Both the position numbers and the translations under genes were made by a program. Source: an uncultured Pseudomonadota bacterium (GTDB lineage Bacteria > Pseudomonadota > Alphaproteobacteria > Rs-D84). Taken from it: a stretch of 64,000 nucleotides of DNA. The stretch spans positions 10,537 through 74,536 of the forward strand of contig CASETE010000023.1 in NCBI GenBank assembly GCA_949290785.1, read 5' to 3'. Below the pieces are notes generated by a model. It was not told where the DNA came from. It did no database searches and saw only the letters and a list, made by a program, of their open reading frames with translations. Below, piece by piece: positions 1 through 64,000 of the stretch (positions are counted from its first letter, which is position 1; each line of letters opens with the position of its first letter).

Positions 1-19
1 TTTTGTCTTGTTTTGTCAT
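1..19 (-). CDS. 5' end of a gene running off the window (MTKQDK...)
   Basis: Minus-strand ATG at 19 with a GGGG SD-like sequence upstream; only 6 codons visible. Confidence 0.35.
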
Positions 20-95
20 AATTTATACCCCTTGACCAATAAAACATAAGTGCAATAATATAACTTATAAAACAATAGTCAAGGCAATATAGCAT

Positions 96-124
96 AAAAA
101 AATCGGGCTTTTGCCCGACTTTTT
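96..124. terminator. Intrinsic terminator, probably bidirectional
   Basis: TCGGGC-TTTT-GCCCGA stem flanked by A and T tracts, directly after the stop of the 123..611 gene. Confidence 0.75.
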
Positions 125-611
125 ACTTTGTTGTTTTCTTTTTATTTTTTCGCTTGGTTACGTTTGCAGAACCGTCGGCATCTGCATCGTCGCCGACAAT
201 ATCAAAACCTATGATTTCGGTCAGTAATTCCCTGGCTTTTGGGTTTTTATCTGCATACTTTTTTACCCCCATTAACAGCATCGCCGCTATCAATTTCTCA
301 ATATATTGCGGTGATACGGTTTGCGTAACCTTGTACTTAATTTCAGACGCCATATCCTGAACCGCGCTTTTTGCCCTGTATAACAAAGAATGGCGGCGAC
401 GAATATATTTTCTTATTTCGCCAATCCACATAAATATCAAAAACACCAATACAGGTAACGCCACACAAAATATAAAATATTTTGCAACGCTATCTAAACA
501 AAATCCAGTCGTAAAGATGCTGGAACAAGAATTCTTAAAGTGTAAAAATAATACAGCAAAAATTTCATAAACTGCTAAGACCGTTCCGTATATTTTTGTT
601 TTCATAAACAT
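123..611 (-). CDS. Hypothetical membrane protein (2 TM segments, basic C-terminus)
   Basis: ORF 123..728; start moved to the ATG at 611, which has a G-rich SD and avoids overlap with the upstream gene. Confidence 0.65.
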   Translation of the reverse strand: MFMKTKIYGTVLAVYEIFAVLFLHFKNSCSSIFTTGFCLDSVAKYFIFCVALPVLVFLIFMWIGEIRKYIRRRHSLLYRAKSAVQDMASEIKYKVTQTVSPQYIEKLIAAMLLMGVKKYADKNPKARELLTEIIGFDIVGDDADADGSANVTKRKNKKKTTK

Positions 612-631
612 TGCGCCCCCCCTTTTTGTTA

Positions 632-1384
632 TTAATCCTTTTGACCTGGAATAAACCTGATGCCTAATAACACAGTCCAATCGTTTCTGTGCCAATCGCC
701 CCCAAGTCTTTTGCCTATTCTGGTCCAAACACCCGTTGTTCTATTAAGCATAGTACCAACTTCGCCTTCCATCAAGTATTCTATGCGACCGTCTTCGTTA
801 TTTATCCATACTTGCGGGTCCAAAGCTGCCCACCAACCGTTATTTGATAAATACCCAACCAACATACGAACCTGCGTTTGATTCGTGTCTTGATACTTTT
901 CAGGTTCAAGATTATACAACGAAATGAACTGTTTTCCAACCAGCGCAGTAAAGAAATTTGGACTGAACGCATAAACATAGGCAAGAGTCGGATCAAATGT
1001 ATATTGACGCGTTCCTAATGTGTCCGCCGTGGCAGTCGGCAAGACAAATTCTGTTGCACCAATAAATACATTTCTGCCAAACCGATACTGCGCACGACCA
1101 CGAACTCTTAAATCACCGATACCATTATCCGCCACACCATACCCAGAAAAATGACTTAATGGTAATTCTAAGTTTATGCCAAAAATTTTATACAACTCTT
1201 TATCATATTTCAAACCCAAGGTTGTGACCGAAGGTTTACCTTCCGCATCTATAACATTCAAACTTGGCAATAATTCCATCTTGGTAACGTTATCGGCAGG
1301 GTTAACGCCCTTGACAGCACTGTCTGCAAACGCAGAAAAAGGAACTATTAACATAGCCCCAGCAAATAAAATATTTTTTTTCAT
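632..1384 (-). CDS. Exported protein, probable outer-membrane beta-barrel channel (MetA-pathway/'transporter'-like)
   Basis: Signal peptide (AFA-D), GIGDLRVR and LPTATADTLG motifs, alternating beta-strand pattern ending LLGIRF. Confidence 0.6.
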   Translation of the reverse strand: MKKNILFAGAMLIVPFSAFADSAVKGVNPADNVTKMELLPSLNVIDAEGKPSVTTLGLKYDKELYKIFGINLELPLSHFSGYGVADNGIGDLRVRGRAQYRFGRNVFIGATEFVLPTATADTLGTRQYTFDPTLAYVYAFSPNFFTALVGKQFISLYNLEPEKYQDTNQTQVRMLVGYLSNNGWWAALDPQVWINNEDGRIEYLMEGEVGTMLNRTTGVWTRIGKRLGGDWHRNDWTVLLGIRFIPGQKD

Positions 1385-1488
1385 CTTATATCCTGTATTT
1401 ATACAGAATATATTGTTAGATAAAATGACATTAAAAGCACTAAGAACAAAAACCTAGGTATCTGTCTTTATACAAAATTCATAAAACT

Positions 1489-2304
1489 TCATTGTTCTGT
1501 TGGCGCGACATCTGATGAATTATCAGATTCAACGGTCTGTTCTTGCTTTTCGGCCCGTTCTTCTTCTGCGCGGGCCGCCGTTTCTATTTGCAACAACTGA
1601 TTTTCCAACGCTGTACGTTCCGAAGATTTATAACCGGTTTCTTCTGATTTTGCATCAGATTTTTCCCCATCTGATTTTGCTTTATCGGCAGATTTTTCGT
1701 TATTTTTCGTTTCTTTTTTATCATCGGAAACAGCAGGATTTATTAAATTTTGATATATTTCAATGGCTTCTTGGGTGCCCGTCATGTCGCGTTTTAAAAG
1801 TTGGCTTTCTTCACCCGGTACAAACCACTTATCTAACTTAACTGCGGTTAACTGCATTATCGGTCTTGTTCGCGCATCGGCAACCCATTTTGGTAATGCG
1901 GGACTATCTGAGAAATACCATAATGAAATCCAATATACTATGCCCATTACAACAATTCCACGAATTATACCAAATATCACGCCCAATGTATGGTCCGTAA
2001 CCTTCATCATACTTTCTTGAATTCTGTCGCGTAATTTTTGGTTTACGAAACCCACCAACAACAATATGACAAAGAAAACAATGAAATAAGATGCGACCAA
2101 TGTACTAACCGTTGAGGCAGATAGATTAAATAAATTCTGCAACAAACCGTCTAGCATTGGCGATACAAACCTGGCAGTAATGGCGGCAACCACCCAAGAT
2201 AAAGTAGCCACGGTTTCATAAACGCCACCGCGAATACTGGCCCAAATAGTAGATGCCAATATCACACCGATATAAATATAATCCAGAACAGTTAAATCAA
2301 ACAT
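1489..2304 (-). CDS. cvpA: CvpA (colicin V production) family membrane protein with long charged C-terminal tail
   Basis: LDYIYIGVI...RGGVYE...DHTLGVIFGIIRG motifs; 4 TM segments. Confidence 0.85.
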   Translation of the reverse strand: MFDLTVLDYIYIGVILASTIWASIRGGVYETVATLSWVVAAITARFVSPMLDGLLQNLFNLSASTVSTLVASYFIVFFVILLLVGFVNQKLRDRIQESMMKVTDHTLGVIFGIIRGIVVMGIVYWISLWYFSDSPALPKWVADARTRPIMQLTAVKLDKWFVPGEESQLLKRDMTGTQEAIEIYQNLINPAVSDDKKETKNNEKSADKAKSDGEKSDAKSEETGYKSSERTALENQLLQIETAARAEEERAEKQEQTVESDNSSDVAPTEQ

Positions 2305-2324
2305 GATACATTCCGATGTTTTTA

Positions 2325-2900
2325 CTATTTTTTATTTTTGTCTTTCCTTACCAAAACTACCCCCAGCGCCACAACCAATACCGCTAAGAATATATAGAAG
2401 TAAACCGGTGAACCATTGTTATTTTTTTTTTCAACTTCCTGGTTCTGGACGTTCGCGTTATATTCTTTAATTGCCTGACGACGCGCGGCATTTCTTGCCT
2501 TAAAGTCATCTGGCTTATCTGCCAAAGACTTTCTATTTTCTTTTGCGACATTTTTATCTTCTTCGGACAAATCTACTTCTACGGCATCGCGCAAATCTTG
2601 GGCCATAAAGTCCGCATAACCCTGAAAGCATTTATCGCCGACAACAATGACTGGTACACCGCCGCTTTCATATTTGCACTTTTTTAACGCGTCTTGAAAC
2701 AGCGGTAAATTTTGCTGGTCCATGACATTAACTTGGACAACGCGTAATTTAGGGTATTCATATATCATGGTATTCGCAAAGAATTCCTGCGCGTGATGGC
2801 AATGCGGACAAGACGGCGAATAATAAATCGTAATATCTGCTGCATTTGCACCGCCAAACAACCCTAAAACAACCAAAGCAAAAACTAATAACTTCTTCAT
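2325..2900 (-). CDS. Exported, C-terminally membrane-anchored thioredoxin/glutaredoxin-fold oxidoreductase
   Basis: Signal peptide, YSPSCPHC active site, GGVP cis-Pro loop, C-terminal TM plus basic tail. Confidence 0.8.
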   Translation of the reverse strand: MKKLLVFALVVLGLFGGANAADITIYYSPSCPHCHHAQEFFANTMIYEYPKLRVVQVNVMDQQNLPLFQDALKKCKYESGGVPVIVVGDKCFQGYADFMAQDLRDAVEVDLSEEDKNVAKENRKSLADKPDDFKARNAARRQAIKEYNANVQNQEVEKKNNNGSPVYFYIFLAVLVVALGVVLVRKDKNKK

Positions 2901-2981
2901 AACTTCTCCTTTTATTGTTTAAAATTATAAAAATCTAACCAGAATGGTGCAAGACCTTTTTACACATAAACGTAAAAATAT

Positions 2982-4370
2982 TTATTTCGCATATCTGTCA
3001 TAAATAACTGGCGTTTTGTTTATAGTGTATATTCGCCCCGCGTTTTCACGGTTATAATAAATATATAGAATATTAACCACATCTTGATTTACCCAAGGGT
3101 TTCCATAACCTATGACTTGACGCTGGGTATTATTTGGAAAAACAGTATGAAACGTGTTGTCAAATACCTGCGAATATTTATCGTTAAAACTTTGACTCAT
3201 TATCATGTTCATAACAATTATGCCGTTCGGGCCAACACGAGACTTTAAACGCTCCATAAACTCTGCCGTTATCAACCCTTCGGGTATCTGATACGAATTA
3301 GAATAAACGTCAAGTATAATTAAATCATATTGTTCATCGGTATTTTTTAAATATTGACTGGCATCTTGGACAATAAACTTCTTATTCGGCGTCAATTTCT
3401 GATTTAAAAAATATTTTTCTGAAACGTCTTTCAAAGTATGTTCTATATCAACAAACGTATAATCATTAAAAGTATCTTGCAAACCAGCGGTAAAACCACC
3501 CGCCCCAAGAACCAAAATCTTGTGCATTTTATCCGTCGGCATCGTATAAATAAAATGGTTATTAATATAATTTATATAATCAGCCATTGAACCACTATTA
3601 ATATCATATATGGACATCGGCAACCCATTCATATTTAACACGCGCATACCATTCATATCCGAAACAGATATCGTTGAATTTGCGTTATTTACCAAAATGC
3701 CATAATTCTTGCGCTGAAACCAATCGCTGTTGATATAAATTGTCGGAACTAATATCAATATTCCAAATATAAAAACAGCAAGCTTTCTGTATGTAACAAC
3801 CGCCGCAATAACCGACAATAAAACAATTAACATAACAGTATAATTTACACCAATAAAAGGCATCAATACTAATGTAGTCGCCAAAGACCCCATAACAGAA
3901 CCAATGGTATCCCACGCCATTATGTTACCTGTATAATTCGTGTTATACTTATGCAACCACCTTGATAACAATGTAGTATTAAAGCCAAATAAAAACGGCC
4001 CAACCGACAAAAACACAAAAGAATAAATGAATGTCTGAACGACGCTAGACGTAATGCCGCCCATATACATAACAACAAAATAATTAGTAATTAAATGAAA
4101 ACTGGACGCCATACAAGCGAATAACGCAATGACTAAGAAACTGGCACTTAATATTTTTCTGATGCCGGTATTCTTAATTTTTTCCGAAGACCCCAAAAAA
4201 TATCCTAGCGACATAAAACCTAAGAATATCCCCATAATTATGCTGGTAATAACCGCGCTGGAACCAACATAAAAAGATAATTGACGCAATACAACTAACT
4301 CTAAGGACAAACTAACATAGCCATTTAAGAAAATTAGAAAAACCAACCAAGACTTTATTTTTGTATTCAT
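2982..4370 (-). CDS. Fused membrane domain/spermidine synthase-like SAM-dependent transferase
   Basis: N-terminal multi-TM region (LELVVLRQLS, TIGSVMGS), then LVLGAGG, VDIE, QDA and YDLIILDVY; start 4370 has a GGGAG SD (alternative 4394). Confidence 0.8.
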   Translation of the reverse strand: MNTKIKSWLVFLIFLNGYVSLSLELVVLRQLSFYVGSSAVITSIIMGIFLGFMSLGYFLGSSEKIKNTGIRKILSASFLVIALFACMASSFHLITNYFVVMYMGGITSSVVQTFIYSFVFLSVGPFLFGFNTTLLSRWLHKYNTNYTGNIMAWDTIGSVMGSLATTLVLMPFIGVNYTVMLIVLLSVIAAVVTYRKLAVFIFGILILVPTIYINSDWFQRKNYGILVNNANSTISVSDMNGMRVLNMNGLPMSIYDINSGSMADYINYINNHFIYTMPTDKMHKILVLGAGGFTAGLQDTFNDYTFVDIEHTLKDVSEKYFLNQKLTPNKKFIVQDASQYLKNTDEQYDLIILDVYSNSYQIPEGLITAEFMERLKSRVGPNGIIVMNMIMSQSFNDKYSQVFDNTFHTVFPNNTQRQVIGYGNPWVNQDVVNILYIYYNRENAGRIYTINKTPVIYDRYAK

Positions 4371-4429
4371 ACTTTTTCTCCCGTTGGTTGTCATAGTAAA
4401 GTAAAATGAAAATGTATAAAAGCGTTTTT

Positions 4430-4729
4430 TTATCTTGTATGTAAAAATCTTACGTCATCAAATTCTGGGTACCTACTAAACATTGCTTTTGCAAACGGAC
4501 ACATCGTGATTATTTTACGGTTTTGATTTCTAGCCAAGTCAACAACATGGCGAACCAAATTTATGCCAATATTTTCATGTCTATAGTTTTCTGATACATC
4601 TGTATGGTCTATTATCAACTTGTCAATTCCGACGCGAACGAAAGTTATCTCTCCTACATGCTGTCCGTCACAATTAGCATAAAACCCCAAGCCATTTGGA
4701 AATATATCATAAGTTATATCATCTGCCAT
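4430..4729 (-). CDS. GNAT N-acetyltransferase, YjdJ-like
   Basis: IIDHTDVS..R...IG..LV and MCPFAK motifs, 99 aa. Confidence 0.85.
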   Translation of the reverse strand: MADDITYDIFPNGLGFYANCDGQHVGEITFVRVGIDKLIIDHTDVSENYRHENIGINLVRHVVDLARNQNRKIITMCPFAKAMFSRYPEFDDVRFLHTR

Positions 4730-4805
4730 ATCTCAAATCCTTGCTGTTCTTATGGCAGATTATAACACATAAAATCATACGTATAAATATGATTCTTGTC
4801 CGCAG

Positions 4806-4831
4806 AAAACGGGGCTTTGCGCCCCGTTTTT
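4806..4831. terminator. Intrinsic terminator after ldh
   Basis: AAAACGGGGC-TTTGC-GCCCCGTTTT. Confidence 0.8.
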
Positions 4832-4840
4832 ATTTTTTGT

Positions 4841-5773
4841 TTATTTTCCTATGTTGTCATAATTTTTCTTAATTATTTTCGCGCTTTTTCGTAGTGCGGC
4901 AGACTCGTCCGACGACAACTTAGGATTAAGCGTCGCGATAACACCCGTTGCTCCTATGACGCGCGGTAAAGACATAGCCACCGCGTTCTGAACGCCAGAA
5001 ACGCAACTGACAGTTAAAATCCGCCTTTCGTCATTTATTATGCAACGTAACAAGTCAGAAACTGACGCACCTATACCGTCCCAAGTAGCCCCACGCCCCT
5101 GTATAATTTCATACGCGGCATTATGTACACGATGCGAAATCGTGTTTCTTGTAGTTGCAGGCAAAGAAACTTTTAACTGCTTACAGAATTCATCAAGTGA
5201 AAAACCGCCAACGGTTACACCAGACCAAGCAACAACACTGCTGTCACCGTGCTCGCCAAAGACTTGCGCACAAATAGATTGCGTAGACACCGATAAATGA
5301 CGCGATAATATAGTCCGCAAACGCGCTGAATCCAACATCGTTCCAGTTCCTATCACACGCGCAGCAGGTAACTTAGATATCTTTTGTGTTAACATAACCA
5401 ATACGTCCAAAGGATTTGTTACGACGATTATTTTTACCTTCTTGGCGTCAACATTTGCCATTACCCTTGGCACGATGTCTTCAATAACTGCAACATTTTT
5501 GTTTAACAAATCGGTACGCGTTTCACCGGGTTTCTGATTTGCCCCGGCAGAAATAATAACGATATCGCTGCCACGAATACCGCGATAATTACTGACCGCA
5601 GATATTTTTACGTCAAAACCAAAACTTGCCGCATGCCCCAAATCTTCCGCTGCCGCACGTGCACGTATACCATCACGATCAAATAAAACTATCTCATGCA
5701 CGAACCCCGTGTTTTTCACCGCCGTCGCAACCGCAGAACCAACCGTACCAACACCTATGATTGCTATTTTCAT
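4841..5773 (-). CDS. ldh: L-lactate dehydrogenase
   Basis: GVGTVG NAD motif, GANQKPGETR (Gln specificity residue, not the Arg of MDH), TNPLD, LDSAR, GEHGDS. Confidence 0.9.
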   Translation of the reverse strand: MKIAIIGVGTVGSAVATAVKNTGFVHEIVLFDRDGIRARAAAEDLGHAASFGFDVKISAVSNYRGIRGSDIVIISAGANQKPGETRTDLLNKNVAVIEDIVPRVMANVDAKKVKIIVVTNPLDVLVMLTQKISKLPAARVIGTGTMLDSARLRTILSRHLSVSTQSICAQVFGEHGDSSVVAWSGVTVGGFSLDEFCKQLKVSLPATTRNTISHRVHNAAYEIIQGRGATWDGIGASVSDLLRCIINDERRILTVSCVSGVQNAVAMSLPRVIGATGVIATLNPKLSSDESAALRKSAKIIKKNYDNIGK

Positions 5774-5811
5774 CTCTCTTCCTTTTTTATATAACGCACT
5801 AATTATATCAT

Positions 5812-5838
5812 AAAAAACGGGGACACGCCCCGTTTTTT
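5812..5838. terminator. Intrinsic terminator after proS
   Basis: AAAAAACGGGG-ACACG-CCCCGTTTTTT. Confidence 0.8.
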
Positions 5839-7273
5839 AATAAGACTTTGCAACGAATACATATGTCGGATCGTTGTCATCTAAACAACGACGCGATATC
5901 TTATACTTTTCCATCAAAGCGTCAAACCTTTCATTCTTCGTCAGGTCATACTTTATACGGAAAAATCCTATTTCTCCATTTTCCAAGGCAGATTCCAATG
6001 CCGCTAAATCCGTAACGTCTTTTATCATCTTCTTATTGCGGGCCGCTGCTGCATTATACATATCAACCTGTATCTGATTCAGAATATCTTTTGCTTCTTT
6101 TATCAAATCGGTAACAGATATAGTACGCTTAGAATCTTTACCTAAATCGCGACGAGTTATAGTTACAGAATCAGATTCCATTTCACGCGCCCCGATTTCA
6201 ACGCGTAACGGTACACCGCGCTTTATCCATTTCCACATCTTGTCCGGCGCCCGCATATCAGATGCATCTACTAGAACTCTTATTCCGTTATCACGCAACT
6301 GCTGTCCTACTTTTTCAGCAAACGCATTCAATACATCTGCATTTTCTTCACGAATAATAGGTATGATTACAATCTGGTAAGGCGCAACTGCCGGCGGCAA
6401 AACCAAACCGTCATCATCAGAATGTATCATGAACAAACTACCCATCATCCTGGTCGTAGTCCCCCAAGATGTCGTCCATGCATGTTGCAGTTTACCATCT
6501 GTACCCAAAAATTGTATGCCAAAAGATTTAGAAAAATGTTGTCCTAAATCGTGCGATGTACCAGCCTGCAAAGCCTTGCCGTCTTGCATAATATGTTCCA
6601 AGGTATATGTATGGTCGGCACCTGCAAAACGCTCTTCGGCAGTCTTTTCACCCATAACAGAAGGAATCGCCAAAACTTCGCGCATATAGTCACCATACAT
6701 CTTATGCATTTTTCGCGCGTCTGCGTTTGCCTCTTCGTGCGTGGCGAAAACGTTATGCCCTTCTTGCCAGTTAAACTCTGATGTGCGCAAGAACAATCTT
6801 GGACGCATTTCCCAGCGCATTACGTTAACCCATTGATTTAACTTTAACGGCAAATCACGATAACTTTGTACCCAACGCGACATCGCCTCGCCTATTATAG
6901 TTTCAGAAGTCGGACGAATAATATACGGCTCTGTCAATTTAGAATCTGGGTCTGGCTGCAACTTGCCGTCTATCATCTTTAACCTGTGATGCGTTACAAC
7001 CGCACATTCTTTTGCAAAACCCGCGACGTGCTCTGCTTCCTTATTAAAGAAATCAATAGGTATCAATAACGGAAAATTCGCATTCTGAACCCCACAAGCC
7101 TTTATACGCTTATCCATTTCATCGCGCATCAATTCCCATATCGCCCAACCATAAGGTTTTATCGTCATACAACCACGAACAGGAGCATTTTCTGCCAAAT
7201 CCGCCGCGACAATTAAACTTTGATACCATTCACTAAAATTTTCCGCACGTGTCGGTGTAATCGCTGTTTTCAT
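5837..7273 (-). CDS. proS: Proline--tRNA ligase, eukaryote/archaea-like type without INS editing domain
   Basis: FSEWY, RPTSET, VMRWE..FLRTSEF.WQEGH, QAGTSHDLGQ, DDDGLVLPP, C-terminal AKSY. Confidence 0.95.
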   Translation of the reverse strand: MKTAITPTRAENFSEWYQSLIVAADLAENAPVRGCMTIKPYGWAIWELMRDEMDKRIKACGVQNANFPLLIPIDFFNKEAEHVAGFAKECAVVTHHRLKMIDGKLQPDPDSKLTEPYIIRPTSETIIGEAMSRWVQSYRDLPLKLNQWVNVMRWEMRPRLFLRTSEFNWQEGHNVFATHEEANADARKMHKMYGDYMREVLAIPSVMGEKTAEERFAGADHTYTLEHIMQDGKALQAGTSHDLGQHFSKSFGIQFLGTDGKLQHAWTTSWGTTTRMMGSLFMIHSDDDGLVLPPAVAPYQIVIIPIIREENADVLNAFAEKVGQQLRDNGIRVLVDASDMRAPDKMWKWIKRGVPLRVEIGAREMESDSVTITRRDLGKDSKRTISVTDLIKEAKDILNQIQVDMYNAAAARNKKMIKDVTDLAALESALENGEIGFFRIKYDLTKNERFDALMEKYKISRRCLDDNDPTYVFVAKSY

Positions 7274-7294
7274 AATTTTAATTCTCTTTCTTTT

Positions 7295-8116
7295 TTATCG
7301 TTCGTCTTTTAATTCCATATATTTATCAGAAACTATTTCGTGCAGAGTTTCTGCAATCTGCTTTCTATTCAACCCCGCCAACGGGGGTGGCGGCATAACT
7401 GTTATTTCTACTTTAAATCCGCCCAATACCATTATATGAAAAACCTGCCCAAAAGCACTGCGTTCGCGCGTGCAACTTGGCCCCATATCCTGATTAGAAT
7501 TATTAAAGTATGCAAAATGTTCCGCTAAATCTTCGTCACTAATAACCCCGCCATCACGAAAACGATAGTGCATTGCCATCGGTTGCACGACAACGTTTGA
7601 ACCTTCTATGAAATTAAACAACGTACTTTTAAATTGTTTCACATATGCACCGTTTGTAGTGGTTCCTTCGGGGAATAAAAACATAGGATACTTAACATTT
7701 GCAACTGTATCTTTGACCAGCTTTAACGCGTCCATTGCATGCGAAGGTCTGCGGTCTACGAAAATTACACCGAATTTTTTAGCAACCCAACCAACCAAAG
7801 GCCAATTTTCCATTTCTTTCTTTGCTATAAAACTGCCCCCAAAGGCAACAGGAAATGTCGCAATTTCAAAAATAGAAATATGATTACTTACCACTAATAA
7901 AGGTCTATGCTTTACCAATTTGCCGTGAACTTCTATTTTGATTCCTGCCAATATCAGTAAAATCTTCATAAATATTTTCATGTACCATACAGACGCACGA
8001 CCGCGCGGCAGCAAGAAAATAATCGGCAACTGTACCACCACCAGCAACCAAAAAGTTATAAACTTTATCGCTGCACCAATAGTATTAAAAACATTTTGCT
8101 TTCTGACGCAATTCAT
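7295..8116 (-). CDS. olsA: PlsC-family acyltransferase, probable lyso-ornithine lipid acyltransferase
   Basis: SNHIS, FIAKKE and FPEGTT motifs; TGATG overlap with the olsB-like gene. Confidence 0.75.
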   Translation of the reverse strand: MNCVRKQNVFNTIGAAIKFITFWLLVVVQLPIIFLLPRGRASVWYMKIFMKILLILAGIKIEVHGKLVKHRPLLVVSNHISIFEIATFPVAFGGSFIAKKEMENWPLVGWVAKKFGVIFVDRRPSHAMDALKLVKDTVANVKYPMFLFPEGTTTNGAYVKQFKSTLFNFIEGSNVVVQPMAMHYRFRDGGVISDEDLAEHFAYFNNSNQDMGPSCTRERSAFGQVFHIMVLGGFKVEITVMPPPPLAGLNRKQIAETLHEIVSDKYMELKDER

Positions 8117-9075
8117 CAGTTTTCTTCGCCTTCGTTTTCTTTTGAATCTTCGATATATTCAGCATCGGCCGCGTCTTCGCGCAACAAGAATTCCAAGAAC
8201 GCACGAACAACTTTAAACGAACCTGTCACAGGGAACAACATTATCTTACCCAAAGTTTTTATCGGTCCGTCTTTTTCATCAAGATGCCCCAACGCGTTTT
8301 CATGACCCAAGAAATGCTTTTGATACGCCGCGTCTATTTTTTTTGTCTGTAACATTACAAATACATCGTACGAATTAAATGGCTTGTCTATGAACACGCC
8401 CTTACCAAAAGTAGCCCCCAAACGCAAATACCCTTTTACCAAAGGCGTCATTTGACGGCGCGCATCTTCTTCATACACAAAATCTTTTGGCAAAATATTC
8501 ATTCTGGATAACTTCGGATTTACCCCATCGGCAAAATTTTCTGACAAAACAGTTGCACGTAAATTCAACGGAGATAAATGGTTATAATATAAATAAGATA
8601 TTGCCTGAGCAGACTCAACAGGTTTGGAGCCAACCCAAGACGCAACGCCAAATAATATCATAATCTTACGACGAACAACGTATTCACCCAACCCTGCCCA
8701 CAACATACGCATAACCAACGCATTTTCGCGATAGTCTTTGGCGACGCAGGCACGTGACATTTCGGCAATATTACCGTTATAACGTTTTATCTTTGATATA
8801 TTAAACTCAGATTCCGTATAAAAACCGCCCATCTTTTCCGCAGCGTTTCTGTCAATAATTCTGTAAGTACCGACAATCTTGCCGTTATGAAAAACCGCCA
8901 TATATTCTGCAAAACTGTCATACGCATCATATTCTTCGCGAAGGTTCTTTTGTTCTTCGGTGGCATTCGCCCCTTCTTCCTCAACAAAAACAGAATATCT
9001 TAACTGACGAACTTGACGACGTTCGTCTTTATTTCTGGTTAAACGCACTTCGTAATCGCGAACCTTGATAGCCAT
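8116..9075 (-). CDS. olsB: Ornithine-acyl-ACP N-acyltransferase (GNAT)
   Basis: QLRYSVF, VGTYR, FYTESEF, EMSRACV..YR, PLVKGYLRLGA, D..FN..DV motifs. Confidence 0.85.
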   Translation of the reverse strand: MAIKVRDYEVRLTRNKDERRQVRQLRYSVFVEEEGANATEEQKNLREEYDAYDSFAEYMAVFHNGKIVGTYRIIDRNAAEKMGGFYTESEFNISKIKRYNGNIAEMSRACVAKDYRENALVMRMLWAGLGEYVVRRKIMILFGVASWVGSKPVESAQAISYLYYNHLSPLNLRATVLSENFADGVNPKLSRMNILPKDFVYEEDARRQMTPLVKGYLRLGATFGKGVFIDKPFNSYDVFVMLQTKKIDAAYQKHFLGHENALGHLDEKDGPIKTLGKIMLFPVTGSFKVVRAFLEFLLREDAADAEYIEDSKENEGEEN

Positions 9076-9292
9076 AAAAAATCCTTTATATCGTTATGAT
9101 AATATCAAGAATAGCAAACAATACCGCGTTTATCAATTATTTTTATTTTTGCTTGCGATTAATTAAATACTATACTATGCTGTTGGTCAGTACAATGTAA
9201 TTTTGTACTGCTTTGTCTTCAAACGCAAAGGAACACAATATGATGTATTTTCCCTGTTTAACGGGGCATTTATTGTATCAAGAGGTACATAA

Positions 9293-10471
9293 ATGCCACA
9301 AATAAAAATTATGTTTTGCATCCCGGAAATGCTCATCGGGGGCGTAGAATCTGTTTTCATACAAACATTAAAAAGACTATCGGAAAACAAGAATTTTAAC
9401 ATCACCGTAGTGATGCAAAAAAAACTTGAAGAACCATTTTATCAAGAATGGTTCACAGAACACAAAAACATTAAACTATACATTTTATATCCAAACGGTC
9501 ATATATTTGAACGTGCAAAAAAATATATGCCATGGTTTCCGCTGTCAAACATTCGCAAAATCGTGTACAGTTTATACAAAAAATCAAAAAACAAACAAGC
9601 CATAAAAAGGGGCTTGTTCAATGACTGTGACATTATTATTGATTATAAAAATTGTTCGTTTGCTAAAATACTAAAAAATATAAACAAACCAAAAATAGTT
9701 TGGATACACGGGTCTATTAATTATTTTAATGAAACAACCTGTAAGCAGTATTTTACAATCTATGATAAAATCGTCTGTCTGACGAAAGGTTTTATGCATG
9801 ACTTTCAGTCACAATATCCACAACACAAAAATAAAATTACACATATTTATAATCCGATAGATATAGAATCTATTCAAAAAGAAGCAAAAAAACTTCCCAC
9901 ATTTTCTGGTAAATATTTTTGCGCACTATCTAGATTGGATCACGACAAAGACATACCTACAATTATCAAGGCTTTTAATGAATTTTACGCAAAGGAAAAT
10001 TGTCCTGATGTAAATTTAATCCTAATTGGCTATGGTGATAATGCAAAAGCATTGAAGCAATATGCCAACAGTTTACCTTGTGCCAATAAGATTATTTTTA
10101 CTGGCGCAACGACCAAACCCTTTGGCTACCTTAAAGGTGCTTTGGCGCATATTTTATCTAGTCATAACGAGGTATTGGGGATGGTGTTACTAGAAAGCGC
10201 TGCTTGCGGGACATTAAATATCGCATCCAATTGTAAAAATGGGCCCGCCGAAATATTATTAAACGGCAAAGCCGGAATTTTATTTCAACCCGGAAATTCG
10301 TCAGAATTAGCAAAAGCGATGTCATCGGTTTGGCATAACGATATTGATTGCCAAGCCATGAAAAATTTGGCTACAACAAAACTAGACAGGTTTAACGTAG
10401 CCACAATAACTAAACATATCCAAGACTTAATTCTTCAAACGCTTAATTCAAAGGAAGCAAACAATGCCTAA
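9293..10471 (+). CDS. Glycosyltransferase family 4
   Basis: GGVE, IYNPID, RLDHDK, E-x7-E (EVLGMVLLE). Confidence 0.9.
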   Translation: MPQIKIMFCIPEMLIGGVESVFIQTLKRLSENKNFNITVVMQKKLEEPFYQEWFTEHKNIKLYILYPNGHIFERAKKYMPWFPLSNIRKIVYSLYKKSKNKQAIKRGLFNDCDIIIDYKNCSFAKILKNINKPKIVWIHGSINYFNETTCKQYFTIYDKIVCLTKGFMHDFQSQYPQHKNKITHIYNPIDIESIQKEAKKLPTFSGKYFCALSRLDHDKDIPTIIKAFNEFYAKENCPDVNLILIGYGDNAKALKQYANSLPCANKIIFTGATTKPFGYLKGALAHILSSHNEVLGMVLLESAACGTLNIASNCKNGPAEILLNGKAGILFQPGNSSELAKAMSSVWHNDIDCQAMKNLATTKLDRFNVATITKHIQDLILQTLNSKEANNA

Positions 10472-11345
10472 GATCTCAATTGTACTACCTTGCTATAATG
10501 GCGAACACTTTTTATCCAATAGTATTGATTCCATCATAAAGCAAACCATGCAAGACTGGGAACTGATAATAGTTAATGATTGTTCAACAGATAACTCTGC
10601 GATAATTGCGGAAAAATATGCCAAACAAGACAAACGTATTCAGGTAATACATAACAAAACAAATCGTAAACTACCCGGCAGCCTGAACGTAGGTTTCAAG
10701 CATGCAACAGGCAAATACCTAACATGGACAAGTGACGACAATATTTGTAAACCAAACTGGCTACAAACTTTATCGGACTACCTAGACGCGCACCCAGATA
10801 CAGACATGGTAAGCGCAAATATGGACATGATAGACGAAAACGGCAATGTTTACGATACATTCAAATCGCCAAACGACCGCACAACTTACAAAACCTTAGC
10901 ATACGCATGCAACATAGGGGCTGCCTTTATGTATCGCAAAGAAATTGCAGATAAAATCGGCAAATATGATGAAGACATGTTCTGTGCCGAAGATTATGAT
11001 TACTGGGTTCGTATCGCCCTTAACGGTAAAATAGATTATATAAACGATAATATTTATCAATACCGCAAGAACCAAAAATCTTTAACCGCAACGCAACAGC
11101 CAAGAATTCTGGCTAAAACTGCTGCCATACAAAATAAATACAAAAAACAATGGATAAAAAAACTGCGCTTAAATTGGTGGCAACGAAAAAAATTAGACTA
11201 TTTATTACGAAACAGGTTTTTACAATCCGAATTTAGTCTGGTTGGCATTCGTCATACACTGGTACGTCAATCTATCAACGCCATTTTATTTTGGAAACCA
11301 GACCTACGACGCAAATTAAAAAAACACACCGAAATAAAACTATAA
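10464..11345 (+). CDS. Glycosyltransferase family 2
   Basis: ISIVLPCYN, VNDCSTD, WTSDDN, EDYDYW. Confidence 0.9.
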   Translation: MPKISIVLPCYNGEHFLSNSIDSIIKQTMQDWELIIVNDCSTDNSAIIAEKYAKQDKRIQVIHNKTNRKLPGSLNVGFKHATGKYLTWTSDDNICKPNWLQTLSDYLDAHPDTDMVSANMDMIDENGNVYDTFKSPNDRTTYKTLAYACNIGAAFMYRKEIADKIGKYDEDMFCAEDYDYWVRIALNGKIDYINDNIYQYRKNQKSLTATQQPRILAKTAAIQNKYKKQWIKKLRLNWWQRKKLDYLLRNRFLQSEFSLVGIRHTLVRQSINAILFWKPDLRRKLKKHTEIKL

Positions 11346-11361
11346 AGAAAGGATTCTTATC

Positions 11362-12480
11362 ATGAAAAACATACTTGTCATCCTAGGAACAAGACCAGAA
11401 GCAATAAAGTTAGCACCCGTCATATTAGAACTACGCAAGAACCCGGAATTTAATGTGCTTATATGTAACACAGAACAACAAAAAGAACTTTCCAATCAAA
11501 CACTTAGCTTTTTCGGATTACAGGCTGACTTTAATCTTGACGTTATGCGGCCTAATCAAACATTGGCCGGCGTACAATCCAGAATATTAAACGCCTTGTC
11601 CGAGATATATCAGCACCAACATTTTGACGCTACAATCGTACAAGGCGATACTATGACGGTTTTTTGCGGGGCTTTGGTATCGTTTTATAATCGTATTCCC
11701 GTTTTTCACGTAGAAGCAGGTTTGCGTTCACATGACTTGTTTGAGCCCTTCCCAGAAGAAGCAATGCGACAAATGACATCACGAATAACGGAGTTACATT
11801 TCGCGCCTACACAACTGGCACATAACTTTTTGGTAAGCGAAGGTATAGATGAAAACAAAATAACGGTAACCGGTAATACTGTTATTGACGCCTTGTCTTG
11901 TTTATCTGCCAACACAATTGATACTGCCCGCAAAAATTTATCCGAAATCGGAATAAAACTTGATGACAAACTGGTATTAATAACGGCACACAGACGCGAA
12001 AATCACGGCACAAGACTGGACAACATTATTTCCGCGATTATAGAGTTAACATATAAATTTCCTGACCATCAATTTGTGCTTCCCGTACATCCAAACCCAA
12101 ACGTACACGACAAAGTACATAACGCACTGGGTAATATACCAAACGTTGTTTTAACGCAACCACTGGATTACCCGGAACTGGTTTGCATAATGAAAAACGC
12201 TAAACTGGTTTTAACTGATTCAGGCGGTATACAAGAAGAAGCACCGACATTCGGTACGCCCGTATTAGTTATGCGTTACGAAACAGAAAGAACAGAAGGA
12301 GTTTCAGCAGGCTTTGCCAAATTGGTCGGCGCGGATAAAGACAAAATCATTTCAGAATCTTCACGCATTTTATCGGTCCCGAAATCAGATACCAGACTAG
12401 ACGGCAGCAAAAACCCATACGGTGACGGAAAGGCTGCGCAGAAAATTACCCCTATAATCAAGAGGTTCTTTAATGCATAA
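11362..12480 (+). CDS. wecB: UDP-N-acetylglucosamine 2-epimerase (non-hydrolysing)
   Basis: GTRPEAIK, QGDT, HVEAGLRS, HRREN, DSGGIQEEAP, NPYGDG. Confidence 0.95.
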   Translation: MKNILVILGTRPEAIKLAPVILELRKNPEFNVLICNTEQQKELSNQTLSFFGLQADFNLDVMRPNQTLAGVQSRILNALSEIYQHQHFDATIVQGDTMTVFCGALVSFYNRIPVFHVEAGLRSHDLFEPFPEEAMRQMTSRITELHFAPTQLAHNFLVSEGIDENKITVTGNTVIDALSCLSANTIDTARKNLSEIGIKLDDKLVLITAHRRENHGTRLDNIISAIIELTYKFPDHQFVLPVHPNPNVHDKVHNALGNIPNVVLTQPLDYPELVCIMKNAKLVLTDSGGIQEEAPTFGTPVLVMRYETERTEGVSAGFAKLVGADKDKIISESSRILSVPKSDTRLDGSKNPYGDGKAAQKITPIIKRFFNA

Positions 12481-13273
12481 AAATCGCTTAATAGCAATAA
12501 CAATAATAAAAAACGAAGAAAATAATTACCTTCGCGATTGGTTAAAAAATATAGGAAAAATTACAGACTACCATATTTTCTTGGATGATGCCTCTACGGA
12601 TAATACGCCACAGATTATTACAGAGCACCTTAAAAAACATCCTGGCGAGTTACATAGACGTCGTACTTCTTTGTTTCGCACAAACGAACCGGCATTGCGT
12701 AGCGAACTTTGGGAGTATACACGCAACGTCGCACAACCGGGCGACTGGATTTTAATCGTTGATGCAGACGAATTTTATGACGAACATCTTACAAGAATCA
12801 AACGTAAATTATTATCTAATAAATGGCCCGATGCGCAGGTAATAAAAGTATCTTGTCTGGATATGTGGAACGAAAACGGATACAGAACAGATGGTTTTTG
12901 GTCGCCAAAACAATCCGACGTCAGAATTATCAGGTATATTGACACACCTTTTAATCCAAAAGGCAGTGCTTTACATATGCCACCATACCCATCTTCAACA
13001 GACATAACCAAGAACATAGATATAAATATTCCTAAAATACACTTGGCTTATCTACGCGATAATGATAAACAACGCAGATATCAATTTTATACGAAAAACG
13101 TATCCCAAGAACAAGACAATGTTTCTTATAAACATGCGTTATCAATTCTTGATACAAACGTAAAAATCACAGAAATATTTAATTTCTGGAAGGTTCTTAA
13201 TGCTTGGGTTAACGGTGATAAATTGTATTTACAAATATATAAAACAATTCAAAAACACAAAGGAAATAACTGA
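12473..13273 (+). CDS. Glycosyltransferase family 2-like
   Basis: IKNEE, LDDASTD, WILIVDADE. Confidence 0.8.
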   Translation: MHKNRLIAITIIKNEENNYLRDWLKNIGKITDYHIFLDDASTDNTPQIITEHLKKHPGELHRRRTSLFRTNEPALRSELWEYTRNVAQPGDWILIVDADEFYDEHLTRIKRKLLSNKWPDAQVIKVSCLDMWNENGYRTDGFWSPKQSDVRIIRYIDTPFNPKGSALHMPPYPSSTDITKNIDINIPKIHLAYLRDNDKQRRYQFYTKNVSQEQDNVSYKHALSILDTNVKITEIFNFWKVLNAWVNGDKLYLQIYKTIQKHKGNN

Positions 13274-14484
13274 TGATAAAAATTTTTAAAAAATTTTTCC
13301 GTATCATTCGTGACGTCGTGACCGTCCGACCACTACGTAAATATATAGAACGCAAAATAAAAGAACCTAAAATAAAAGCGTTGGTAAATTTAGTACAATC
13401 AAAATACGATGAAAATGCGGTGTTGATATTTCAATACCAAATGTATGACATATATGGTGACAAGTGCTATAACGGTGGCGCCGAAAGATATGTGACAGAT
13501 TTAGCGGATATTTTAATATCTTGTGGATATACACCTATTTTAATTCAAATGGGTAACAGCGATTCCGGCTTGTGGGAAAGGCAAGTTGGTAACCTGCGCA
13601 TTTTTGGTCTGCCTGTTAAAAACTATACCGAAACAATAGGATTTTTTTATAAATACAAGTTTGTAATTTATTCTGGTGCGATGTATTGGGGCTGCAAATT
13701 ACACCCTAATATTTTAATATCTCATGGCGTTACTTGGGATACACACCATTGGGACGTCAAACCACATGAAATATTTAATATTTTTTCTGATGTAGATAAA
13801 TTCGTATCTGTTGATACTAATACGATATCTTGGCTACGAACAACCTTTTCAAAGACAATGAAAGATTTTGATGCGCATTATGTTCCAAATTACGTAGATA
13901 CTAAACTTTATACCCCCAGCAAAAAAACTAATAAAGACGATAAAATACATATAACTTTCCCAAGACGCGCATCACCAGAAAGAGGTTATTGGCTGATGTC
14001 AGCAGCCTTGCCGCCTATAATGGAAAAATACCCGAACGTTGAATTTCGCTTTGTCGGCTTTGCACATGGCGACGCCATTAACAAAGACATGCAACGATTA
14101 ATTGAAAGGTTCCCCGGCCGCGTAACACATTGCGCCGTATTACCTGATGAAATGCCTAAAATATATCAGGAAACAGATATATCATTAGTTCCTACATTAT
14201 ATGCCGAAGGAACTTCTCTATCATGTCTGGAAGCTCAAAGCGCAGGAAACATCGTTATCGCTACAAACATAGGCGGATTACCCGACTTAATCATAGATGG
14301 TTTTAATGGGTTATTAATTAACCCAAATGGTAAAGAGTTAATGCAGGCATTAGATAAAGTACTAGCAGATAAACAACTGCAAGAAAAATTATCAAAAAAC
14401 GCGATTGCCGTCGCCCAAGCTTTTGATAAGAAAATATGGGTAAGCCGTTGGACTAAAATCATAACAAGCATGACAAAGGAATGA
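13273..14484 (+). CDS. Glycosyltransferase family 4
   Basis: GGAERY, PNYVD, EGTSLSCLEA, GGLPDLI..G.NG. Confidence 0.9.
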   Translation: MIKIFKKFFRIIRDVVTVRPLRKYIERKIKEPKIKALVNLVQSKYDENAVLIFQYQMYDIYGDKCYNGGAERYVTDLADILISCGYTPILIQMGNSDSGLWERQVGNLRIFGLPVKNYTETIGFFYKYKFVIYSGAMYWGCKLHPNILISHGVTWDTHHWDVKPHEIFNIFSDVDKFVSVDTNTISWLRTTFSKTMKDFDAHYVPNYVDTKLYTPSKKTNKDDKIHITFPRRASPERGYWLMSAALPPIMEKYPNVEFRFVGFAHGDAINKDMQRLIERFPGRVTHCAVLPDEMPKIYQETDISLVPTLYAEGTSLSCLEAQSAGNIVIATNIGGLPDLIIDGFNGLLINPNGKELMQALDKVLADKQLQEKLSKNAIAVAQAFDKKIWVSRWTKIITSMTKE

Positions 14485-14488
14485 TAAC

Positions 14489-15172
14489 ATGTCAAAAAAG
14501 ATTGAACAAAAAATGTGGCAACTTATCATCAAATGGAACAAGCCCGGAAATATAAAAGAAGATAAACAATTACTGAAAGTAATTACACAACACATGAAAA
14601 ATAAAACATCTGGCAAACTGCTGGATGCCGGTTGCGGTCTGGGCAACAATCTGAACCTGATAAAAAATGCCAACTTAGAACAACTGGAATTATTCGGCAT
14701 AGACGTAAATCCAGACTTAGTAGAAAACGCAACGAGGAACGGTTATCATGCAAAAATATCAGATTTAAGACACATACAATACCCAGATGAAACTTTTGAC
14801 ATTGTTATCGCAAGCCATGTCATAGAACACTTTGGATATCCAGACATAACGAATGTCTTACACGAATTATTCCGCGTTACAAAACCGGGCGGTATCGTCA
14901 TCATAAAGTCTTTATTATTTTGCAAGACTTTTTATAATGACATAGACCATGTACGACCTTACTATCCGGAAACGCTTGGCAATTATTTTTGCGCCGCCCA
15001 GCAACAACAAGTCGGCAACATAAAAGCCTATGAAATATATCGCTGGTATCAAACTTATCCACCGTTTTTCTCAACGTTTCGTTTTTCAGACATGTTAAAG
15101 ATGTATATCTGGAAATACACCAGATTATATCCGTCTGATAGATGTAATTATGGCGTTGTCTATAAAAAATAA
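14489..15172 (+). CDS. Class I SAM-dependent methyltransferase
   Basis: LLDAGCGLG, FDIVIASHVIEH, RVTKPGG. Confidence 0.85.
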   Translation: MSKKIEQKMWQLIIKWNKPGNIKEDKQLLKVITQHMKNKTSGKLLDAGCGLGNNLNLIKNANLEQLELFGIDVNPDLVENATRNGYHAKISDLRHIQYPDETFDIVIASHVIEHFGYPDITNVLHELFRVTKPGGIVIIKSLLFCKTFYNDIDHVRPYYPETLGNYFCAAQQQQVGNIKAYEIYRWYQTYPPFFSTFRFSDMLKMYIWKYTRLYPSDRCNYGVVYKK

Positions 15173-15185
15173 AAGGTACATAATA

Positions 15186-16001
15186 ATGAAACTATTTCAC
15201 AAAAAAGAACCGCAATCAAATAACATTGCAACATTATTACAACACATAAAAAAGCAACCTCGTCATATTTATAAAAAATTAAATGACGAAGCTTGGTCAA
15301 ATGCTCACGACGAACAACAACAAATACTTATAAACCAAATAAAAAATAACGATTTTTTAAATGAGTGGACTCTAGAAATAGAAAAGATATCAAAACCTGG
15401 CGATAAAATCATAGAAATCGGATGTGCCTTGGGCGCCAGTTCTTTATACTTAGCTAAACGTAATCGCATTGTAACTGGCTTAGATTATTCAAAAAAAATG
15501 TGCAAAACATTTGCAAATATTGCAAACGATTTAAATTTAAAAGTTAATACTGTATGTGCAGATATAACAAAAAAACTACCGTTACCAGATAATTTTTTCA
15601 ACATCGTTTGGCACGCCGGTGTATTAGAACATTTTTCAAATCAAGATGCACAATTTATAATTAACGAAAACGCTAGAATTTCTAACAATCTTGTTATATC
15701 AATGGTTCCAAACGCAGCATCCATAGCTTATCGTATAGGAAAAGAAATAGCAGAAAGAACTAATTCCTGGAATGCAGGTGAAGAAAACCCTAAATATACT
15801 CAAAAGGATCTGTTTATTTATGCTGGTTTAACAAATATAAAAGAATATACTATTGACTTACCTTTCGCTTTGGCCTTTTTACCAGCATCTGATTTAAAAA
15901 AATCCCTATCAGACATTTATATGAATCTGCCCACCCAAGATAATATTCATCAAGGATACTTATTGGTCACCATAGGAGAAAAACAATGCAAAAACCAATA
16001 A
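15186..16001 (+). CDS. Class I SAM-dependent methyltransferase
   Basis: IEIGCALG, GLDYS, GVLEHF; start 15186 has an AAGG SD (alternative 15150). Confidence 0.85.
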   Translation: MKLFHKKEPQSNNIATLLQHIKKQPRHIYKKLNDEAWSNAHDEQQQILINQIKNNDFLNEWTLEIEKISKPGDKIIEIGCALGASSLYLAKRNRIVTGLDYSKKMCKTFANIANDLNLKVNTVCADITKKLPLPDNFFNIVWHAGVLEHFSNQDAQFIINENARISNNLVISMVPNAASIAYRIGKEIAERTNSWNAGEENPKYTQKDLFIYAGLTNIKEYTIDLPFALAFLPASDLKKSLSDIYMNLPTQDNIHQGYLLVTIGEKQCKNQ

Positions 16002-17077
16002 TTTCAATAATAGTGGCAAATTATAATAACGATAAATATTTACATGATGCATTAAATTCTATTTTATACCAAACATTTACTAATTGGGAATGTATAATAG
16101 TAGATGATGGTTCTACTGATAATTCAAGAAATATCATAAACTCTTTTATAAAAAAAGATCCACGCTTTATCAAAATATTTAAACAAAACGGCGGTGTATC
16201 AACAGCTAGAAACATCGGCATAAAAAAAACTTCCGGTGAATATATAATGTTTTTAGATAGCGACGATTGCCTTGTGCAAAACGCCATGGAAGTTTTATAT
16301 ACTGTAGCCAAAATGACTGATGCCGACAGAATAGGCGGACGTTTAATACCCGTATCAGCGCAATTTCATTACACCCCTTTACTTAATACATTTACCTCGC
16401 CACAAGAATTAACAACGTTTCACTTATATACAAACCCTATACCAGATTTTTTAAATAATTATTTATATAATCCTGATTATCCATGGGTAACTGTGTGGAG
16501 ACAGATGTATAGAAAAAAAGCTATTAATGGAATTTCTTTCCCTGTAGATACAATAAACGCCTTTGAAGACGGCATATTTATGACGGATGTTATAAGCAAT
16601 ATAAAAAACTTCGTAGAAATTGATAATACAATTGTATATTTTAGAATATCTCCGAACAGTTTATGCCGCAGCGGAGAAAAGACTAATAAGTTGATTATGT
16701 TATCTGGCAAAAACGCTTTAACACATGCTGTTACATCATTGCAGAATAGCAATGAATATTCTTACCCTTTATATTTAAAAGCACATAAATTTATTATAAA
16801 GTATATTATAGATATGGGTGTTATAGATATTCTAAAACAAAATAAAACATCTTTATACGATATATCTTCAAACATAATGAATGAATTATATGATTCTAAA
16901 TTAATGCCTAAAATTTATATAAAAAAAAGCAACCGCATAGTAATATGGTGTGTAAAACGCAAATATTTTAAACTTGCTAGATACATTTTAATACATGATA
17001 TCAAATATTCTATATTAAATATAATCACCTTTGGGCTTATACAACCTATAAGAAAGAAAAGAAAACGCAAACTTTAG
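15986..17077 (+). CDS. Glycosyltransferase family 2
   Basis: VDDGSTD, NGGVSTARN.G, FLDSDD. Confidence 0.9.
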   Translation: MQKPIISIIVANYNNDKYLHDALNSILYQTFTNWECIIVDDGSTDNSRNIINSFIKKDPRFIKIFKQNGGVSTARNIGIKKTSGEYIMFLDSDDCLVQNAMEVLYTVAKMTDADRIGGRLIPVSAQFHYTPLLNTFTSPQELTTFHLYTNPIPDFLNNYLYNPDYPWVTVWRQMYRKKAINGISFPVDTINAFEDGIFMTDVISNIKNFVEIDNTIVYFRISPNSLCRSGEKTNKLIMLSGKNALTHAVTSLQNSNEYSYPLYLKAHKFIIKYIIDMGVIDILKQNKTSLYDISSNIMNELYDSKLMPKIYIKKSNRIVIWCVKRKYFKLARYILIHDIKYSILNIITFGLIQPIRKKRKRKL

Positions 17078-17121
17078 CCCGCATACCAGTGCAACATGTG
17101 CACTGGTATGTTTATCACATA

Positions 17122-17577
17122 TTAAAAACCGCATGCGAACCACATTCTGGACGCATCATCTACGGCGCCACCATTCCAACGAACTTGTATGCTGACGCCT
17201 GTTTCTATCTTGTTTGCGTAACTTACGGATATCGTTCCAATACCACCGTCAATCATTACTGGCAACGCCATAACAGTATATTCAGTATTAATAAACGAAA
17301 TCGGAAAAACAATATTAGCACTAACAGAAGTCCCCCCCTGTTCCAACCAACCCGACTTATATTTACGATACCAAGACAAACCGTCTTCTGACACAAAAGT
17401 ATCTGCAATTGTGTCACCTACTAAATCCTGACGCGCCAAGGCAAAACCGCCGGGGTTAATACCGTCATGAACCCGCAACGTATTGTTTGTTGTATCTACG
17501 GTTATTTCGCCTTCGGCGCCGACAAAAGTATTATGCTCAACGGCACTTCCGCGCCTGAACTGAACTTGACGAGACAT
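17122..17577 (-). CDS. Orphan phage fibre/spike-like protein (Mtd N-terminal-like domain plus tail-fibre C-terminal gp53/H-lectin-like domain)
   Basis: QVQFRRG...GAEGEITVDT...VHDG..PGG N-terminus; WYRKYKSGWLEQGG...FPISF C-terminus; AAGGA SD. Confidence 0.75.
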   Translation of the reverse strand: MSRQVQFRRGSAVEHNTFVGAEGEITVDTTNNTLRVHDGINPGGFALARQDLVGDTIADTFVSEDGLSWYRKYKSGWLEQGGTSVSANIVFPISFINTEYTVMALPVMIDGGIGTISVSYANKIETGVSIQVRWNGGAVDDASRMWFACGF

Positions 17578-17611
17578 ATTTTAATCCTTTTAGTTTGAAG
17601 TTTTTGGACAT

Positions 17612-17638
17612 AAAAAAATCGCCCAACATCGGCGATTT
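17612..17638 (-). terminator. Intrinsic terminator in front of the fibre-like gene
   Basis: Minus strand AAATCGCC-GATGTTG-GGCGA followed by 7 T. Confidence 0.75.
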
Positions 17639-17648
17639 AGTGGATATG

Positions 17649-17677
17649 ATTATACCAAAAAATAGGACAAAAAGCAA
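17649..17677 (-). promoter_or_regulatory. Sigma70-type promoter
   Basis: TTGCTT-N17-TATAAT with extended -10 TG. Confidence 0.6.
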
Positions 17678-17678
17678 A

Positions 17679-18758
17679 TTATTTCAATTCGTCCGCCAAA
17701 GTTGCAATCGCTATCGCGTACCAATTGGAATTATTCCAACGCTTTATCCTGTAAAAATTGGGATATGTTAAATATGCAACAACAACTGGTTGCGGTGCAA
17801 CATCTGTATCAATCGCATTTGGGTCTATGACATTTGATTTACTGTGTGCGATCGCCGTGGCCTTGGCATCGTTAATCATATTTATATCCGCCACCAAACC
17901 AGCCGTCATATCCATAACAGGCAAAGGACTGCCGTCGGGGTTCGTAACGCCCATATACGCCCATTCAGACAAATTCTTTTTCGTTTTACCGTCTAATAAA
18001 GACACATCAAAATTAATCGGTATGACAACCTTGCGAACTATTTTTTCGTTCTCGTTCCAGCCCAGGCGATTTAAATAGTTGCCAGCACTAAACATCGCGT
18101 CACCAACGCTATGAATAATGTCTATTTTGCCATCCCCATTACCGTCTGCGCCGTATTGCATTAATGTCGTCGGAATAAATTGAAAGTGCCCCATCGCCCC
18201 TGCCCAACTACCTTGAACATCATTTATGTCCAAGTCATTATCATCAGCTATTTTCATCAGTGCCAATAACTGCTTTTCAAAAAACTCTTGCCTGCGCCCC
18301 TCATACATCAAAGTCAAAAACGCATCCGTTAATTTATGACGTGCTTTATTAGCGCCATAATTGGATTCCAAACCCCAAAACGCCAATATCACATGTGGTT
18401 GAACGCCATATTTCTGCTCTACCCGCGATAACATCGTAGGATAAGTTTGACGCATTTGTTTACCTTCGGTAATTCTGCGCTGATTAACTGTACGAGCCAA
18501 ATAACCATCTAATGTCAATTTAAATTCTGCTTGATTCCTGTCACTTTTTACAATAGAAGGTATAAACGCCGGCGAACGAAATGTCGCATTTATCGTATCT
18601 TGCGAAATATTCTGACTGGCGGCCTTGCCTTTGATATCTTCAATTATCGCATACCATCTGTCTATATCAAACACGCCAGAGTCCGCCCACAAGTTAAGCG
18701 GGGCCACACAAAATAACGCAACGCCACAAAGGCGCGCAACAACACTTTTAACTGTCAT
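17679..18758 (-). CDS. Lytic murein transglycosylase (MltB/SLT_2 family)
   Basis: QAEF, WGLESNYG, GSWAGAMGHFQFIPT, DGNGDGKID, WNNS..YA. Confidence 0.9.
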   Translation of the reverse strand: MTVKSVVARLCGVALFCVAPLNLWADSGVFDIDRWYAIIEDIKGKAASQNISQDTINATFRSPAFIPSIVKSDRNQAEFKLTLDGYLARTVNQRRITEGKQMRQTYPTMLSRVEQKYGVQPHVILAFWGLESNYGANKARHKLTDAFLTLMYEGRRQEFFEKQLLALMKIADDNDLDINDVQGSWAGAMGHFQFIPTTLMQYGADGNGDGKIDIIHSVGDAMFSAGNYLNRLGWNENEKIVRKVVIPINFDVSLLDGKTKKNLSEWAYMGVTNPDGSPLPVMDMTAGLVADINMINDAKATAIAHSKSNVIDPNAIDTDVAPQPVVVAYLTYPNFYRIKRWNNSNWYAIAIATLADELK

Positions 18759-18770
18759 ATGAACACCTTC

Positions 18771-20252
18771 TTAGAAAGAATACTTTATTCCGATATGCAA
18801 ACCAAACGATTGCCACGCAGCGTGTTTTAACTGCTCGCTGATATACTGCGTGCTGGCCGGCACAGTTTCTAAAATTGGGAAACCGTTATCGTCCAATATG
18901 TAAAAACCGTTTTCATCAACTAAATATTGACTATATTCCGCCAAATATAATTCCCCGCCGATTTTTCCGACATAGAAATAATCGGTATCTACTTTTATTG
19001 CCAATTGCATACGGTCTGATAATTTATAGTTATACTCCATTTCCGCGGTATAAGAGTATGCACCGTTATTACCTTCATCTATAAAACTGGGGTTTTGTTG
19101 CCAATCCGTTCTGTTTGGCCAGATACCTTCGGATGAATATTTCGGCAAACCAACCTGGAAATAAAAACGCAACTTGTCAACAAGGGTCATTTGTTTTTCT
19201 ATCTCAAGCCCGATATAAAAACCGCTCCACGTAGTATTATAAATATGCGTAGTACCGTCTACAAGTATAGGGCCATCACCGCCAATAATTACACATTCAC
19301 CAGAATCTACCCCCCATGGTACATACCCCATATCTGGATTGTAATCGCCGGTTACCAACTCTGTCCCCAGGTCAATTATTGCACCACCTGCGGGGGCCTG
19401 AACCAGTTTTATATCTTCCGGTGACATACACACCTGATACCAATCTTCTGGTGCCTCCATATTTATGGGCAAAGCATAATAATTACCGTTTACGTCACCG
19501 TAAACATAGTCGCCCATGTTCGTCATTAATGGTAAAAAGATGCCAGGGTTAGGATACAAATGATCTGACATTTCCAAGTTATGATTGAAAATTTCATAAC
19601 CAAACGACGGGGATAACTTCCATCCGCCAATGTCCCAAATATGATGTGCGCCGATTCCTAACTTCAAGTGATTTGTCTTGCCCGTCTGATCGCCAACAGA
19701 AATAGTGAAAATTCCATAAGAAGGGTCTGATTCATCATACGGCTTTAAGTCATAATCCATGGACAGTCCACCATGTGACATATACCCCATACTATATTCA
19801 CCGTAAGCAAACATATCAAAATTACGCAAACTGAAATTGTGTTGCACGCCAACGCCAATTTCATTATAAACCATATCATCCCATTCTAAAACGGAATTTA
19901 CGCCTGTTTCAAACTCAAAATCTGCGAACCTTCTGGCATATTTAGCGTATACAGACGTTGCTGGTTCTTCGGCAACAGGCATCGCAATACCGTTCGTCGT
20001 CATCGTACCGCTAATTTGCGGGACCACCGGTCGCGGAACCTGATAAGAGTAAGAACGACTTTCAACAATTTGCTTCCCCCCCGATTGACCAACATATGTC
20101 GTGTACCCTTGTCGCTGATATTGATTGTACGCCGAACGATTAACCGTTGTTGTTGAATTGTTCTGATAATAAGAAGGTACCCCTTCGTTAGACGCCAGCG
20201 CAACGAAAGGCATAAAAAACACACTTAATAAAGAAACTACACTTACTCTCAT
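18771..20252 (-). CDS. Outer-membrane beta-barrel, omptin-fold/Protochlamydia Pom-like
   Basis: Signal peptide, SVLEW, SMDYD, IWPNRTDW..NPSF motifs, terminal GIKYSF barrel signal. Confidence 0.6.
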   Translation of the reverse strand: MRVSVVSLLSVFFMPFVALASNEGVPSYYQNNSTTTVNRSAYNQYQRQGYTTYVGQSGGKQIVESRSYSYQVPRPVVPQISGTMTTNGIAMPVAEEPATSVYAKYARRFADFEFETGVNSVLEWDDMVYNEIGVGVQHNFSLRNFDMFAYGEYSMGYMSHGGLSMDYDLKPYDESDPSYGIFTISVGDQTGKTNHLKLGIGAHHIWDIGGWKLSPSFGYEIFNHNLEMSDHLYPNPGIFLPLMTNMGDYVYGDVNGNYYALPINMEAPEDWYQVCMSPEDIKLVQAPAGGAIIDLGTELVTGDYNPDMGYVPWGVDSGECVIIGGDGPILVDGTTHIYNTTWSGFYIGLEIEKQMTLVDKLRFYFQVGLPKYSSEGIWPNRTDWQQNPSFIDEGNNGAYSYTAEMEYNYKLSDRMQLAIKVDTDYFYVGKIGGELYLAEYSQYLVDENGFYILDDNGFPILETVPASTQYISEQLKHAAWQSFGLHIGIKYSF

Positions 20253-20360
20253 TCCTACAATTATTGTGTATTATATCATAAAAAAAAACTCATAAAAAGC
20301 ATTTTTCTTATTCGTGCACTAAACACTGGATTTTGTGGACTTTTTAGATAAAATACGCAT

Positions 20361-21419
20361 ATGAATGTTCCTCATAACATATATATTCATGTTCCTTTTT
20401 GTTTATCAAAGTGTAAATATTGCGCTTTTTTTTCGCATGCTTGCGCGGAACCGGACTGGGATAAATACGCGAAAGATATTACAGGCGAAATAAAATACTG
20501 GGAACAACAACTTGGAAAAATATCTGTCCCCAGCATATTTTTTGGTGGCGGAACCCCATCTTTGATGCCGATAAAAGTGTTTGAACATATCATGAACGCC
20601 ATTCAACGATGTTTTAATATTACATCCGGGTGCGAGATTACCTTGGAATCAAACCCAGGCACAGTAACAAAAAATAAACTATCAGAATTTGCACGCGCCG
20701 GCATTAACAGACTGTCCGTTGGTATCCAATCGTTAAATGACGATAAGTTAAAATTCTTAGGCCGAATACATACCGCACAACAAGCAATAAAATTATTAGA
20801 CTGCGCGAAAGAAATGGGACTACACGTTTCGGCGGATTTTATGTACGGCCTGCCGAACGAAAACGTGCACGACATAATAAAAACCTGCAAAGACATCAAC
20901 TCTTTGGGTATTTCGCACTGTTCTTTATATGAACTGACAATAGAACCCCATACGCCCTTTAGTAAAATGAACTTACAAATGCCGACGAATAACGAAATGG
21001 CAGATATGTATATTGCAATCGCAGAAACATTAAACCTACCAAGATATGAGGTTTCTAATTATGCAACCCCAGGCGAAGAATGCCGACACAATCAAAACGT
21101 ATGGGATGGCGAACCTTATATCGGGGTGGGACAAGGTGCCGCAGGACGAATTTTAATAGATAACATTTGGTACGAACAAATGGGTGACAGACAAAAATTT
21201 GAAAAAATTTCAAATCAAACCCGCGCCATAGAAAGACTTATCACCGGACTTCGCCAAGTCCGTGGCGTCAAAATTGACGCTGATATAACGCAAATTATAA
21301 ACCAAGAATTCGTAAATCAAAATCCTGACTTATTAATAATAACCAGCGAGAACAGACTTGCCACATCCTCAAAAGGCATGTTGATTTTAGACGATTTACT
21401 GTTAAACTTAACGAGGTGA
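20361..21419 (+). CDS. hemW: Radical SAM heme chaperone HemW
   Basis: YIHVPFC-x3-C-x2-C, GGGTPS, ESNP, YEVSNYA, CRHN. Confidence 0.9.
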   Translation: MNVPHNIYIHVPFCLSKCKYCAFFSHACAEPDWDKYAKDITGEIKYWEQQLGKISVPSIFFGGGTPSLMPIKVFEHIMNAIQRCFNITSGCEITLESNPGTVTKNKLSEFARAGINRLSVGIQSLNDDKLKFLGRIHTAQQAIKLLDCAKEMGLHVSADFMYGLPNENVHDIIKTCKDINSLGISHCSLYELTIEPHTPFSKMNLQMPTNNEMADMYIAIAETLNLPRYEVSNYATPGEECRHNQNVWDGEPYIGVGQGAAGRILIDNIWYEQMGDRQKFEKISNQTRAIERLITGLRQVRGVKIDADITQIINQEFVNQNPDLLIITSENRLATSSKGMLILDDLLLNLTR

Positions 21420-21422
21420 AAA

Positions 21423-23417
21423 ATGCAGAATAAAACACTGAACATAATAGGCATATTTGCTGTATTAATAGCGATTATAGCGGCATGTTTTTTTACCGCA
21501 CAAAAGGAGAAAAGTATGAACACTGGTATAAAACTAGAAAACATGGATTTATCTGTAAATCCTGGTGATAACTTTTTTGATTACGCAACGCTTGGGTGGC
21601 GAAAAGCAAACCCTATACCTGATGATTATACAAGATACGGGGCTTTTGAAATCATAAATGAAAACAACCTGAAACGCGTTCGTGAAATTGCAGAAACGGA
21701 TAATGGAAAAATAGGCACGCTTTACCAGATTGTAATGAACGAAAAACAATTAAATGCGGACACAACCAATCCCGTTAAACCGTACCTTGCAGAAATAGAC
21801 GAAATAAAATCAAAAGAGCAATTGCCAGAATATCTCGGAAAGATGCATACTTTTTCGTCTGCTTTTTGGGGCGACGGGGTTGCACTGGATGAAAAAGACA
21901 GCGAATACTATTTGTATAATATTGGTCAAGGCGGACTGGGACTGTCCCGTGATTACTATTTTGACACAGATAACAAGACACTAGAAATTAGAAAAAAATA
22001 TAAAGACTTTATAAAAAAACAAATGGATAATTTCGGTGTGCCTGTTGACGTAGAAAAACTATACGCTTTGGAAGAACGCATGGCAAAATCTTTTTATCCA
22101 AAAGAAAAATTACGCGACCCGCATGCAAATTATCACAAAATGTCTGTCGCGGAAGTAAAAGAACAATTTAAAAACTTTGATTGGGATACATACCTACAAT
22201 CACGCGGTGCCAGCGCGGCAGAATATATAAACATTAATCAACCAGAAGCAATTACTGAATCTATCGCCATAATGAACGATACTGATTTAGAATTAATTAA
22301 AACATATTTAAAATATCGTATTATAAGTTCTGCAGATACGTTATTAGACGACGACTCATATAACATATCTTTTGATTTTTATAACAGAACTATGGCGGGC
22401 CAGAAAGAACCTAAACCAAGATGGAAAAGAGCCGTCGGGTTACTAGATTCATCGCTGGGCGAAGAAATCGGTCATTTATATGTAAAAAAATATTTCCCAG
22501 CCGAAGCAAAAGAACGCATGCAAGAATTAGTAAAGAACCTACAACGCGCATACGCATTAAGAATAAAAGACCTTGATTGGATGTCGGATGAAACTAAAAA
22601 TAAAGCCCTTGAAAAACTGGGAACATTTAAAGCAAAAATCGGATATCCAGACAAATGGCGCGACTATTCAAAACTTGAAATAAGCGCAGATAAGTCTTTA
22701 TGGGACAATATGGTAAACGTTTCAAAATTTGAAGACGCGTTTTGGCTAGATAAAATTGGCAAAAAAAAGGACCCGACTATCTGGTATATGAACGCACACG
22801 AAGTCAACGCTTATTACGACCCGTCAACAAATGAGATTTGTTTCCCGGCAGGAATTTTACAACCGCCATTCTTTGATATGACCGCAGATGACGCCTTCAA
22901 TTATGGCGCAATCGGCAGTGTAATAGGTCACGAAATGACGCATGGTTTTGACGATTCAGGCCGTCAATTTGATAAAGACGGAAACCTAAAAGACTGGTGG
23001 ACAACCGATGACGCGAAAGGATTTGAAGTACGTGCAAACGTATTAAAAGACTTCTTTAATAAAATAGAAATTGCACCGGGCGTTTTTGCTAATGGCGAAT
23101 TTACATTGGGCGAAAATCTGGCAGATTACGGCGGGGTAACAATCGCTTTTACCGCATATAAAAACTTTGGCACCCAACCCGATACAGTTGACGGTTTTAG
23201 CCCCGACCAAAGATTCTTTATCGCTTATGCCGGCGCATGGGCACAAAACATTCGTGACGAAGAAGCGTTAAGACTGACAAAAATAGACGAGCATTCTTTG
23301 GCACAATGGCGCGTTAACGGCATTTTACCACACATAAGCGCATGGTACGAATCATTTAATATACAACCAACAAATAAGTTATATGTTGCACCAGAAAATC
23401 GTATCAAATTGTGGTAG
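21423..23417 (+). CDS. M13 family zinc metalloendopeptidase (PepO/neprilysin-like), N-terminal anchor
   Basis: VNAYY, FPAGILQPPFF, HEMTH, GENLAD. Confidence 0.95.
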   Translation: MQNKTLNIIGIFAVLIAIIAACFFTAQKEKSMNTGIKLENMDLSVNPGDNFFDYATLGWRKANPIPDDYTRYGAFEIINENNLKRVREIAETDNGKIGTLYQIVMNEKQLNADTTNPVKPYLAEIDEIKSKEQLPEYLGKMHTFSSAFWGDGVALDEKDSEYYLYNIGQGGLGLSRDYYFDTDNKTLEIRKKYKDFIKKQMDNFGVPVDVEKLYALEERMAKSFYPKEKLRDPHANYHKMSVAEVKEQFKNFDWDTYLQSRGASAAEYININQPEAITESIAIMNDTDLELIKTYLKYRIISSADTLLDDDSYNISFDFYNRTMAGQKEPKPRWKRAVGLLDSSLGEEIGHLYVKKYFPAEAKERMQELVKNLQRAYALRIKDLDWMSDETKNKALEKLGTFKAKIGYPDKWRDYSKLEISADKSLWDNMVNVSKFEDAFWLDKIGKKKDPTIWYMNAHEVNAYYDPSTNEICFPAGILQPPFFDMTADDAFNYGAIGSVIGHEMTHGFDDSGRQFDKDGNLKDWWTTDDAKGFEVRANVLKDFFNKIEIAPGVFANGEFTLGENLADYGGVTIAFTAYKNFGTQPDTVDGFSPDQRFFIAYAGAWAQNIRDEEALRLTKIDEHSLAQWRVNGILPHISAWYESFNIQPTNKLYVAPENRIKLW

Positions 23418-23422
23418 AAAAT

Positions 23423-23451
23423 AAAAACACCGGGGATTCCTCGGTGTTTTT
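23423..23451. terminator. Bidirectional terminator between the M13 peptidase and ihfA
   Basis: AAAAACACCGGGG-ATT-CCTCGGTGTTTTT between convergent genes. Confidence 0.8.
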
Positions 23452-23494
23452 ATTTGTATCTTATTAAACGACCTGTTTTAACGTTAACCGGCGC

Positions 23495-23782
23495 CTATTT
23501 TTTTGCAACCCTTTGCCTAAATTCGGTACTTGCTTTGAAAGATGCAACCTTGCGCGCAGTAATGACTGCCGGCACGCCAGTTTTTGGGTTCCGCCCCATA
23601 CGTTGCGGTTTTGTCAAAATCTTGAAACTGCCAAAACCGGCAAACTTAACCTCTTCCCCGTTAATCAAAGATTCACGAATCTCGTCAAAAATTATATCTA
23701 TTAACTTATACGCATCGGACATTGTCAACCCGTGCTGTTCACGCAAACGATTTGCTAAATCACTTCTTGTTATTGTTGCCAT
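23495..23782 (-). CDS. ihfA: Integration host factor subunit alpha
   Basis: TITRSDL, VKFAGFGSF, GRNPKTG, ARKVASFKAS; follows fabH as in alphaproteobacteria. Confidence 0.85.
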   Translation of the reverse strand: MATITRSDLANRLREQHGLTMSDAYKLIDIIFDEIRESLINGEEVKFAGFGSFKILTKPQRMGRNPKTGVPAVITARKVASFKASTEFRQRVAKK

Positions 23783-23785
23783 TTT

Positions 23786-24724
23786 TTACACCCTAATTAA
23801 AGCCGCACCCCACGTTAGACCACTGCCAAATGCGGGGTACAGTATCAGTTGACCCTTCTTGATTATATCGTTATCAAAAGCATAAGACAAAGCCAAAACA
23901 CCCGATGCACCACTGGTGTTTGCATGCTTATCAACCGTTACCAATATTTTTTCCAACGGGAAACCAAGCCTTGCCGCGCCACTTTGAATTATACGCAAAT
24001 TTGCCTGATGCGGAATAATCCAGTCAACGTTATCCGCCGTAATGCCTGCATGTTCCATAATGTAATTTGCCGCCTCTGGCATCAAGGTAACAGCCTTTTT
24101 ATAAGTCTCTGGTCCGTTCATCATGATTCTGTGGTCTGGGGAACCGTGTAACATATCAAATTCTTTCCCATCAGACATAACGACAGTATCTATAATTCCA
24201 GAATAGCTAGAGGTTGAATGTTCAAATATCAACGCACCGGCACCATCTCCAAATAAAACGGCAGTACTGCGGTCAGTCCAATCAATAAACCGCGTCATTT
24301 TTTCAGCGCCAATTAACATTATCCTATGATGCATGCCCGCAGTAAAAAACGCGCGCGCGCAATGCAACGCATAAATGTATCCCGTACACGCCCCGCGAAC
24401 ATCGAAAGCAGGCGCATTATTTGTGGCACCTAAACGACCCATAACCTGTACCCCAACGGATGGAAAGTCCAATTCCGGCGTTGTAGTAGCAACAATCAAC
24501 ATGTCAATATCATTAACTGTTAAACCGGCATTGTCTAGGGCCCTCTGCGCAGCAATCACAGCCATATCAACAACCGTTTCGTCTTCACGAGCAAAATGAC
24601 GAAGACGCATTCCGGTACGTTGAACAATCCACTCGTCCGTGGTATCCATAATTTTCTCAAAATCTTGATTTGTCATAACACGTTCGGGCAAATAAGAACC
24701 GTATCCAATTAATCTACTTCCCAT
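23786..24724 (-). CDS. fabH: 3-oxoacyl-ACP synthase III
   Basis: GSYLP, DEWI..RTG, ACTGY, LFGDGAGA, PHQAN, NTSGAS, GSGLTWG; start 24724 has an AAGGA SD. Confidence 0.95.
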   Translation of the reverse strand: MGSRLIGYGSYLPERVMTNQDFEKIMDTTDEWIVQRTGMRLRHFAREDETVVDMAVIAAQRALDNAGLTVNDIDMLIVATTTPELDFPSVGVQVMGRLGATNNAPAFDVRGACTGYIYALHCARAFFTAGMHHRIMLIGAEKMTRFIDWTDRSTAVLFGDGAGALIFEHSTSSYSGIIDTVVMSDGKEFDMLHGSPDHRIMMNGPETYKKAVTLMPEAANYIMEHAGITADNVDWIIPHQANLRIIQSGAARLGFPLEKILVTVDKHANTSGASGVLALSYAFDNDIIKKGQLILYPAFGSGLTWGAALIRV

Positions 24725-24810
24725 AAACATTCCTTTTTTACTTGCGATATTATACAAATCGTCATTACAACTTGCAATATTAAAATCTATGAATAAAATA
24801 ATAAACATTC

Positions 24811-24886
24811 GTCCCCATAGTTCAACTGGATAGAATAGAGGTTTCCTAAACCTTTGATACAGGTTCGATTCCTGTTGGGGATGCCA
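24811..24886 (+). tRNA. tRNA-Arg (anticodon CCT)
   Basis: GTCCCCA/TGGGGAT acceptor stem, GAGGT-TTCCTAA-ACCTT anticodon arm, GGTTCGATTCC, encoded CCA, A20. Confidence 0.95.
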
Positions 24887-24906
24887 GAAATTCAGGGATT
24901 TTTAAC

Positions 24907-25236
24907 ATGAAAAATAAAGCCATAACACTTGGAATAATTGCAAGCATTTTGCCGCATTTATTTTGTTGCGTTCTGCCAATAGTAATATCTGTCATATCTT
25001 TGTTTGCACCAGAAATGGCACACGCAGAATTTATACCTCATTGGTTTGAACCTTGGTTGTTTTTATTTTCTGCTGTTATGCTTGTTTTATCATGGTATCT
25101 TGTATTACGCGACTGTAAATGCAAATGTGAACATTGCCACGAACACGGCGGACACAAAACACAAAAAATCATACTTGGAATAATTACTGTTATATTTTTT
25201 ATCAGCCTGATTTTGCATTTAATGGCACACCATTAA
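24907..25236 (+). CDS. Small MerT/MerC-like membrane protein, Cys/His-rich
   Basis: 3 TM segments, CC pair in TM1 (FCCVLP), CKCKCEHCHEH loop. Confidence 0.6.
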   Translation: MKNKAITLGIIASILPHLFCCVLPIVISVISLFAPEMAHAEFIPHWFEPWLFLFSAVMLVLSWYLVLRDCKCKCEHCHEHGGHKTQKIILGIITVIFFISLILHLMAHH

Positions 25237-25313
25237 TCTTGCTGACATTATTCTTATCCTTTGTCTATACGATTTTATGCTACAATTATTGCATCATAAA
25301 ATAAGGATAAATC

Positions 25314-25460
25314 ATGCCAATAATCAAAGGATGTTCAAAGAAAGCAATATCAGAAAACATACGAACAGAAATGAAGGCAGGCAAACCACAAAAACAAGCA
25401 GTTGCCATCGCTTTGTCTATTGCTGATAAAAACTCAAAAAAATGTAAAACCAAAAAATAA
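25314..25460 (+). CDS. Small basic 48-aa protein, not in the ORF track (MPIIKGCSKKAISENIRTEMKAGKPQKQAVAIALSIADKNSKKCKTKK)
   Basis: AAGGA SD, TGnTACAAT -10, terminator directly after the stop; resembles small 'ISENI..GKPQKQAVAIAL' proteins I associate with phages. Confidence 0.8.
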   Translation: MPIIKGCSKKAISENIRTEMKAGKPQKQAVAIALSIADKNSKKCKTKK

Positions 25461-25484
25461 CCCGAATAAATCGGGATTATTTTT
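25452..25484. terminator. Bidirectional terminator
   Basis: CCCGA-ATAAA-TCGGG stem with A/T tails between convergent genes. Confidence 0.65.
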
Positions 25485-25485
25485 A

Positions 25486-27072
25486 TTATACAAATTTCTC
25501 GGGGACTAAATTAGTCATATTTTTCCAAATACGTCTGAATATACTTGTATCTGGTGATTTATGATACACGCGCGGTTTCTTGTCGCCTGGTCTGCTGCCT
25601 GTCCATACCGTTTCATCGTCTTCGATAGTAACATGCCACGATGTTTTTGTGTCCTTAATAATCATTTCACGTAATTTATCTGCAAATTCTTTACTTTCAA
25701 AAATAGCCACGTTTTCTGTGTTATAGTACGCACTACGCGGATCCAGATTAAAACTGCCAATCCAAGAAATATCGTCATCAAATACAATCGTCTTGCTGTG
25801 AAGAACGGAAAAACTTGACTGCTTTCTTTCCCTATCATGTTCTTTGCCACGCAAATTTTCAGCAGATAACATAAATTCGTAAACATCCGCACCAGACTCT
25901 ATCAGTTTCTTTCTGTATTTTTCCCATTTGGCATAAACCGTAGGTGCGTTCGTAGACGCCAAAGAATTCGTCACAATCGTCATATGAACGCCCGATTTTT
26001 CTTCATGCAACATATGCTCTAACCCGCCTTGCCCCGGCACAAAATATGCAGCAGACAAATATACAGAATCTTCTGTATCATCCCATAATGTTTGTAACGC
26101 ACGGATTATTTCACCACGATACTCTTCTTTTTCGTTCATTGACATCTCTACCTTGGACGGCGGATCAGCAAGGAATTTGCCGCGCCCCCAACTGAAATCA
26201 AACTTTTTCTTTTTATACTCGCATTGTGCCAACGAGATAATCTTGTTATATTGATTAATTGCGTCTTTACTTTTTCTTTCTATTTCGGCAAATTTTTTCT
26301 CTAACTTACGCATCGCCTTCTTAGATTTCGCCTTTGGAAAAACAGACGCAGGAATAGATAAATGATAATTCCAATATTCATCAAAACTGGCCGTCGCATA
26401 TTTTGTCATGTCGCCAATAAACAAAACGTCCGTATCAGAAAAATTAGACGCCGTTTCGGGATAAAAATAATTACTGCCTACATTTCTACCGCCAGTAATA
26501 TACGCCACATTATCCACAATGAATAATTTATTATGCATTCTGGAATTTAAACGATTAAAATCTAATAAAAACTGCGGATAATAAAGTAACTTTGACCTGT
26601 ACGCAACAGTATTAAAAACCTTTACTTCTATATTCGGATGCTGGTTTAATAACATAACATCTGCAATATCTGATTTTGTTCCATAGTCGTCTAATAAAAT
26701 CCTGACCTTGACCCCACGGTCAGCAGCGTTTTTTAACTCACCAATTAAAACCTTGGAAGAAAAGTCGTTACTATAAATGTAAGTCTGTAAATCAATTGTC
26801 TTGGTCGCCATGCGCGCAAACGCAGCCCTTATAACGAACGCAGACAAACCGTCTTCTATCAGCGTAGCCCCACTGATATCTTCGGACACATTTAATTCTT
26901 TCTCGTAACACTGCGCAATGGGCGTTTGCATGGGATCATAGTTAAAATCTTCGGTTGTGATTTTTGGGGTATAATTCTCTAATCGCTTATCGTACATGGT
27001 CGTAGGGACCGTTGTACAACCTATGAACGGTAACGAAAATACAAATAAAGAAACTTTTTTTAATACTGACAA
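25486..27072 (-). CDS. Phospholipase D family protein, ClsC (YmdC)-like cardiolipin synthase, probable lipoprotein
   Basis: Two HKD motifs (RMHNKLFIVD, LHSKTIVFD), GGRN, GSFNLDPRS; FIGC lipobox-like sequence. Confidence 0.85.
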   Translation of the reverse strand: MSVLKKVSLFVFSLPFIGCTTVPTTMYDKRLENYTPKITTEDFNYDPMQTPIAQCYEKELNVSEDISGATLIEDGLSAFVIRAAFARMATKTIDLQTYIYSNDFSSKVLIGELKNAADRGVKVRILLDDYGTKSDIADVMLLNQHPNIEVKVFNTVAYRSKLLYYPQFLLDFNRLNSRMHNKLFIVDNVAYITGGRNVGSNYFYPETASNFSDTDVLFIGDMTKYATASFDEYWNYHLSIPASVFPKAKSKKAMRKLEKKFAEIERKSKDAINQYNKIISLAQCEYKKKKFDFSWGRGKFLADPPSKVEMSMNEKEEYRGEIIRALQTLWDDTEDSVYLSAAYFVPGQGGLEHMLHEEKSGVHMTIVTNSLASTNAPTVYAKWEKYRKKLIESGADVYEFMLSAENLRGKEHDRERKQSSFSVLHSKTIVFDDDISWIGSFNLDPRSAYYNTENVAIFESKEFADKLREMIIKDTKTSWHVTIEDDETVWTGSRPGDKKPRVYHKSPDTSIFRRIWKNMTNLVPEKFV

Positions 27073-27217
27073 TTATATTTTTACCTTGTGCTTGGGATTA
27101 TATATAACATTATTTAGTTTTACAAGTCAATTTCATTAAAAAATTTAATAATCAGGAATATTTTCTTGAACTTTTTTCGTTTTTTCTTATACACTAAAAA
27201 ACAAGCAAAGGAAAAAA

Positions 27218-28255
27218 ATGCAAAAGAAAAAAATTATCATAACTGGTGGATGCGGATACATAGGGTCTCATACTGCGGTGGCATTGCAACAAAACGGTTT
27301 TGACGTACTTATACTAGACAACCTGTGCAATTCACATGCAGACGTCGTGCATCAAATTCAAGAAATAACAAACGTACAACCAGCTTTTAAACAAATAGAT
27401 TGCACAAACCAAGAACAACTGGAACAAGTGTTCTCTGAAAACACGGATGCAATAGGCGTAATACATTTTGCCGCATTGAAAGCGGTCGGGGAATCCGTAC
27501 AACAACCAATGCAATACTATCAAAATAATTTATTTAGTCTGATAAACGTTTTGTGCATGATGAAAAAATTCAACATACCAAACTTTGTATTTTCTTCATC
27601 TGCTTGCGTTTATGGCGAACCGGAAACATTACCGGTAACAGAAAGTACCCCATTACAGCCTGCTACTTCGCCTTACGGCGCAACAAAAGTCATAGGCGAG
27701 ACAATAATAAAAGACACTATCAAGGCGCAATCAAATATGCGTGCCGTAATTCTTAGATACTTCAACCCGATAGGCGCACACCAGTCAGGAAAAATTGGCG
27801 AGTTACCATTGGGCATACCAAATAATTTGATGCCGTATATAACACAAACGGTTGCAGGAATAAGAAAAAAACTAAGCGTATTCGGAAACGATTATCCGAC
27901 ACGCGACGGCTTTTGTATTCGTGACTACATAGACGTTAATGACGTGGCAGACGCACATGTTTGCGCATTGAATTATATGTTGAATCACGACGCCAATCTT
28001 GAGATTTTTAATCTTGGAACAGGTCGTGGTCTTTCGGTAATGGAACTGATAACCGCGTTTGAAAACGCAACGGGACAAAAAATAAACTATGAAATCACAG
28101 AGCGACGCCCCGGCGACGTCCCAGAATTATGGGCGAATGCCGATTTAGCAAAAGAAAAACTGGGTTGGACATCAAAAAGAACACTGAAAGAAACGTTGCA
28201 AAGCGCTTGGAAATGGCAACTAAACGCAACCAGCAAATACCAGATAAAAAAATAA
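27218..28255 (+). CDS. galE: UDP-glucose 4-epimerase
   Basis: TGGCGYIGSH, HFAALKAVGES, PYGATK, LRYFNPIGAH, PNNL. Confidence 0.95.
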   Translation: MQKKKIIITGGCGYIGSHTAVALQQNGFDVLILDNLCNSHADVVHQIQEITNVQPAFKQIDCTNQEQLEQVFSENTDAIGVIHFAALKAVGESVQQPMQYYQNNLFSLINVLCMMKKFNIPNFVFSSSACVYGEPETLPVTESTPLQPATSPYGATKVIGETIIKDTIKAQSNMRAVILRYFNPIGAHQSGKIGELPLGIPNNLMPYITQTVAGIRKKLSVFGNDYPTRDGFCIRDYIDVNDVADAHVCALNYMLNHDANLEIFNLGTGRGLSVMELITAFENATGQKINYEITERRPGDVPELWANADLAKEKLGWTSKRTLKETLQSAWKWQLNATSKYQIKK

Positions 28256-28331
28256 ATTAATTCCGTTTTTTTCGTTTGCGATAATTAGCGTAATATGATA
28301 AAATCTATATAATAGAAGGGAAGTTTTCGCT

Positions 28332-30596
28332 ATGAAAAGATTTATCGCAGTACTTAGTGGTTTGTTGGTTTTACCCGCTTTTGCAGAGGTAGCACCCGCT
28401 TATTATTACGAAGAATTGATGGAGTATTCTGATGAATACTCGGAGCCTGCAGAAACAGAACAACAGCAGGAACAGGAAGAAAAAAACGACACAAAACAAG
28501 TCGCACCGGTCGTTCCCGTTACGACGACTTCCGTCAGCCCGCGTACAGCAACAGGTAGAATAACCGCTTCACGTGCAATCCCTTCTACTAGCACGACCAG
28601 CGGTCGCAATACCGTATCAACAAGAACAGTTTCTCCGGCTCGTACAGTTACAGCAAGAACAGCTGCGACAAACACCGTTAACACAACCACAGCAACAAGA
28701 ACTGTGTCATCAGGTCGTCCAACAACAACAGGACGCACGGCGACTACTTCTACACGTTCTATTACACCGGTACAAACAGTAACAACGCGTCAAAGTTCTG
28801 CTAACGCTAACAAAGTGCAAAACGCAAGGGCTTCCATCGTACAAACAGATACCGTTGCAACACCACTATACGTCAGCAGCAGAATAGGTACAAGCACTTC
28901 AGCGGTTCGTTCACGTACGCCTACAATTCGCGCGGGGACAACCACTACAACAACTACAACAGACACAACGTCCAGCATGTCATTAGATGAACTGGCACAG
29001 GTTACTGATTTTTGCAAGGCTCAATACACCGCTTGTATGGATAACTTCTGTAACGTGTTAGACGATAATCAAGGTCGTTGCAGTTGCAGCGCGAACTTGA
29101 AAAATTACGCAGAAACAGAGGCTGCCTTGAAGCAAGCAACCGAAGAATTACAAGACGTCGCCCAAAAAATCCAATACATAGGTCTAAGCGCTGATGAAAT
29201 AGAAACTCTGTTCACACAGACCGAGGCTGAATTAGAAATGCAGACGACAACTGATAATACTCAGCTGAAAAACGACCTTGATAAAATCAAAAAGATGATT
29301 ATCGACGTTGAAACAGGAAAAGCATCTTCTACAACAACCAGCGGTTTAAGTCTAGATTTGACGGGTCTGTTGGACTTTACAATTGACAGCACTGGGTTTG
29401 ATTTAGGTGCATTACTGGGAACGTCTTCGGACACCAGCAGCATCAGCAATCAACGCGGTGAACAACTGTACAAAACTGCGGCGGCACGTTGTAAGGCATC
29501 TGTATTAAACAGTTGCGCCGCACAGGGGGTTGATATAACTGTCATAACAAATTCGTATGATTTGGAAATTGATAAGCAATGTATCATATACGAACGCAGT
29601 TTAACTGATTCTAATGACCAAATGAGCGCGACCGTCAGAAACGCAAAAAGCGTTTTACAAAAAGCGCGTCTATTGGTTGCACAACAAAAGAACACGTATG
29701 ATTTACGTGGATGCGTAAACGCCTTAGACTCTTGCATGCAAGACGACTTCGTCTGTGGCAGCGATTATGAAAACTGCTTGGACCCAACCGGAAAGTTTAT
29801 CGTCAATGGCGAAATCGTTATCGGCAGTAAACCAGGTGTACCAGGTGACGTTGAAAACGGCGCAATATATGACACTTGGACATACGACAATAATAAAAAT
29901 GCTTGGAGCGAAACAGGTTTATTAAGCGACTATATTACAAAAACAGTTACAGCAAATGCCGCACAAAACCCGTCTACAAACATGTCCGAATTTTTACAAA
30001 ATAAAATCGGATATCACGATGATAAAGACGGTAAAAATTACGGTATGTGCATGTCTGTACTAAATAAATGCCAAGACATTACTTATACCGGCAACGGTCA
30101 AAACTTAAAATACAACCCAACAAATGATGTAATTAAAGAGTTCTTGAACCGTACGCTGATACAAATAAAATCTGCCCAAGATTCATTGTTATCAGAATAT
30201 GCCGAAACATGCATAACAGATGTATCTTCTTGTTTGGCGCAAAACAATTACAATACTTTGAACCCGACAAGCATCAATATAGCAATCAATGCATGTAAAG
30301 CAAATATAACAACTTGTATGTCTGCAACGGGCGCAACAGGAACAAGCATTCCCGACATGGCCGATTGGGTAGGACAAGTATTATCAAACCCAACATGCCC
30401 TTCTAATGCAACAGGCACATATCCAGATTGCGTTTGCACCAGCACAACAGCAACATATGTACCAACTGCAAACGTATGTATGTCATGTCCAACAGAAAAC
30501 GCACAGACTGGTTCAAAATATCCTAATTGCCAATGCAATTCAGGCTATACATATAACCAGAAAACTAACACGTGCGAACAAAATGCAGAACCTTAA
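28332..30596 (+). CDS. Exported cysteine-rich hypothetical protein with Thr/Ser/Arg low-complexity stalk
   Basis: Signal peptide (AFA-E), about 150 aa rich in T/S/R, 26 Cys by hand count, own promoter and terminator. Confidence 0.85.
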   Translation: MKRFIAVLSGLLVLPAFAEVAPAYYYEELMEYSDEYSEPAETEQQQEQEEKNDTKQVAPVVPVTTTSVSPRTATGRITASRAIPSTSTTSGRNTVSTRTVSPARTVTARTAATNTVNTTTATRTVSSGRPTTTGRTATTSTRSITPVQTVTTRQSSANANKVQNARASIVQTDTVATPLYVSSRIGTSTSAVRSRTPTIRAGTTTTTTTTDTTSSMSLDELAQVTDFCKAQYTACMDNFCNVLDDNQGRCSCSANLKNYAETEAALKQATEELQDVAQKIQYIGLSADEIETLFTQTEAELEMQTTTDNTQLKNDLDKIKKMIIDVETGKASSTTTSGLSLDLTGLLDFTIDSTGFDLGALLGTSSDTSSISNQRGEQLYKTAAARCKASVLNSCAAQGVDITVITNSYDLEIDKQCIIYERSLTDSNDQMSATVRNAKSVLQKARLLVAQQKNTYDLRGCVNALDSCMQDDFVCGSDYENCLDPTGKFIVNGEIVIGSKPGVPGDVENGAIYDTWTYDNNKNAWSETGLLSDYITKTVTANAAQNPSTNMSEFLQNKIGYHDDKDGKNYGMCMSVLNKCQDITYTGNGQNLKYNPTNDVIKEFLNRTLIQIKSAQDSLLSEYAETCITDVSSCLAQNNYNTLNPTSINIAINACKANITTCMSATGATGTSIPDMADWVGQVLSNPTCPSNATGTYPDCVCTSTTATYVPTANVCMSCPTENAQTGSKYPNCQCNSGYTYNQKTNTCEQNAEP

Positions 30597-30622
30597 AAAA
30601 ATCCCCGTTTTGGGGATTTTTT
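30595..30622. terminator. Bidirectional terminator
   Basis: AAAAAATCCCC-GTTTT-GGGGATTTTTT. Confidence 0.8.
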
Positions 30623-30691
30623 AATTATATTTTAAATGAATATGCAATTTATAAATTTATATCAATATATATAAATTATATAATAAATTAA

Positions 30692-31141
30692 TTATTGCCC
30701 AATTATTAAATTCGGTCTTGCTTTGCGTAAATTTTCCAATGCTTTGGCCTGTACTTTTTCAAATTCCACAGGATTCCATATTTGAAAACTGTTACCACGT
30801 CCAACAAATACGGCCGCGTTTTGTATCCCAGCATGACGCAATAAATCCTCTGGTATAACGATACGACCGGTAACATCAAAGGTTAATGGCCGTGCATCCG
30901 CAAATAACATTGCTGACAAATCGTCTAAACCGCCGTCAAAAACGCCCATTTTGTCTGTTGCCGCTGCAAGCTGTTCCATCCGAGACATAGATAGACCTTC
31001 TATGCACTTATGCGTAAAAGACCTGTATAAGACAACGCCAGCAAACCTGTCAGACGCAATTGAAGCCCGGAAAGAAGCCGGTACAGATATCCGCCCCTTG
31101 GTATCCAAACGATTTTCATAAGATGAGAGAAACAATGACAT
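30692..31141 (-). CDS. mraZ: Transcriptional regulator MraZ
   Basis: FLSSYENRLDTKGRISVPASFR and DVTGRIVIP..FVGRG..FQIW duplicated SpoVT-AbrB motifs. Confidence 0.92.
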   Translation of the reverse strand: MSLFLSSYENRLDTKGRISVPASFRASIASDRFAGVVLYRSFTHKCIEGLSMSRMEQLAAATDKMGVFDGGLDDLSAMLFADARPLTFDVTGRIVIPEDLLRHAGIQNAAVFVGRGNSFQIWNPVEFEKVQAKALENLRKARPNLIIGQ

Positions 31142-31518
31142 TTTACGGTCTTTGTTTGCGGGCACCTGCCCTAGTTCTTGTCCGAGTTCATATGAAACTT
31201 AGCACGCGTTTTTATGGTTGTCAATGACAATTTATAATTAAGTTATGGGATTTTATGGTTTATTAAATAAAATTAACATTTTTTAAAATAAATTTAAAAT
31301 AAATGCATTTTCCACTTGACCTGCGATTCGTTTTTGTTCTAAGATTCAGGTATAGACAAGGAGAAAAAGTTTTTAAACACCAGAAAACCGCTAAAAAACC
31401 GGATTTCTGCAAAAAAATTAAATTAACAAAAAAATTTAATCGTTGATTTTGTAAATACACTATGTACATACAAAAAAAAAGATTAAATCAAACAACGCCC
31501 AGAAAGGAGGGACCGCGC

Positions 31519-31854
31519 ATGTCAAAAAACATTAAAGAAATAATGATTGCCTTGAACCAAGTATTAACAACTACAGTTTGGGTTAACGAAGACCGCCAGA
31601 TAATATCTTTATCCGATGAATTACAAATCGGACAAAACAACGCACCACGTTCAATAGAAGACTTGCCACGCAATTCTTTGGTTGGCGCTTATGTATCACT
31701 ACAAATTAGAACAGATAACTTTGACGTAGCCGCAGAAAGCTTGGATACAAAAACTTTGGCTCTACGCGTAAAAGAAATGGTATTTACAGAAGCAAAGAAA
31801 ATTATAGATGCCGCAGATAATGTAACGAATAACAAAATTGCAAAGGCTGCCTGA
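31519..31854 (+). CDS. Hypothetical 111-aa cytoplasmic protein ending in -AA
   Basis: AAGGAGG SD at 31504-31510, ATG at 31519; no recognised motif. Confidence 0.75.
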   Translation: MSKNIKEIMIALNQVLTTTVWVNEDRQIISLSDELQIGQNNAPRSIEDLPRNSLVGAYVSLQIRTDNFDVAAESLDTKTLALRVKEMVFTEAKKIIDAADNVTNNKIAKAA

Positions 31855-31927
31855 TACGCTATATAAGCGCGGTTATCACAAGGCATGCATCTTACACAGT
31901 TTCTGGGAAACCAGAAGGAAGGGAGCA

Positions 31928-31962
31928 GCCGCCAACAAGTAATTGTTGGCGGTTTCATTTTT
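31928..31962. terminator. Intrinsic terminator
   Basis: CCGCCAACAA-GTAA-TTGTTGGCGG followed by a T-rich tail. Confidence 0.75.
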
Positions 31963-31972
31963 ATAGCACCGA

Positions 31973-34666
31973 CTAAAACCTTAACACACCGCGTATATTG
32001 CCAGAATAGTTATAGTACCCTTGCCTAATGGCAAAATCTGCACCGAACGTTACATCGTAAACTTCACCAACACCTAATTTTAGTTTTATGCCCCCGGACG
32101 TTTGCCAATGCGATAAACGTTGTGTAGCAATAGAATATTCATTTCCCATTATAAGCACGTTTATATCTTCAACAGCCGCGTGCCAATCATATGATGCCCC
32201 TAATTCTATTATAGGCGTAATCGTCAATTCATCGTCATAACTGAAATTGTATTCTGCGGACAATCTTGCATACGTGGTTAAAAAATCTAAATTTGCGTTT
32301 GATATTTCTTGACCTGCTGTATCAACAGAAGAACCGCGATGAACCGACATGTACCGAGTACCTATATAAGGAATAACATTTAATTTATTAATCGGCAAAA
32401 CGTAACCGATGTCAGACCATACACCTGTTGTATAAACATCCGTGTTATCAAACAAGTGTATACCCGCAACATTTTTCGTTTCATCCATGTCGGTATAGAA
32501 AAAACTTGCATAATTATTCCAAACTAAACTCTCATCGTCATATTTCGCGTAAATACCTATACCATGCGTCGGCGCCTTAATCGACCTTGCCCAGCTTGTT
32601 AATTCATCATATTGATATGTATACGCAGCGCCTAAATTCCAATTAGAAACGTTATATTCTGCGCCTAAACCTAAACCATATCCATAAGCATCAAAATCCG
32701 CATAAAAATCGTTTTCTTTTAGTTTGCCACCAGAACCAAACATCGCACCCCATAACAAGCCTTTACCAACATAATATTCCTGTCTGTCATGCACCATGCC
32801 ATCAAACCTGTTAATATACGAATTACCAAGCGTCTGCATCAGTGGCGCAGGTGAAGGCGCCAAAGCAGTTAACGCCTTTATATACTCAACCGCATCTAAT
32901 TGAACCAATTCATTTAGTTTTTCATAAACTTCATTCGTTACGCTGTTATCGGTCAGCAACATATCCTGCCATCCAAGCGCGGTATTTTCATTATTTTGCG
33001 TTCCACCAGCATTTTTTATAACGTCTAGTATTGAACTTGCTTCAACTACCTCGTACCAACCATTTCCTAATTTTATAAAATCATAAATATTATTATTTAT
33101 TTCCGGAAAGAAGTTATCTGTTATGACCTGATTACTGCGCAATAATTGTAATCTTAAAGAATCAGTACCAGACATAGCATTACTACCAAGAACCACATCA
33201 ATTGCGGCGTTTTCTGATATATTGAATGAATCAGACGTTAAAAAACCATAATTATTAGCATCTTGAACAGACAAACGTAAAATGGCACCAGATTGAAAGT
33301 TTGCAGAAGTAACCGTTGCATTTGTTAAGCCTAAATTTAAAACGCCACCTGAAACGGTCAAATCATTTGCATTAAAAAAATTACCGCTATCTGTAACTGT
33401 TACAACGCCGGATTCTATTGTTACGTTACCCGTGAAACCCGACATATCTTCGTTTAGAACGATGGTACCTCCAGATGGCATTGTATCATTTTCCAGTTCA
33501 TATGCTCTATTCACAATCAACGAACCAGAACCTGTAATCTTGTCATTAAAAGTTATCTGATATTGTGGCGCCGCATTTAAAAATAACGATTCAGACGAAT
33601 AAATCGCATTAGATTCACCGGACACTGTATTTCCGCTAAATACGATATCCGCGTTCTGAGCAATCAAAAACAACGCATTTAAATTAAATATTGCACCGCC
33701 ATTATCTGTTGCAGAATTATTTGTAAAACTGCTATCTATTATATACATATCATCCCAATTATACACCGCACCACCGTACGTAGCACTGTTACCTGTAAAA
33801 CTGGAACTTTTTACAACTGCATATAAAGTATCACCCACTATACCATAGTTTGAAATCGCACCACCTGTTTGACCCGCATTATTTTCAAACGTACCGTTTT
33901 CAAGCTCCATCATACCCGTGCTATAAATTGCACCGGCGCCTTGACTGCCGGTATTCCCGGAAAAATAAACTTCACTTAATGTAATGGTATTTGAATTATA
34001 TATCGCCGCACCACTTGATGCTGTATTTGAAACAAACACACCATTAGATATAGTCAAATTACCATCATTAAACGCAACTCCTCCATATTGACCAGACGAA
34101 TTACCCTGAAAAAAACTGTTGTTTATAATCGCATTCGTACCGTATTGTGTATATATTACACCACCATTTCGTGTTGTGCTGTTATCCTCAAAAACGCTGT
34201 CGGACACAATTAAAGAAGCGTTATTACTCTGATAAAAAACGCCACCACCTAAACGTGCGGAATTGTTTGTAAAAGCAGAGTCAGATACAGTCAAACTGCC
34301 ACCAAGGTTTGCAAATACCGCCCCTTGTCCAGACTGATAAAATTTATTAAAAGAACTATTCACATTGGCCGTTTGACCAGAAACAGTAAAACCGCCGCCG
34401 TTCGTCAAAGACATCACATAACCATTTGACACTGTAAAGCCGTTAAACGCACCGCCATCAAAACCAAAACCGCCACCGTTAATTATCGTACTTTCTGCAC
34501 CAGGCACACTTATTAAACGAGTGGACGTAATATCTCCGGTCATATTTATGCTGTTTTCTGTGGCATAGTTTTTATACGCGTTATAAAAATCATTAAAATT
34601 ATTTACGTCTGTAGCATATGCCCTTGAACAGACAATAAACGATACAAAAAAAAGCGATTTTTTCAT
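31973..34666 (-). CDS. Autotransporter with polymorphic-membrane-protein (FxxN/GGA[IV]) repeats
   Basis: Signal peptide, about 9 FxxN...GG(A/V) repeats, C-terminal beta-barrel ending GVLRF. Confidence 0.85.
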   Translation of the reverse strand: MKKSLFFVSFIVCSRAYATDVNNFNDFYNAYKNYATENSINMTGDITSTRLISVPGAESTIINGGGFGFDGGAFNGFTVSNGYVMSLTNGGGFTVSGQTANVNSSFNKFYQSGQGAVFANLGGSLTVSDSAFTNNSARLGGGVFYQSNNASLIVSDSVFEDNSTTRNGGVIYTQYGTNAIINNSFFQGNSSGQYGGVAFNDGNLTISNGVFVSNTASSGAAIYNSNTITLSEVYFSGNTGSQGAGAIYSTGMMELENGTFENNAGQTGGAISNYGIVGDTLYAVVKSSSFTGNSATYGGAVYNWDDMYIIDSSFTNNSATDNGGAIFNLNALFLIAQNADIVFSGNTVSGESNAIYSSESLFLNAAPQYQITFNDKITGSGSLIVNRAYELENDTMPSGGTIVLNEDMSGFTGNVTIESGVVTVTDSGNFFNANDLTVSGGVLNLGLTNATVTSANFQSGAILRLSVQDANNYGFLTSDSFNISENAAIDVVLGSNAMSGTDSLRLQLLRSNQVITDNFFPEINNNIYDFIKLGNGWYEVVEASSILDVIKNAGGTQNNENTALGWQDMLLTDNSVTNEVYEKLNELVQLDAVEYIKALTALAPSPAPLMQTLGNSYINRFDGMVHDRQEYYVGKGLLWGAMFGSGGKLKENDFYADFDAYGYGLGLGAEYNVSNWNLGAAYTYQYDELTSWARSIKAPTHGIGIYAKYDDESLVWNNYASFFYTDMDETKNVAGIHLFDNTDVYTTGVWSDIGYVLPINKLNVIPYIGTRYMSVHRGSSVDTAGQEISNANLDFLTTYARLSAEYNFSYDDELTITPIIELGASYDWHAAVEDINVLIMGNEYSIATQRLSHWQTSGGIKLKLGVGEVYDVTFGADFAIRQGYYNYSGNIRGVLRF

Positions 34667-34736
34667 ATTATATAACCTTTATATACAATACAAAAATCGC
34701 TTAATTTTTAAATAATATCAATATTCATCTATTCCT

Positions 34737-34759
34737 AAAAAAAGCCACACACGGGGCTG
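34737..34759 (-). terminator. Probable terminator after plsX
   Basis: Minus strand AGCC-loop-GGCT followed by a T tract; short stem. Confidence 0.5.
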
Positions 34760-34764
34760 TATAT

Positions 34765-35832
34765 TTATTCTTCTTGAGTTAATATCTCTGCCCGAATTTG
34801 CGCCACAGATTCCGCGCGCTTTTTAATAACGTCGTTCAAGTTTGCATGTGTTAAATCCGCGGCATATTTTATAGAATTTGCAAAAGCCAACGCATCGCTG
34901 TTACCATGCGTTTTAACCGCAAAACCCTTTAAGCCCAAAAAAGTGGCCCCAGCATAAGAACGAGGATCAATCTTGTGCTTTAACCTTTTAAAAACATGAA
35001 CCAAGAAAAATGCGCCGATAATTGCTAAAATAGACTTTTTCAAATTATCAACCAAAACGCGTTTTATTAGTTTTGCGGTACCTTCTACGGTCTTTAATAC
35101 TATATTACCGGTAAACCCGTCTGTAACAACGACTTGTACGTTTCCGCCGCCTATATCATTACCCTCAACAAATCCGATATATTCATAAGGCAACTCATCC
35201 TTATGCGCAGTTAACAATTTATTCAATTTCTGCAAAGTCTCGTTACCCTTTGTATCTTCTTCGCCGATGTTTAATACACCGACTTTTGGTCGTGACATTT
35301 TGCCAATTACTTCGGCATACACGCTGCCCAATACGGCGAAATCAAATAAATTCCCTTCGTCACATTGAACATTTGCCCCCAAATCTAAAACCACCACGCG
35401 AGAATCACCGCCGCCTGACGGCAACATCGTTGTAATAGCAGGTCTTGATATACCTTCAATCGTTTTTAACGCCAGTTTAGACAACGACATTAAAATTCCC
35501 GTATTACCCGCACTGACAACAGCATCTGCCCTACCTTCACGAACGTCCTTTATCGCCATGTACATAGAAGTGTCTTGAGCATGACGAATGACATCACGTA
35601 TTTTATCGGTTCCTTTGATGACATCCGGCGCATTAATAATCTCGCAATTACGGGCAACGCGTGAATACTTAGCCAATAATTTCAATAGCTGTTTTTCGTT
35701 ACCAAATATGCGAAAAAACACCTTGTCTTCACCGTTTTGATACAAGAATTGATTAATTCCACCAAGAACAGCGTTGGGGCCCTTGTCCCCACCCATTGCA
35801 TCAATTGCTATAATTTTCTTTTCTGTTGACAT
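34765..35832 (-). CDS. plsX: Phosphate acyltransferase PlsX
   Basis: IAIDAMGGD, SAGNTG, LDLGAN, LNIGEE, DGFTGN, KTHG. Confidence 0.95.
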   Translation of the reverse strand: MSTEKKIIAIDAMGGDKGPNAVLGGINQFLYQNGEDKVFFRIFGNEKQLLKLLAKYSRVARNCEIINAPDVIKGTDKIRDVIRHAQDTSMYMAIKDVREGRADAVVSAGNTGILMSLSKLALKTIEGISRPAITTMLPSGGGDSRVVVLDLGANVQCDEGNLFDFAVLGSVYAEVIGKMSRPKVGVLNIGEEDTKGNETLQKLNKLLTAHKDELPYEYIGFVEGNDIGGGNVQVVVTDGFTGNIVLKTVEGTAKLIKRVLVDNLKKSILAIIGAFFLVHVFKRLKHKIDPRSYAGATFLGLKGFAVKTHGNSDALAFANSIKYAADLTHANLNDVIKKRAESVAQIRAEILTQEE

Positions 35833-35897
35833 AGTATATTAAAAAAGCAGAACGGCACTTCATGCGCCCTATTCTGCCTTGGTATCTTTATTAAATA

Positions 35898-36047
35898 TTA
35901 TTTTGCACCACATGCAGGACATACATGATGTGGACGTTTCTTTTCACCACAGGTTTTGCAAACACCGCATGGCATGATAGACAAAGCATCATGCGAACGA
36001 CGCTGTGCTGTACGTGATTTACTTGTTTTACTTTTTGGCGTTGCCAT
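35898..36047 (-). CDS. rpmF: 50S ribosomal protein L32 (Zn-ribbon form), not in the ORF track
   Basis: MATPKSKTSKSRTAQRRSHDAL...CKTCGEKKRPHHVCPACGAK; AAGGA SD; precedes plsX. Confidence 0.95.
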   Translation of the reverse strand: MATPKSKTSKSRTAQRRSHDALSIMPCGVCKTCGEKKRPHHVCPACGAK

Positions 36048-36244
36048 TTTACTATCCTTTTATTTACAGTTTGACATTTTATTCAATTCTTACACATTTG
36101 CAAGAAAAACTTTAATCCAAAGCAATCTTTACCCGCCACATAGAACGGTGATAAAATTCATAGAATCACGTTCCAATGTTCCCGATAACTTGTAACACAC
36201 ATTTAATACAAAAAGCCGAGAATGCAGATACAATTAACACTCTT

Positions 36245-36269
36245 TGCCCGGGGCACATATCCCCGGGCA
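36245..36269. other. GC-rich hairpin downstream of rpoC (possible terminator or stability element)
   Basis: TGCCCGGGG-N7-CCCCGGGCA; no clear U tract on the minus strand. Confidence 0.5.
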
Positions 36270-36281
36270 TACTCTATCGGC

Positions 36282-39200
36282 TTATATATTCAACAACTGT
36301 TGTTGTGCGTTTCCTTCGCGTGCCAACCTTTCGGCTTTTTCTTCTTCTTTGGCGATTTCGCGAACACGGCGAACATAGGCACCTGTACCAATTGGTATCA
36401 AACGACCGACTATCAAATTCTCGTTAATACCAACCAATTTATCTGTCGCCCCGCTAATCGCAGCATCAACCAAAACCTTTGTAGTCTGTTGGAACGATGC
36501 ATTAGATATAAACGAACGACTGGTCAATGACGCACGCGTCAAACCAACCAAGACTTGTGACGCCTCTGCCGGTTTACCGCCGTCACGTATGGTACGTGCG
36601 TTTTCTTCTTCAAATTCAACGCGATCAACAACTTGCCCCATCAAGAAACCTGTTTCGCCTGGATTGGTTATTTCCACGCGACGCGTCATTTCTCTTATCA
36701 GAATTTCTATATGCTTGTCGTTAATTGCCACGCCTTGCAGACGATATACTTGCTGAATCTGTTCTACCATAAATGTGGCCAATGCTTTTTGTCCCAAAAT
36801 ACGCAATATATCTTGTGGCACAGGGTCACCATCAACCAACTTTTCAGCCTTTCTGACAGTGTCACCGCTGCGTACCAGCAAGTTAGTACCCTTTGGTACA
36901 GCGTATTCAACAGGCGCAGTGCCGTCTTCTGGTACGATACGAACGATGATTTTTGACTTTGCATCTTCTAGTTCTATTGTACCATCTGTTTCCGCCAATA
37001 ACGCAGGATTAGACGGACGACGAACTTCCAACAATTCGTTTACACGAGGCAGACCACCAGTAATATCGCTTGTACGCTTTGACTGAACAGGTATTCTTGC
37101 CAAAACGTCGCCCGCAGAAACCGTTGCACCGTTTGACACGTTCAATATTGAATACATAGGCAATAAATATTCGGCAATTTTCTTACCGCCTAATGATATT
37201 ATATTCCCCTTGTCGTCAACCAAAGTTATAGACGGATTCAACGCTTTCTTGGTGTTTGCCTTCCAGTTAATGACCTTGCGAGAAATAATGCCAGTCATAG
37301 CATCAACTTCTTCCTGATATGAAACGTTTTCAACCAAATCATTAAACTGAACGATACCGTCTTTTTCAGCAATGATTGTATTTGAATAAGGATCCCATTC
37401 TGCAACCTTGGCGCCTTTTTCTACATTGTCGCCATCGTTAACAATCAACATTGATGCATAAGGTAATTTGCTGGTAAACAATTTTTCGTTTTTATCGTTA
37501 ACAACGGATAATTCAGCGTTTCTGGATAATACAACCACGCGCCCAGCAGAATTCTTAATAGAATTTACACCGGATAACTTGATTGTACCAGCAACGGGTA
37601 CCTCTATAAAGTGACTATCTGCGCCACCAGCTGCAACACCACCAATGTGGAAGGTACGCAACGTCAACTGCGTTCCAGGTTCACCAATGGATTGGCTGGC
37701 AATCAGACCAACTGCTTCACCAACATGAACCAGCGCATTACGCGACAAATCCATACCATAGCACTTTGCACACAGACCGTCGCTGCAACAAGTCAAAACA
37801 CTGCGAACGTCAACGCTTGGCAAACCAGATTCATTTATCTTCTTTGCCGCTGTTTTCGTAATCAATTCACCCGCAGGTACAATGACTTCTTTTGTTATAG
37901 GATGAACAACATCGTGTGCCGCAGTACGTCCCAACACAACATCGCCCAGCGCAACAGATAATGCGCTGCCTTGATATACCGGTTTGGCGGTTATAAAGTC
38001 AGTAGTACCGCAATCATGTTCTGTAATGACCGTATTGTGCGCCAATTCAACCATACGACGCGTCAAATAACCTGCTTCTGCTGTTTTTAACGCCGTATCC
38101 GACATACCCTTACGTGCACCGTGAGTTGACGTAAAGTATTCGGACATGGTCAAACCTTCTTTAAAGTTTGAAATAATAGGAACTTCAATAATAGAACCGT
38201 CTGGCTTCTGCATCATACCGCGCATACCCGCCAACTGTTGAATCTGACGTTTGGAACCACGCGCCTTAGATAAAGCCATCATCAAAATAGAGTTCCAATT
38301 ATCACCTTTTGTTTTACCAAGCGCAGCATAAGCCAAGTCACCCAACTTATCGGTTGTTTTCTGCCACAAGTCAATTAACTTGTTGTGTCTTTCACCGCCA
38401 GATAACAAACCGTTTTGATATTGCTCTTCTATTTCTTCCGCGGCTTTTTCGGCCTCTGCTATCATTTCTTTCTTTTCTTCTGGTATCACGATATCGTCAA
38501 ACCCGATAGAAATACCACTGCGTGCCGCTTGTTCAAACCCCGTATCTTTCAAAGCGTCCGCCAACAGAATCATCGCCTTGTCACCACAACGATCATAAGT
38601 CGTCGCCAATAAAGCCTTGATTTCACCATGTGGCATAACTTTATTCACCAAATCAAATGGCATATTTTCAGATTTTGGTAACAATTCACCCAATATCATA
38701 CGACCGGCAGTTGTCTTGTATATCTTGCCATTAATACGTGCAATAATTGGCGTATGTAAAGTAATTGTCTTGTTTTCCAAAGCTAGCTTTACTTCGTCCA
38801 TATTCGCAAAACGTGGCGATTTTTCTGTATGTTCACCGTCAATCAACGAAATGTAGTAAACACCCAAAACCATGTCTTGTGATGGAACAATCATAGGCTC
38901 ACCGTTTGCGGGCGACAAAACGTTATTTGATGACAGCATTAATGTACGCGCTTCCAACTGTGCCTCTAATGAAATTGGAACGTGCACAGACATCTGGTCA
39001 CCGTCAAAGTCAGCATTAAAACCGGCGCAAACCAATGGATGCAAACGAATTGCCTTACCTTCAATCAAAACAGGCTCAAACGCCAACATAGACAATCTGT
39101 GTAACGAAGGTGCACGGTTTAATAATACTGGATGTTCGTGAATAACTTTTTCCAATATTTCCCATACGACGTCTTCGCCGTTTTCAACCATCTTGCGCGC

Positions 39201-40391
39201 AGTTTTTAACGTATTAGCATAATCACCAGCCAACAATCTTGCATAAACAAATGGTTTAAACAATTCCAAAGCCATAGTTTTTGGCAAACCAACCTGATGC
39301 AACTTCAAAGAAGGCCCAGATACAATTACAGAACGACCGGAATAGTCAACACGTTTACCCAACAAGTTCATACGGAAACGGCCTGATTTTCCGCTTAGAG
39401 AATCAGATAAAGACTTTAACGGGCGACGGTTCTGTGAAACCATCGGACGTGCCTTGTGACCGTTATCAAACAAAGAATCTACCGCTTCTTGCAGCATGCG
39501 CTTTTCATTACGAACGATGATTTCCGGTGCATGCATTTCAATAAATTTCTTTAAACGATTGTTACGAATAATCACGCGACGATATAAATCGTTCAAGTCA
39601 GATGCGGCCACATGCCCCGCGTCTAATGTAACCAAAGGACGCATATCAGGCGGTATAACAGGCAATACATCTGGTAACATCCACGCAGGCTCTGTCTTAG
39701 AATCTAGGAATGCTTCTACCAGTTTTAATTGTTTTATCAAAGCCTTGCGTTTGGCTTCTGACTTCGTGTCCGCCAATTCTGCACGCAGACGTGTACGTTC
39801 ATCACCCATATCCAAATTAGAAATTATACTACGTACACCTTCGGCGCCGATACCTACATGAAACGCATCTGCACCAAATTCTTCAACGGCGTTTTGATAT
39901 TCATCTTCGCTTATTACGTCGTATTGCTTCAAGTTTGTTAAACCTGGTTCTATGACGATATAAGCATCATAAGAAATGACTTGTTCTAACTTTTTCTGTG
40001 GCAAGTTATTTAATAAAGTTGCAATTTTACCCTCGCGCAAGAACCATGTATGCGCCACAGGCATTGCTAACTTTATATGCCCCATACGTTCACGACGAAC
40101 AGAAGAAGGGCCAACTTCTACGCCGCAACGTTCGCAAACGACGCCGCGGAACTTTATTCTTTTATACTTACCGCACGCACATTCATAATCTTTGACGGGG
40201 CCAAAGATTTGTTGGCAGAACAATCCCTCTGGCTCTGGTTTCAAAGAATGATAATTTATCGTTTCAGGCTTTTTAACTTCGCCGTGCGACCAAGAAAGTA
40301 TTTCTTCTGGTGATGCAATCGTTATACGCAACGCATCAAACTGTTCTTTTGTTTCAATTTGTCCGAATATCTTCTGCAACATATTGGTCAT
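36282..40391 (-). CDS. rpoC: RNA polymerase beta' subunit
   Basis: GEVKKPETINY, Zn finger, GKRVDYSGRSVI, NADFDGD, GEPGTQLT. Confidence 0.99.
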   Translation of the reverse strand: MTNMLQKIFGQIETKEQFDALRITIASPEEILSWSHGEVKKPETINYHSLKPEPEGLFCQQIFGPVKDYECACGKYKRIKFRGVVCERCGVEVGPSSVRRERMGHIKLAMPVAHTWFLREGKIATLLNNLPQKKLEQVISYDAYIVIEPGLTNLKQYDVISEDEYQNAVEEFGADAFHVGIGAEGVRSIISNLDMGDERTRLRAELADTKSEAKRKALIKQLKLVEAFLDSKTEPAWMLPDVLPVIPPDMRPLVTLDAGHVAASDLNDLYRRVIIRNNRLKKFIEMHAPEIIVRNEKRMLQEAVDSLFDNGHKARPMVSQNRRPLKSLSDSLSGKSGRFRMNLLGKRVDYSGRSVIVSGPSLKLHQVGLPKTMALELFKPFVYARLLAGDYANTLKTARKMVENGEDVVWEILEKVIHEHPVLLNRAPSLHRLSMLAFEPVLIEGKAIRLHPLVCAGFNADFDGDQMSVHVPISLEAQLEARTLMLSSNNVLSPANGEPMIVPSQDMVLGVYYISLIDGEHTEKSPRFANMDEVKLALENKTITLHTPIIARINGKIYKTTAGRMILGELLPKSENMPFDLVNKVMPHGEIKALLATTYDRCGDKAMILLADALKDTGFEQAARSGISIGFDDIVIPEEKKEMIAEAEKAAEEIEEQYQNGLLSGGERHNKLIDLWQKTTDKLGDLAYAALGKTKGDNWNSILMMALSKARGSKRQIQQLAGMRGMMQKPDGSIIEVPIISNFKEGLTMSEYFTSTHGARKGMSDTALKTAEAGYLTRRMVELAHNTVITEHDCGTTDFITAKPVYQGSALSVALGDVVLGRTAAHDVVHPITKEVIVPAGELITKTAAKKINESGLPSVDVRSVLTCCSDGLCAKCYGMDLSRNALVHVGEAVGLIASQSIGEPGTQLTLRTFHIGGVAAGGADSHFIEVPVAGTIKLSGVNSIKNSAGRVVVLSRNAELSVVNDKNEKLFTSKLPYASMLIVNDGDNVEKGAKVAEWDPYSNTIIAEKDGIVQFNDLVENVSYQEEVDAMTGIISRKVINWKANTKKALNPSITLVDDKGNIISLGGKKIAEYLLPMYSILNVSNGATVSAGDVLARIPVQSKRTSDITGGLPRVNELLEVRRPSNPALLAETDGTIELEDAKSKIIVRIVPEDGTAPVEYAVPKGTNLLVRSGDTVRKAEKLVDGDPVPQDILRILGQKALATFMVEQIQQVYRLQGVAINDKHIEILIREMTRRVEITNPGETGFLMGQVVDRVEFEEENARTIRDGGKPAEASQVLVGLTRASLTSRSFISNASFQQTTKVLVDAAISGATDKLVGINENLIVGRLIPIGTGAYVRRVREIAKEEEKAERLAREGNAQQQLLNI

Positions 40392-40469
40392 GTATTTTGC
40401 TCCTTTCAGTAGCTAAAAGTACTGCGTGGCCGGCAACACTGGTTTACCACCAGTGCCAGCCGTCGCCAC

Positions 40470-43400
40470 TTAATCTATTTTCTTCGGCGTCATCGCCAAG
40501 CCCAAACCGCGTAGTTCGCGAACTAGTACGTTAAAGGCTTCTGGTGTACCTGTCTGGAAGTCGTTATTACCAGATATTATAGACTCGTACATCTTCGTAC
40601 GGCCGGCAATATCATCCGACTTTACAGTCAACATTTCGCGTAACAGATGTGCCGCCCCATGCGCTTCCAAGGCCCACACTTCCATTTCACCAAGACGCTG
40701 ACCACCCATGTGCGCCTTACCAGACAACGGCTGCTGCGTTACCAAAGAATAATTACCAATTGAACGTGCGTGAATCTTTTCATCAACAAAGTGATGCAGT
40801 TTCAGCATGTACATTACGCCGACTGTAACCGGACGCGCGAATTTTTCACCCGTCATACCATCGTATAATGTAAACTGACCCGATTCTGGTAATTTCGCTA
40901 ACTTTAACATACGACGAATGTCTTCTGGGGTCGCACCGTCAAAGGTAGGCGTCGCCATAGGAACACCGTCTTTTAACAATGCAGCCTCTGCACGAACATC
41001 AGTATCCGTCATTTTTTCTAATTTTTCGGCCGCTTCTTTACCATAAACCTTGCCCATAATCGCACGCAAATCGTCGGTTACAGCACGCTTTTGCTTTACT
41101 TCTTCCAGCACTTCGCCAATCTGCTGACCCAACGTACGCGCCGCCATACCAAGGTGAGTCTCTAATATCTGACCGATATTCATACGACTTGGCACACCAA
41201 GCGGATTCAATACAATGTCAACAGGCGTACCATCTTCCATGTATGGCATGTCTTCAATAGGTACAACCTTGGAAACAATACCCTTGTTACCGTGACGACC
41301 AGCCATCTTGTCACCAGGTTGCAACTTCATCTTGTGCGCGATGTAAACCTTTACTTCTTTTAACACACCCGCTGCCAAAGAGTTGCTTTCTGTAACCTTG
41401 GCAATTTCTGCGTCGGCTTTTTCGTTCAGCAGTTTCAGCTTCGTAACGTGCTGTTCACGTAACTCGTCAATTTTTGCCTGTGCTTCTTTATTCTTTACAA
41501 CCAATTTCTTGACGTCTGACGGTCTGATACCCTCAAAAACCTCTTCGGTCAGTTTTTTGCCGACGAATGGTTTTAAACTGCCCGTGCCAGCCTCTATAAC
41601 CTGACCCGCTGCAATCTGGAAAACCTGATCTGCAAAACCTTTTTCAATGATAGAAGTTTCTTCTTCTCTATCCTTGTTTATCTTTTCAATCTTTTGCAGT
41701 TCAATCATCTGTGTACGTTCGTCTTTCTTAACCCCATGACGAGTTAGAACATTAACGCCGATAACAGTACCTTCTTCGTTCGGTCCAACCTTTAATGAAG
41801 AATCTTTTACATTCAAAGCCTTTTCACCAAATATGTTACGCAACAAGGCTTCTTCTGGCGTCAATAAAGTTTCAGACTTCGGCGAAACGCGCCCAACTAA
41901 AATGTCACCTTGTTTTACGCGCGCGCCAACATAAATGATACCAGATTCATCCAAATTCTTTAACGCTTCTTCGCTAACATTTGGAATATCACGCGTTAAA
42001 CTTTCTGGCCCTAACTGCGTATCACGAACCTTGATTTCTTTTTCTACAATCTTAACCGATGTAAACACATCATCACGGGAAATGCGTTCCGATATAACGA
42101 TGGAATCTTCATAGTTATAACCACGCCATGGCACAAATGCAACCAACACGTTGCGACCTAATGCCAATTCACCATAGTTCATAGAAGAACCGTCCGCAAT
42201 TATGTCACCGGCAGAAACTCTGTCGCCAACCTTTACCAACGGTTTTTGATGTATCAAAGTTTCGCTGTTGCTGCGTTCAAATTTCTCAAGATTGTAAATG
42301 TCAACACCCGTCACAACGTTTCGGCTGTTCATACATTTTACAACGATACGATTTGCATCAACAGATTCTACGATACCGCCATGTTTGGCAACTTTACCCG
42401 TTCTAGAATCACGCGCAACTTCGCGTTCAATACCAGTACCAACCAATGGTGCCTGAACGCGTAATAAAGGAACCGCCTGACGTTGCATGTTTGAACCCAT
42501 CAAAGCACGGTTCGCGTCGTCGTTTTCAACGAACGGTATCAAACCCGTAGCAATGGAAACCACTTGACGCGGTTCAACGTCAATCAAGTCAATTTCTTCT
42601 TTTGGAACCATCGTAAATTCACCGTCAACGCGCGCCGTTACCATGTCTTCTGACAGTACGCCCGTCGCAGTCGTAGGTGTATTTCCTTGCGCAATCTTGT
42701 GCCCCAGTTCTTCATCTGCAGTCAGATATACCATCTTGTCTGTAATTTTGCTGTTCTCTACAACATAATACGGCGTTTCAATAAATCCGTATGGATTTAC
42801 ACGCGCATACGTTGCCAAGTGGTTAATCAAACCAATATTTGCACCTTCTGGTGTATGAATAGGACACAGTCTGCCATAGTGCGTCGGATGAACGTCACGA
42901 ACGTCTATACCCGCACGTTCACGATTCAAACCACCAGGCCCCAACGCAGAAACCAAACGTTTGTGTTCCAATTCAGCCAACGGATTATAAGCATCCATAA
43001 ACTGAGATAACTGCGATGTACCCAAAAATTCGGACACCAAAGACATCAACGGTTTTACATTGATAACGTCCTGTGGTTGCATATTCGCAATGTTTGGTGA
43101 AGACAAACTTTCACGAACCAAACGTTCAATACGCAACATTCCCGTGCGGAATGTCTGTTCCAATAATTCGCCCACTGTACGAACGCGACGATTTGACAAG
43201 TTGTCAATATCATCAACAGTGTCTTTATGGTCAATTATGTTCGTTAAAGTTTTCAAAACCGCCAAGAAATCAGACTTAGTCAACAAACGTTCGTCTTCTG
43301 GCTTTTTACCAGAATCAATCTTTAAGCGCTTGTTCATCTTGAAACGACCAACAGCAGACAAATCATAATACGCCGCATCAAAACCCTGACGCATAAACAA

Positions 43401-44606
43401 GTTTATTGCCGCTTCTAACGTTGGGCGTTCACCCGGTCTGATAATGTTATAAATTTCAATCAGGGCTTCTTCACGATTTGTTGTAGTATCCGCCATCAAC
43501 GTGTTACGCATATGTGCAGATATAGTCGTGTTATCAATAGAAATCAAAGAAATATTCTTTACGCCCATTTTTTCTAAATCGGCCAATACTTCTTCTGTAA
43601 TTTCTGTTCCAGCACGGAATATAACGTCATCACCGTTCATAATCGGGTCAAATAAATATTCGCCAATTAATGATTCAGAAGTTATGCCATACTGCTTTGA
43701 CGCAGACATTACTTTTGATAAACGCTTAGCGTTCATACGGTCACCCTTGGACGCCAAAACCTTTTTATCTTTTGGATTGATTAAATCATAATTTAAACGA
43801 TATTTATCCAATCCTTCAAAAACAGATGTATCACCAACCCACAATTTACCATCAAAAGATAAAGGCATGCGTTTATAAAACGCGCTTAATATCTCTGTAT
43901 CGTCCATACCACGAATTGTTGATTTACGAGGGTCAGCCAACCATTTCTTTTCGTCTTCTGCGGCCGGCAAACAACGCAATAATACCGTTGCAGGTATCTT
44001 ACGACGTCTGTCTATTCGGACATATATTACGCCCTTGTATTCTTCAAAGTCAATCCAACTGCCGTGTTCTGGAATTATACGCGCAGTATAGGTTATCGGA
44101 TTGCCAGCAATTTTTGCTTCTTTTGTTGTTGCAAAAACAACGCCTTGGGCACGGTGCATCTGTGAAACGATAACGCGTTCAACGCCCGCCGCAATAAAAC
44201 TACCCCTTTCAGTCATCAAAGGCACTTCGCCCATGAATATTTCTTGTTCCTTGATATCACGCAGAACTTTTTTACCGTCTTCTGCGATATCCCATAAAAT
44301 CAATCTCAGCTTCAGTTTCAACTTACTGGAATAGTTAAGATTGCGCAACATACATTCTTTTACGTTGTATACAGGTTTGTCCAACGTATACCCAACAAAT
44401 TCTAGTTCCGCAATCCCAGCGTAATCTTTGATTGGAAACATAGAAGCAAAAACATTCTGTAAACCAATGTTCTTTCTGCTTTGTGGTTCAACGTCCGCCT
44501 GTAAGAAATCTTTGTAAGAATTGTATTGAATTTCAACTAAATCTGGAAGCTGAGTTTGCAAAAAACTTTTACGAAAAGATTTTCTACGTCTTTGGATAAC
44601 TGCCAT
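40470..44606 (-). CDS. rpoB: RNA polymerase beta subunit
   Basis: SQLSQFMD, RDVHPTHYGR, GDKMAGRHGNKG, GGQRLGEMEVWALEA. Confidence 0.99.
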   Translation of the reverse strand: MAVIQRRRKSFRKSFLQTQLPDLVEIQYNSYKDFLQADVEPQSRKNIGLQNVFASMFPIKDYAGIAELEFVGYTLDKPVYNVKECMLRNLNYSSKLKLKLRLILWDIAEDGKKVLRDIKEQEIFMGEVPLMTERGSFIAAGVERVIVSQMHRAQGVVFATTKEAKIAGNPITYTARIIPEHGSWIDFEEYKGVIYVRIDRRRKIPATVLLRCLPAAEDEKKWLADPRKSTIRGMDDTEILSAFYKRMPLSFDGKLWVGDTSVFEGLDKYRLNYDLINPKDKKVLASKGDRMNAKRLSKVMSASKQYGITSESLIGEYLFDPIMNGDDVIFRAGTEITEEVLADLEKMGVKNISLISIDNTTISAHMRNTLMADTTTNREEALIEIYNIIRPGERPTLEAAINLFMRQGFDAAYYDLSAVGRFKMNKRLKIDSGKKPEDERLLTKSDFLAVLKTLTNIIDHKDTVDDIDNLSNRRVRTVGELLEQTFRTGMLRIERLVRESLSSPNIANMQPQDVINVKPLMSLVSEFLGTSQLSQFMDAYNPLAELEHKRLVSALGPGGLNRERAGIDVRDVHPTHYGRLCPIHTPEGANIGLINHLATYARVNPYGFIETPYYVVENSKITDKMVYLTADEELGHKIAQGNTPTTATGVLSEDMVTARVDGEFTMVPKEEIDLIDVEPRQVVSIATGLIPFVENDDANRALMGSNMQRQAVPLLRVQAPLVGTGIEREVARDSRTGKVAKHGGIVESVDANRIVVKCMNSRNVVTGVDIYNLEKFERSNSETLIHQKPLVKVGDRVSAGDIIADGSSMNYGELALGRNVLVAFVPWRGYNYEDSIVISERISRDDVFTSVKIVEKEIKVRDTQLGPESLTRDIPNVSEEALKNLDESGIIYVGARVKQGDILVGRVSPKSETLLTPEEALLRNIFGEKALNVKDSSLKVGPNEEGTVIGVNVLTRHGVKKDERTQMIELQKIEKINKDREEETSIIEKGFADQVFQIAAGQVIEAGTGSLKPFVGKKLTEEVFEGIRPSDVKKLVVKNKEAQAKIDELREQHVTKLKLLNEKADAEIAKVTESNSLAAGVLKEVKVYIAHKMKLQPGDKMAGRHGNKGIVSKVVPIEDMPYMEDGTPVDIVLNPLGVPSRMNIGQILETHLGMAARTLGQQIGEVLEEVKQKRAVTDDLRAIMGKVYGKEAAEKLEKMTDTDVRAEAALLKDGVPMATPTFDGATPEDIRRMLKLAKLPESGQFTLYDGMTGEKFARPVTVGVMYMLKLHHFVDEKIHARSIGNYSLVTQQPLSGKAHMGGQRLGEMEVWALEAHGAAHLLREMLTVKSDDIAGRTKMYESIISGNNDFQTGTPEAFNVLVRELRGLGLAMTPKKID

Positions 44607-44778
44607 GGGTCTTGATCCTTTTTTTTTGTGCGTTTTGCAAACAAGAACGATATAAAAATATCGTCATATCTATATTACGCCTTTGTGCCCACCCAGGAGT
44701 TTTACCCCAAGGTGGGCGGCGCTGTGTCGCAATGTATCGCGACTTATAATTTCACGAAACCTTACGGTTCCGGTTGAA

Positions 44779-45144
44779 TTATTTCAATTCAACCTTTGCA
44801 CCCGCTGCTTCTAATGTAGCCTTCATTTTTTCGGCTTCATCTTTTGCGACTGCTTCTTTAACTGCTTTTGGTGCAGATTCAACCAAAGCTTTGGCTTCAC
44901 CTAAGCCCAAACCAGTGATGTCTTTCACTGCCTTGATAACAGCCAATTTGTTTGCACCGGCTTCTGCCAATACTACATCAAATTCTGTTTTTTCTTCGGC
45001 TGCTGCGGCGGCTGGGCCTGCTGCAACTGCAACTGCGGCGGCGGCACTTACGCCCCAAGTTTCTTCTAACGCTTTGGATAATTCAACTGCTTCCAAAACG
45101 CTCAATTTTGACAATTCTTCAACTAATTTTTGAATATCTGCCAT
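44779..45144 (-). CDS. rplL: 50S ribosomal protein L7/L12
   Basis: Ala-rich hinge, [16 protein letters not shown]. Confidence 0.98.
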
Positions 45145-45189
45145 TTTTTGCTCCTATCAATATTCAGAACTTTTACGTTCTGGTATATT

Positions 45190-45666
45190 TTAATTCTTTT
45201 TTCCATACTCTGCAGAAACACGTGCCAAGCGCGACGCAGGTTCAACCAATATACGCGCAATTGTACCACGAATTTCCAACAGGGATGGCAGTTTGGATAA
45301 TTGCACAATGTCGTCTTTACTCAGAACATCTGCATCCATTTTACCGCCAATGATTGAAAAATTTGGGTGTTCTTCCGCAAATTTTGCCAATACTTTGGTT
45401 ACCGCCAAACCATCAGTCGCAACAGCAACCGCAGTTGGACGTTTCATCAGTTCAGATACAGGTTCAAAGTCAGTGTCTTTTAACGCTAACTTCATCAAAC
45501 GGTTTTTAACAACCTTGAAAACAGAAACCAGCGGACGTAATTCATTACGCAAGATTTCCATTTCCTTAACTGTCAAACCATGGTTTTCAATTACGAAAAC
45601 GCCGTTTGCTTCTTTCAAGGACGACTGCAACGCTGAAATCAAATCTGATTTTTCTTCGCGTCTCAT
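45190..45666 (-). CDS. rplJ: 50S ribosomal protein L10
   Basis: GLTV, KVVKNRL, LSKLPS; synteny. Confidence 0.95.
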   Translation of the reverse strand: MRREEKSDLISALQSSLKEANGVFVIENHGLTVKEMEILRNELRPLVSVFKVVKNRLMKLALKDTDFEPVSELMKRPTAVAVATDGLAVTKVLAKFAEEHPNFSIIGGKMDADVLSKDDIVQLSKLPSLLEIRGTIARILVEPASRLARVSAEYGKKN

Positions 45667-45689
45667 ATCTTTACCCTTACTTGCAAGAT

Positions 45690-45850
45690 TTCAGAAATAA
45701 ACTTCTAAAATCCCCTGTTTTGTTAAACTTTCCATTCGGTACTTCTTTTATACCGAGTGGGGCCCGTCATTCTGCCCCAAAGAATTCTTTCTTTGTCTAT
45801 GATGGAAATTAAGTCTTTTTCAAAACACCATCAGTCTCGGACAGAAATCT
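45690..45850 (-). ncRNA. Ribosomal protein L10 leader (autoregulatory cis element)
   Basis: GTCCGAGACTGATGGTG...TTAAT..CCATCATAGAC core (45795-45842) between rplA and rplJ matches my recollection of L10 leaders; boundaries approximate. Confidence 0.7.
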
Positions 45851-45888
45851 TGTTTGCGGTTGGGCAGAAATCTGCCCGGCCGCCGTTA

Positions 45889-46563
45889 TTATTTTACTTC
45901 CACTTTCAGACCAGGACCCTGGGTCGTAGCAACAGCCGCACCCAAGATATACTGACCCTTTACAGAAGCAGGTTTTACTTTCTTTAATTGTTCTATCAAC
46001 GCGTTTGCGTTTTCAACCAATTTGTCTGTTGCAAAAGACATTTTGCCGATACCAGCGTGAATGATACCTTTCTTTTCAGCACGGTATTCAATCTGACCCG
46101 CTTTTGCAGTTGCAACCGCTTCTGCAACGTTATTCGTTACAGTACCAAGTTTTGGATTCGGCATCAAACCTTTTGGTCCCAAAACACGCGCAACTTTTGA
46201 CATTTTGGGCATCATGTCTGGCGTCGCAATTACACGGTCAAAATTAATTTCACCGGCCGCAACCTTTTCAATCAAGTCTTCACCACCAACAACATCTGCA
46301 CCAGCTTTTTTTGCTTCGTCAGCGCTGTTAACAGTAAATACTGCAACGCGAACCTTTTTACCGGTACCGTTTGGCAATGACACCATGCCACGAATGTTCT
46401 GGTCTGCTTTGGTTACATCAACGCCTAAGCGAATTGCAATTTCCAGACTTTCGTCAAACTTCTTAGAGCAGTATGGACGCAACGCTTCAATAGCATCTGC
46501 CAAAGAATAAACCTTTTCCATATCCAAATTTGCCCAAGTCTTTTGTCTTTTTGTCAGTTTCAT
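45889..46563 (-). CDS. rplA: 50S ribosomal protein L1
   Basis: KFDESLE, LPNGTGK, LGPKGLMPNPKLGTV. Confidence 0.98.
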   Translation of the reverse strand: MKLTKRQKTWANLDMEKVYSLADAIEALRPYCSKKFDESLEIAIRLGVDVTKADQNIRGMVSLPNGTGKKVRVAVFTVNSADEAKKAGADVVGGEDLIEKVAAGEINFDRVIATPDMMPKMSKVARVLGPKGLMPNPKLGTVTNNVAEAVATAKAGQIEYRAEKKGIIHAGIGKMSFATDKLVENANALIEQLKKVKPASVKGQYILGAAVATTQGPGLKVEVK

Positions 46564-46566
46564 GTC

Positions 46567-46998
46567 TTATTCCTCCACCTTTACGCCCATAGAACGGCAT
46601 TGACCCGCAACGATATTCATAGCAGATTCAATGGTAGAGCAATTTAAGTCTGGCATTTTGTTTTCTGCAATTTCTTTAATCTGAGCCTTTGTAATTGTAC
46701 CAACAAAGTCACGACCCGGTTTATGAGAACCGATTTTCAACTTTAATGCCTTTTTAATGTAGTACGACACAGGTGGCAACTTCATAATAAATTCAAAGCT
46801 GCGATCTGTATAAACAGTGATTATACAAGGAATTGGCATTCCTGGTTCTTTATCAGATGTTTTGTCGTTAAACTGTTTGCAGAATTCCGCAATGTTTACA
46901 CCGGCCGCACCCAACGCTGGTCCAATAGGAGGCGCAGGATTCGCCTGTTTCGCAGGGACTACTAATTTAACAATCCCTTTTACTTCTTTTTTTGCCAT
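46567..46998 (-). CDS. rplK: 50S ribosomal protein L11
   Basis: [24 protein letters not shown]. Confidence 0.98.
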
Positions 46999-47025
46999 TT
47001 GTTCACTCCATTTTTCGTTGTGTTT

Positions 47026-47050
47026 GTGGTCCGATATGGCTATCTACCAC
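47026..47050 (-). promoter_or_regulatory. Putative L1-binding hairpin in the rplK leader
   Basis: GTGGTAGAT...ATCGGACCAC stem with asymmetric internal loop, upstream of the rplK SD. Confidence 0.55.
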
Positions 47051-47084
47051 AAGCGCGCCTTTCACACGCACGTCGGTTACCCGA

Positions 47085-47618
47085 TTAAACCCTTTCTACC
47101 TGCGTAAAGTCTAACTCTACGCTCGTTTCACGGCCAAATACCAAAATCGTAACGGTCATTTTTTGTTTCAAATTATCTACTTCTGATACAACACCGTTAA
47201 AGCCCGCAAAAGGACCGTCAATTACATGAACCTCTTGACCGACTTCGTATTCAACATCTTCTGTGACGACAGAACCTTCTTCAACCTGCTTCAACAAGCG
47301 ACGCGCTTCTTCTTCGCTAACCGCAATAGGTTTGTTTTTCGCACCCAAGAACATTACAACCTGTGGCATTAATTTTACCAACGAGAATGTTTCGTTATTC
47401 ATAACCATCTGAACAACAATATAACCTGGGAAAAACTTTTTTTCAGACTTCACACGTTTACCGGCCTTGATTTCCGTAACTTCACGCGTAGGCACCAAAA
47501 TTTCACCAAAATAAGCGTTTAAACGACGTTTATCAATCTGTTCACGCAACCCACGCGCAACCTTGTCTTCGCAACCAGTGTGAACATTAACAACAAACCA
47601 TTGCATTTTTTCTTCCAT
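47085..47618 (-). CDS. nusG: Transcription factor NusG
   Basis: WFVV, FFPGYI, KOW motif VIDGPFAGF, FGRET; start 47618 has an AAGGA SD. Confidence 0.97.
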   Translation of the reverse strand: MEEKMQWFVVNVHTGCEDKVARGLREQIDKRRLNAYFGEILVPTREVTEIKAGKRVKSEKKFFPGYIVVQMVMNNETFSLVKLMPQVVMFLGAKNKPIAVSEEEARRLLKQVEEGSVVTEDVEYEVGQEVHVIDGPFAGFNGVVSEVDNLKQKMTVTILVFGRETSVELDFTQVERV

Positions 47619-47637
47619 ACTAACTTCCTTTGCCAGT

Positions 47638-47817
47638 TTAGAAAATCCATCCAACGACCATGTTCAATAAACTATCTACCACAAAAAAGAACAACGCCGC
47701 TACCCCAGAAAAAACCAGAATCATTATAGTTGCACGAACAACACTATCACGCGAAGGCCAAACAATCTTAAACCATTCACTGCGCACTGATTTTATATAT
47801 TCTAGTATTTTTTTCAT
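47638..47817 (-). CDS. secE: Preprotein translocase SecE (59 aa), not in the ORF track
   Basis: MKKILEYIKSVRSEWFKIVWPSR, single TM, VD; lies between tRNA-Trp and nusG. Confidence 0.93.
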   Translation of the reverse strand: MKKILEYIKSVRSEWFKIVWPSRDSVVRATIMILVFSGVAALFFFVVDSLLNMVVGWIF

Positions 47818-47860
47818 AAAACCCGCCTATGTACTTTGACCACGCAAACGCCCAGAAATC

Positions 47861-47934
47861 TGGCAGGGGCAGAAGGAATCGAACCCTCATCCGCGGTTTT
47901 GGAGACCGATATTCTACCGTTGAACTATGCCCCT
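47861..47934 (-). tRNA. tRNA-Trp (anticodon CCA)
   Basis: AGGGGCA/TGCCCCT acceptor stem, CTCCAAA anticodon loop, GGTTCGATTCC, encoded CCA. Confidence 0.95.
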
Positions 47935-48164
47935 AATTCAATTACTGTACTCGCCGTCTTTTATACCGCCGACCCCAATGATCTGCGTTACAATAGCACA
48001 ACTATACAGAAAATCAAGTGGAAAGTATTATAAGATTTTAATTCATAACAAGCAAGCAAAAATTATTCATCATTTTTAATTAAAATATGATTTTTCTACA
48101 CTTTTTACTTGCATAGACGTCTAATTTTTTTCTACAATCTTTGTAATAACAGGGAGAGGAACAC

Positions 48165-48848
48165 TTGCAAGACCGCATAGAACCGCCAATTTTGCTATCT
48201 AGATTGATGACATTCGTGTTCGCAGGAATGCTGGTTATTTTGTTTGCTTTGCTGTTTACGTTATATAACATGTTCCCCGTAAATCGCCCACAAGTGTTTT
48301 TCTTGATGTCTCGCCCAAAAAGCAACATGCAAATAGTGTTACGCGGAATGGCGCCTTTGGATGAAAATTTCATAGAATACGAAAAAGCATTCATCTTGGA
48401 ATACGTAAAGGCAAGAAACGAAATCGTGCCTAACGCTGGGGTAATGCGCACGAAATGGAATAACAATGGACCAGACAGCGTCGTTCACGCGTGGTCAACC
48501 CAAGACATTTATAACAAATTTACGCAAACTAATATGTGGAACGCTTGGATGTCTGACCTGCCAGATTTTGAGTTTTCTTGCAGCGTGGAATTTGATAATA
48601 ATGCGCTGACTCCGCACGCAGAAGACACTTACATCGTAAAATTTTATTATTTCTGCGCAGATAATAATAGACAGCTGGATAAAAAAGAGTATAGAATAAA
48701 AGTAAAAGTCGATAAAAGCGATAACGCGCAAATAGATTGGTCAGATCGTTTGAATAACCCATTGGGACTTCGCGTTTCGGAATACGAGATAGAGTCTGGA
48801 AACGGCGACCCACTGGATACAGGTTATTCAACAGAAATGAGTATGTAG
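48165..48848 (+). CDS. VirB8-family type IV secretion protein
   Basis: Single N-terminal TM, FILEYVKARN helix, RLNNPLGLRVSEY (NPxG motif); TTG start with GAGG SD. Confidence 0.8.
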   Translation: MQDRIEPPILLSRLMTFVFAGMLVILFALLFTLYNMFPVNRPQVFFLMSRPKSNMQIVLRGMAPLDENFIEYEKAFILEYVKARNEIVPNAGVMRTKWNNNGPDSVVHAWSTQDIYNKFTQTNMWNAWMSDLPDFEFSCSVEFDNNALTPHAEDTYIVKFYYFCADNNRQLDKKEYRIKVKVDKSDNAQIDWSDRLNNPLGLRVSEYEIESGNGDPLDTGYSTEMSM

Positions 48849-48874
48849 TCAAAAAAAAACGGAAGGAAAGAAAA

Positions 48875-50419
48875 ATGTTTTCAACAGGTGCAAAGTTAAA
48901 TATATCTATATTTTGTTTCTTTTTAGTTTGCTCTGTTTGTATATCAGACAACGCAATTGCGATGAATTATGGCGTGCAAGACGCTTGGAATAACCCATCT
49001 GCAAACATGACCGCCGGCAGTATGAAGCCGGGCTATGCGCAATTGACGTGGTCAAAGGGTACGGTTTTACCCGTTAAACTACGTAACGGCATGGTAACAA
49101 TGATAACGTTGCCAAACGGCGAACAAATAGAAGATGCAGTGGTTGGAAACAAGAACTTATTTTCCTTTGACGCGACCAAGGGCGGTAATACCATACTAAT
49201 TACCCCGGAAAAAAGTAACCAAGGATCTGACACGAACTTTATCGTAACGGGAAAATCTGGCAATCAGTATATATTCTATCTGCGCAGCGAACCTTCAAAC
49301 GCCAGCGAAGTTACCTATTCTCAAGTAGAAGTCGTTCTGGACAATAACGCAGTATTACCAAATGCCGGCGGTTCAACAGGCGGGGCGGTGGGTGGTTCAT
49401 CGTCCATATTTAAAAAGGTATCTTCGGCAGACAGTAATACCGTCGGCGTTGACGGCGAAGATTATGGTTGGATAAAATCTATGAAAATTGACCCGTCAGA
49501 GTTTAGATTTGACTTAGATATATTCGTACCAAACCCAGATGATTATGTAATTGCGCCTGAACGCGTATGGCGCGATAGAATATTTACTTACATAGACTTT
49601 GGCGACAAGGTCATATCAATGACGCAAAGACCGGTTGTTTCTTTACTGGTAGAAGGCGGTGAATCACCGGTTGGTTTCCGCACAGACGGTGAAGACGGTC
49701 GTCTGTTAATAGTAGAAGCGGTCGGCGATATGGTTTTGCGCAGCGGTCAGCGTATCGTCTGTATAAAGAAACGTGAAAAACCGTTCTTGATTGCAGATAC
49801 CGCATCCGTAATGGCGTTGGCAGAGGCAAATATCGCACAAAGTATGATGTCCGGACAATCTTTAAACAATATTGCGTATAACGCAGATTTATCAGCAATG
49901 AATTATGGCGTAGGTAACTATACCACTACACCAACGTTTGTTGGAAATAATATGACCGGCGGCACAACAGCAGGATATTACATGCCGGCAGGTTACGGCG
50001 TTCCGGCCGCAAATTATGGAACCAGTAGCGGCGGCGGCGTTTCAATGATACCAACAGAAAGGTTAACAGCGGGTTCTTTCTTACCACAGTCAAATATACC
50101 GCTGATTACCACGAACCAATCTGGCGTCGCGGTAGAACTGAAATCTGACACATCTGTAAAAGCGCTGGAAGATTATTGGACGACTTTACTGGCAAAGTTC
50201 AGCGGTGAAAACGGTCAAGGCTTGCTGACGCCTTATAAAGACATGGTATTCTTTGCTGTTGACGCCCAAGGTGTTGGCGATTTGGGTTCAGAATCGTCCA
50301 CGGCACGTTTGTATCGTTTACGCATCGGGCCGATGTCAGATATTGACACAGCGCAAACGCTGTGTGACAAGTTAACTGCGTCCCAAGGGGTAAGTTGCAG
50401 CGTTGTCAGAATACAGTAA
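48875..50419 (+). CDS. VirB9/TrbG-family protein with C-terminal SPOR-like domain
   Basis: Signal peptide, TMITLP.GE.I, TNFIV.G...Y.FYL, P.RVWRD..FTYIDF; C-terminal YRLRIGP......A..LC..L.....C. Confidence 0.75.
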   Translation: MFSTGAKLNISIFCFFLVCSVCISDNAIAMNYGVQDAWNNPSANMTAGSMKPGYAQLTWSKGTVLPVKLRNGMVTMITLPNGEQIEDAVVGNKNLFSFDATKGGNTILITPEKSNQGSDTNFIVTGKSGNQYIFYLRSEPSNASEVTYSQVEVVLDNNAVLPNAGGSTGGAVGGSSSIFKKVSSADSNTVGVDGEDYGWIKSMKIDPSEFRFDLDIFVPNPDDYVIAPERVWRDRIFTYIDFGDKVISMTQRPVVSLLVEGGESPVGFRTDGEDGRLLIVEAVGDMVLRSGQRIVCIKKREKPFLIADTASVMALAEANIAQSMMSGQSLNNIAYNADLSAMNYGVGNYTTTPTFVGNNMTGGTTAGYYMPAGYGVPAANYGTSSGGGVSMIPTERLTAGSFLPQSNIPLITTNQSGVAVELKSDTSVKALEDYWTTLLAKFSGENGQGLLTPYKDMVFFAVDAQGVGDLGSESSTARLYRLRIGPMSDIDTAQTLCDKLTASQGVSCSVVRIQ

Positions 50420-50440
50420 TATATTGATTGCGGATATAAT

Positions 50441-52870
50441 ATGAGCACTATAAAACAACAAATTTCTGATTTACGTAAAAATACGCCAAAGCATATTCAA
50501 TGGCTATTATTGGCGGCTGCGTTTGTCGTTGTAATGATTCTGTTAACGTTGCTGTTAACAAGTAAAGAAAAAGAAAAAATTGAAACGACTGAATCGGTGG
50601 CGATACAACTGAAATTTGACCCGGAAATTATAGACATGTCAAACACAATGGTTGGAACAAAAACAACCAGACAAGTCAATTTATCAACAAACGCCCCTAC
50701 AAAAATCGTTGAAGTAAATTTTCTTGAACAGGTTCCTGGTTTAAGCATAAATCAAACATGCGTTGCTAAAAATCAGATAGACGCTAAAAATAATTGTACT
50801 ATCACCTTGGACTATCAACCGACAAGTGATGTATCTACGAAAATTGTTGAATTAGTTGTAAAGTGGCACGGTGCCCAAGAACCCGCTGCAATGACTAAAT
50901 CAACGAACCAAACGGTCGTTATAAGTGCGCAAGCACCAAAACAAGAACCGAAACCAGAACCAGCGCCACAACCAGAACCCGAAACAGAAACCGAACCTGA
51001 ACCTGAACCAGAACCGGTTAAAACGGTAAAGCAGGAAATAAAACAAGAAATCAAAGAAATTGCACCATCGGATCCATTTATAGATGCCGCACCTAAAACG
51101 GCACCTGAAACGCAACCTGTAAAACCGGCAGAGTCTTGTTCTGACTTTGCGTTTCCTGGATACAACTTATCAGGTGTGCAAAGCGGTTGGATTCGTCCAG
51201 AGGCAGGCGCGTATTATTACCATCCTTTTTCAGATAAAAATTGTGACAGCCCGACAGGCGTATACAATCCTGATACAGGTATAATAACAGACATCAACGA
51301 TAATATTACGAAAATAGGAACAGATGCGGAACACATCGGTTATACCAACGTTATAAACCGTGAAATTCCGCAATTATCAAATCCTGCACCTAAAAAAGAA
51401 AAAAATCTTGCGCGGCAATTAACAGCCGACGAATTGGCCGCGTTACCACAAAGCGCCGATGCAACAACAGAAACAGGCAATATTTTTAGAATAACATTAA
51501 ACGATCCTAAAACTAAAATTTATACAGGCAGCAGTAGTGAAAGCGCGGTTTTTTCATCTGACCCATTTGACAGAAAATTCGTATTAAGACAATATAAACC
51601 AATTCCTGCAACAATCGTATCCGAAGTTCGCGCAGACCCTTCTTTATATAATTGCCCAGACGGTGGCGGGGAATGTAAAGGACAAACATTACCAGTACGC
51701 GCAACAGTTGATAGAAACGTATATTCTGATGATGGTCGTACTGTTATTATACCAACAGGTACGTTGCTGTTGGGATATGTAACCGGTGAATTACCTGGAC
51801 CATACAAATCAATTGGTCGTATGCAAATAGAATGGTATCAATTTATATTACCAAATGGCGTTGAATTCAATTTTCATGGTAACAACCCATTTTCTGGCGA
51901 CTCACAGGGGCGCGCGGGGGTTCCGGGGCATGGCAGTACAGACTATGTTGAACAAATTGTTATGCCAATGCTGACCGCGATTGTTCCAGCTGCGGTAAAT
52001 ATGATTGCACCAATCGCAGATACGTTTGTTAACCAAATTGATTTGGATAACAATACAGTTGTTCAATCAGGTACAGTACGTTCATCTGAATTGGCAAAGA
52101 ATGAAATAATAAATGCATGGAATCAGGTTGCACAGAAATTACTGGTTGATGCAATGGACAATACAATACCACCATTTTCAATTGCAGCCGGTACACGTAT
52201 AACAGTCTTTTCACCAGAAGATTTGGTAATTACATGTGGCAACGATGACACAAAAGAATGTTCTGTTAAAAACGTTAAAGAAAACACCAGTCTGGATGAT
52301 ATACGCAATCTACGTAATGATGAATGGGATACGAAAGGCCCAACTGTAAAATATGAAGATTCTTCGTGGGTTGGTCAGGTACGTTCGTTTAATCTGAGAG
52401 AAGACTATTGCACAAAAGGTTCTAACGGTCTTTTTGAGATTAATAAAGAAAAAATAGAAGACATTTATAAATCTGGCTATGATTACAGAACTGTTTTGGC
52501 ATATTGTCAGTCGCTAAATTACCAAGCGATAAACAACGCAAAACAAAATGCGTATTATCAGAACCAAACAACAACTTTCCAGACAACCTATGGACAACCC
52601 GGCAGTCAAACGACCGAACAACAACAGGCATATAATGAAGATATACTTGGTTTAACTTATGAAGATGGGGTTATTCAAAACCCGTTCCAAGATAATAACA
52701 GTGCGGAAACCTTGCCTGTGGAAACGCCTACGAACGTATTAATCTGCCCTGATGGCACAATCCCAGATGAATACGGTTGTTGCGCAGGTGAAATTTATAC
52801 AGATATGGGCGACCAAGGGTTCAATTGCTGTCCAGAAACAGGTGGCGATTGTTTCCCGCCCATAAAGTAA
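50441..52870 (+). CDS. VirB10/TrbI-family protein with Ig-like domain, Pro/Glu linker and Cys-rich tail
   Basis: N-terminal TM, IPATI, RATVDRNVYSDDG..VIIPTGT.L.G, DSQGRAGVPG, IPPFSIAAGTRITVF...DL. Confidence 0.8.
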   Translation: MSTIKQQISDLRKNTPKHIQWLLLAAAFVVVMILLTLLLTSKEKEKIETTESVAIQLKFDPEIIDMSNTMVGTKTTRQVNLSTNAPTKIVEVNFLEQVPGLSINQTCVAKNQIDAKNNCTITLDYQPTSDVSTKIVELVVKWHGAQEPAAMTKSTNQTVVISAQAPKQEPKPEPAPQPEPETETEPEPEPEPVKTVKQEIKQEIKEIAPSDPFIDAAPKTAPETQPVKPAESCSDFAFPGYNLSGVQSGWIRPEAGAYYYHPFSDKNCDSPTGVYNPDTGIITDINDNITKIGTDAEHIGYTNVINREIPQLSNPAPKKEKNLARQLTADELAALPQSADATTETGNIFRITLNDPKTKIYTGSSSESAVFSSDPFDRKFVLRQYKPIPATIVSEVRADPSLYNCPDGGGECKGQTLPVRATVDRNVYSDDGRTVIIPTGTLLLGYVTGELPGPYKSIGRMQIEWYQFILPNGVEFNFHGNNPFSGDSQGRAGVPGHGSTDYVEQIVMPMLTAIVPAAVNMIAPIADTFVNQIDLDNNTVVQSGTVRSSELAKNEIINAWNQVAQKLLVDAMDNTIPPFSIAAGTRITVFSPEDLVITCGNDDTKECSVKNVKENTSLDDIRNLRNDEWDTKGPTVKYEDSSWVGQVRSFNLREDYCTKGSNGLFEINKEKIEDIYKSGYDYRTVLAYCQSLNYQAINNAKQNAYYQNQTTTFQTTYGQPGSQTTEQQQAYNEDILGLTYEDGVIQNPFQDNNSAETLPVETPTNVLICPDGTIPDEYGCCAGEIYTDMGDQGFNCCPETGGDCFPPIK
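50934..51016 (+). repeat. Degenerate 6-nt coding repeat (GAACCN) giving an EP/PE linker
   Basis: gaaccg aaacca gaacca ... gaacct gaacct gaacca gaaccg. Confidence 0.7.
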
Positions 52871-52877
52871 GCAAGAT

Positions 52878-52903
52878 CCCGCCAATTTGGCGGGTTTGTT
52901 TTT
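52878..52903 (+). terminator. Terminator of the virB8-10 operon
   Basis: CCCGCCA-ATT-TGGCGGG followed by TTTGTTTTT. Confidence 0.8.
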
Positions 52904-52970
52904 AACTAATATTGAAAATCATAGGAGGTATAACTATAACAATATAAACAAACTTAAATACGATTTTTAT

Positions 52971-52994
52971 GTGCGCGTTTTTGCGCACTTTTTT
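52971..52994 (+). terminator. Second terminator-like hairpin in the intergenic region
   Basis: GTGCGC-GTTTTT-GCGCAC followed by 6 T. Confidence 0.6.
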
Positions 52995-53039
52995 ATTTAT
53001 ATAAAAAAAACGTATAAAAGCACGATTCGGAACACCTTG

Positions 53040-53055
53040 GTAAAAACACCTTAAC
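53040..53055 (+). promoter_or_regulatory. CtrA-box-like site
   Basis: GTAA-N7-TTAAC, one mismatch to TTAA-N7-TTAAC; flanked by three GANTC sites. Confidence 0.4.
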
Positions 53056-53166
53056 GAATCAGAAATCCGATTCGCATTTCAACCATTGGTTGTACCCTTT
53101 TACAGATTTCTATTCGTGTTTTATATATCCTGTCATGTAACGTCATATTAAAAGGAGGAAGTTAAA

Positions 53167-53517
53167 ATGACATCGCAAAACATACAAACTTTATATACAG
53201 CAGAAAAATTTCAAAATGCAGAACAATTGTGGTTTTGGTTCTTGTATTCTAAATCTGTACAAAACGGTTTCTTGCGAACAAGAACAAATTGCACTAAACG
53301 TCCGTGCGAATTATTAGACGTAGAATCGTTGATTACAAAATTATATCTTTCTGGACGACTAACCGAAGAACAATTGGACGTGATGAAAAAATTTGGTGAC
53401 CGCAGGCGCGCGCCTCATCAATATATATGGGCCGAAAATCGCGCAGCAGATTTATGGCGACGCGCAATGCTGGTATTAGAAAACGCCGCAAAACAACGCG
53501 GTTGGATTGAACAATAA
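53167..53517 (+). CDS. Hypothetical protein (F..AE..WFWF...RPCE..D...LY type)
   Basis: AGGAGG SD, 116 aa; motif pattern recalled from Rhodospirillales-type hypothetical proteins. Confidence 0.8.
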   Translation: MTSQNIQTLYTAEKFQNAEQLWFWFLYSKSVQNGFLRTRTNCTKRPCELLDVESLITKLYLSGRLTEEQLDVMKKFGDRRRAPHQYIWAENRAADLWRRAMLVLENAAKQRGWIEQ

Positions 53518-53569
53518 GTTTTATACCGCACGCCGCTAAGGCGTGCGAAAATATATAAAAGGATTCGTT

Positions 53570-53932
53570 ATGATTATCGTCGCCTTTGCAAAAAAAACAT
53601 CTAAATTTATACCTAAAATATTTTGTCGCAGGTACAAGCACTGCGCCCCCATACTAAAAAAAAACAACCGCTTCATAATGTTACAATTTGTTAAATATAA
53701 GCATATTGTAAAAATCCCGCTGACTATTAACAGCATAAAACTGTTAAAAAAAGCAGGTTGGGATTTCATACAACTGAATAAACACAACGCACATACATAC
53801 AACATGCCTAAAACCTGCGTTGATTTAACTAAACAAGTCTTGGGTATAAAGAAAGCTCCGTTTATACAAACACCGAACGCTTTATATGCAAAAATTAAAC
53901 GCCCTTCTGGGCGTTCAAAGTTTATTTGTTAA
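53570..53932 (+). CDS. Hypothetical basic protein, possibly permuted papain-like (His...Cys) fold
   Basis: AAGGA SD before ATG 53570; KHC...TCV..K..LG.....TP..LY pattern. Confidence 0.7.
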   Translation: MIIVAFAKKTSKFIPKIFCRRYKHCAPILKKNNRFIMLQFVKYKHIVKIPLTINSIKLLKKAGWDFIQLNKHNAHTYNMPKTCVDLTKQVLGIKKAPFIQTPNALYAKIKRPSGRSKFIC

Positions 53933-55496
53933 ATTTCTTGATGTAATACATCTGGCCGATGCCAAATACGTTTGACATCGTCCAATATAACACCAGACCC
54001 GCAGGCATCCACGCAAACATCACTGTGAATAATAACGGCATCCATTTCATAACCTTTTGTGTTTGCGCAACAGCATCGTTCACAGAACCGTTACTTTTCG
54101 CAGGCGTCTGCAAATATTGTTGTAACCACATGGTTGCCCCCATTAATATCGGTAATATGAAATATGGGTCCATGGTCGCTAAATCAGATATCCATAAAAA
54201 TTGGGCACTGCGCATCTGAACAGATATCAATAACGCCTTGTACAACGCAAAGAAAATCGGTATCTGTATCAACATAGGCAAACACCCCGACATCGGTGAA
54301 GTCTTGTGCGTCTGATACAGTTTCATCATTTCCATCTGCAAGCGCATCTTGTCGTTACCGTATAATTTTTGTATGCGCGTCAGTTCTGGCTGCATCTTTT
54401 GCATCGCCATCATCGACGTATAAGACTTTCTGGTAAGCGGCCACATCAAAATACGTAACAATATCGTCAATATTATTATCGCTACGCCATAGTTCATAAC
54501 AATTGAGTTCAAACCGTTTAACGCCCATAACATAGGACGCGCCAAAAACCAAAACCATCCATAATCAATCGTATCGTCTATGCCGGCAATCTTGGCAGAC
54601 ACTAAATCTAATACGCGCTGTTCACGCGGTCCGACAAACAAGTTCGTTGTTATTGTTTTACTTTCCCCGGCAGATATGGAAACTGCGTTTGCCGCAACGT
54701 CCGCCTGATACAAATCACCCGTCTTTTTTATACGCAACGTCTGGTCCGGACTGTCCACAGACACAATCGTTTCCCAATATTGATCCGCAAAACCAATAAA
54801 ACCGGTTGTCGTTGAATATGCAAAAGACTTCTTGTCTATGTCATGCCAATCGTCTCGTTCTATATCTGAATTAGCATACGCAATTGCACCAGTGTAAACG
54901 CCCGCAGACGAAACGACGTCGTTTGCACGAACGATTCTGGCGTACGGTGCAACACTGATGTCCTTACCCGAAGCGTTCTTGATTGTGTCCGACACGGAAA
55001 TTAAATAACCGTCTACACTTATCTGTCTGCGGTATTCAATACCGTCAGAATTACGCCAGACAAATGTATCACCGTCTTTCTTCCACACGGTTTTCGCAAC
55101 TGGGGCAGATGTACCCGGTGATAAAATACCAACCTCGGCAAATGCGCCGTCTTGGGATAACAAAGACACAGGCCCGCTATCAGCAACGGAACTGTCCTGA
55201 GCAAAATTTAATAATTTTACATCATAAATTCGCAGCCCCTGAACGTTAGCGGTAATGTCATCAGACTTTATCTCTGACACAGGAACGCCAGACAAATCTT
55301 CTGTGACCACGGTTGCGTCTTCTGCGGTTTCAGTGGCTGGTTTCGGCCCCATCATAACGCCAATTAACCACCATGCCGCCAAGAACAACATCAACCACCA
55401 AAAAAAAGTACCCCAACGTGATTTTGATTTTTCTTGTGCGTACTTATTCGCACTCCATTGCTGAAAGCCGGAATTGTTATCTAAATACTTCACCAT
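53922..55496 (-). CDS. yidC: Membrane protein insertase YidC
   Basis: IDYGWFWF, NYGVAII, GCLPMLIQIP, DPYFILP, PAGLVLYW. Confidence 0.97.
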   Translation of the reverse strand: MVKYLDNNSGFQQWSANKYAQEKSKSRWGTFFWWLMLFLAAWWLIGVMMGPKPATETAEDATVVTEDLSGVPVSEIKSDDITANVQGLRIYDVKLLNFAQDSSVADSGPVSLLSQDGAFAEVGILSPGTSAPVAKTVWKKDGDTFVWRNSDGIEYRRQISVDGYLISVSDTIKNASGKDISVAPYARIVRANDVVSSAGVYTGAIAYANSDIERDDWHDIDKKSFAYSTTTGFIGFADQYWETIVSVDSPDQTLRIKKTGDLYQADVAANAVSISAGESKTITTNLFVGPREQRVLDLVSAKIAGIDDTIDYGWFWFLARPMLWALNGLNSIVMNYGVAIIILTILLRILMWPLTRKSYTSMMAMQKMQPELTRIQKLYGNDKMRLQMEMMKLYQTHKTSPMSGCLPMLIQIPIFFALYKALLISVQMRSAQFLWISDLATMDPYFILPILMGATMWLQQYLQTPAKSNGSVNDAVAQTQKVMKWMPLLFTVMFAWMPAGLVLYWTMSNVFGIGQMYYIKKFNK

Positions 55497-55498
55497 AA

Positions 55499-56056
55499 TT
55501 ATTTACCACCCTTTTCTTTTGATTTTGATTTTACCTGTTCCACGCAACGACGTCTGGCCAAATACCAATTCAATATAAATAAACCAACGCCAATTACTAT
55601 GCACATATCCGCAACGTTAAACGCAGGCCAATGCCAACCGCCAACGTGAAAATCTAAAAAGTCAATCACCGCACCAAATCTTACCCGGTCAATCAAATTT
55701 CCCAATGCACCGCCAACTATTAACGCCAAAGGAACCCTTTCATAAGACTTTGCACGCGCAAACAAATAATAAACGATAACGCCGATTATAAACCCGGTTA
55801 TGACGATGATAAGCAACGGTGCCGCTTCGCCAACAGCGCGCAACATTGAAAACGATGCGCCCGGATTCCAAGTAAATACTATATTAAAAAAATCCCCAAC
55901 CTGCGTCATTAAATAAGGTACAGGCACAATCGCCCACGCAGACCCGAATGCTGGAACAGAACCCGTTATCAAATACAGCAGAATATCTTTTGTTAACTGA
56001 TCCAATAATATAATGCCTAGTATTATCGCACAATATTTTAATATCTTATTTTTCAT
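55499..56056 (-). CDS. lspA: Lipoprotein signal peptidase II
   Basis: DQLTK, N.GASFS, GGALGNLIDR, VIDF, FNVAD. Confidence 0.95.
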   Translation of the reverse strand: MKNKILKYCAIILGIILLDQLTKDILLYLITGSVPAFGSAWAIVPVPYLMTQVGDFFNIVFTWNPGASFSMLRAVGEAAPLLIIVITGFIIGVIVYYLFARAKSYERVPLALIVGGALGNLIDRVRFGAVIDFLDFHVGGWHWPAFNVADMCIVIGVGLFILNWYLARRRCVEQVKSKSKEKGGK

Positions 56057-56109
56057 ATTTTTCCCCTGTTTCACGAAATATAACAATACAATGAAATAAA
56101 AGCAAATAT

Positions 56110-56130
56110 AAAAAGTCCCCAAACGGGGAC
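56110..56130 (-). terminator. Terminator after the CPA2 antiporter
   Basis: Minus strand GTCCCC-GTTT-GGGGAC followed by TTTTT. Confidence 0.7.
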
Positions 56131-56133
56131 AAA

Positions 56134-57840
56134 TCATTGTGCGTCAGACACCGGATTATCAACCATAGAATAATTATTAGAACGCATTTCGTCCAATAAA
56201 TTTTCTATTTTGTTTTCCGATATTCCAAGATGCGACAGAACGCCATATCCCAAGAAGAACGATGATTCTATTGTTTCAGGTTGCGCTTCTATGACGCCTT
56301 CCTTTAATAAAACTTTAGAATCAGCCAAATTGCGCGCGCGCGCGAATATCTTTACCCTGGGGGCGATACTTCTGACGGTTAGCACTGTATTTCGCGTAGT
56401 AGTCGCGTTATCCAGCGCAATAACAACCGCCCTTGTATGACGTGGCTGCAAACCCAAATCGCGCAAAACAGTCGCATTACGAGTATCACCATATACCACA
56501 TTAAAACCACGTTCCCGACCTAACATCACAGCGTTTACATCTGTATCTATGGCAACGTAAGATATTTTTTCGGCCGTTAACATCTGCGCAACTATTTGCC
56601 CAACACGACCAAAACCGCAAATGACAACCGCAGGCTTTTGTTCCGAAGAATTTTTCCCGCGAACAGAACGCGGTTGCTTTGCCAAATATTTGCCAGAACG
56701 GCGCAACTTGTCGTACACAGCCAATAAAATAGGCGTCATCATAATAGATATTATTATAATAGCCGTAACAATTTCTTGGTGCATTTCCGGCAAAGCGTCT
56801 ATCCCCGACGTTTTCATGGTCTGCAACATTAGTAATCCAAATTCACCACCTTGGGATAACAACAAAGCAATGGTCACAGCGTCTGATGTTTCAACGTTGC
56901 GAACGCGCGCAACCATAAATATCGCCCAAAACTTTATTACAATCAAACCTATTACACCACCCAGCACTACATACCAATACTGTCCCAAGAAATGTAAATT
57001 TAACCCCATACCTAACGCAATGAAAAAGAACGCCAAGAACAGCATAGAATACGGTGAAATTTCCGCGCTAATCTGATGACGGTATATTGTTTCAGACAGC
57101 AACATTCCCGCCAAAAACGCCCCTAAACCAACAGGTAAGCCGATTAAGTCCATAACTATTGCCCATGCAACTATATTTAACATGATGGCTAATAAAAAAA
57201 CCTCTTTGGATTTTATCCGGGCAACCAGTTTCATCAACGGATTCAATATAAAACGACCGACAATCACAACACCAATAATTAACGCAACAGACAATACAAA
57301 TACGTCTATGGCTGTTGCACCTAAGTTAAAACTTTTACCCGCAAATACAGGCAACATAGCCAATAACGGAATAGACAATAAATCTTGGAATAATAAAATA
57401 GAAAATGTCTGATGCCCCATATCTGTATTTAACTGATTTCTGTCAATCAACAGTTGCATGTCTTCGGACGTACTGGACATTGCTAACAACAAAGATACCA
57501 TTATGCAACCCATTATCGTCCAAGACGTCACACCAAATAAAATCGGAAACATCATTACAGCAACCATTAAAACCTGGGCGGCGCCAAAACCAAATATTGT
57601 ACGTCTCATATTCCACAGACGCTTCATATTTATTTCCAACCCCAATGTAAACCACAAAAACAATATTCCTAAATCACCCAAGAACGTCCAAGTATCTGTT
57701 AACTGAAACAGATTTAATACGTATGGTCCAGAAATAATGCCCGCCAATAAAAAAGCAACCAAAGCCCCAATACGCGCAACACGTAAAACACACATCAAAA
57801 CAAACAGTATTGCAAAAAATATTAAAATTGCGACTGACAT
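56134..57840 (-). CDS. CPA2 (KefB/KefC-like) cation:proton antiporter with TrkA-N domain
   Basis: F.LGLE, LLFQDL, GAFLAG, QGGEFG, GFGRVGQ, YGD. Confidence 0.92.
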   Translation of the reverse strand: MSVAILIFFAILFVLMCVLRVARIGALVAFLLAGIISGPYVLNLFQLTDTWTFLGDLGILFLWFTLGLEINMKRLWNMRRTIFGFGAAQVLMVAVMMFPILFGVTSWTIMGCIMVSLLLAMSSTSEDMQLLIDRNQLNTDMGHQTFSILLFQDLLSIPLLAMLPVFAGKSFNLGATAIDVFVLSVALIIGVVIVGRFILNPLMKLVARIKSKEVFLLAIMLNIVAWAIVMDLIGLPVGLGAFLAGMLLSETIYRHQISAEISPYSMLFLAFFFIALGMGLNLHFLGQYWYVVLGGVIGLIVIKFWAIFMVARVRNVETSDAVTIALLLSQGGEFGLLMLQTMKTSGIDALPEMHQEIVTAIIIISIMMTPILLAVYDKLRRSGKYLAKQPRSVRGKNSSEQKPAVVICGFGRVGQIVAQMLTAEKISYVAIDTDVNAVMLGRERGFNVVYGDTRNATVLRDLGLQPRHTRAVVIALDNATTTRNTVLTVRSIAPRVKIFARARNLADSKVLLKEGVIEAQPETIESSFFLGYGVLSHLGISENKIENLLDEMRSNNYSMVDNPVSDAQ

Positions 57841-57874
57841 TCTGCTCTCTCTCCGTTATTTAAACTTTAACTTA

Positions 57875-58702
57875 TTATACCAAAATTTTTGCCATTTGTG
57901 CAAACGTTTCCGGTGATAATTCTTCTGCTCTTTCCGTTCCCGTCAAACCAAATTGCGACCATTCAATGCCTGGCATTATACCGCGTATCATCTTGCGCCG
58001 CTGCCCAAAAAGTTTAGCGGTCATTGCACCCAGACCCCTAACGTCACCAAGTTTTTTTATCTTTGATACGTTCGGCAATACTTGTATGACTGCACTTTGT
58101 ACCTTTGGACGCGGTACAAACGCAGTATTAGGTACATCAAACAAAATTTTTGCGTCTGAAATTAAACTCGTCAACACACTTAAACGACCGTATTGCTTAT
58201 CTCCCGGCTTTGCTGTTATACGTTGTGCAACTTCGCGCTGGAACATTAATGTCATTGATTTAATGGGCTCTCCTTGCGCCATGCGCAATAACCAATTTAT
58301 AAATAATTCCGTTCCAACGTTATAAGGTAAATTAGAACATATTGCATAATCCGTTATACCAAGTTTTGTAAAATCTACCTTTAATGCATCCGCATAAATT
58401 ACACTTAAACGACCGTCTGCACTGTCCGCAATTTTTGATAATATAGGTTCAGTTGTTTTATCCTTTTCAATAGCGATAACACGCATAGCCCCCGCCATCA
58501 ATAACGCACGCGTTAAACCGCCAGGGCCCGGACCTATTTCTACAACGTTTGTAGTGGTTATATCTGGAACGCTTCTTGCTATGCGGCCGGTTAAATTCAA
58601 ATCAAATAAAAAATTTTGACCGAATTGTTTCTTGGGTTCTAGGCCGGCATTACGCATCATATCCGATACGGGCGGTAAAGATTGCAACATTTCTTCACTC
58701 AT
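57875..58702 (-). CDS. rsmA: 16S rRNA dimethyltransferase RsmA/KsgA
   Basis: GQNFL, EIGPGPGGLT, NLPYN, MFQREVA.R, F.PRPKV.S. Confidence 0.97.
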   Translation of the reverse strand: MSEEMLQSLPPVSDMMRNAGLEPKKQFGQNFLFDLNLTGRIARSVPDITTTNVVEIGPGPGGLTRALLMAGAMRVIAIEKDKTTEPILSKIADSADGRLSVIYADALKVDFTKLGITDYAICSNLPYNVGTELFINWLLRMAQGEPIKSMTLMFQREVAQRITAKPGDKQYGRLSVLTSLISDAKILFDVPNTAFVPRPKVQSAVIQVLPNVSKIKKLGDVRGLGAMTAKLFGQRRKMIRGIMPGIEWSQFGLTGTERAEELSPETFAQMAKILV

Positions 58703-59295
58703 AAATCCTTGCGACCCCCAAAAGCCAACGTTAACGTACCATCATCTAGATAATCTAAATCCCCACCCAAAGGCACGCCCGACGCCAATTCTGTGAAACG
58801 AACGTCACATGCCCCAATAACCGATATGACATAGTGCTGCGTGGTTTTTCCTTCTACCGTATTAGGTAACGCAAAAATTACCTCTGTAATATTTTCTTTT
58901 TTTATTCTTTCCGCCAACCCAGATATATTCAAATCTTCCGGCGTCATACCCGCAACCCCAGACAACAATCCACCTAATATATGATAACGTCCATGAAAAA
59001 CAGCCGACTTCTCCAACACCCACACATCAGACAATTCACGCACAACACATAACTGACCATTAGCCCGCGCAGAATCACGACAAAACTCGCATATACCGAC
59101 GTCTACATCTGTTAACACGCCACATACTGTACACGGTTTTATAGAACTGGACGCATCAATCAAAGCGTTCGCTAAATTTATCGCCCGACCCGTTTTATCT
59201 TGCAATAACGACAAAACTATACGTTGCGCCGCCCGCGAGCCTAAACGCGGTAACTTTGCGAATTGTTTTATAAGTTTTTCTATCTTTGAATTCAT
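58699..59295 (-). CDS. recR: Recombination mediator RecR
   Basis: LP.LG.R.A.R HhH, C4 zinc finger, YHILGG, TVEG..T, G.P.GGDLDYLD. Confidence 0.95.
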   Translation of the reverse strand: MNSKIEKLIKQFAKLPRLGSRAAQRIVLSLLQDKTGRAINLANALIDASSSIKPCTVCGVLTDVDVGICEFCRDSARANGQLCVVRELSDVWVLEKSAVFHGRYHILGGLLSGVAGMTPEDLNISGLAERIKKENITEVIFALPNTVEGKTTQHYVISVIGACDVRFTELASGVPLGGDLDYLDDGTLTLAFGGRKDL

Positions 59296-59304
59296 AAGTA
59301 TTAC

Positions 59305-60492
59305 CTAGTGAAATATATAACAATCAATTCCGGCGTTGTCTGCCCTGCTTTTTACGTTTTGCGCAGAACTGTCCGATAAGCCATTTGCACGAACACGATA
59401 CATTCCGTTTGGCGCATCTTCAATTACCGTGCTGATGCCCAGTTTATTCTTAACAAGGCTGACCTGTTTTTGTGCGGCGCTGCGCGAAGAAAAAGCACCA
59501 AACTGTACCCCTGCCCCACCGGCAGTTAATTTATTTTCAGTTTTTTTCACGGCGTAATTATCAGTACTTTTATGTTGCGACGCACCAGTTGTAGCAGCGT
59601 TATATGCAGCCCTGAAAGTCGGCGCTGAATAATCAGCTGAATAATCAACAGTTTGCGCAGGCGCATAATAAGTCTGTGACATAGAAGGCACCTCGCCGCT
59701 ATCAACCATAGCAAAACCCTTATTTAACAGTTTTGCCGCAGTATTTGCACGAACATCTTTGTTTTCAGCGCCTAAAACGACAGATATTAAATGATGATTA
59801 TCACGTTTAGCCGTTGCAACCAACGAATAGCGCGATTTGTTAGTATACCCTGTTTTCATACCATCACACCCAGGATAAGTCCCCAGCAATCTGTTACCGT
59901 TAGTATAAGTTTTACCGTTATAAGTCCACGTTTTGATACTGAAATACTTCCAATATTGAGGGAAATGCTTATAAATTGCCATGGACAATAGCGCTATGTC
60001 ACGCGCAGTAGATAATTGGTCATCGTTCGGCAACCCAGACGAATTTTCAAAATTAGTCCCAGACAACCCAATTTCATTTGCCACGCGCGTCATTAGTTCT
60101 GCAAAATTACCCTCTTTCCCACCTTTCAAATTTTCTGCCAACACGCGCGCGACATCATTAGCACTTAACACCGTAAGCGCTTTTATCGCATCTTCTACTT
60201 TTATTTTACTGCCGGCAGACACCCCAAGTTTGACAGGTGACGCAGCCGCCGCAGATTGCGAAACAATCAAATAATCGTCTAAATGCAAACGTCCGTGTTC
60301 CAACGCATCAAACGTTAAATACAACGTCATAATCTTAGTCAAACTGGCAGGATAATTTTGAACGCTTGCGTTTTCCTGATAAAGTATTCGCCCGCTATCC
60401 ATATCTGCAACCAAAGCGGCCTTGTACTGCGCCGCAAAAGCAGTGCCACACATAAAATATGTAACAAGAAAAATCCCAACCAACCTTTTCAT
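59305..60492 (-). CDS. D-alanyl-D-alanine carboxypeptidase (S11) with C-terminal SPOR domain
   Basis: PASLTK, SAND, KTGY; VQFGAFS...YRVR. Confidence 0.92.
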   Translation of the reverse strand: MKRLVGIFLVTYFMCGTAFAAQYKAALVADMDSGRILYQENASVQNYPASLTKIMTLYLTFDALEHGRLHLDDYLIVSQSAAAASPVKLGVSAGSKIKVEDAIKALTVLSANDVARVLAENLKGGKEGNFAELMTRVANEIGLSGTNFENSSGLPNDDQLSTARDIALLSMAIYKHFPQYWKYFSIKTWTYNGKTYTNGNRLLGTYPGCDGMKTGYTNKSRYSLVATAKRDNHHLISVVLGAENKDVRANTAAKLLNKGFAMVDSGEVPSMSQTYYAPAQTVDYSADYSAPTFRAAYNAATTGASQHKSTDNYAVKKTENKLTAGGAGVQFGAFSSRSAAQKQVSLVKNKLGISTVIEDAPNGMYRVRANGLSDSSAQNVKSRADNAGIDCYIFH

Positions 60493-60518
60493 TTCAACAA
60501 AGATTGTAATAAAAAAAC

Positions 60519-60551
60519 ATAACGGCGGTCAATACTTTTCCCGCCGTTATT
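60519..60551. terminator. Hairpin after pyk
   Basis: ATAACGGCGG-N-CCGCCGTTAT with a minus-strand T tract. Confidence 0.6.
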
Positions 60552-60565
60552 AATATTATTTTTTA

Positions 60566-61936
60566 TTAATCAAGTGTTCGTAAACTAATTTTATCTTCAT
60601 CAACTATGACCAACTTCCCTTCTTCTACACCGAATTTCCGAGCAGAATTAAAAGCATCACGTTGCCCAAATAAATCCTCGTCATAAATCGGGAAAATTCC
60701 ACGCGCTAAACATAGTTGATTTGCAATCAAACGGTCCCTACAAACGGCAATAATTGGAATATCTGGTTTGCGACAAGATATTTGAGTTGCCGTTATGGTA
60801 TCACGCGCAAAAACAACTATCGCTGACGCCTTATTTAAATAAGCCATGGACGCAACGCTTCGTGACCAGTCATTTTCCGGAACGTTTTCAACGCGTGACC
60901 AATCGTATGGATTGGCAATCGCATCACTGTCTGCATAAGATAAAATCTTTGTCATCGTTTCAATGACGTTCACAGGATTGATTCCAATAGTCGTTTCTTC
61001 GGACGTCATAGTAGAATCCGCACGCAAATAAGCAGTATTTGCAACATCGGTAATTTCTGCACGCGTTGGGAATTCACTATTTACCATCGTCCCTAACATT
61101 TGCGTCGCCATAATAACAGGCTTGTTCATTTTACGACATTCACGAATTATATGACGCGAAATCGCAGGCAGTTTTTCAAACGGAACTTCTACCGCCAGGT
61201 CCCCGCGTGCAATCATTATACCGTCTGAAACCATTGCGATTTCTGTAATTCTTTCAACCGCGTTTGGTCGCTCTATCTTTGCAATGATTTTGACAGGATA
61301 TGATGTACGCGCCGTAATAAAATCGCGAACCTCGGCTATATCTTCCAGCTTCTGCACAAAAGAAATTGCAACCCAATCAGGATTCTTGGTCAATGCGTAT
61401 TCTAAATCCGCCCTGTCTTTGTCTGTCAAAACAGACGTTGCAATTTCTGTATCAGGCAAATTAAAACCACGTCTGGACCAAATTTCCGTACCGCGCAAAA
61501 CCGTCGTCTCTATTTTATCTTCCGCAACGGCATCCACGCGCATTTCAATTTTCCCATCGTTCAGCAGTATTCTGTCGCCAAGTTTTAAAGACGCAAAAAC
61601 ATCCTTGTCTGGTAACTGTACGCGCGATGAATTCCCAGGCTTTTCATCCTTATCAAAAATAAATTTTTGACCGGGTTGTAAAGGAAATTTTTCTTCGGTT
61701 TCGAAATTACCGATACGATGCTTGGGCCCCTGTAAATCTATCATTACTGCAACAGGTATATTTAATCGTTCGGAAATCTGGCGAATTAAATCAATTTTCT
61801 TGCCTTGGACATCACCCGTATCGTGACTGAAATTCAACCTGCATACATTAACGCCTGATTGAATCATTTTCGTCAACGTCTGTTCATCTTCACATTTTGG
61901 CCCGATAGATGCCGTAATTTTTGTAAATCTATTCAT
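60566..61936 (-). CDS. pyk: Pyruvate kinase
   Basis: RLNFSH, DLQGPK, AKIE, MIARGDL, ATQML, PTRAE. Confidence 0.96.
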   Translation of the reverse strand: MNRFTKITASIGPKCEDEQTLTKMIQSGVNVCRLNFSHDTGDVQGKKIDLIRQISERLNIPVAVMIDLQGPKHRIGNFETEEKFPLQPGQKFIFDKDEKPGNSSRVQLPDKDVFASLKLGDRILLNDGKIEMRVDAVAEDKIETTVLRGTEIWSRRGFNLPDTEIATSVLTDKDRADLEYALTKNPDWVAISFVQKLEDIAEVRDFITARTSYPVKIIAKIERPNAVERITEIAMVSDGIMIARGDLAVEVPFEKLPAISRHIIRECRKMNKPVIMATQMLGTMVNSEFPTRAEITDVANTAYLRADSTMTSEETTIGINPVNVIETMTKILSYADSDAIANPYDWSRVENVPENDWSRSVASMAYLNKASAIVVFARDTITATQISCRKPDIPIIAVCRDRLIANQLCLARGIFPIYDEDLFGQRDAFNSARKFGVEEGKLVIVDEDKISLRTLD

Positions 61937-62028
61937 TTTTCCTCACTTAATTTTAAACTTTGTTTTTCTTGCATTTTTCGTTTTATTGTATATCATAAGA
62001 CTCATAAAAAGACAAGGGGAAATCTGCA

Positions 62029-62277
62029 ATGAAAGAAGCAAATCACGGTGCAATTGACAACCAACAGTTGTTAAGCATAATTGAAAGAATTGAAAAGTTA
62101 AACGAAGAAACTGCCGCAATTGCCGCAGACATCAAAGAAATTTATAGCGAGGCTAAATCAGCCGGCTTTGACCCGAAATATATTCGTCAGATGATAAGAT
62201 TACGTAAAATGGACCCTGATGAATTAGATGAAGCCGATGAATTGACACAAATGTATCGCAATGCATTGGGTTTGTAA
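62029..62277 (+). CDS. gapR: GapR/DUF2312 nucleoid-associated protein
   Basis: L.SIIERIEKL.EE...DIKE.Y.EAK..GFD.K...IRLRK...Y..ALG. Confidence 0.9.
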   Translation: MKEANHGAIDNQQLLSIIERIEKLNEETAAIAADIKEIYSEAKSAGFDPKYIRQMIRLRKMDPDELDEADELTQMYRNALGL

Positions 62278-62591
62278 TGAAAAAATTCACAAAAAAGATA
62301 GAAGATTTTAACTGCGCCCATTGTGGCGCAGTTGTTCGTGGAAATGGTTATACCAACCATTGTCCGCAATGTTTATGGTCGCGCCACGTCGACAACAACC
62401 CCGGCGATAGGGCTTCAAGTTGTGGCGGAATGATGCGCCCTATTTCTGCCGAAAAAGACGGCGAAGGTTTTATAATTACTCATAAATGTGAACTTTGTGG
62501 AAAAGAAAAGCGTCAACGCACATCTGACCAAGATAACGTTGACGCATTAATTAAAATAATGTCAAATTCAGACTTTATTTTTGGCGCATAG
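62277..62591 (+). CDS. RNHCP-domain zinc-ribbon protein
   Basis: F.C.HCG, TNHCP.CL.S.HVD..PGDR...CGG.M; TAATG overlap with gapR. Confidence 0.88.
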   Translation: MKKFTKKIEDFNCAHCGAVVRGNGYTNHCPQCLWSRHVDNNPGDRASSCGGMMRPISAEKDGEGFIITHKCELCGKEKRQRTSDQDNVDALIKIMSNSDFIFGA

Positions 62592-64000
62592 ACTATTCTT
62601 TACGGCCGCCGCAATAAAAGCATTAAACATCGGATGCCCTTTGTACGGACTGGATTGAAATTCCGGATGAAATTGTCCTGCAATAAAGAACGGATGATTT
62701 TTTAATTCTACGATTTCCGGTAAACGACCGTCTGGACTTAAGCCAGAAATAATCATACCACATTTTTCAAACTCGTCGGACAAACTGACATCCATTTCAT
62801 ATCTATGTCTGTGCCTTTCGGATATCTGTTGCGTACCATAGATTTTCTCTGCCAAAGTTCCCGGTTTTATCATACACGGATATGCTCCAAGACGTAACGT
62901 CCCCCCCATATCAGCAGAATCGTGATCTGCCATTATATTTATGACAGGCGTACAAGCCTTGCCGAATTCCGCAGAACCCGCATCTGATATACCAACCACA
63001 TTCCTTGCAAAATCAATTACCGCAACCTGCATTCCTAAACATATGCCCATATAAGGAACGCATTTCTCACGCGCATAGGTTGCAGCGGCTATTTTTCCTT
63101 CTATACCGCGCGTACCAAATCCACCGGGGACTAAAATACCATCTACACCACTCAAGGCGTCTGGATTAAACTGCTCGGCATTAATTTTATGAATTTTTAC
63201 ATGCACGTTATTTTGAATTCCCGCATGAAATAAAGCCTCGTTCAGAGATTTATATGCATCTGGTACATCAAAGTACTTGCCAACAACACCGATATTTACA
63301 ACCGGCAAATCCGCTGATAAATAATTTTCTATTTTATGAAATTTATCCATATTTCCCGTCGCGTTTGGCAATCCAAAATGCTGGGCCATTATATCAAATA
63401 CATGTTGCGCCTCGTAAGCTAATGGAATCTTATATATATTATCAACATCTATGCCGCTGATTACATTTTTCGCAGGTAAATTACAAAACATACCTATCTT
63501 TGCCTTTTCGTCGGCAGTCAGCATTCTGGGCGTACGAACAATCAACATATCCGCCTGAATCCCGTTTTCTAACAACTCGCGCACGGACATTTGCGTAGGT
63601 TTGGTTTTTAATTCTCCACTTGTTTCTAAATAAGGCGCTAACGTTAAATGTATAAACATTACATTTTGCCGTCCAACATCGTTTGCAAACTGACGAATGG
63701 ATTCAAGAAATATTTTTCCTTCTATGTCACCAACTGTCCCGCCTACTTCACAAACCACAAAGTCAGTATCTGTATTCGCGCCAATATACTCTTTCAGTTT
63801 GTTGCTGACATGCGGTATCATCTGGACAGTTGCACCAAGATAATCACCGCGTCTTTCTGCATTTAATACGTCCCAATAAATACGTCCGCCCGACACAGAA
63901 TCATTCCTGGACATCTGAATGCCAAGAAACCTTTCATAATAACCCAAATCCAAATCCGTTTCAAAACCGTCGTTTGTAACGTAAACCTCGCCGTGCTGAA
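62568..64000 (-). CDS. pyrG: CTP synthase (5' part outside the window)
   Basis: HGEVYVT.DG.ETDLDLG.YERF, EVGGTVGDIE, VPGGFG, GICLGMQ, ERHRHRYE, QFHPEF. Confidence 0.97.
   Translation of the reverse strand, partial: QHGEVYVTNDGFETDLDLGYYERFLGIQMSRNDSVSGGRIYWDVLNAERRGDYLGATVQMIPHVSNKLKEYIGANTDTDFVVCEVGGTVGDIEGKIFLESIRQFANDVGRQNVMFIHLTLAPYLETSGELKTKPTQMSVRELLENGIQADMLIVRTPRMLTADEKAKIGMFCNLPAKNVISGIDVDNIYKIPLAYEAQHVFDIMAQHFGLPNATGNMDKFHKIENYLSADLPVVNIGVVGKYFDVPDAYKSLNEALFHAGIQNNVHVKIHKINAEQFNPDALSGVDGILVPGGFGTRGIEGKIAAATYAREKCVPYMGICLGMQVAVIDFARNVVGISDAGSAEFGKACTPVINIMADHDSADMGGTLRLGAYPCMIKPGTLAEKIYGTQQISERHRHRYEMDVSLSDEFEKCGMIISGLSPDGRLPEIVELKNHPFFIAGQFHPEFQSSPYKGHPMFNAFIAAAVKNSLCAKNKV

What the first reader, a model, noticed from the sequence alone, without database searches (positions are those of the whole stretch)
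48165..52870. Stand-alone, apparently domesticated type IV secretion core (virB8-virB9-virB10) beside the rpoBC cluster
Seen: a three-gene operon with its own terminator, divergent from tRNA-Trp-secE-nusG at the position where tuf often lies. No virB2-7, virB11, virD4, relaxase, integrase or flanking repeats occur in 64 kb. VirB9 (514 aa) and VirB10 (809 aa) are much longer than the Agrobacterium prototypes. Established: Helicobacter ComB8-10 form a chromosomal DNA-uptake T4SS, and the Rickettsiales rvh T4SS is scattered in islets. Inference: a vertically inherited, remodelled T4SS for DNA uptake, host or prey interaction, or surface-protein export. This is the best candidate for an undescribed system.
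Basis: partly seen in the sequence, partly recalled or inferred. Interest (0 to 1): 0.8.

Follow-up and report, generated by a model that had tools for sequence, protein, structure and literature searches.

The report
Islet of a scattered secretion machine
These three genes are the membrane-spanning core of a type IV secretion machine whose other parts lie scattered around the tiny genome of an uncultured gut bacterium (Candidatus Enterousia); the machine is kept in nearly every relative and may be how these metabolically dependent bacteria deal with a partner cell.

Summary
The operon is real: virB8 (48165-48848), virB9 (48875-50419) and virB10 (50441-52870), with a terminator at 52878-52894, between tRNA-Trp/nusG and yidC. 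It is not stand-alone. The same ~1.0 Mb genome carries virB3-virB4, virD4, virB11 and an array of five VirB6-like paralogues at four other places, each among housekeeping genes. No relaxase, VirB2 or VirB5 was found. Record titles of relatives name Candidatus Enterousia (order Rs-D84, Alphaproteobacteria). VirB4, VirD4, VirB9 and VirB11 occur in 95-99% of the Rs-D84 genomes searched. The operon's place beside nusG is fixed in Enterousia but not in five other Rs-D84 families. Selection is purifying (dN/dS 0.00-0.34).

Three traits are unusual:
- VirB9 ends in a peptidoglycan-binding SPOR domain.
- VirB10 has an Ig-like domain and a genus-specific Cys-rich tail.
- The VirB6 gene is multicopy, a trait published as a hallmark of the Rickettsiales rvh system.

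The same machine type occurs in at least 15 further small-genome alphaproteobacterial families.

My best reading is a vertically inherited, VirD4-dependent, contact-dependent export machine aimed at a partner cell. The substrate and target are inferred, not shown. Whether it shares ancestry with rvh could not be tested. New variant of a known kind.

The parts
48152..48159 (+). Ribosome-binding site GGGAGAGG, 5 nt before the TTG start of virB8
   Evidence: Read directly from the sequence.
48165..48848 (+). virB8: 227 aa, bitopic inner-membrane protein, with an NPLG (NPxG) motif near the C-terminus
   Evidence: Pfam VirB8 E 4.4e-11, residues 3-210 of the protein against 8-211 of the 213-position profile. 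Translation. dN/dS 0.00-0.25 in 11 close pairs.
48875..50419 (+). virB9: 514 aa, made of signal peptide, VirB9 N-domain, VirB9 C-domain, low-complexity linker and SPOR domain
   Evidence: Pfam CagX E 9.4e-23 (residues 56-299) and SPOR E 4.9e-6 (27.2 bits, cut-off 21). Model and fold matches. dN/dS 0.01-0.07.
49028..49354 (+). VirB9 N-terminal beta-sandwich domain (residues 52-160)
   Evidence: pLDDT about 80-90. VIA-align Z 13.9, rmsd 2.2, 103 residues aligned to Xanthomonas citri VirB9 (6gyb_b); Z 11.0 to an F-plasmid outer-membrane core chain (7spb_C1).
49460..49774 (+). VirB9 C-terminal (outer-membrane core) domain (residues 196-300), nearly invariant across the order
   Evidence: Dense run of invariant columns D196-R300 in 27 sequences from 6 families. 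Covered by Pfam CagX. Modelled poorly as a monomer (pLDDT about 30).
50111..50416 (+). SPOR (peptidoglycan-binding) domain fused to the end of VirB9 (residues 413-514)
   Evidence: Pfam SPOR over its cut-off. pLDDT about 80-86. Z 8.8, rmsd 2.4, 77 residues aligned to the RlpA SPOR domain (6i0n_A); Z 6.5 to the CwlC SPOR domain (1x60). Aligned through residue 514 in all 12 loci of other Rs-D84 families.
50441..52870 (+). virB10: 809 aa, envelope-spanning subunit
   Evidence: Pfam TrbI E 3e-17, residues 385-596. NCBIfam T4SS_VirB10 1.3e-16, below its cut-off. Model. dN/dS 0.03-0.34.
50489..50560 (+). VirB10 transmembrane helix (residues 17-40)
   Evidence: Predicted helix H17-40 over a hydrophobic stretch visible in the translation.
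50609..50932 (+). VirB10 Ig-like (ASH/PapD-like) beta-sandwich (residues 57-164), conserved order-wide with two conserved Cys
   Evidence: pLDDT about 90. Foldseek matches to ASH/PapD-like domains (6fvi 2.5e-5, 2e6j 1.1e-4). C107 invariant and C119 at least 90% conserved. Pfam ASH only E 0.0049, below its cut-off.
51152..51325 (+). Small conserved beta domain of VirB10 (residues 238-295) with invariant C233 and C268; no family assigned
   Evidence: pLDDT about 79-87. Invariant columns C233, G245, G249, C268, G293. dN/dS 0.00-0.09 in 6 pairs.
51545..52231 (+). VirB10 beta-barrel domain with two long 'antenna' helices (H501-522, H548-574)
   Evidence: Foldseek: CagY 2.3e-10, TrwE 5.2e-10, X. citri VirB10 1.7e-9, pKM101 outer-membrane complex 3jqo 1.6e-8, ComB10 4e-7. 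PDB profile search: ComB10 6.1e-10, CagY 3.1e-6.
52235..52867 (+). Genus-specific C-terminal extension of VirB10 (residues 599-809): a fast-evolving helical part plus a conserved Cys-rich end
   Evidence: No aligned counterpart in the 10 sequences of other families. dN/dS 0.19-0.76 for residues 599-765 and 0.00-0.10 for 766-809. No usable Atlas hit.
52878..52904 (+). Intrinsic-terminator-like hairpin CCCGCCAATTTGGCGGG followed by TTTGTTTTT
   Evidence: Terminator scan and the sequence itself.
47861..47934 (-). tRNA-Trp (CCA), the divergent upstream neighbour. Context only, not part of the system
   Evidence: ARAGORN.

Best explanation
The operon encodes the VirB8 inner-membrane scaffold and the VirB9/VirB10 envelope-spanning core of a near-complete, chromosomally fixed, vertically inherited P-type (VirB/D4-like) type IV secretion system of Candidatus Enterousia (order Rs-D84).

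Shown:
- The remaining parts lie in separate islets among housekeeping genes. These are virB3-virB4, five VirB6-like paralogues, virB11, virD4 and possibly a second, deviant VirB8.
- All are conserved across the order and under purifying selection.
- No relaxase was found.

Inferred mechanism:
- VirB10 is anchored in the inner membrane by one helix. It crosses the periplasm through an Ig-like domain and a Pro-rich linker, and forms the outer-membrane pore with its barrel and antenna helices together with the invariant VirB9 C-domain.
- The SPOR domain at the end of VirB9 ties the core complex to peptidoglycan. This may replace the VirB7 lipoprotein that was not found.
- VirB4, VirB11 and the coupling protein VirD4 (Walker A motifs intact) drive export of protein substrates through a channel lined by VirB6-like proteins. 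The target is a contacted partner cell, bacterial or eukaryotic.
- This would serve the partner-dependent life of a bacterium that lacks most biosynthesis.

The substrate, the target and the role of the SPOR domain are inference.
For: Domain calls.

Other parts in the same 999,534-base, 97.4%-complete genome:
- VirB4 at C11:5300-7714 (TIGR00929 E 5.1e-115).
- VirD4 at C11:83099-85318 (Pfam E 5.2e-51).
- VirB11 at C2:20545-21540 (TIGR02788 E 1.1e-45).
- VirB3: only a weak Pfam hit (E 0.0012), but matched at 1.3e-12 to 3.6e-8 by the VirB3-position ORFs of four related clusters.

Five VirB6-like genes at C17:14106-20715:
- A profile search seeded with two relatives that pass Pfam's TrbL cut-off converged on exactly these 5 plus 49 array genes from 10 other-family genomes. 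It picked up no other of 979 ORFs.
- The Atlas's third-ranked cluster carries TrbL in 49% of its members, score 0.94.

Conservation in Rs-D84 genomes:
- VirB9 in 40 of 41.
- VirB4 in 100 of 101.
- VirD4 in 100 of 101.
- VirB11 in 96 of 101, and in 91 of 91 high-quality genomes.
- One VirB6 paralogue in 56 of 61.

Fixed place in the genus: nusG lies upstream in 74 of 80 Enterousia loci, and the 6 misses are all loci cut off upstream.

dN/dS in 11 close pairs: virB8 0.00-0.25, virB9 0.01-0.07, virB10 0.03-0.34.

Walker A motifs are present in VirB4, VirD4 and VirB11.

The relaxase families PF03432, PF08751 and PF03389 were not found.

Folds.

The published genome description of Rs-D84 reports loss of amino-acid, nucleotide and lipid biosynthesis and proposes a partner-dependent life (PMC12306168, abstract and passages).
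Against: - No substrate, effector, target cell or expression data were obtained.
- VirB2 (pilin), VirB5 and VirB7 were not found. A machine without them may not make a pilus and could work otherwise.
- None of the genome's own five VirB6-like genes hits Pfam TrbL directly. A profile-profile comparison with four plasmid VirB6 proteins was inconclusive (probability 1%, E 0.049).
- ComEC and DprA are present, so a DNA-uptake role is not excluded.
- The VirB9 C-domain was modelled with low confidence.
- All NCBIfam equivalog scores are far below their cut-offs. The parts are very divergent, and their function cannot simply be carried over from model systems.
- The Ank_2 search gave one sub-threshold hit, so there is no sign of eukaryote-directed effectors.
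Confidence: 0.6

Rival explanations
1. DNA-uptake (competence) or DNA-release machine. The T4SS imports environmental DNA into the periplasm, as Helicobacter ComB does, and hands it to ComEC and DprA. This would supply nucleotides or genes to a bacterium that cannot make nucleotides.
For: ComEC (C23:74739-76712, just beyond the window's end) and DprA (C6:109419-110036) are present. ComB10 is the best match of VirB10 among solved structures by sequence (profile E 6.1e-10; NCBIfam ComB10 6e-12). No relaxase, VirB2 or VirB5 was found. Rs-D84 lacks nucleotide biosynthesis (PMC12306168).
Against: VirD4 and VirB11 are present, conserved (100 of 101 and 96 of 101 genomes) and have intact Walker A motifs. 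From my recall, not a call, the ComB system works without either. ComEC and DprA ring in 11 of 14 control genomes, so they are generic. NCBIfam scores VirB10 (60.7 bits) above ComB10 (45.4 bits). A separate PilB/GspE-like ATPase at C9:5515-7152 could serve a pilus-based uptake route.
Confidence: 0.15
2. Surface-structure or adhesion machine. Like Bartonella Trw, the system translocates nothing and displays variable surface parts that hold the cell to a partner. The fast-evolving VirB10 tail and the diversified VirB6-like proteins would be those parts.
For: The VirB10 C-extension (residues 599-765) evolves fastest (dN/dS 0.19-0.76) and is genus-specific. The five VirB6-like paralogues are highly diverged, with many pairs below detection by BLASTP. 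The Trw precedent comes from passages of PMC4676284.
Against: According to that paper, Trw relies on multiplied VirB2 and VirB5 pilus subunits. Neither was found here. A conserved coupling protein VirD4 has no obvious role in a machine that only displays.
Confidence: 0.1
3. Remnant of a conjugative element. The genes are decaying leftovers of an integrated plasmid or ICE.
For: The closest named relative of VirB4 (31.9% identity) sits in a contiguous virB2-to-virD4 cluster beside a MobA/MobL relaxase on an Erythrobacter aureus plasmid.
Against: Open frames without stops in nearly all genomes, and strong purifying selection. Fixed synteny among housekeeping genes in 80 species-level loci. G+C in the region 0.41-0.42, within the range of the rest of the window (0.35-0.45). 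No relaxase found. In the VirB4 tree every genome family with two or more rows groups together except one long-branch row, and the chromosomal rows separate from the five plasmid rows (SH-aLRT 93, quick tree).
Confidence: 0.03
4. A stand-alone VirB8-VirB9-VirB10 core that works without the rest of a T4SS.
For: No other T4SS gene lies in the 64-kb window.
Against: The other parts exist elsewhere in the genome and are conserved together with the core across the order.
Confidence: 0.02

Closest known systems
Rickettsiales vir homolog (rvh) T4SS
   Same: Chromosomal and vertically inherited in reduced alphaproteobacterial genomes. Split into islets among housekeeping genes. Five diverged VirB6-like paralogues in an array. 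No VirB5 found. Possibly a second, deviant VirB8 that lacks the NPxG motif. (rvh traits come from the PMC2653234 abstract and passages; PMC11077975 passages; PMC4676284 passages. Traits here come.)
   Different: Single VirB4 and single VirB9, where rvh has duplicates. virB11 and virD4 stand alone instead of following virB10. The VirB6 array is not joined to virB3-virB4. VirB9 carries a SPOR domain, and VirB10 an Ig-like domain and a Cys-rich tail. The host lineage is filed under order Rs-D84, not Rickettsiales (PMC12306168). Common ancestry with rvh could not be tested because no named Rvh sequences could be fetched.
Agrobacterium VirB/VirD4 (the archetypal P-type T4SS) and related alphaproteobacterial plasmid clusters
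   Same: Homologous VirB3, B4, B8, B9, B10, B11 and D4. The gene order virB8-virB9-virB10 is kept.
   Different: The plasmid clusters are contiguous, from virB1/B2 through B11 and D4, with VirB2, VirB5 and VirB7, and some have relaxases. VirB9 and VirB10 are 291 and 372 aa there, against 514 and 809 aa here. VirB4 identity is at most 31.9% to any of at least 5000 matching plasmid records.
Helicobacter ComB DNA-uptake T4SS
   Same: Chromosomal and not conjugative. ComB10 is the best sequence match of VirB10 among solved structures. ComEC and DprA are present in the genome.
   Different: VirD4 and VirB11 are present here. That ComB lacks them is my recall, not a call.
Xanthomonas citri bacteria-killing X-T4SS core complex (PDB 6gyb)
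   Same: Best structural match of the VirB9 N-domain (Z 13.9) and a top match of the VirB10 barrel (1.7e-9). Killing or exploiting neighbouring bacteria would suit a gut bacterium.
   Different: The system's defining accessory features and effectors were not searched for here. Sequence similarity is marginal (profile E 0.026 and 0.0013).
T4SS of Patescibacteria (reduced-genome epibionts)
   Same: A chromosomal T4SS kept in host-dependent bacteria with tiny genomes (PMC12102498, seen only as a search listing with the start of its abstract).
   Different: By its title, that system is homologous to monoderm conjugation machinery. This one is a diderm VirB9/VirB10 type.

Membership tests
P-type (VirB/VirD4-like) type IV secretion system | VirB4 ATPase with an intact nucleotide-binding motif | tested here: met
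   Pfam CagE_TrbE_VirB 2.1e-14 and TIGR00929 5.1e-115. Walker A GPTGGGKT at residue 448.
P-type (VirB/VirD4-like) type IV secretion system | VirB8, VirB9 and VirB10 core subunits | tested here: met
   All three are over the Pfam cut-offs. Fold matches to solved T4SS core complexes.
P-type (VirB/VirD4-like) type IV secretion system | VirB6/TrbL polytopic channel subunit | tested here: met
   The evidence is indirect. The own genes give no Pfam hit. 4 of 44 orthologues or paralogues from other families hit TrbL, 2 of them over the cut-off. A profile search seeded with those 2 retrieves all five own genes at 1e-56 to 1e-87 and nothing else. The Atlas gives a TrbL lead. hhalign against 4 plasmid VirB6 proteins was inconclusive.
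P-type (VirB/VirD4-like) type IV secretion system | VirB11 ATPase and VirD4 coupling protein | tested here: met
   TIGR02788 1.1e-45 for VirB11. Pfam T4SS-DNA_transf 5.2e-51, with TraG-D_C and TrwB_AAD_bind, for VirD4. Walker A motifs present.
P-type (VirB/VirD4-like) type IV secretion system | VirB2 pilin, VirB5 minor pilin and VirB7 lipoprotein | tested here: inconclusive
   Pfam TrbC found nothing. Pfam T4SS/VirB5 was over its cut-off in 0 of 13 genomes, but its control was silent. My own profiles built from 4-7 plasmid sequences found nothing, and for VirB7 I had only one query sequence. Short, fast-evolving proteins are easily missed.
Rickettsiales vir homolog (rvh) | Multicopy VirB6 (five RvhB6 paralogues) | tested here: met
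   Five paralogues at C17:14106-20715. Five in 9 and four in 1 of 10 genomes of other Rs-D84 families. The hallmark is defined in PMC11077975 (methods passage) and in the PMC2653234 abstract.
Rickettsiales vir homolog (rvh) | Duplicated VirB4 and VirB9 (the -I and -II copies) | tested here: not met
   One VirB4 match by Pfam and by my own profile. One CagX match in each of 13 of 13 genomes. One VirB9 in the own genome by protein search.
Rickettsiales vir homolog (rvh) | Duplicated VirB8 with a deviant second copy | tested here: inconclusive
   A second 233-aa bitopic protein beside bamA (L192:5034-5735, minus strand) scores 21.9 bits against Pfam VirB8, below the cut-off of 23.2, and lacks NPxG. 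Similar weak second hits occur in 5 of 8 other genomes of the genus, one of them over the cut-off, and in none of 4 genomes of other families.
Rickettsiales vir homolog (rvh) | No VirB5; genes dispersed in islets | tested here: met
   At least five separate places on four contigs. VirB5 was not found, with the caveat that the control was silent.
Rickettsiales vir homolog (rvh) | Groups with RvhB4 in a phylogeny; organism belongs to Rickettsiales | not testable with these tools
The lineage is filed as order Rs-D84 (PMC12306168). 2 of 80 record titles say 'uncultured Rickettsiales bacterium'.
Conjugative T4SS / integrative conjugative element | Relaxase | tested here: not met
   PF03432, PF08751 and PF03389 gave no match in a 97.4%-complete genome, and the controls rang. 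Other relaxase families were not searched.
Conjugative T4SS / integrative conjugative element | Patchy distribution and mobile-element context | tested here: not met
   Present in 95-99% of the Rs-D84 genomes searched. Neighbours are housekeeping genes. Integrases and att sites were not searched.
Helicobacter ComB competence T4SS | Works without VirD4 and VirB11 (recalled, not from a call) | tested here: not met
   Both are present and conserved.
SPOR domain (PF05036) | SPOR fold and sequence profile | tested here: met
   Pfam 27.2 bits against a cut-off of 21. Z 8.8 to the RlpA SPOR domain and Z 6.5 to the CwlC SPOR domain. Glycan binding was not tested.

The most novel reading that the evidence does not exclude
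The Enterousia/Rs-D84 machine and the Rickettsiales rvh system descend from one ancestral chromosomal T4SS that already had a multiplied VirB6 array. 'rvh-like' secretion would then not be a signature of Rickettsiales. It would be the shared tool of a much wider set of small-genome alphaproteobacteria (at least 16 families in the draw searched here), including very common gut bacteria of people and livestock, which would use it to live on other cells. The SPOR-anchored VirB9 would mark a distinct, VirB7-free way of building the outer-membrane core.
Probability: 0.25. Interest if true: 0.85.

Novelty: new variant of a known kind. Interest (0 to 1): 0.65.

Why it matters
Rs-D84/Enterousia are widespread, uncultured gut bacteria with genomes of about 1 Mb. 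The one genome study I could read proposes that they depend on a partner, but it names no mechanism and does not mention a secretion system (PMC12306168: 0 occurrences of 'secretion' or 'T4SS'). A near-complete T4SS kept in 91 of 91 high-quality genomes (VirD4 and VirB11; VirB4 in 90 of 91) is the most concrete candidate for that mechanism, and it makes the lifestyle question testable.

For T4SS biology it offers three things:
- A second case, or a relative, of the 'anomalous' rvh design (five VirB6 copies, islets), which a 2024 paper calls a bona fide rickettsial signature (PMC11077975).
- A VirB9-SPOR fusion that no paper in the searched library mentions together.
- A VirB10 with an extra Ig-like domain and a Cys-rich tail.

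Tried and rejected
- A search for shorter relatives of VirB9 returned only fragments of the same family and no named canonical VirB9.
A profile of 14 outgroup VirB4 proteins then gave only a few source names: Telmatospirillum sp., Rhodospirillaceae bacterium, Sphingomonas sp. and 'Alphaproteobacteria bacterium'. No Rickettsiales name appeared, but only about 1 row in 6 carried any source name and only 7 of the 120 listed named an organism.
- Single-sequence PDB searches gave 0 hits for VirB9, one weak ComB10 hit for VirB10 and two weak VirB8 hits.
- hhalign of the VirB6-like profile against 4 plasmid VirB6 proteins gave probability 1% and E 0.049. The one aligned stretch is the P-x-x-L-x-G-Y-x-F-(D/E)-x-T region, so the result is inconclusive.
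- Promoter scan: no more hits than in shuffled sequence.
- Expression: no RNA holder listed. One run of unknown kind holds 0.54 of the sampled words. I did not lay reads.
- The Atlas gave no usable hit for the VirB10 tail.
- The ATP/ADP translocase family (PF03219) found nothing, but nothing rang in the controls either, so this says nothing.
- Ank_2: one sub-threshold hit in a 1234-aa ORF on C4, not followed up.
- I asked whether the related out-of-order families are rvh carriers. Pfam finds a single VirB4 in 5 of 5 such genomes. Four of their clusters are contiguous, each with a VirB2-like gene and three with a tandem pair of VirB8-like genes. So they do not show the rvh hallmarks tested.
- Complex prediction was not used. 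VirB9 with VirB10 is a textbook pair, and a pass would not have changed my odds.
- Begmatov et al. 2023 (Microbiology 92:S50), the earlier Enterousia paper, is not held and may mention the system. Supplements of the papers cited were not opened.

Full report
**1. The observation**

Three co-oriented ORFs lie at exactly the stated coordinates: 48165-48848 (227 aa, TTG start), 48875-50419 (514 aa) and 50441-52870 (809 aa) (translations). All three exceed Pfam's curated cut-offs:
- VirB8: E 4.4e-11.
- CagX/VirB9: E 9.4e-23, over residues 56-299.
- TrbI/VirB10: E 3e-17, over residues 385-596.
- VirB9 also carries a C-terminal SPOR domain (E 4.9e-6; 27.2 bits, cut-off 21).

NCBIfam recognises VirB9 and VirB10 only far below its equivalog cut-offs (57.7 against 217.7 bits; 60.7 against 220) and does not recognise VirB8 at all. 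The proteins are therefore very divergent members of their families.

The genes are 26 and 21 nt apart. A GGGAGAGG ribosome-binding site precedes the TTG start. A GC-rich hairpin with a T-run follows the last stop codon (52878-52894). A sigma-70 consensus scan found no more sites than in shuffled sequence, so I name no promoter.

Upstream, on the other strand, lie tRNA-Trp, then nusG, rplK, rplA, rplJ, rplL, rpoB and rpoC. Downstream lie two small ORFs of no known family, then yidC, lspA and further housekeeping genes. I did not verify secE.

**2. The organism**

The window is part of a 999,534-base assembly in 23 contigs, 97.4% complete and 1.1% contaminated, with G+C about 0.40.

A scan of one genome per species found 198 stretches that encode a relative of VirB9. 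The best 80 are 70-97% identical to it. 16 of those 80 record titles name Candidatus Enterousia, and none names another alphaproteobacterial genus. Most say 'Alphaproteobacteria bacterium', 2 say 'uncultured Rickettsiales bacterium', and 2 are evidently mislabelled bins.

A 2025 paper places Enterousia in the uncultured order Rs-D84. It reports genomes of 0.7-1.0 Mb that lack biosynthesis of amino acids, nucleotides and lipids, lack respiration, and have incomplete glycolysis. It proposes an obligate symbiont or parasite lifestyle (PMC12306168, abstract and passages). Its main text contains 'secretion' 0 times and 'T4SS' 0 times.

**3. The operon is not stand-alone**

Whole-genome family searches found the missing parts on other contigs.

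- *VirB4.* 804 aa at C11:5300-7714 (TIGR00929 E 5.1e-115). A 98-aa two-helix protein lies directly upstream. Pfam scores it as VirB3 only weakly (E 0.0012), but the VirB3-position ORFs of four related clusters match it at 1.3e-12 to 3.6e-8.
- *VirD4.* 739 aa at C11:83099-85318. It carries the three coupling-protein Pfam domains and lies between rRNA-modification and envelope genes.
- *VirB11.* 331 aa at C2:20545-21540 (TIGR02788 E 1.1e-45), between priA and lpxI.
- *Motifs.* Walker A is intact in all three ATPases.
- *Not found.* Pfam TrbL (VirB6), TrbC (VirB2), T4SS/VirB5 and three relaxase families found nothing in this genome.

**4. Five VirB6-like genes**

I screened all ORFs for proteins with at least five predicted membrane helices. 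This gave 31 candidates. 29 were scanned, and 8 of those have no Pfam family. Five of the eight lie side by side at C17:14106-20715, one on the minus strand and four on the plus strand. They are distant paralogues of one another (BLASTP E 1e-14 to 1e-4 for several pairs).

The same kind of array, with co-oriented genes of 400-990 aa, is present in all 10 genomes I fetched from other Rs-D84 families: five genes in 9 of them and four in 1.

- Of 44 of those proteins, 4 hit Pfam TrbL/VirB6. Two of these just exceed the cut-off (26.2 and 26.1 bits against 25.9).
- I seeded a profile search with those two proteins and ran it against 979 ORFs (all ORFs of at least 150 aa from the own genome plus those of the ten loci). 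It converged on exactly 54 proteins: the five own genes (E 1e-56 to 1e-87) and 49 array genes. Nothing else was drawn in.
- The ESM Atlas places one own paralogue next to a cluster in which 49% of members carry TrbL (score 0.94).
- A direct profile-profile comparison with four plasmid VirB6 proteins was inconclusive.

I take the array to be a five-fold VirB6 family. The basis is transitive homology, not a direct hit.

**5. Conservation and inheritance**

Presence in sampled Rs-D84 genomes:

| Part | Genomes with a match | Among high-quality genomes |
|---|---|---|
| VirB9 | 40 of 41 | 30 of 30 |
| VirB4 | 100 of 101 | 90 of 91 |
| VirD4 | 100 of 101 | 91 of 91 |
| VirB11 | 96 of 101 | 91 of 91 |
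| One VirB6 paralogue | 56 of 61 | 49 of 51 |

Frames were open in nearly all matches.

In the 80 Enterousia loci, virB9 and virB10 are adjacent in 80, virB8 is present in 77, and nusG lies upstream in 74. All 6 loci without nusG are cut off upstream. Downstream, orf116 follows in 72 and yidC in 61, so the downstream side varies in some species.

In 12 loci from five other Rs-D84 families, virB9-virB10 stay together. virB8 was detected in 6 of the 12 by BLASTP of ORFs. None of the 12 has nusG, rplK, rplA, yidC, lspA or kefB within the DNA fetched around the operon (about 7 kb each side where the contig allowed). In those genomes VirB4, VirB9 and VirD4 also lie tens of kilobases apart or on different contigs. 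Dispersal is therefore order-wide, while the address beside the rpoBC cluster is a trait of Enterousia.

dN/dS (NG86, 11 close pairs) is 0.00-0.25 for virB8, 0.01-0.07 for virB9 and 0.03-0.34 for virB10. For comparison, nusG gives 0.00-0.07 and yidC 0.02-0.11.

**6. Anatomy of the two large proteins**

*VirB9* (alignment of 27 sequences; model; fold search):
- Signal peptide.
- N-domain, residues 52-160: Z 13.9 to Xanthomonas citri VirB9.
- A nearly invariant C-domain, residues 196-300. It is covered by Pfam CagX but modelled poorly as a monomer.
- A variable low-complexity linker.
- A SPOR domain, residues 413-514: Z 8.8 to RlpA SPOR, with two invariant cysteines.

The SPOR end is aligned in all 12 loci of other families. 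Matches that reach residue 513 or 514 also occur in 5 genomes outside the order. The nearest plasmid VirB9 (432 aa) has no SPOR hit. No paper in the searched library holds both 'VirB9' and 'SPOR domain'.

*VirB10* (alignment of 26 sequences; model; Foldseek):
- One transmembrane helix, residues 17-40.
- An Ig-like ASH/PapD-type sandwich, residues 57-164 (pLDDT about 90).
- A Pro/Glu-rich linker.
- A small conserved two-cysteine beta domain, residues 238-295.
- The TrbI barrel with two long antenna helices, residues 369-597. It matches CagY, TrwE, X. citri VirB10, the pKM101 outer-membrane complex (3jqo) and ComB10 at 2e-10 to 4e-7.
- In Enterousia only, a 210-residue tail. Its helical part evolves fastest (dN/dS 0.19-0.76) and its Cys-rich end is conserved (0.00-0.10).

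**7. How it most likely works**

Shown: a near-complete set of T4SS parts. It comprises three ATPases with intact motifs (a coupling protein among them), an envelope-spanning core, and channel candidates. The set is conserved as core genes of a lineage that has shed most of its metabolism.

Inferred: VirB10 bridges the two membranes, and its barrel together with the invariant VirB9 C-domain forms the outer-membrane pore. The SPOR domain fixes the complex to peptidoglycan and may stand in for the undetected VirB7. VirD4 recruits protein substrates, which VirB4 and VirB11 push through a VirB6-lined channel into a contacted cell.

A coupling protein without any detected relaxase points to protein rather than DNA export. 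The absence of detectable VirB2 and VirB5 points to a machine without a long pilus, working at close contact, as has been argued for Rickettsia (PMC2653234 passages).

Whether the target is a bacterium or a eukaryotic cell is open. For the basal, extracellular Rickettsiales, killing of neighbouring microbes has been proposed (PMC11077975). I give this whole reading 0.6. The structural part (an islet of a complete T4SS) I hold at about 0.95.

**8. Rivals**

- *DNA uptake* (0.15). ComEC and DprA are present, and nucleotide auxotrophy would make DNA valuable. But both genes are generic, and VirD4 and VirB11 argue against a ComB-like design.
- *An adhesion or display machine like Trw* (0.1). This fits the fast-evolving tail, but not the missing pilins or the conserved VirD4.
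- *A decaying conjugative remnant* (0.03) and *a stand-alone core* (0.02). The conservation data and the whole-genome searches contradict these.

**9. Comparison with known systems**

The published rvh hallmarks are duplication of RvhB4, RvhB8 and RvhB9, multicopy RvhB6, no VirB5, and dispersal in islets (PMC11077975 methods passage; PMC2653234 abstract).

- Met here: multicopy VirB6 and islets.
- Not found: VirB5, but the control for that search was silent.
- Not met: duplication of VirB4 and VirB9.
- Undecided: duplication of VirB8. A 233-aa bitopic protein beside bamA scores just below the Pfam cut-off and lacks the NPxG motif that the main VirB8 has (NPLG).

So it works like rvh in several respects, but I do not file it as rvh.

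The closest named VirB4 is 31.9% identical. It sits in a contiguous virB2-to-virD4 cluster beside a MobA/MobL relaxase on an Erythrobacter aureus plasmid.

**10. A wider clade**

I searched an even draw of 401 alphaproteobacterial genomes.

- 35 have a VirB4 at E 1e-90 or better, at 30-42% identity outside the order.
- 36 have a VirB9 relative, mostly in long ORFs of 410-605 aa.
- 34 match the VirB6-like profile, many with several tandem copies. The tool scores at most four per genome.
- 32 genomes are shared between the VirB4 and VirB6-like sets.
- They belong to about 16 families outside Rs-D84, with genomes of 0.9-2.5 Mb.

In a quick maximum-likelihood VirB4 tree, the 30 chromosomal rows form one clade (SH-aLRT 93). 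The Erythrobacter plasmid protein branches next, and four canonical plasmid VirB4 proteins form the outgroup. Rows cluster by genome family, except for one long-branch row with an internal stop. The Rs-D84 rows sit in a starred 21-row clade, but their own monophyly is unresolved (support 63). No bootstrap or AU test was run.

Four out-of-order loci show contiguous clusters: virB2-like, virB3, virB4, several genes of unknown function, virB8 (as a tandem pair of VirB8-like genes in three of the four) and virB9. The VirB6-like genes lie elsewhere. Five such genomes have a single VirB4 by Pfam.

The Enterousia arrangement therefore looks like the most dispersed form of a chromosomal T4SS type shared by many small-genome alphaproteobacteria.

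**11. Novelty and limits**

In the library searched, I found no description of a T4SS in Enterousia or Rs-D84:
- 'Enterousia': 16 papers. I looked inside two of them.
- 'Rs-D84' with 'secretion': 3 papers, seen as listings only.
- None of the 15 top-listed papers holds 'Rs-D84'.

The earlier Enterousia paper (Begmatov et al. 2023) is not held and may mention the system. No supplements were opened.

The parts are automatically annotated as 'TrbG/VirB9 family' in public records, so the genes themselves are not unknown. What is new is the system-level picture:
- a core-genome, fully dispersed T4SS;
- a five-fold VirB6 array outside Rickettsiales;
- a SPOR-tailed VirB9;
- an enlarged VirB10.

Verdict: a new variant of a known kind. 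Interest 0.65.

Noticed in passing
G000 contig C11:391-3495 (L007:391-3495, plus strand), about 1.2 kb beyond the end of the virB3-virB4 gene string: A 1034-aa protein with no Pfam or NCBIfam family. It has a central block of Gly/Ala-rich hydrophobic segments (about residues 425-580) flanked by long, charged stretches that look like coiled coil. By position it is a possible T4SS substrate or accessory protein.
   Followed up: partly
G000 contig C11:4678-5295 (L007:4678-5295, minus strand): A 205-aa secreted protein with an HEDEH (HExxH-like) motif starts 4 nt after virB4 ends, at the position where VirB5 sits in plasmid clusters. It has no family hit.
   Followed up: partly
G000 contig C2:48386-49734 (L192:4387-5735, minus strand), directly after bamA: A weak second VirB8-like gene (233 aa, no NPxG motif) is followed by ORFs of 215 aa and 263 aa with no family, all in one orientation. 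This may be a further T4SS islet.
   Followed up: partly
L182:3540-6500, minus strand (genome G055, another Rs-D84 family): One VirB6-like paralogue (986 aa) carries an inserted Peptidase_M23 domain (E 1.9e-21). That places a peptidoglycan hydrolase inside a channel subunit.
   Followed up: no
window 31973-34666 (minus strand): An 897-aa protein with Chlamydia polymorphic-membrane-protein repeats (E 8.4e-14), possibly an autotransporter-like adhesin.
   Followed up: no
window 18771-20252 (minus strand): A 493-aa protein matching the Protochlamydia outer-membrane protein family Pom (E 1.7e-9). It is a second chlamydia-like envelope protein in the window.
   Followed up: no
window 17122-17577 (minus strand): A 151-aa ORF combining a Mtd_N (major tropism determinant) domain with a Gp53-like tail-fibre C-domain. 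It lies beside an SLT_2 lytic transglycosylase gene, and no phage genes were noted nearby.
   Followed up: no
window 53167-53517 (plus strand): orf116, just after the operon's terminator, is conserved in 72 of 80 Enterousia loci (62-97% identity). Its dN/dS is 0.04-0.13. It has no family and no predicted membrane segment. It was not found beside the operon in other families.
   Followed up: partly
window 59305-60492 (minus strand): A D-Ala-D-Ala carboxypeptidase that also ends in a SPOR domain (E 1.4e-7). SPOR tails therefore recur in this small genome.
   Followed up: no
window 28332-30596 (plus strand): A 754-aa ORF with no Pfam family at E 1e-5 or better.
   Followed up: no
L106:5285-5359 (genome G029, another Rs-D84 family): ARAGORN calls a tRNA-Ile with anticodon AAT. 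From recall, this is unusual for bacteria, which normally use GAT.
   Followed up: no
G000 contig C9:5515-7152: A 553-aa PilB/GspE-type ATPase (Pfam T2SSE 3.2e-64), so the genome also has part of a type II secretion or type IV pilus system. Its neighbours were not examined.
   Followed up: no

What the first reader, a model, noticed from the sequence alone, without database searches (positions are those of the whole stretch)
49780..50419. VirB9 fused to a SPOR-like peptidoglycan-binding domain
Seen: after the VirB9-like region comes a ~110-aa G/S/M/Y/T-rich linker, then VAVEL...A...W..L...YRLRIGPM.....A..LC.KL.....C.VV, the pattern of alphaproteobacterial SPOR domains with the terminal Cys pair. 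Established: SPOR domains bind amidase-denuded glycan at the division septum. I do not know this fusion from characterised T4SSs. Inference: the channel is assembled at the septum or new pole, linking secretion or DNA transfer to division.
Basis: partly seen in the sequence, partly recalled or inferred. Interest (0 to 1): 0.72.

Follow-up and report, generated by a model that had tools for sequence, protein, structure and literature searches.

The report
Secretion channel with altered wall-binding tail
In a tiny-genome gut bacterium, the outer-ring protein (VirB9) of a type IV secretion machine ends in a conserved cell-wall-binding-type (SPOR) domain whose key sugar-contacting glutamine is replaced by glutamate, so it likely ties the machine to the cell wall, but targeting to the division site is doubtful and untested.

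Summary
The fusion is real. ORF 48875-50419 (514 aa) scores as CagX/VirB9 plus SPOR above Pfam cut-offs. The isolated tail folds confidently, with SPOR domains as its closest named matches. It lies in a virB8-virB9-virB10 operon of Ca. Enterousia (order Rs-D84); virB2, B3, B4, B7, B11 and D4 are scattered elsewhere. The full-length fusion is in 150 of 151 order genomes and in 18 genomes of 11 other small-genome alphaproteobacterial families; degenerate tails occur on relaxase-bearing plasmids. The tail is under purifying selection (dN/dS 0.033). However, the glycan-binding Gln is Glu in nearly all members (one Gln, one Asp seen), whereas the same order's FtsN-like (30/30) and DacA (21/21) SPOR domains keep Gln. 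In E. coli FtsN, Q251E weakens denuded-glycan binding and halves septal localisation. Best reading: a multivalent cell-wall tether with a remodelled site. Septal targeting is possible but not supported, and DNA transfer is unlikely because no relaxase was found. I found no paper on the fusion. This scan reported the same fusion on other genomes. New variant of a known kind.

The parts
48165..48848 (+). virB8 (227 aa from a TTG start), first gene of the operon
   Evidence: Pfam VirB8 E 4.1e-11
48875..50419 (+). virB9-SPOR fusion gene, 514 aa
48875..48961 (+). likely Sec signal peptide (aa 1-29)
   Evidence: read from the sequence (hydrophobic core, A-I-A end); least conserved part, 35% mean identity; no predictor run
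49019..49339 (+). VirB9 N-terminal (I-layer) beta domain, about aa 49-155
   Evidence: pLDDT above 90; Foldseek to the TrwF/VirB9 N-terminal domain 7o3t, TMt 0.79
49466..49771 (+). VirB9 C-terminal (O-layer) domain, about aa 198-299
   Evidence: Foldseek to 2ofq and 2n01; 97.5% mean identity; dN/dS 0.003
49775..50119 (+). 115-aa tether: conserved low-confidence helices (aa 309-343), then a low-complexity G/T/N/A/Y/M stretch
   Evidence: pLDDT 38-55; identity 79% then 52%; composition
50120..50416 (+). SPOR-fold domain, aa 416-514
   Evidence: dN/dS 0.033
50135..50137 (+). E421, in the column of the canonical glycan-binding Gln
   Evidence: HHalign register; E in 96 of 96, 120 of 120 and 117 of 117
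50315..50323 (+). R481-L-R483, retained basic patch of the YRLRIG strand
   Evidence: R483 invariant; R481 mostly R, sometimes H or Y
50363..50398 (+). C497 and C508, invariant pair, likely a disulfide
   Evidence: invariant in alignment A3 and; the bond itself is inferred
50441..52870 (+). virB10, 809 aa, with extra N-terminal, middle and C-terminal modules
   Evidence: Pfam TrbI aa 385-596, E 3e-17; conservation blocks
52878..52894 (.). terminator-like hairpin listed on both strands, just after virB10
   Evidence: pattern scan only; overall count near chance (10 against 6.1 +/- 2.6)

Best explanation
[quoted passage not shown] Shown: domain content, fold match, operon, partner genes, conservation, selection and the Gln-to-Glu change. 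From established T4SS structure: VirB9 forms a ring of 14 or more copies with VirB7 and VirB10, its C-terminal domain in the outer ring of the O-layer. Inferred: each ring would carry 14 or more SPOR tails hanging into the periplasm; many weak contacts (kept arginine patch and backbone contacts, Glu in place of Gln) would hold the machine on the wall with little preference for amidase-stripped septal glycan. Inferred, less firmly: the machine likely secretes proteins or makes contact with a partner cell rather than moving DNA.
For: Fold and family. Selection: dN/dS 0.033 against 0.043 for the VirB9 N-terminal domain and 0.128 for the linker, from 18 pairs. Core gene: 150 of 151 order genomes full length. 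The tail hangs on a tether of variable length (about 160-290 residues after the VirB9 core in the 19 strong representatives), which suits a target at no fixed distance. Basic patch kept; most RlpA-glycan contacts are to main-chain atoms (PMC6895207, passages). Wall genes are present: transpeptidases in 61 of 61, amidase in 58 of 61 (51 of 51 near-complete genomes). Remodelled site: Glu in nearly all members while FtsN-like (30 of 30) and DacA (21 of 21) SPOR domains of the order keep Gln. Partner genes. Ring architecture: PMC12857230, passages.
Against: No binding or localisation data exist. Glu at this site weakens glycan binding in FtsN, so the domain may not bind the wall at all. The RlpA F274 aromatic is also missing (D, G, N, H at 425), though it is missing too in 14 of the 30 FtsN-like controls, so this says little. 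Canonical T4SSs work without such a tail, and 39 related VirB9s form a tail-less branch. VirB5 and VirB6 were not found in this genome, so a complete machine is not shown.
Confidence: 0.45

Rival explanations
1. One reading: the tail still prefers amidase-denuded septal glycan, and a ring of 14 or more weakened copies acts by avidity, so the machine is built at the septum and inherited at new poles.
For: All characterised SPOR domains bind denuded glycan (bioRxiv 10.1101/2022.07.01.498525, abstract). Isolated FtsN SPOR Q251E keeps about half of its septal localisation. Arginine patch kept. Amidase in 51 of 51 near-complete order genomes. The tail aligns over its full length with the order's FtsN-like SPOR domains. 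[quoted passage not shown] One family member (P0130) keeps Gln.
Against: Glu is fixed over many families rather than drifting, while neighbouring SPOR proteins keep Gln; a domain selected for denuded-glycan binding would be expected to keep Gln.
Confidence: 0.25
2. The SPOR fold has become a protein-docking module: it binds another T4SS part, itself around the ring, or the SPOR domain of a divisome protein, with the Glu-Arg pair serving structure.
For: Near-invariant residues outside the canonical glycan site (E421, R512, terminal Q514). Glycan-independent SPOR-SPOR interaction is reported for FtsN and survives Q251E. The full tail co-occurs with enlarged VirB10 proteins.
Against: The long tether of variable length fits a fixed dock inside the machine poorly. 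The arginine patch is kept. No partner is identified.
Confidence: 0.25
3. The tail is a relic or passenger with no current role.
For: The canonical Gln is lost. Tails decay or vanish in plasmid-type relatives: 25 with only a Cys pair, and losses scattered inside that branch.
Against: dN/dS 0.033; 78% mean identity; kept in 150 of 151 genomes of about 0.5-1.1 Mb.
Confidence: 0.05

Closest known systems
VirB9/TrwF/TraO/CagX of type IVA secretion outer-membrane core complexes (X. citri 6gyb, R388 8rt6, pKM101 2ofq)
   Same: Two beta domains matching the I-layer and O-layer domains; between virB8 and virB10; a VirB7-type small lipoprotein gene exists in the genome.
   Different: About 215 extra C-terminal residues ending in a SPOR fold. 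A 2025 T4SS review has no occurrence of 'SPOR' in its main text (PMC12857230).
SPOR domains (PF05036) of RlpA, FtsN, DamX, DedD and CwlC
   Same: Fold, RxRxG strand, C-terminal position on a flexible linker, periplasmic location (inferred); full-length profile match to the order's FtsN-like SPOR domains.
   Different: Gln is Glu, no aromatic at the F274 position, longer loops; carried by a secretion-ring subunit, not a division or wall enzyme.
Rickettsiales rvh T4SS (PMC2653234, abstract and passages)
   Same: Genes scattered over the chromosome, conserved across the lineage, virB8 duplicated, no virB5 found.
   Different: rvh has two virB9, two virB4 and five virB6; here one virB9, one virB4, three virB8-like genes and no virB6 found. 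The passages read mention no SPOR tail (SPOR was not searched in that paper).
Legionella T2SS secretin LspD (predicted N-terminal SPOR) and P. aeruginosa PilQ (peptidoglycan-binding)
   Same: An outer-membrane channel subunit of an envelope machine that carries its own wall-binding domain (PMC6617341, passage).
   Different: Different machine families; here the domain is C-terminal on VirB9 and has the Glu change.
Plasmid T4SSs of Sphingosinicella sp. BN140058 p1, Erythrobacter aureus YH-07 and Microvirga sp. VF16
   Same: Closest named VirB9 relatives (33-38% over the core); VirB3, B4, B8, B10, B11 and D4 also match this genome. Two of the three have a detectable degenerate SPOR-like tail with Asp at the Gln site (27.9 and 23.6 bits, reversed-sequence control at most 2.4).
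   Different: One contiguous virB2-D4 operon beside a MobA/MobL relaxase; the tail is degenerate. None is known to me as experimentally studied.

Membership tests
VirB9/CagX | PF03524 above the gathering score | tested here: met
   81.5 bits against 34.2
VirB9/CagX | Two-domain fold matching solved VirB9 proteins | tested here: met
   Foldseek 6gyb E 2e-16, 8rt6 E 4.5e-16
VirB9/CagX | Encoded with virB8 and virB10 | tested here: met
   virB10 found in 79 and virB8 in 74 of 83 related loci
SPOR domain (PF05036) | Profile score above cut-off | tested here: met
   27.2 bits against 21, second half of the profile only; many homologues fall below the cut-off
SPOR domain (PF05036) | beta-alpha-beta-beta-alpha-beta fold superposing on solved SPOR domains | tested here: met
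Canonical denuded-glycan-binding SPOR | Conserved Gln on strand 1 (RlpA Q270, FtsN Q251) | tested here: not met
   E421; Glu in nearly all members
Canonical denuded-glycan-binding SPOR | Basic patch on the sheet | tested here: met
   R481 and R483 kept; their match to RlpA R309/R311 rests on the RxR motif, numbering recalled
Canonical denuded-glycan-binding SPOR | Aromatic at the F274 position (preferred, not required) | tested here: not met
   D425; D, G, N, H or A in relatives; also absent in 14 of 30 FtsN-like controls
Canonical denuded-glycan-binding SPOR | Binds denuded glycan and localises to septa | not testable with these tools
   needs bench work
Complete VirB/VirD4 T4SS | VirB2, B3, B4, B7, B8, B9, B10, B11 and D4 present | tested here: met
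   (VirB2 by a profile of relatives, E 2e-14; VirB7 by motif and position)
Complete VirB/VirD4 T4SS | VirB5 and VirB6 present | tested here: inconclusive
   no PF04610 match; small home-made profiles found nothing below E 0.2; genome 97% complete, divergent copies could be missed
Conjugative T4SS | Cognate relaxase | tested here: inconclusive
   PF03389 absent from this genome; PF03432 over cut-off in 1 of 31, not this genome; other relaxase families not searched

The most novel reading that the evidence does not exclude
A lineage-wide class of domesticated type IV secretion machines, a core gene set of Rs-D84 and shared by at least 11 other small-genome alphaproteobacterial families, wears a crown of 14 or more Glu-type SPOR domains that read a new wall signal and place the organelle by which these partner-dependent gut bacteria attach to and feed from other cells at a defined site such as the new pole. 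It would be the first VirB-type T4SS positioned by a domain of its own core ring, and the first natural SPOR class with changed specificity.
Probability: 0.2. Interest if true: 0.8.

Novelty: new variant of a known kind. Interest (0 to 1): 0.52.

Why it matters
How VirB-type secretion rings are fixed to, or placed in, the wall is poorly defined, and this family supplies a built-in candidate that can be tested as a 100-residue domain in laboratory E. coli. It also offers a natural SPOR subfamily that has fixed the very substitution used to cripple FtsN's glycan binding, which tests the rule that all SPOR domains bind denuded glycan. Rs-D84 bacteria are predicted to depend on partner cells (PMC12306168, whole text read; it does not mention a secretion system), and a T4SS ring subunit kept by nearly every sub-1.1-Mb genome of the order is a strong lead on how they do so.

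Tried and rejected
Complex prediction of the tail (aa 410-514) with VirB10 (aa 45-809): no answer, score 0.00 in both runs against a mark of 0.32, controls not folded; not evidence either way. Idea that Glu recognises N-deacetylated glycan: no Polysacc_deac_1 or _2 match in this genome, so set aside. A natural experiment in wall-less or amidase-less members: none exists in the sample. A second VirB9: the extra matches in 5 genomes examined covered only the tail and were other SPOR proteins where inspected. Sequence-only PDB searches gave only chance hits or one weak CwlC hit for the FtsN-like control. Net charge of the domain (mean -3) does not separate it from controls, since the RlpA control is also -3. 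Expression: no RNA holder listed. Promoter scan at chance level. The careful tree did not finish; only the quick tree is used, 4 partial or chimeric rows and rows under 380 aa were left out, and it has no outgroup root, so no direction of transfer is claimed. Three primary SPOR papers (Duncan 2013, Williams 2013, Yahashiri 2017) were not held; their results are cited second-hand from PMC6895207 and bioRxiv 2024.05.13.594014. Begmatov 2023 on Enterousia was not looked up and might mention the T4SS.

Full report
Observation. The finding covers the last 213 codons of a 514-aa ORF at 48875-50419. Pfam gives CagX/VirB9 at aa 56-299 (E 9.4e-23) and SPOR at aa 474-512 (27.2 bits, cut-off 21); the flanking genes are virB8 and an 809-aa virB10. 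The full-length AlphaFold model has three confident domains joined by low-confidence links, and its best Foldseek hits are VirB9 chains of X. citri and R388. The last 103 residues folded alone reach mean pLDDT 86. Foldseek ranks RlpA SPOR first and second and CwlC SPOR third. VIA-align ranks a B. pseudomallei exported protein domain first (6ozd, Z 10.3, rmsd 2.9, 85 aligned), then RlpA (Z 8.6, rmsd 2.4, 77 aligned), CwlC, DedD and DamX.

Organism and machine. The named relatives are Ca. Enterousia and unnamed Alphaproteobacteria, that is order Rs-D84, described as reduced-genome, rod-shaped and probably partner-dependent (PMC12306168, whole text). The genome is 999,534 bases and 97% complete. 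The other T4SS genes lie apart: virB3-virB4 and virD4 on C11, virB11 on C2, a 48-aa VirB7-type lipoprotein followed by two more virB8-like genes on C2, and a VirB2-like pilin on C6 (E 2e-14 to a profile of 6 relatives). VirB5 and VirB6 were not found. No MobA/MobL relaxase is in this genome; PF03432 passed its cut-off in 1 of 31 genomes and not in this one. The layout resembles the scattered Rickettsiales rvh system (PMC2653234, abstract and passages).

Distribution. A profile of the whole protein matched 151 of 151 order genomes; 150 matches run to the end of the SPOR domain with no stop, across all six families; the exception is a 72% complete genome. In a class-wide draw of 401 genomes, 42 matched at E 1e-15; 22 were full length: 4 of this order and 18 from 11 other families with genomes of 0.9-2.5 Mb. 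One related protein with the same tail is named Acetobacter sp. CAG:977; that this belongs to order RF32 is recalled. In 13 of those 18 genomes I read about 20 kb around the gene: virB10 is greatly enlarged (single ORFs of 1273-2831 aa in 10, two large ORFs in 3), virB11 follows in 11, and no ORF had a plasmid relaxase as best hit. The ESM Atlas holds a cluster of 2,439 members, 98% CagX and 52% SPOR, so automatic annotation already shows the architecture. Among 125 more distant VirB9s (126 examined), a profile of the tail scored 19 as strong, 11 as weak (10 bits or more; reversed controls at most 2.4), 25 had only the terminal Cys pair and 70, fragments included, had none. Two of three named plasmid systems beside a MobA/MobL gene have a weak tail. 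On a quick tree of the VirB9 core (120 rows), the 38 full-tail proteins form one side of a branch (SH-aLRT 100), 39 tail-less proteins another (96); the root is arbitrary.

The binding site. In RlpA, Q270 is the one highly conserved side chain and donates hydrogen bonds to the lactyl carboxylate and an N-acetyl group; three arginines form a basic patch, and most other contacts are main-chain (PMC6895207, passages). Profile alignment to the order's own FtsN-like SPOR domains puts E421 in the Gln column without gaps (probability 98%). E421 is Glu in 96 of 96 distinct locus proteins, in 120 of 120 and 117 of 117 protein clusters, in 10 of 11 genomes of other order families (one Asp), and in 17 of 19 distant representatives (one Asp, one Gln); these sets overlap and are related, so they are not independent. 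Weak tails have Asp in 6 and Glu in 1 of the 7 aligned there. As controls, FtsN-like proteins keep Gln in 30 of 30 loci and DacA-SPOR proteins in 21 of 21 with a tail (23 of 30 fetched loci examined, 2 without tail). In E. coli FtsN, Q251E is described as defective in denuded-glycan binding, with septal localisation of the isolated domain down about two-fold, while SPOR-SPOR interaction persists (bioRxiv 10.1101/2024.05.13.594014, passages; its supplements were not visible). R483, both cysteines, R512 and Q514 are nearly invariant. dN/dS of the domain is 0.033 over 18 close pairs, like the VirB9 N-terminal domain (0.043). The domain is therefore functional but not canonical.

Mechanism. VirB9 C-terminal domains form the outer ring of the O-layer in 14 or more copies (PMC12857230, passages). 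The tails would hang from that ring on flexible tethers. I favour a multivalent wall anchor with a remodelled site (0.45). Avidity-based septal targeting (0.25) remains possible because the amidase is present in 51 of 51 near-complete order genomes and Q251E only halves localisation. A protein-docking role (0.25) fits the unusual invariant residues. A relic (0.05) is nearly excluded. None of the first three is tested.

Novelty. Searches for 'SPOR domain' with 'VirB9', 'Rs-D84' with 'type IV secretion' and RF32 with type IV secretion and three more terms returned no paper. Broader searches listed none that described the fusion, judged from listings and term counts; two papers hold both 'SPOR' and 'VirB9' and were not opened. 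Most subscription journals are outside the library. Wall-binding domains on outer-membrane channels have precedent in LspD and PilQ. Earlier notes of this scan report the same fusion, two of them with the Glu change, on other genomes; my reading with the Glu change was recorded before I saw them. Added here are the order-wide count, the spread to 11 further families with giant VirB10, the degenerate plasmid tails, the matched Gln controls and the selection estimate. Verdict: real, conserved, apparently undescribed; a new variant of a known kind; interest 0.52.

Noticed in passing
L164-L176 (handles G168, G256, G207, G188, G173, G227, G257, G532, G478, G506, G416, G152, G363): In the other families with the fusion, VirB10 is giant (1273-2831 aa in 10 of 13, two large ORFs in 3), usually preceded by two virB8 genes and a run of exported proteins, and followed by virB11.
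   Followed up: partly
window 50441-52870: VirB10 has an Ig-like N-terminal region (weak ASH hit), a conserved Cys-containing module at about aa 228-312 and a highly conserved Cys-rich C-terminal 35 aa.
   Followed up: partly
G000 C2:48386-49911 (minus strand): A second islet, virB7-virB8-virB8, directly after bamA; the 48-aa VirB7 shares a P-C-A-C motif with plasmid VirB7 proteins.
   Followed up: partly
G000 C2:28375-40054: Genes that look like phage head scaffold, capsid, connector, tail, terminase and portal, interleaved with housekeeping genes; possibly a domesticated phage or gene-transfer-agent-like set (by eye, labels recalled, not scanned).
   Followed up: no
G000 C9:3565-8224 and C11:90395-96804: A type IV pilus or T2SS-like cluster (T2SSE ATPase, E 3e-64) and several prepilin-like genes: a second contact apparatus in a 1-Mb genome.
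   Followed up: no
L180 and L183 (G303, G447): A tail-less sister system: virB2-B3-B4 ... virB8-virB9 followed by a lipoprotein-like ORF and a pilus-type ATPase cluster, with no virB10 next to virB9.
   Followed up: no
P0130: A VirB9-SPOR representative that keeps the canonical Gln; a natural comparator for binding tests.
   Followed up: partly
window 59305-60492 (minus strand): D-Ala-D-Ala carboxypeptidase with a canonical SPOR domain, 9 kb from virB9; used as a control.
   Followed up: yes
PDB 6ozd residues 80-166: The best VIA-align match is a domain of the uncharacterised B. pseudomallei exported protein BPSS2145, which may be an unannotated SPOR-like domain.
   Followed up: no
L064 and L079: Contigs titled Muribaculaceae and Bacteroides fragilis carry a 75-76% identical virB9; probably mis-binned Enterousia contigs.
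   Followed up: no
window 53167-53517: 116-aa ORF after the operon with no Pfam match.
   Followed up: no
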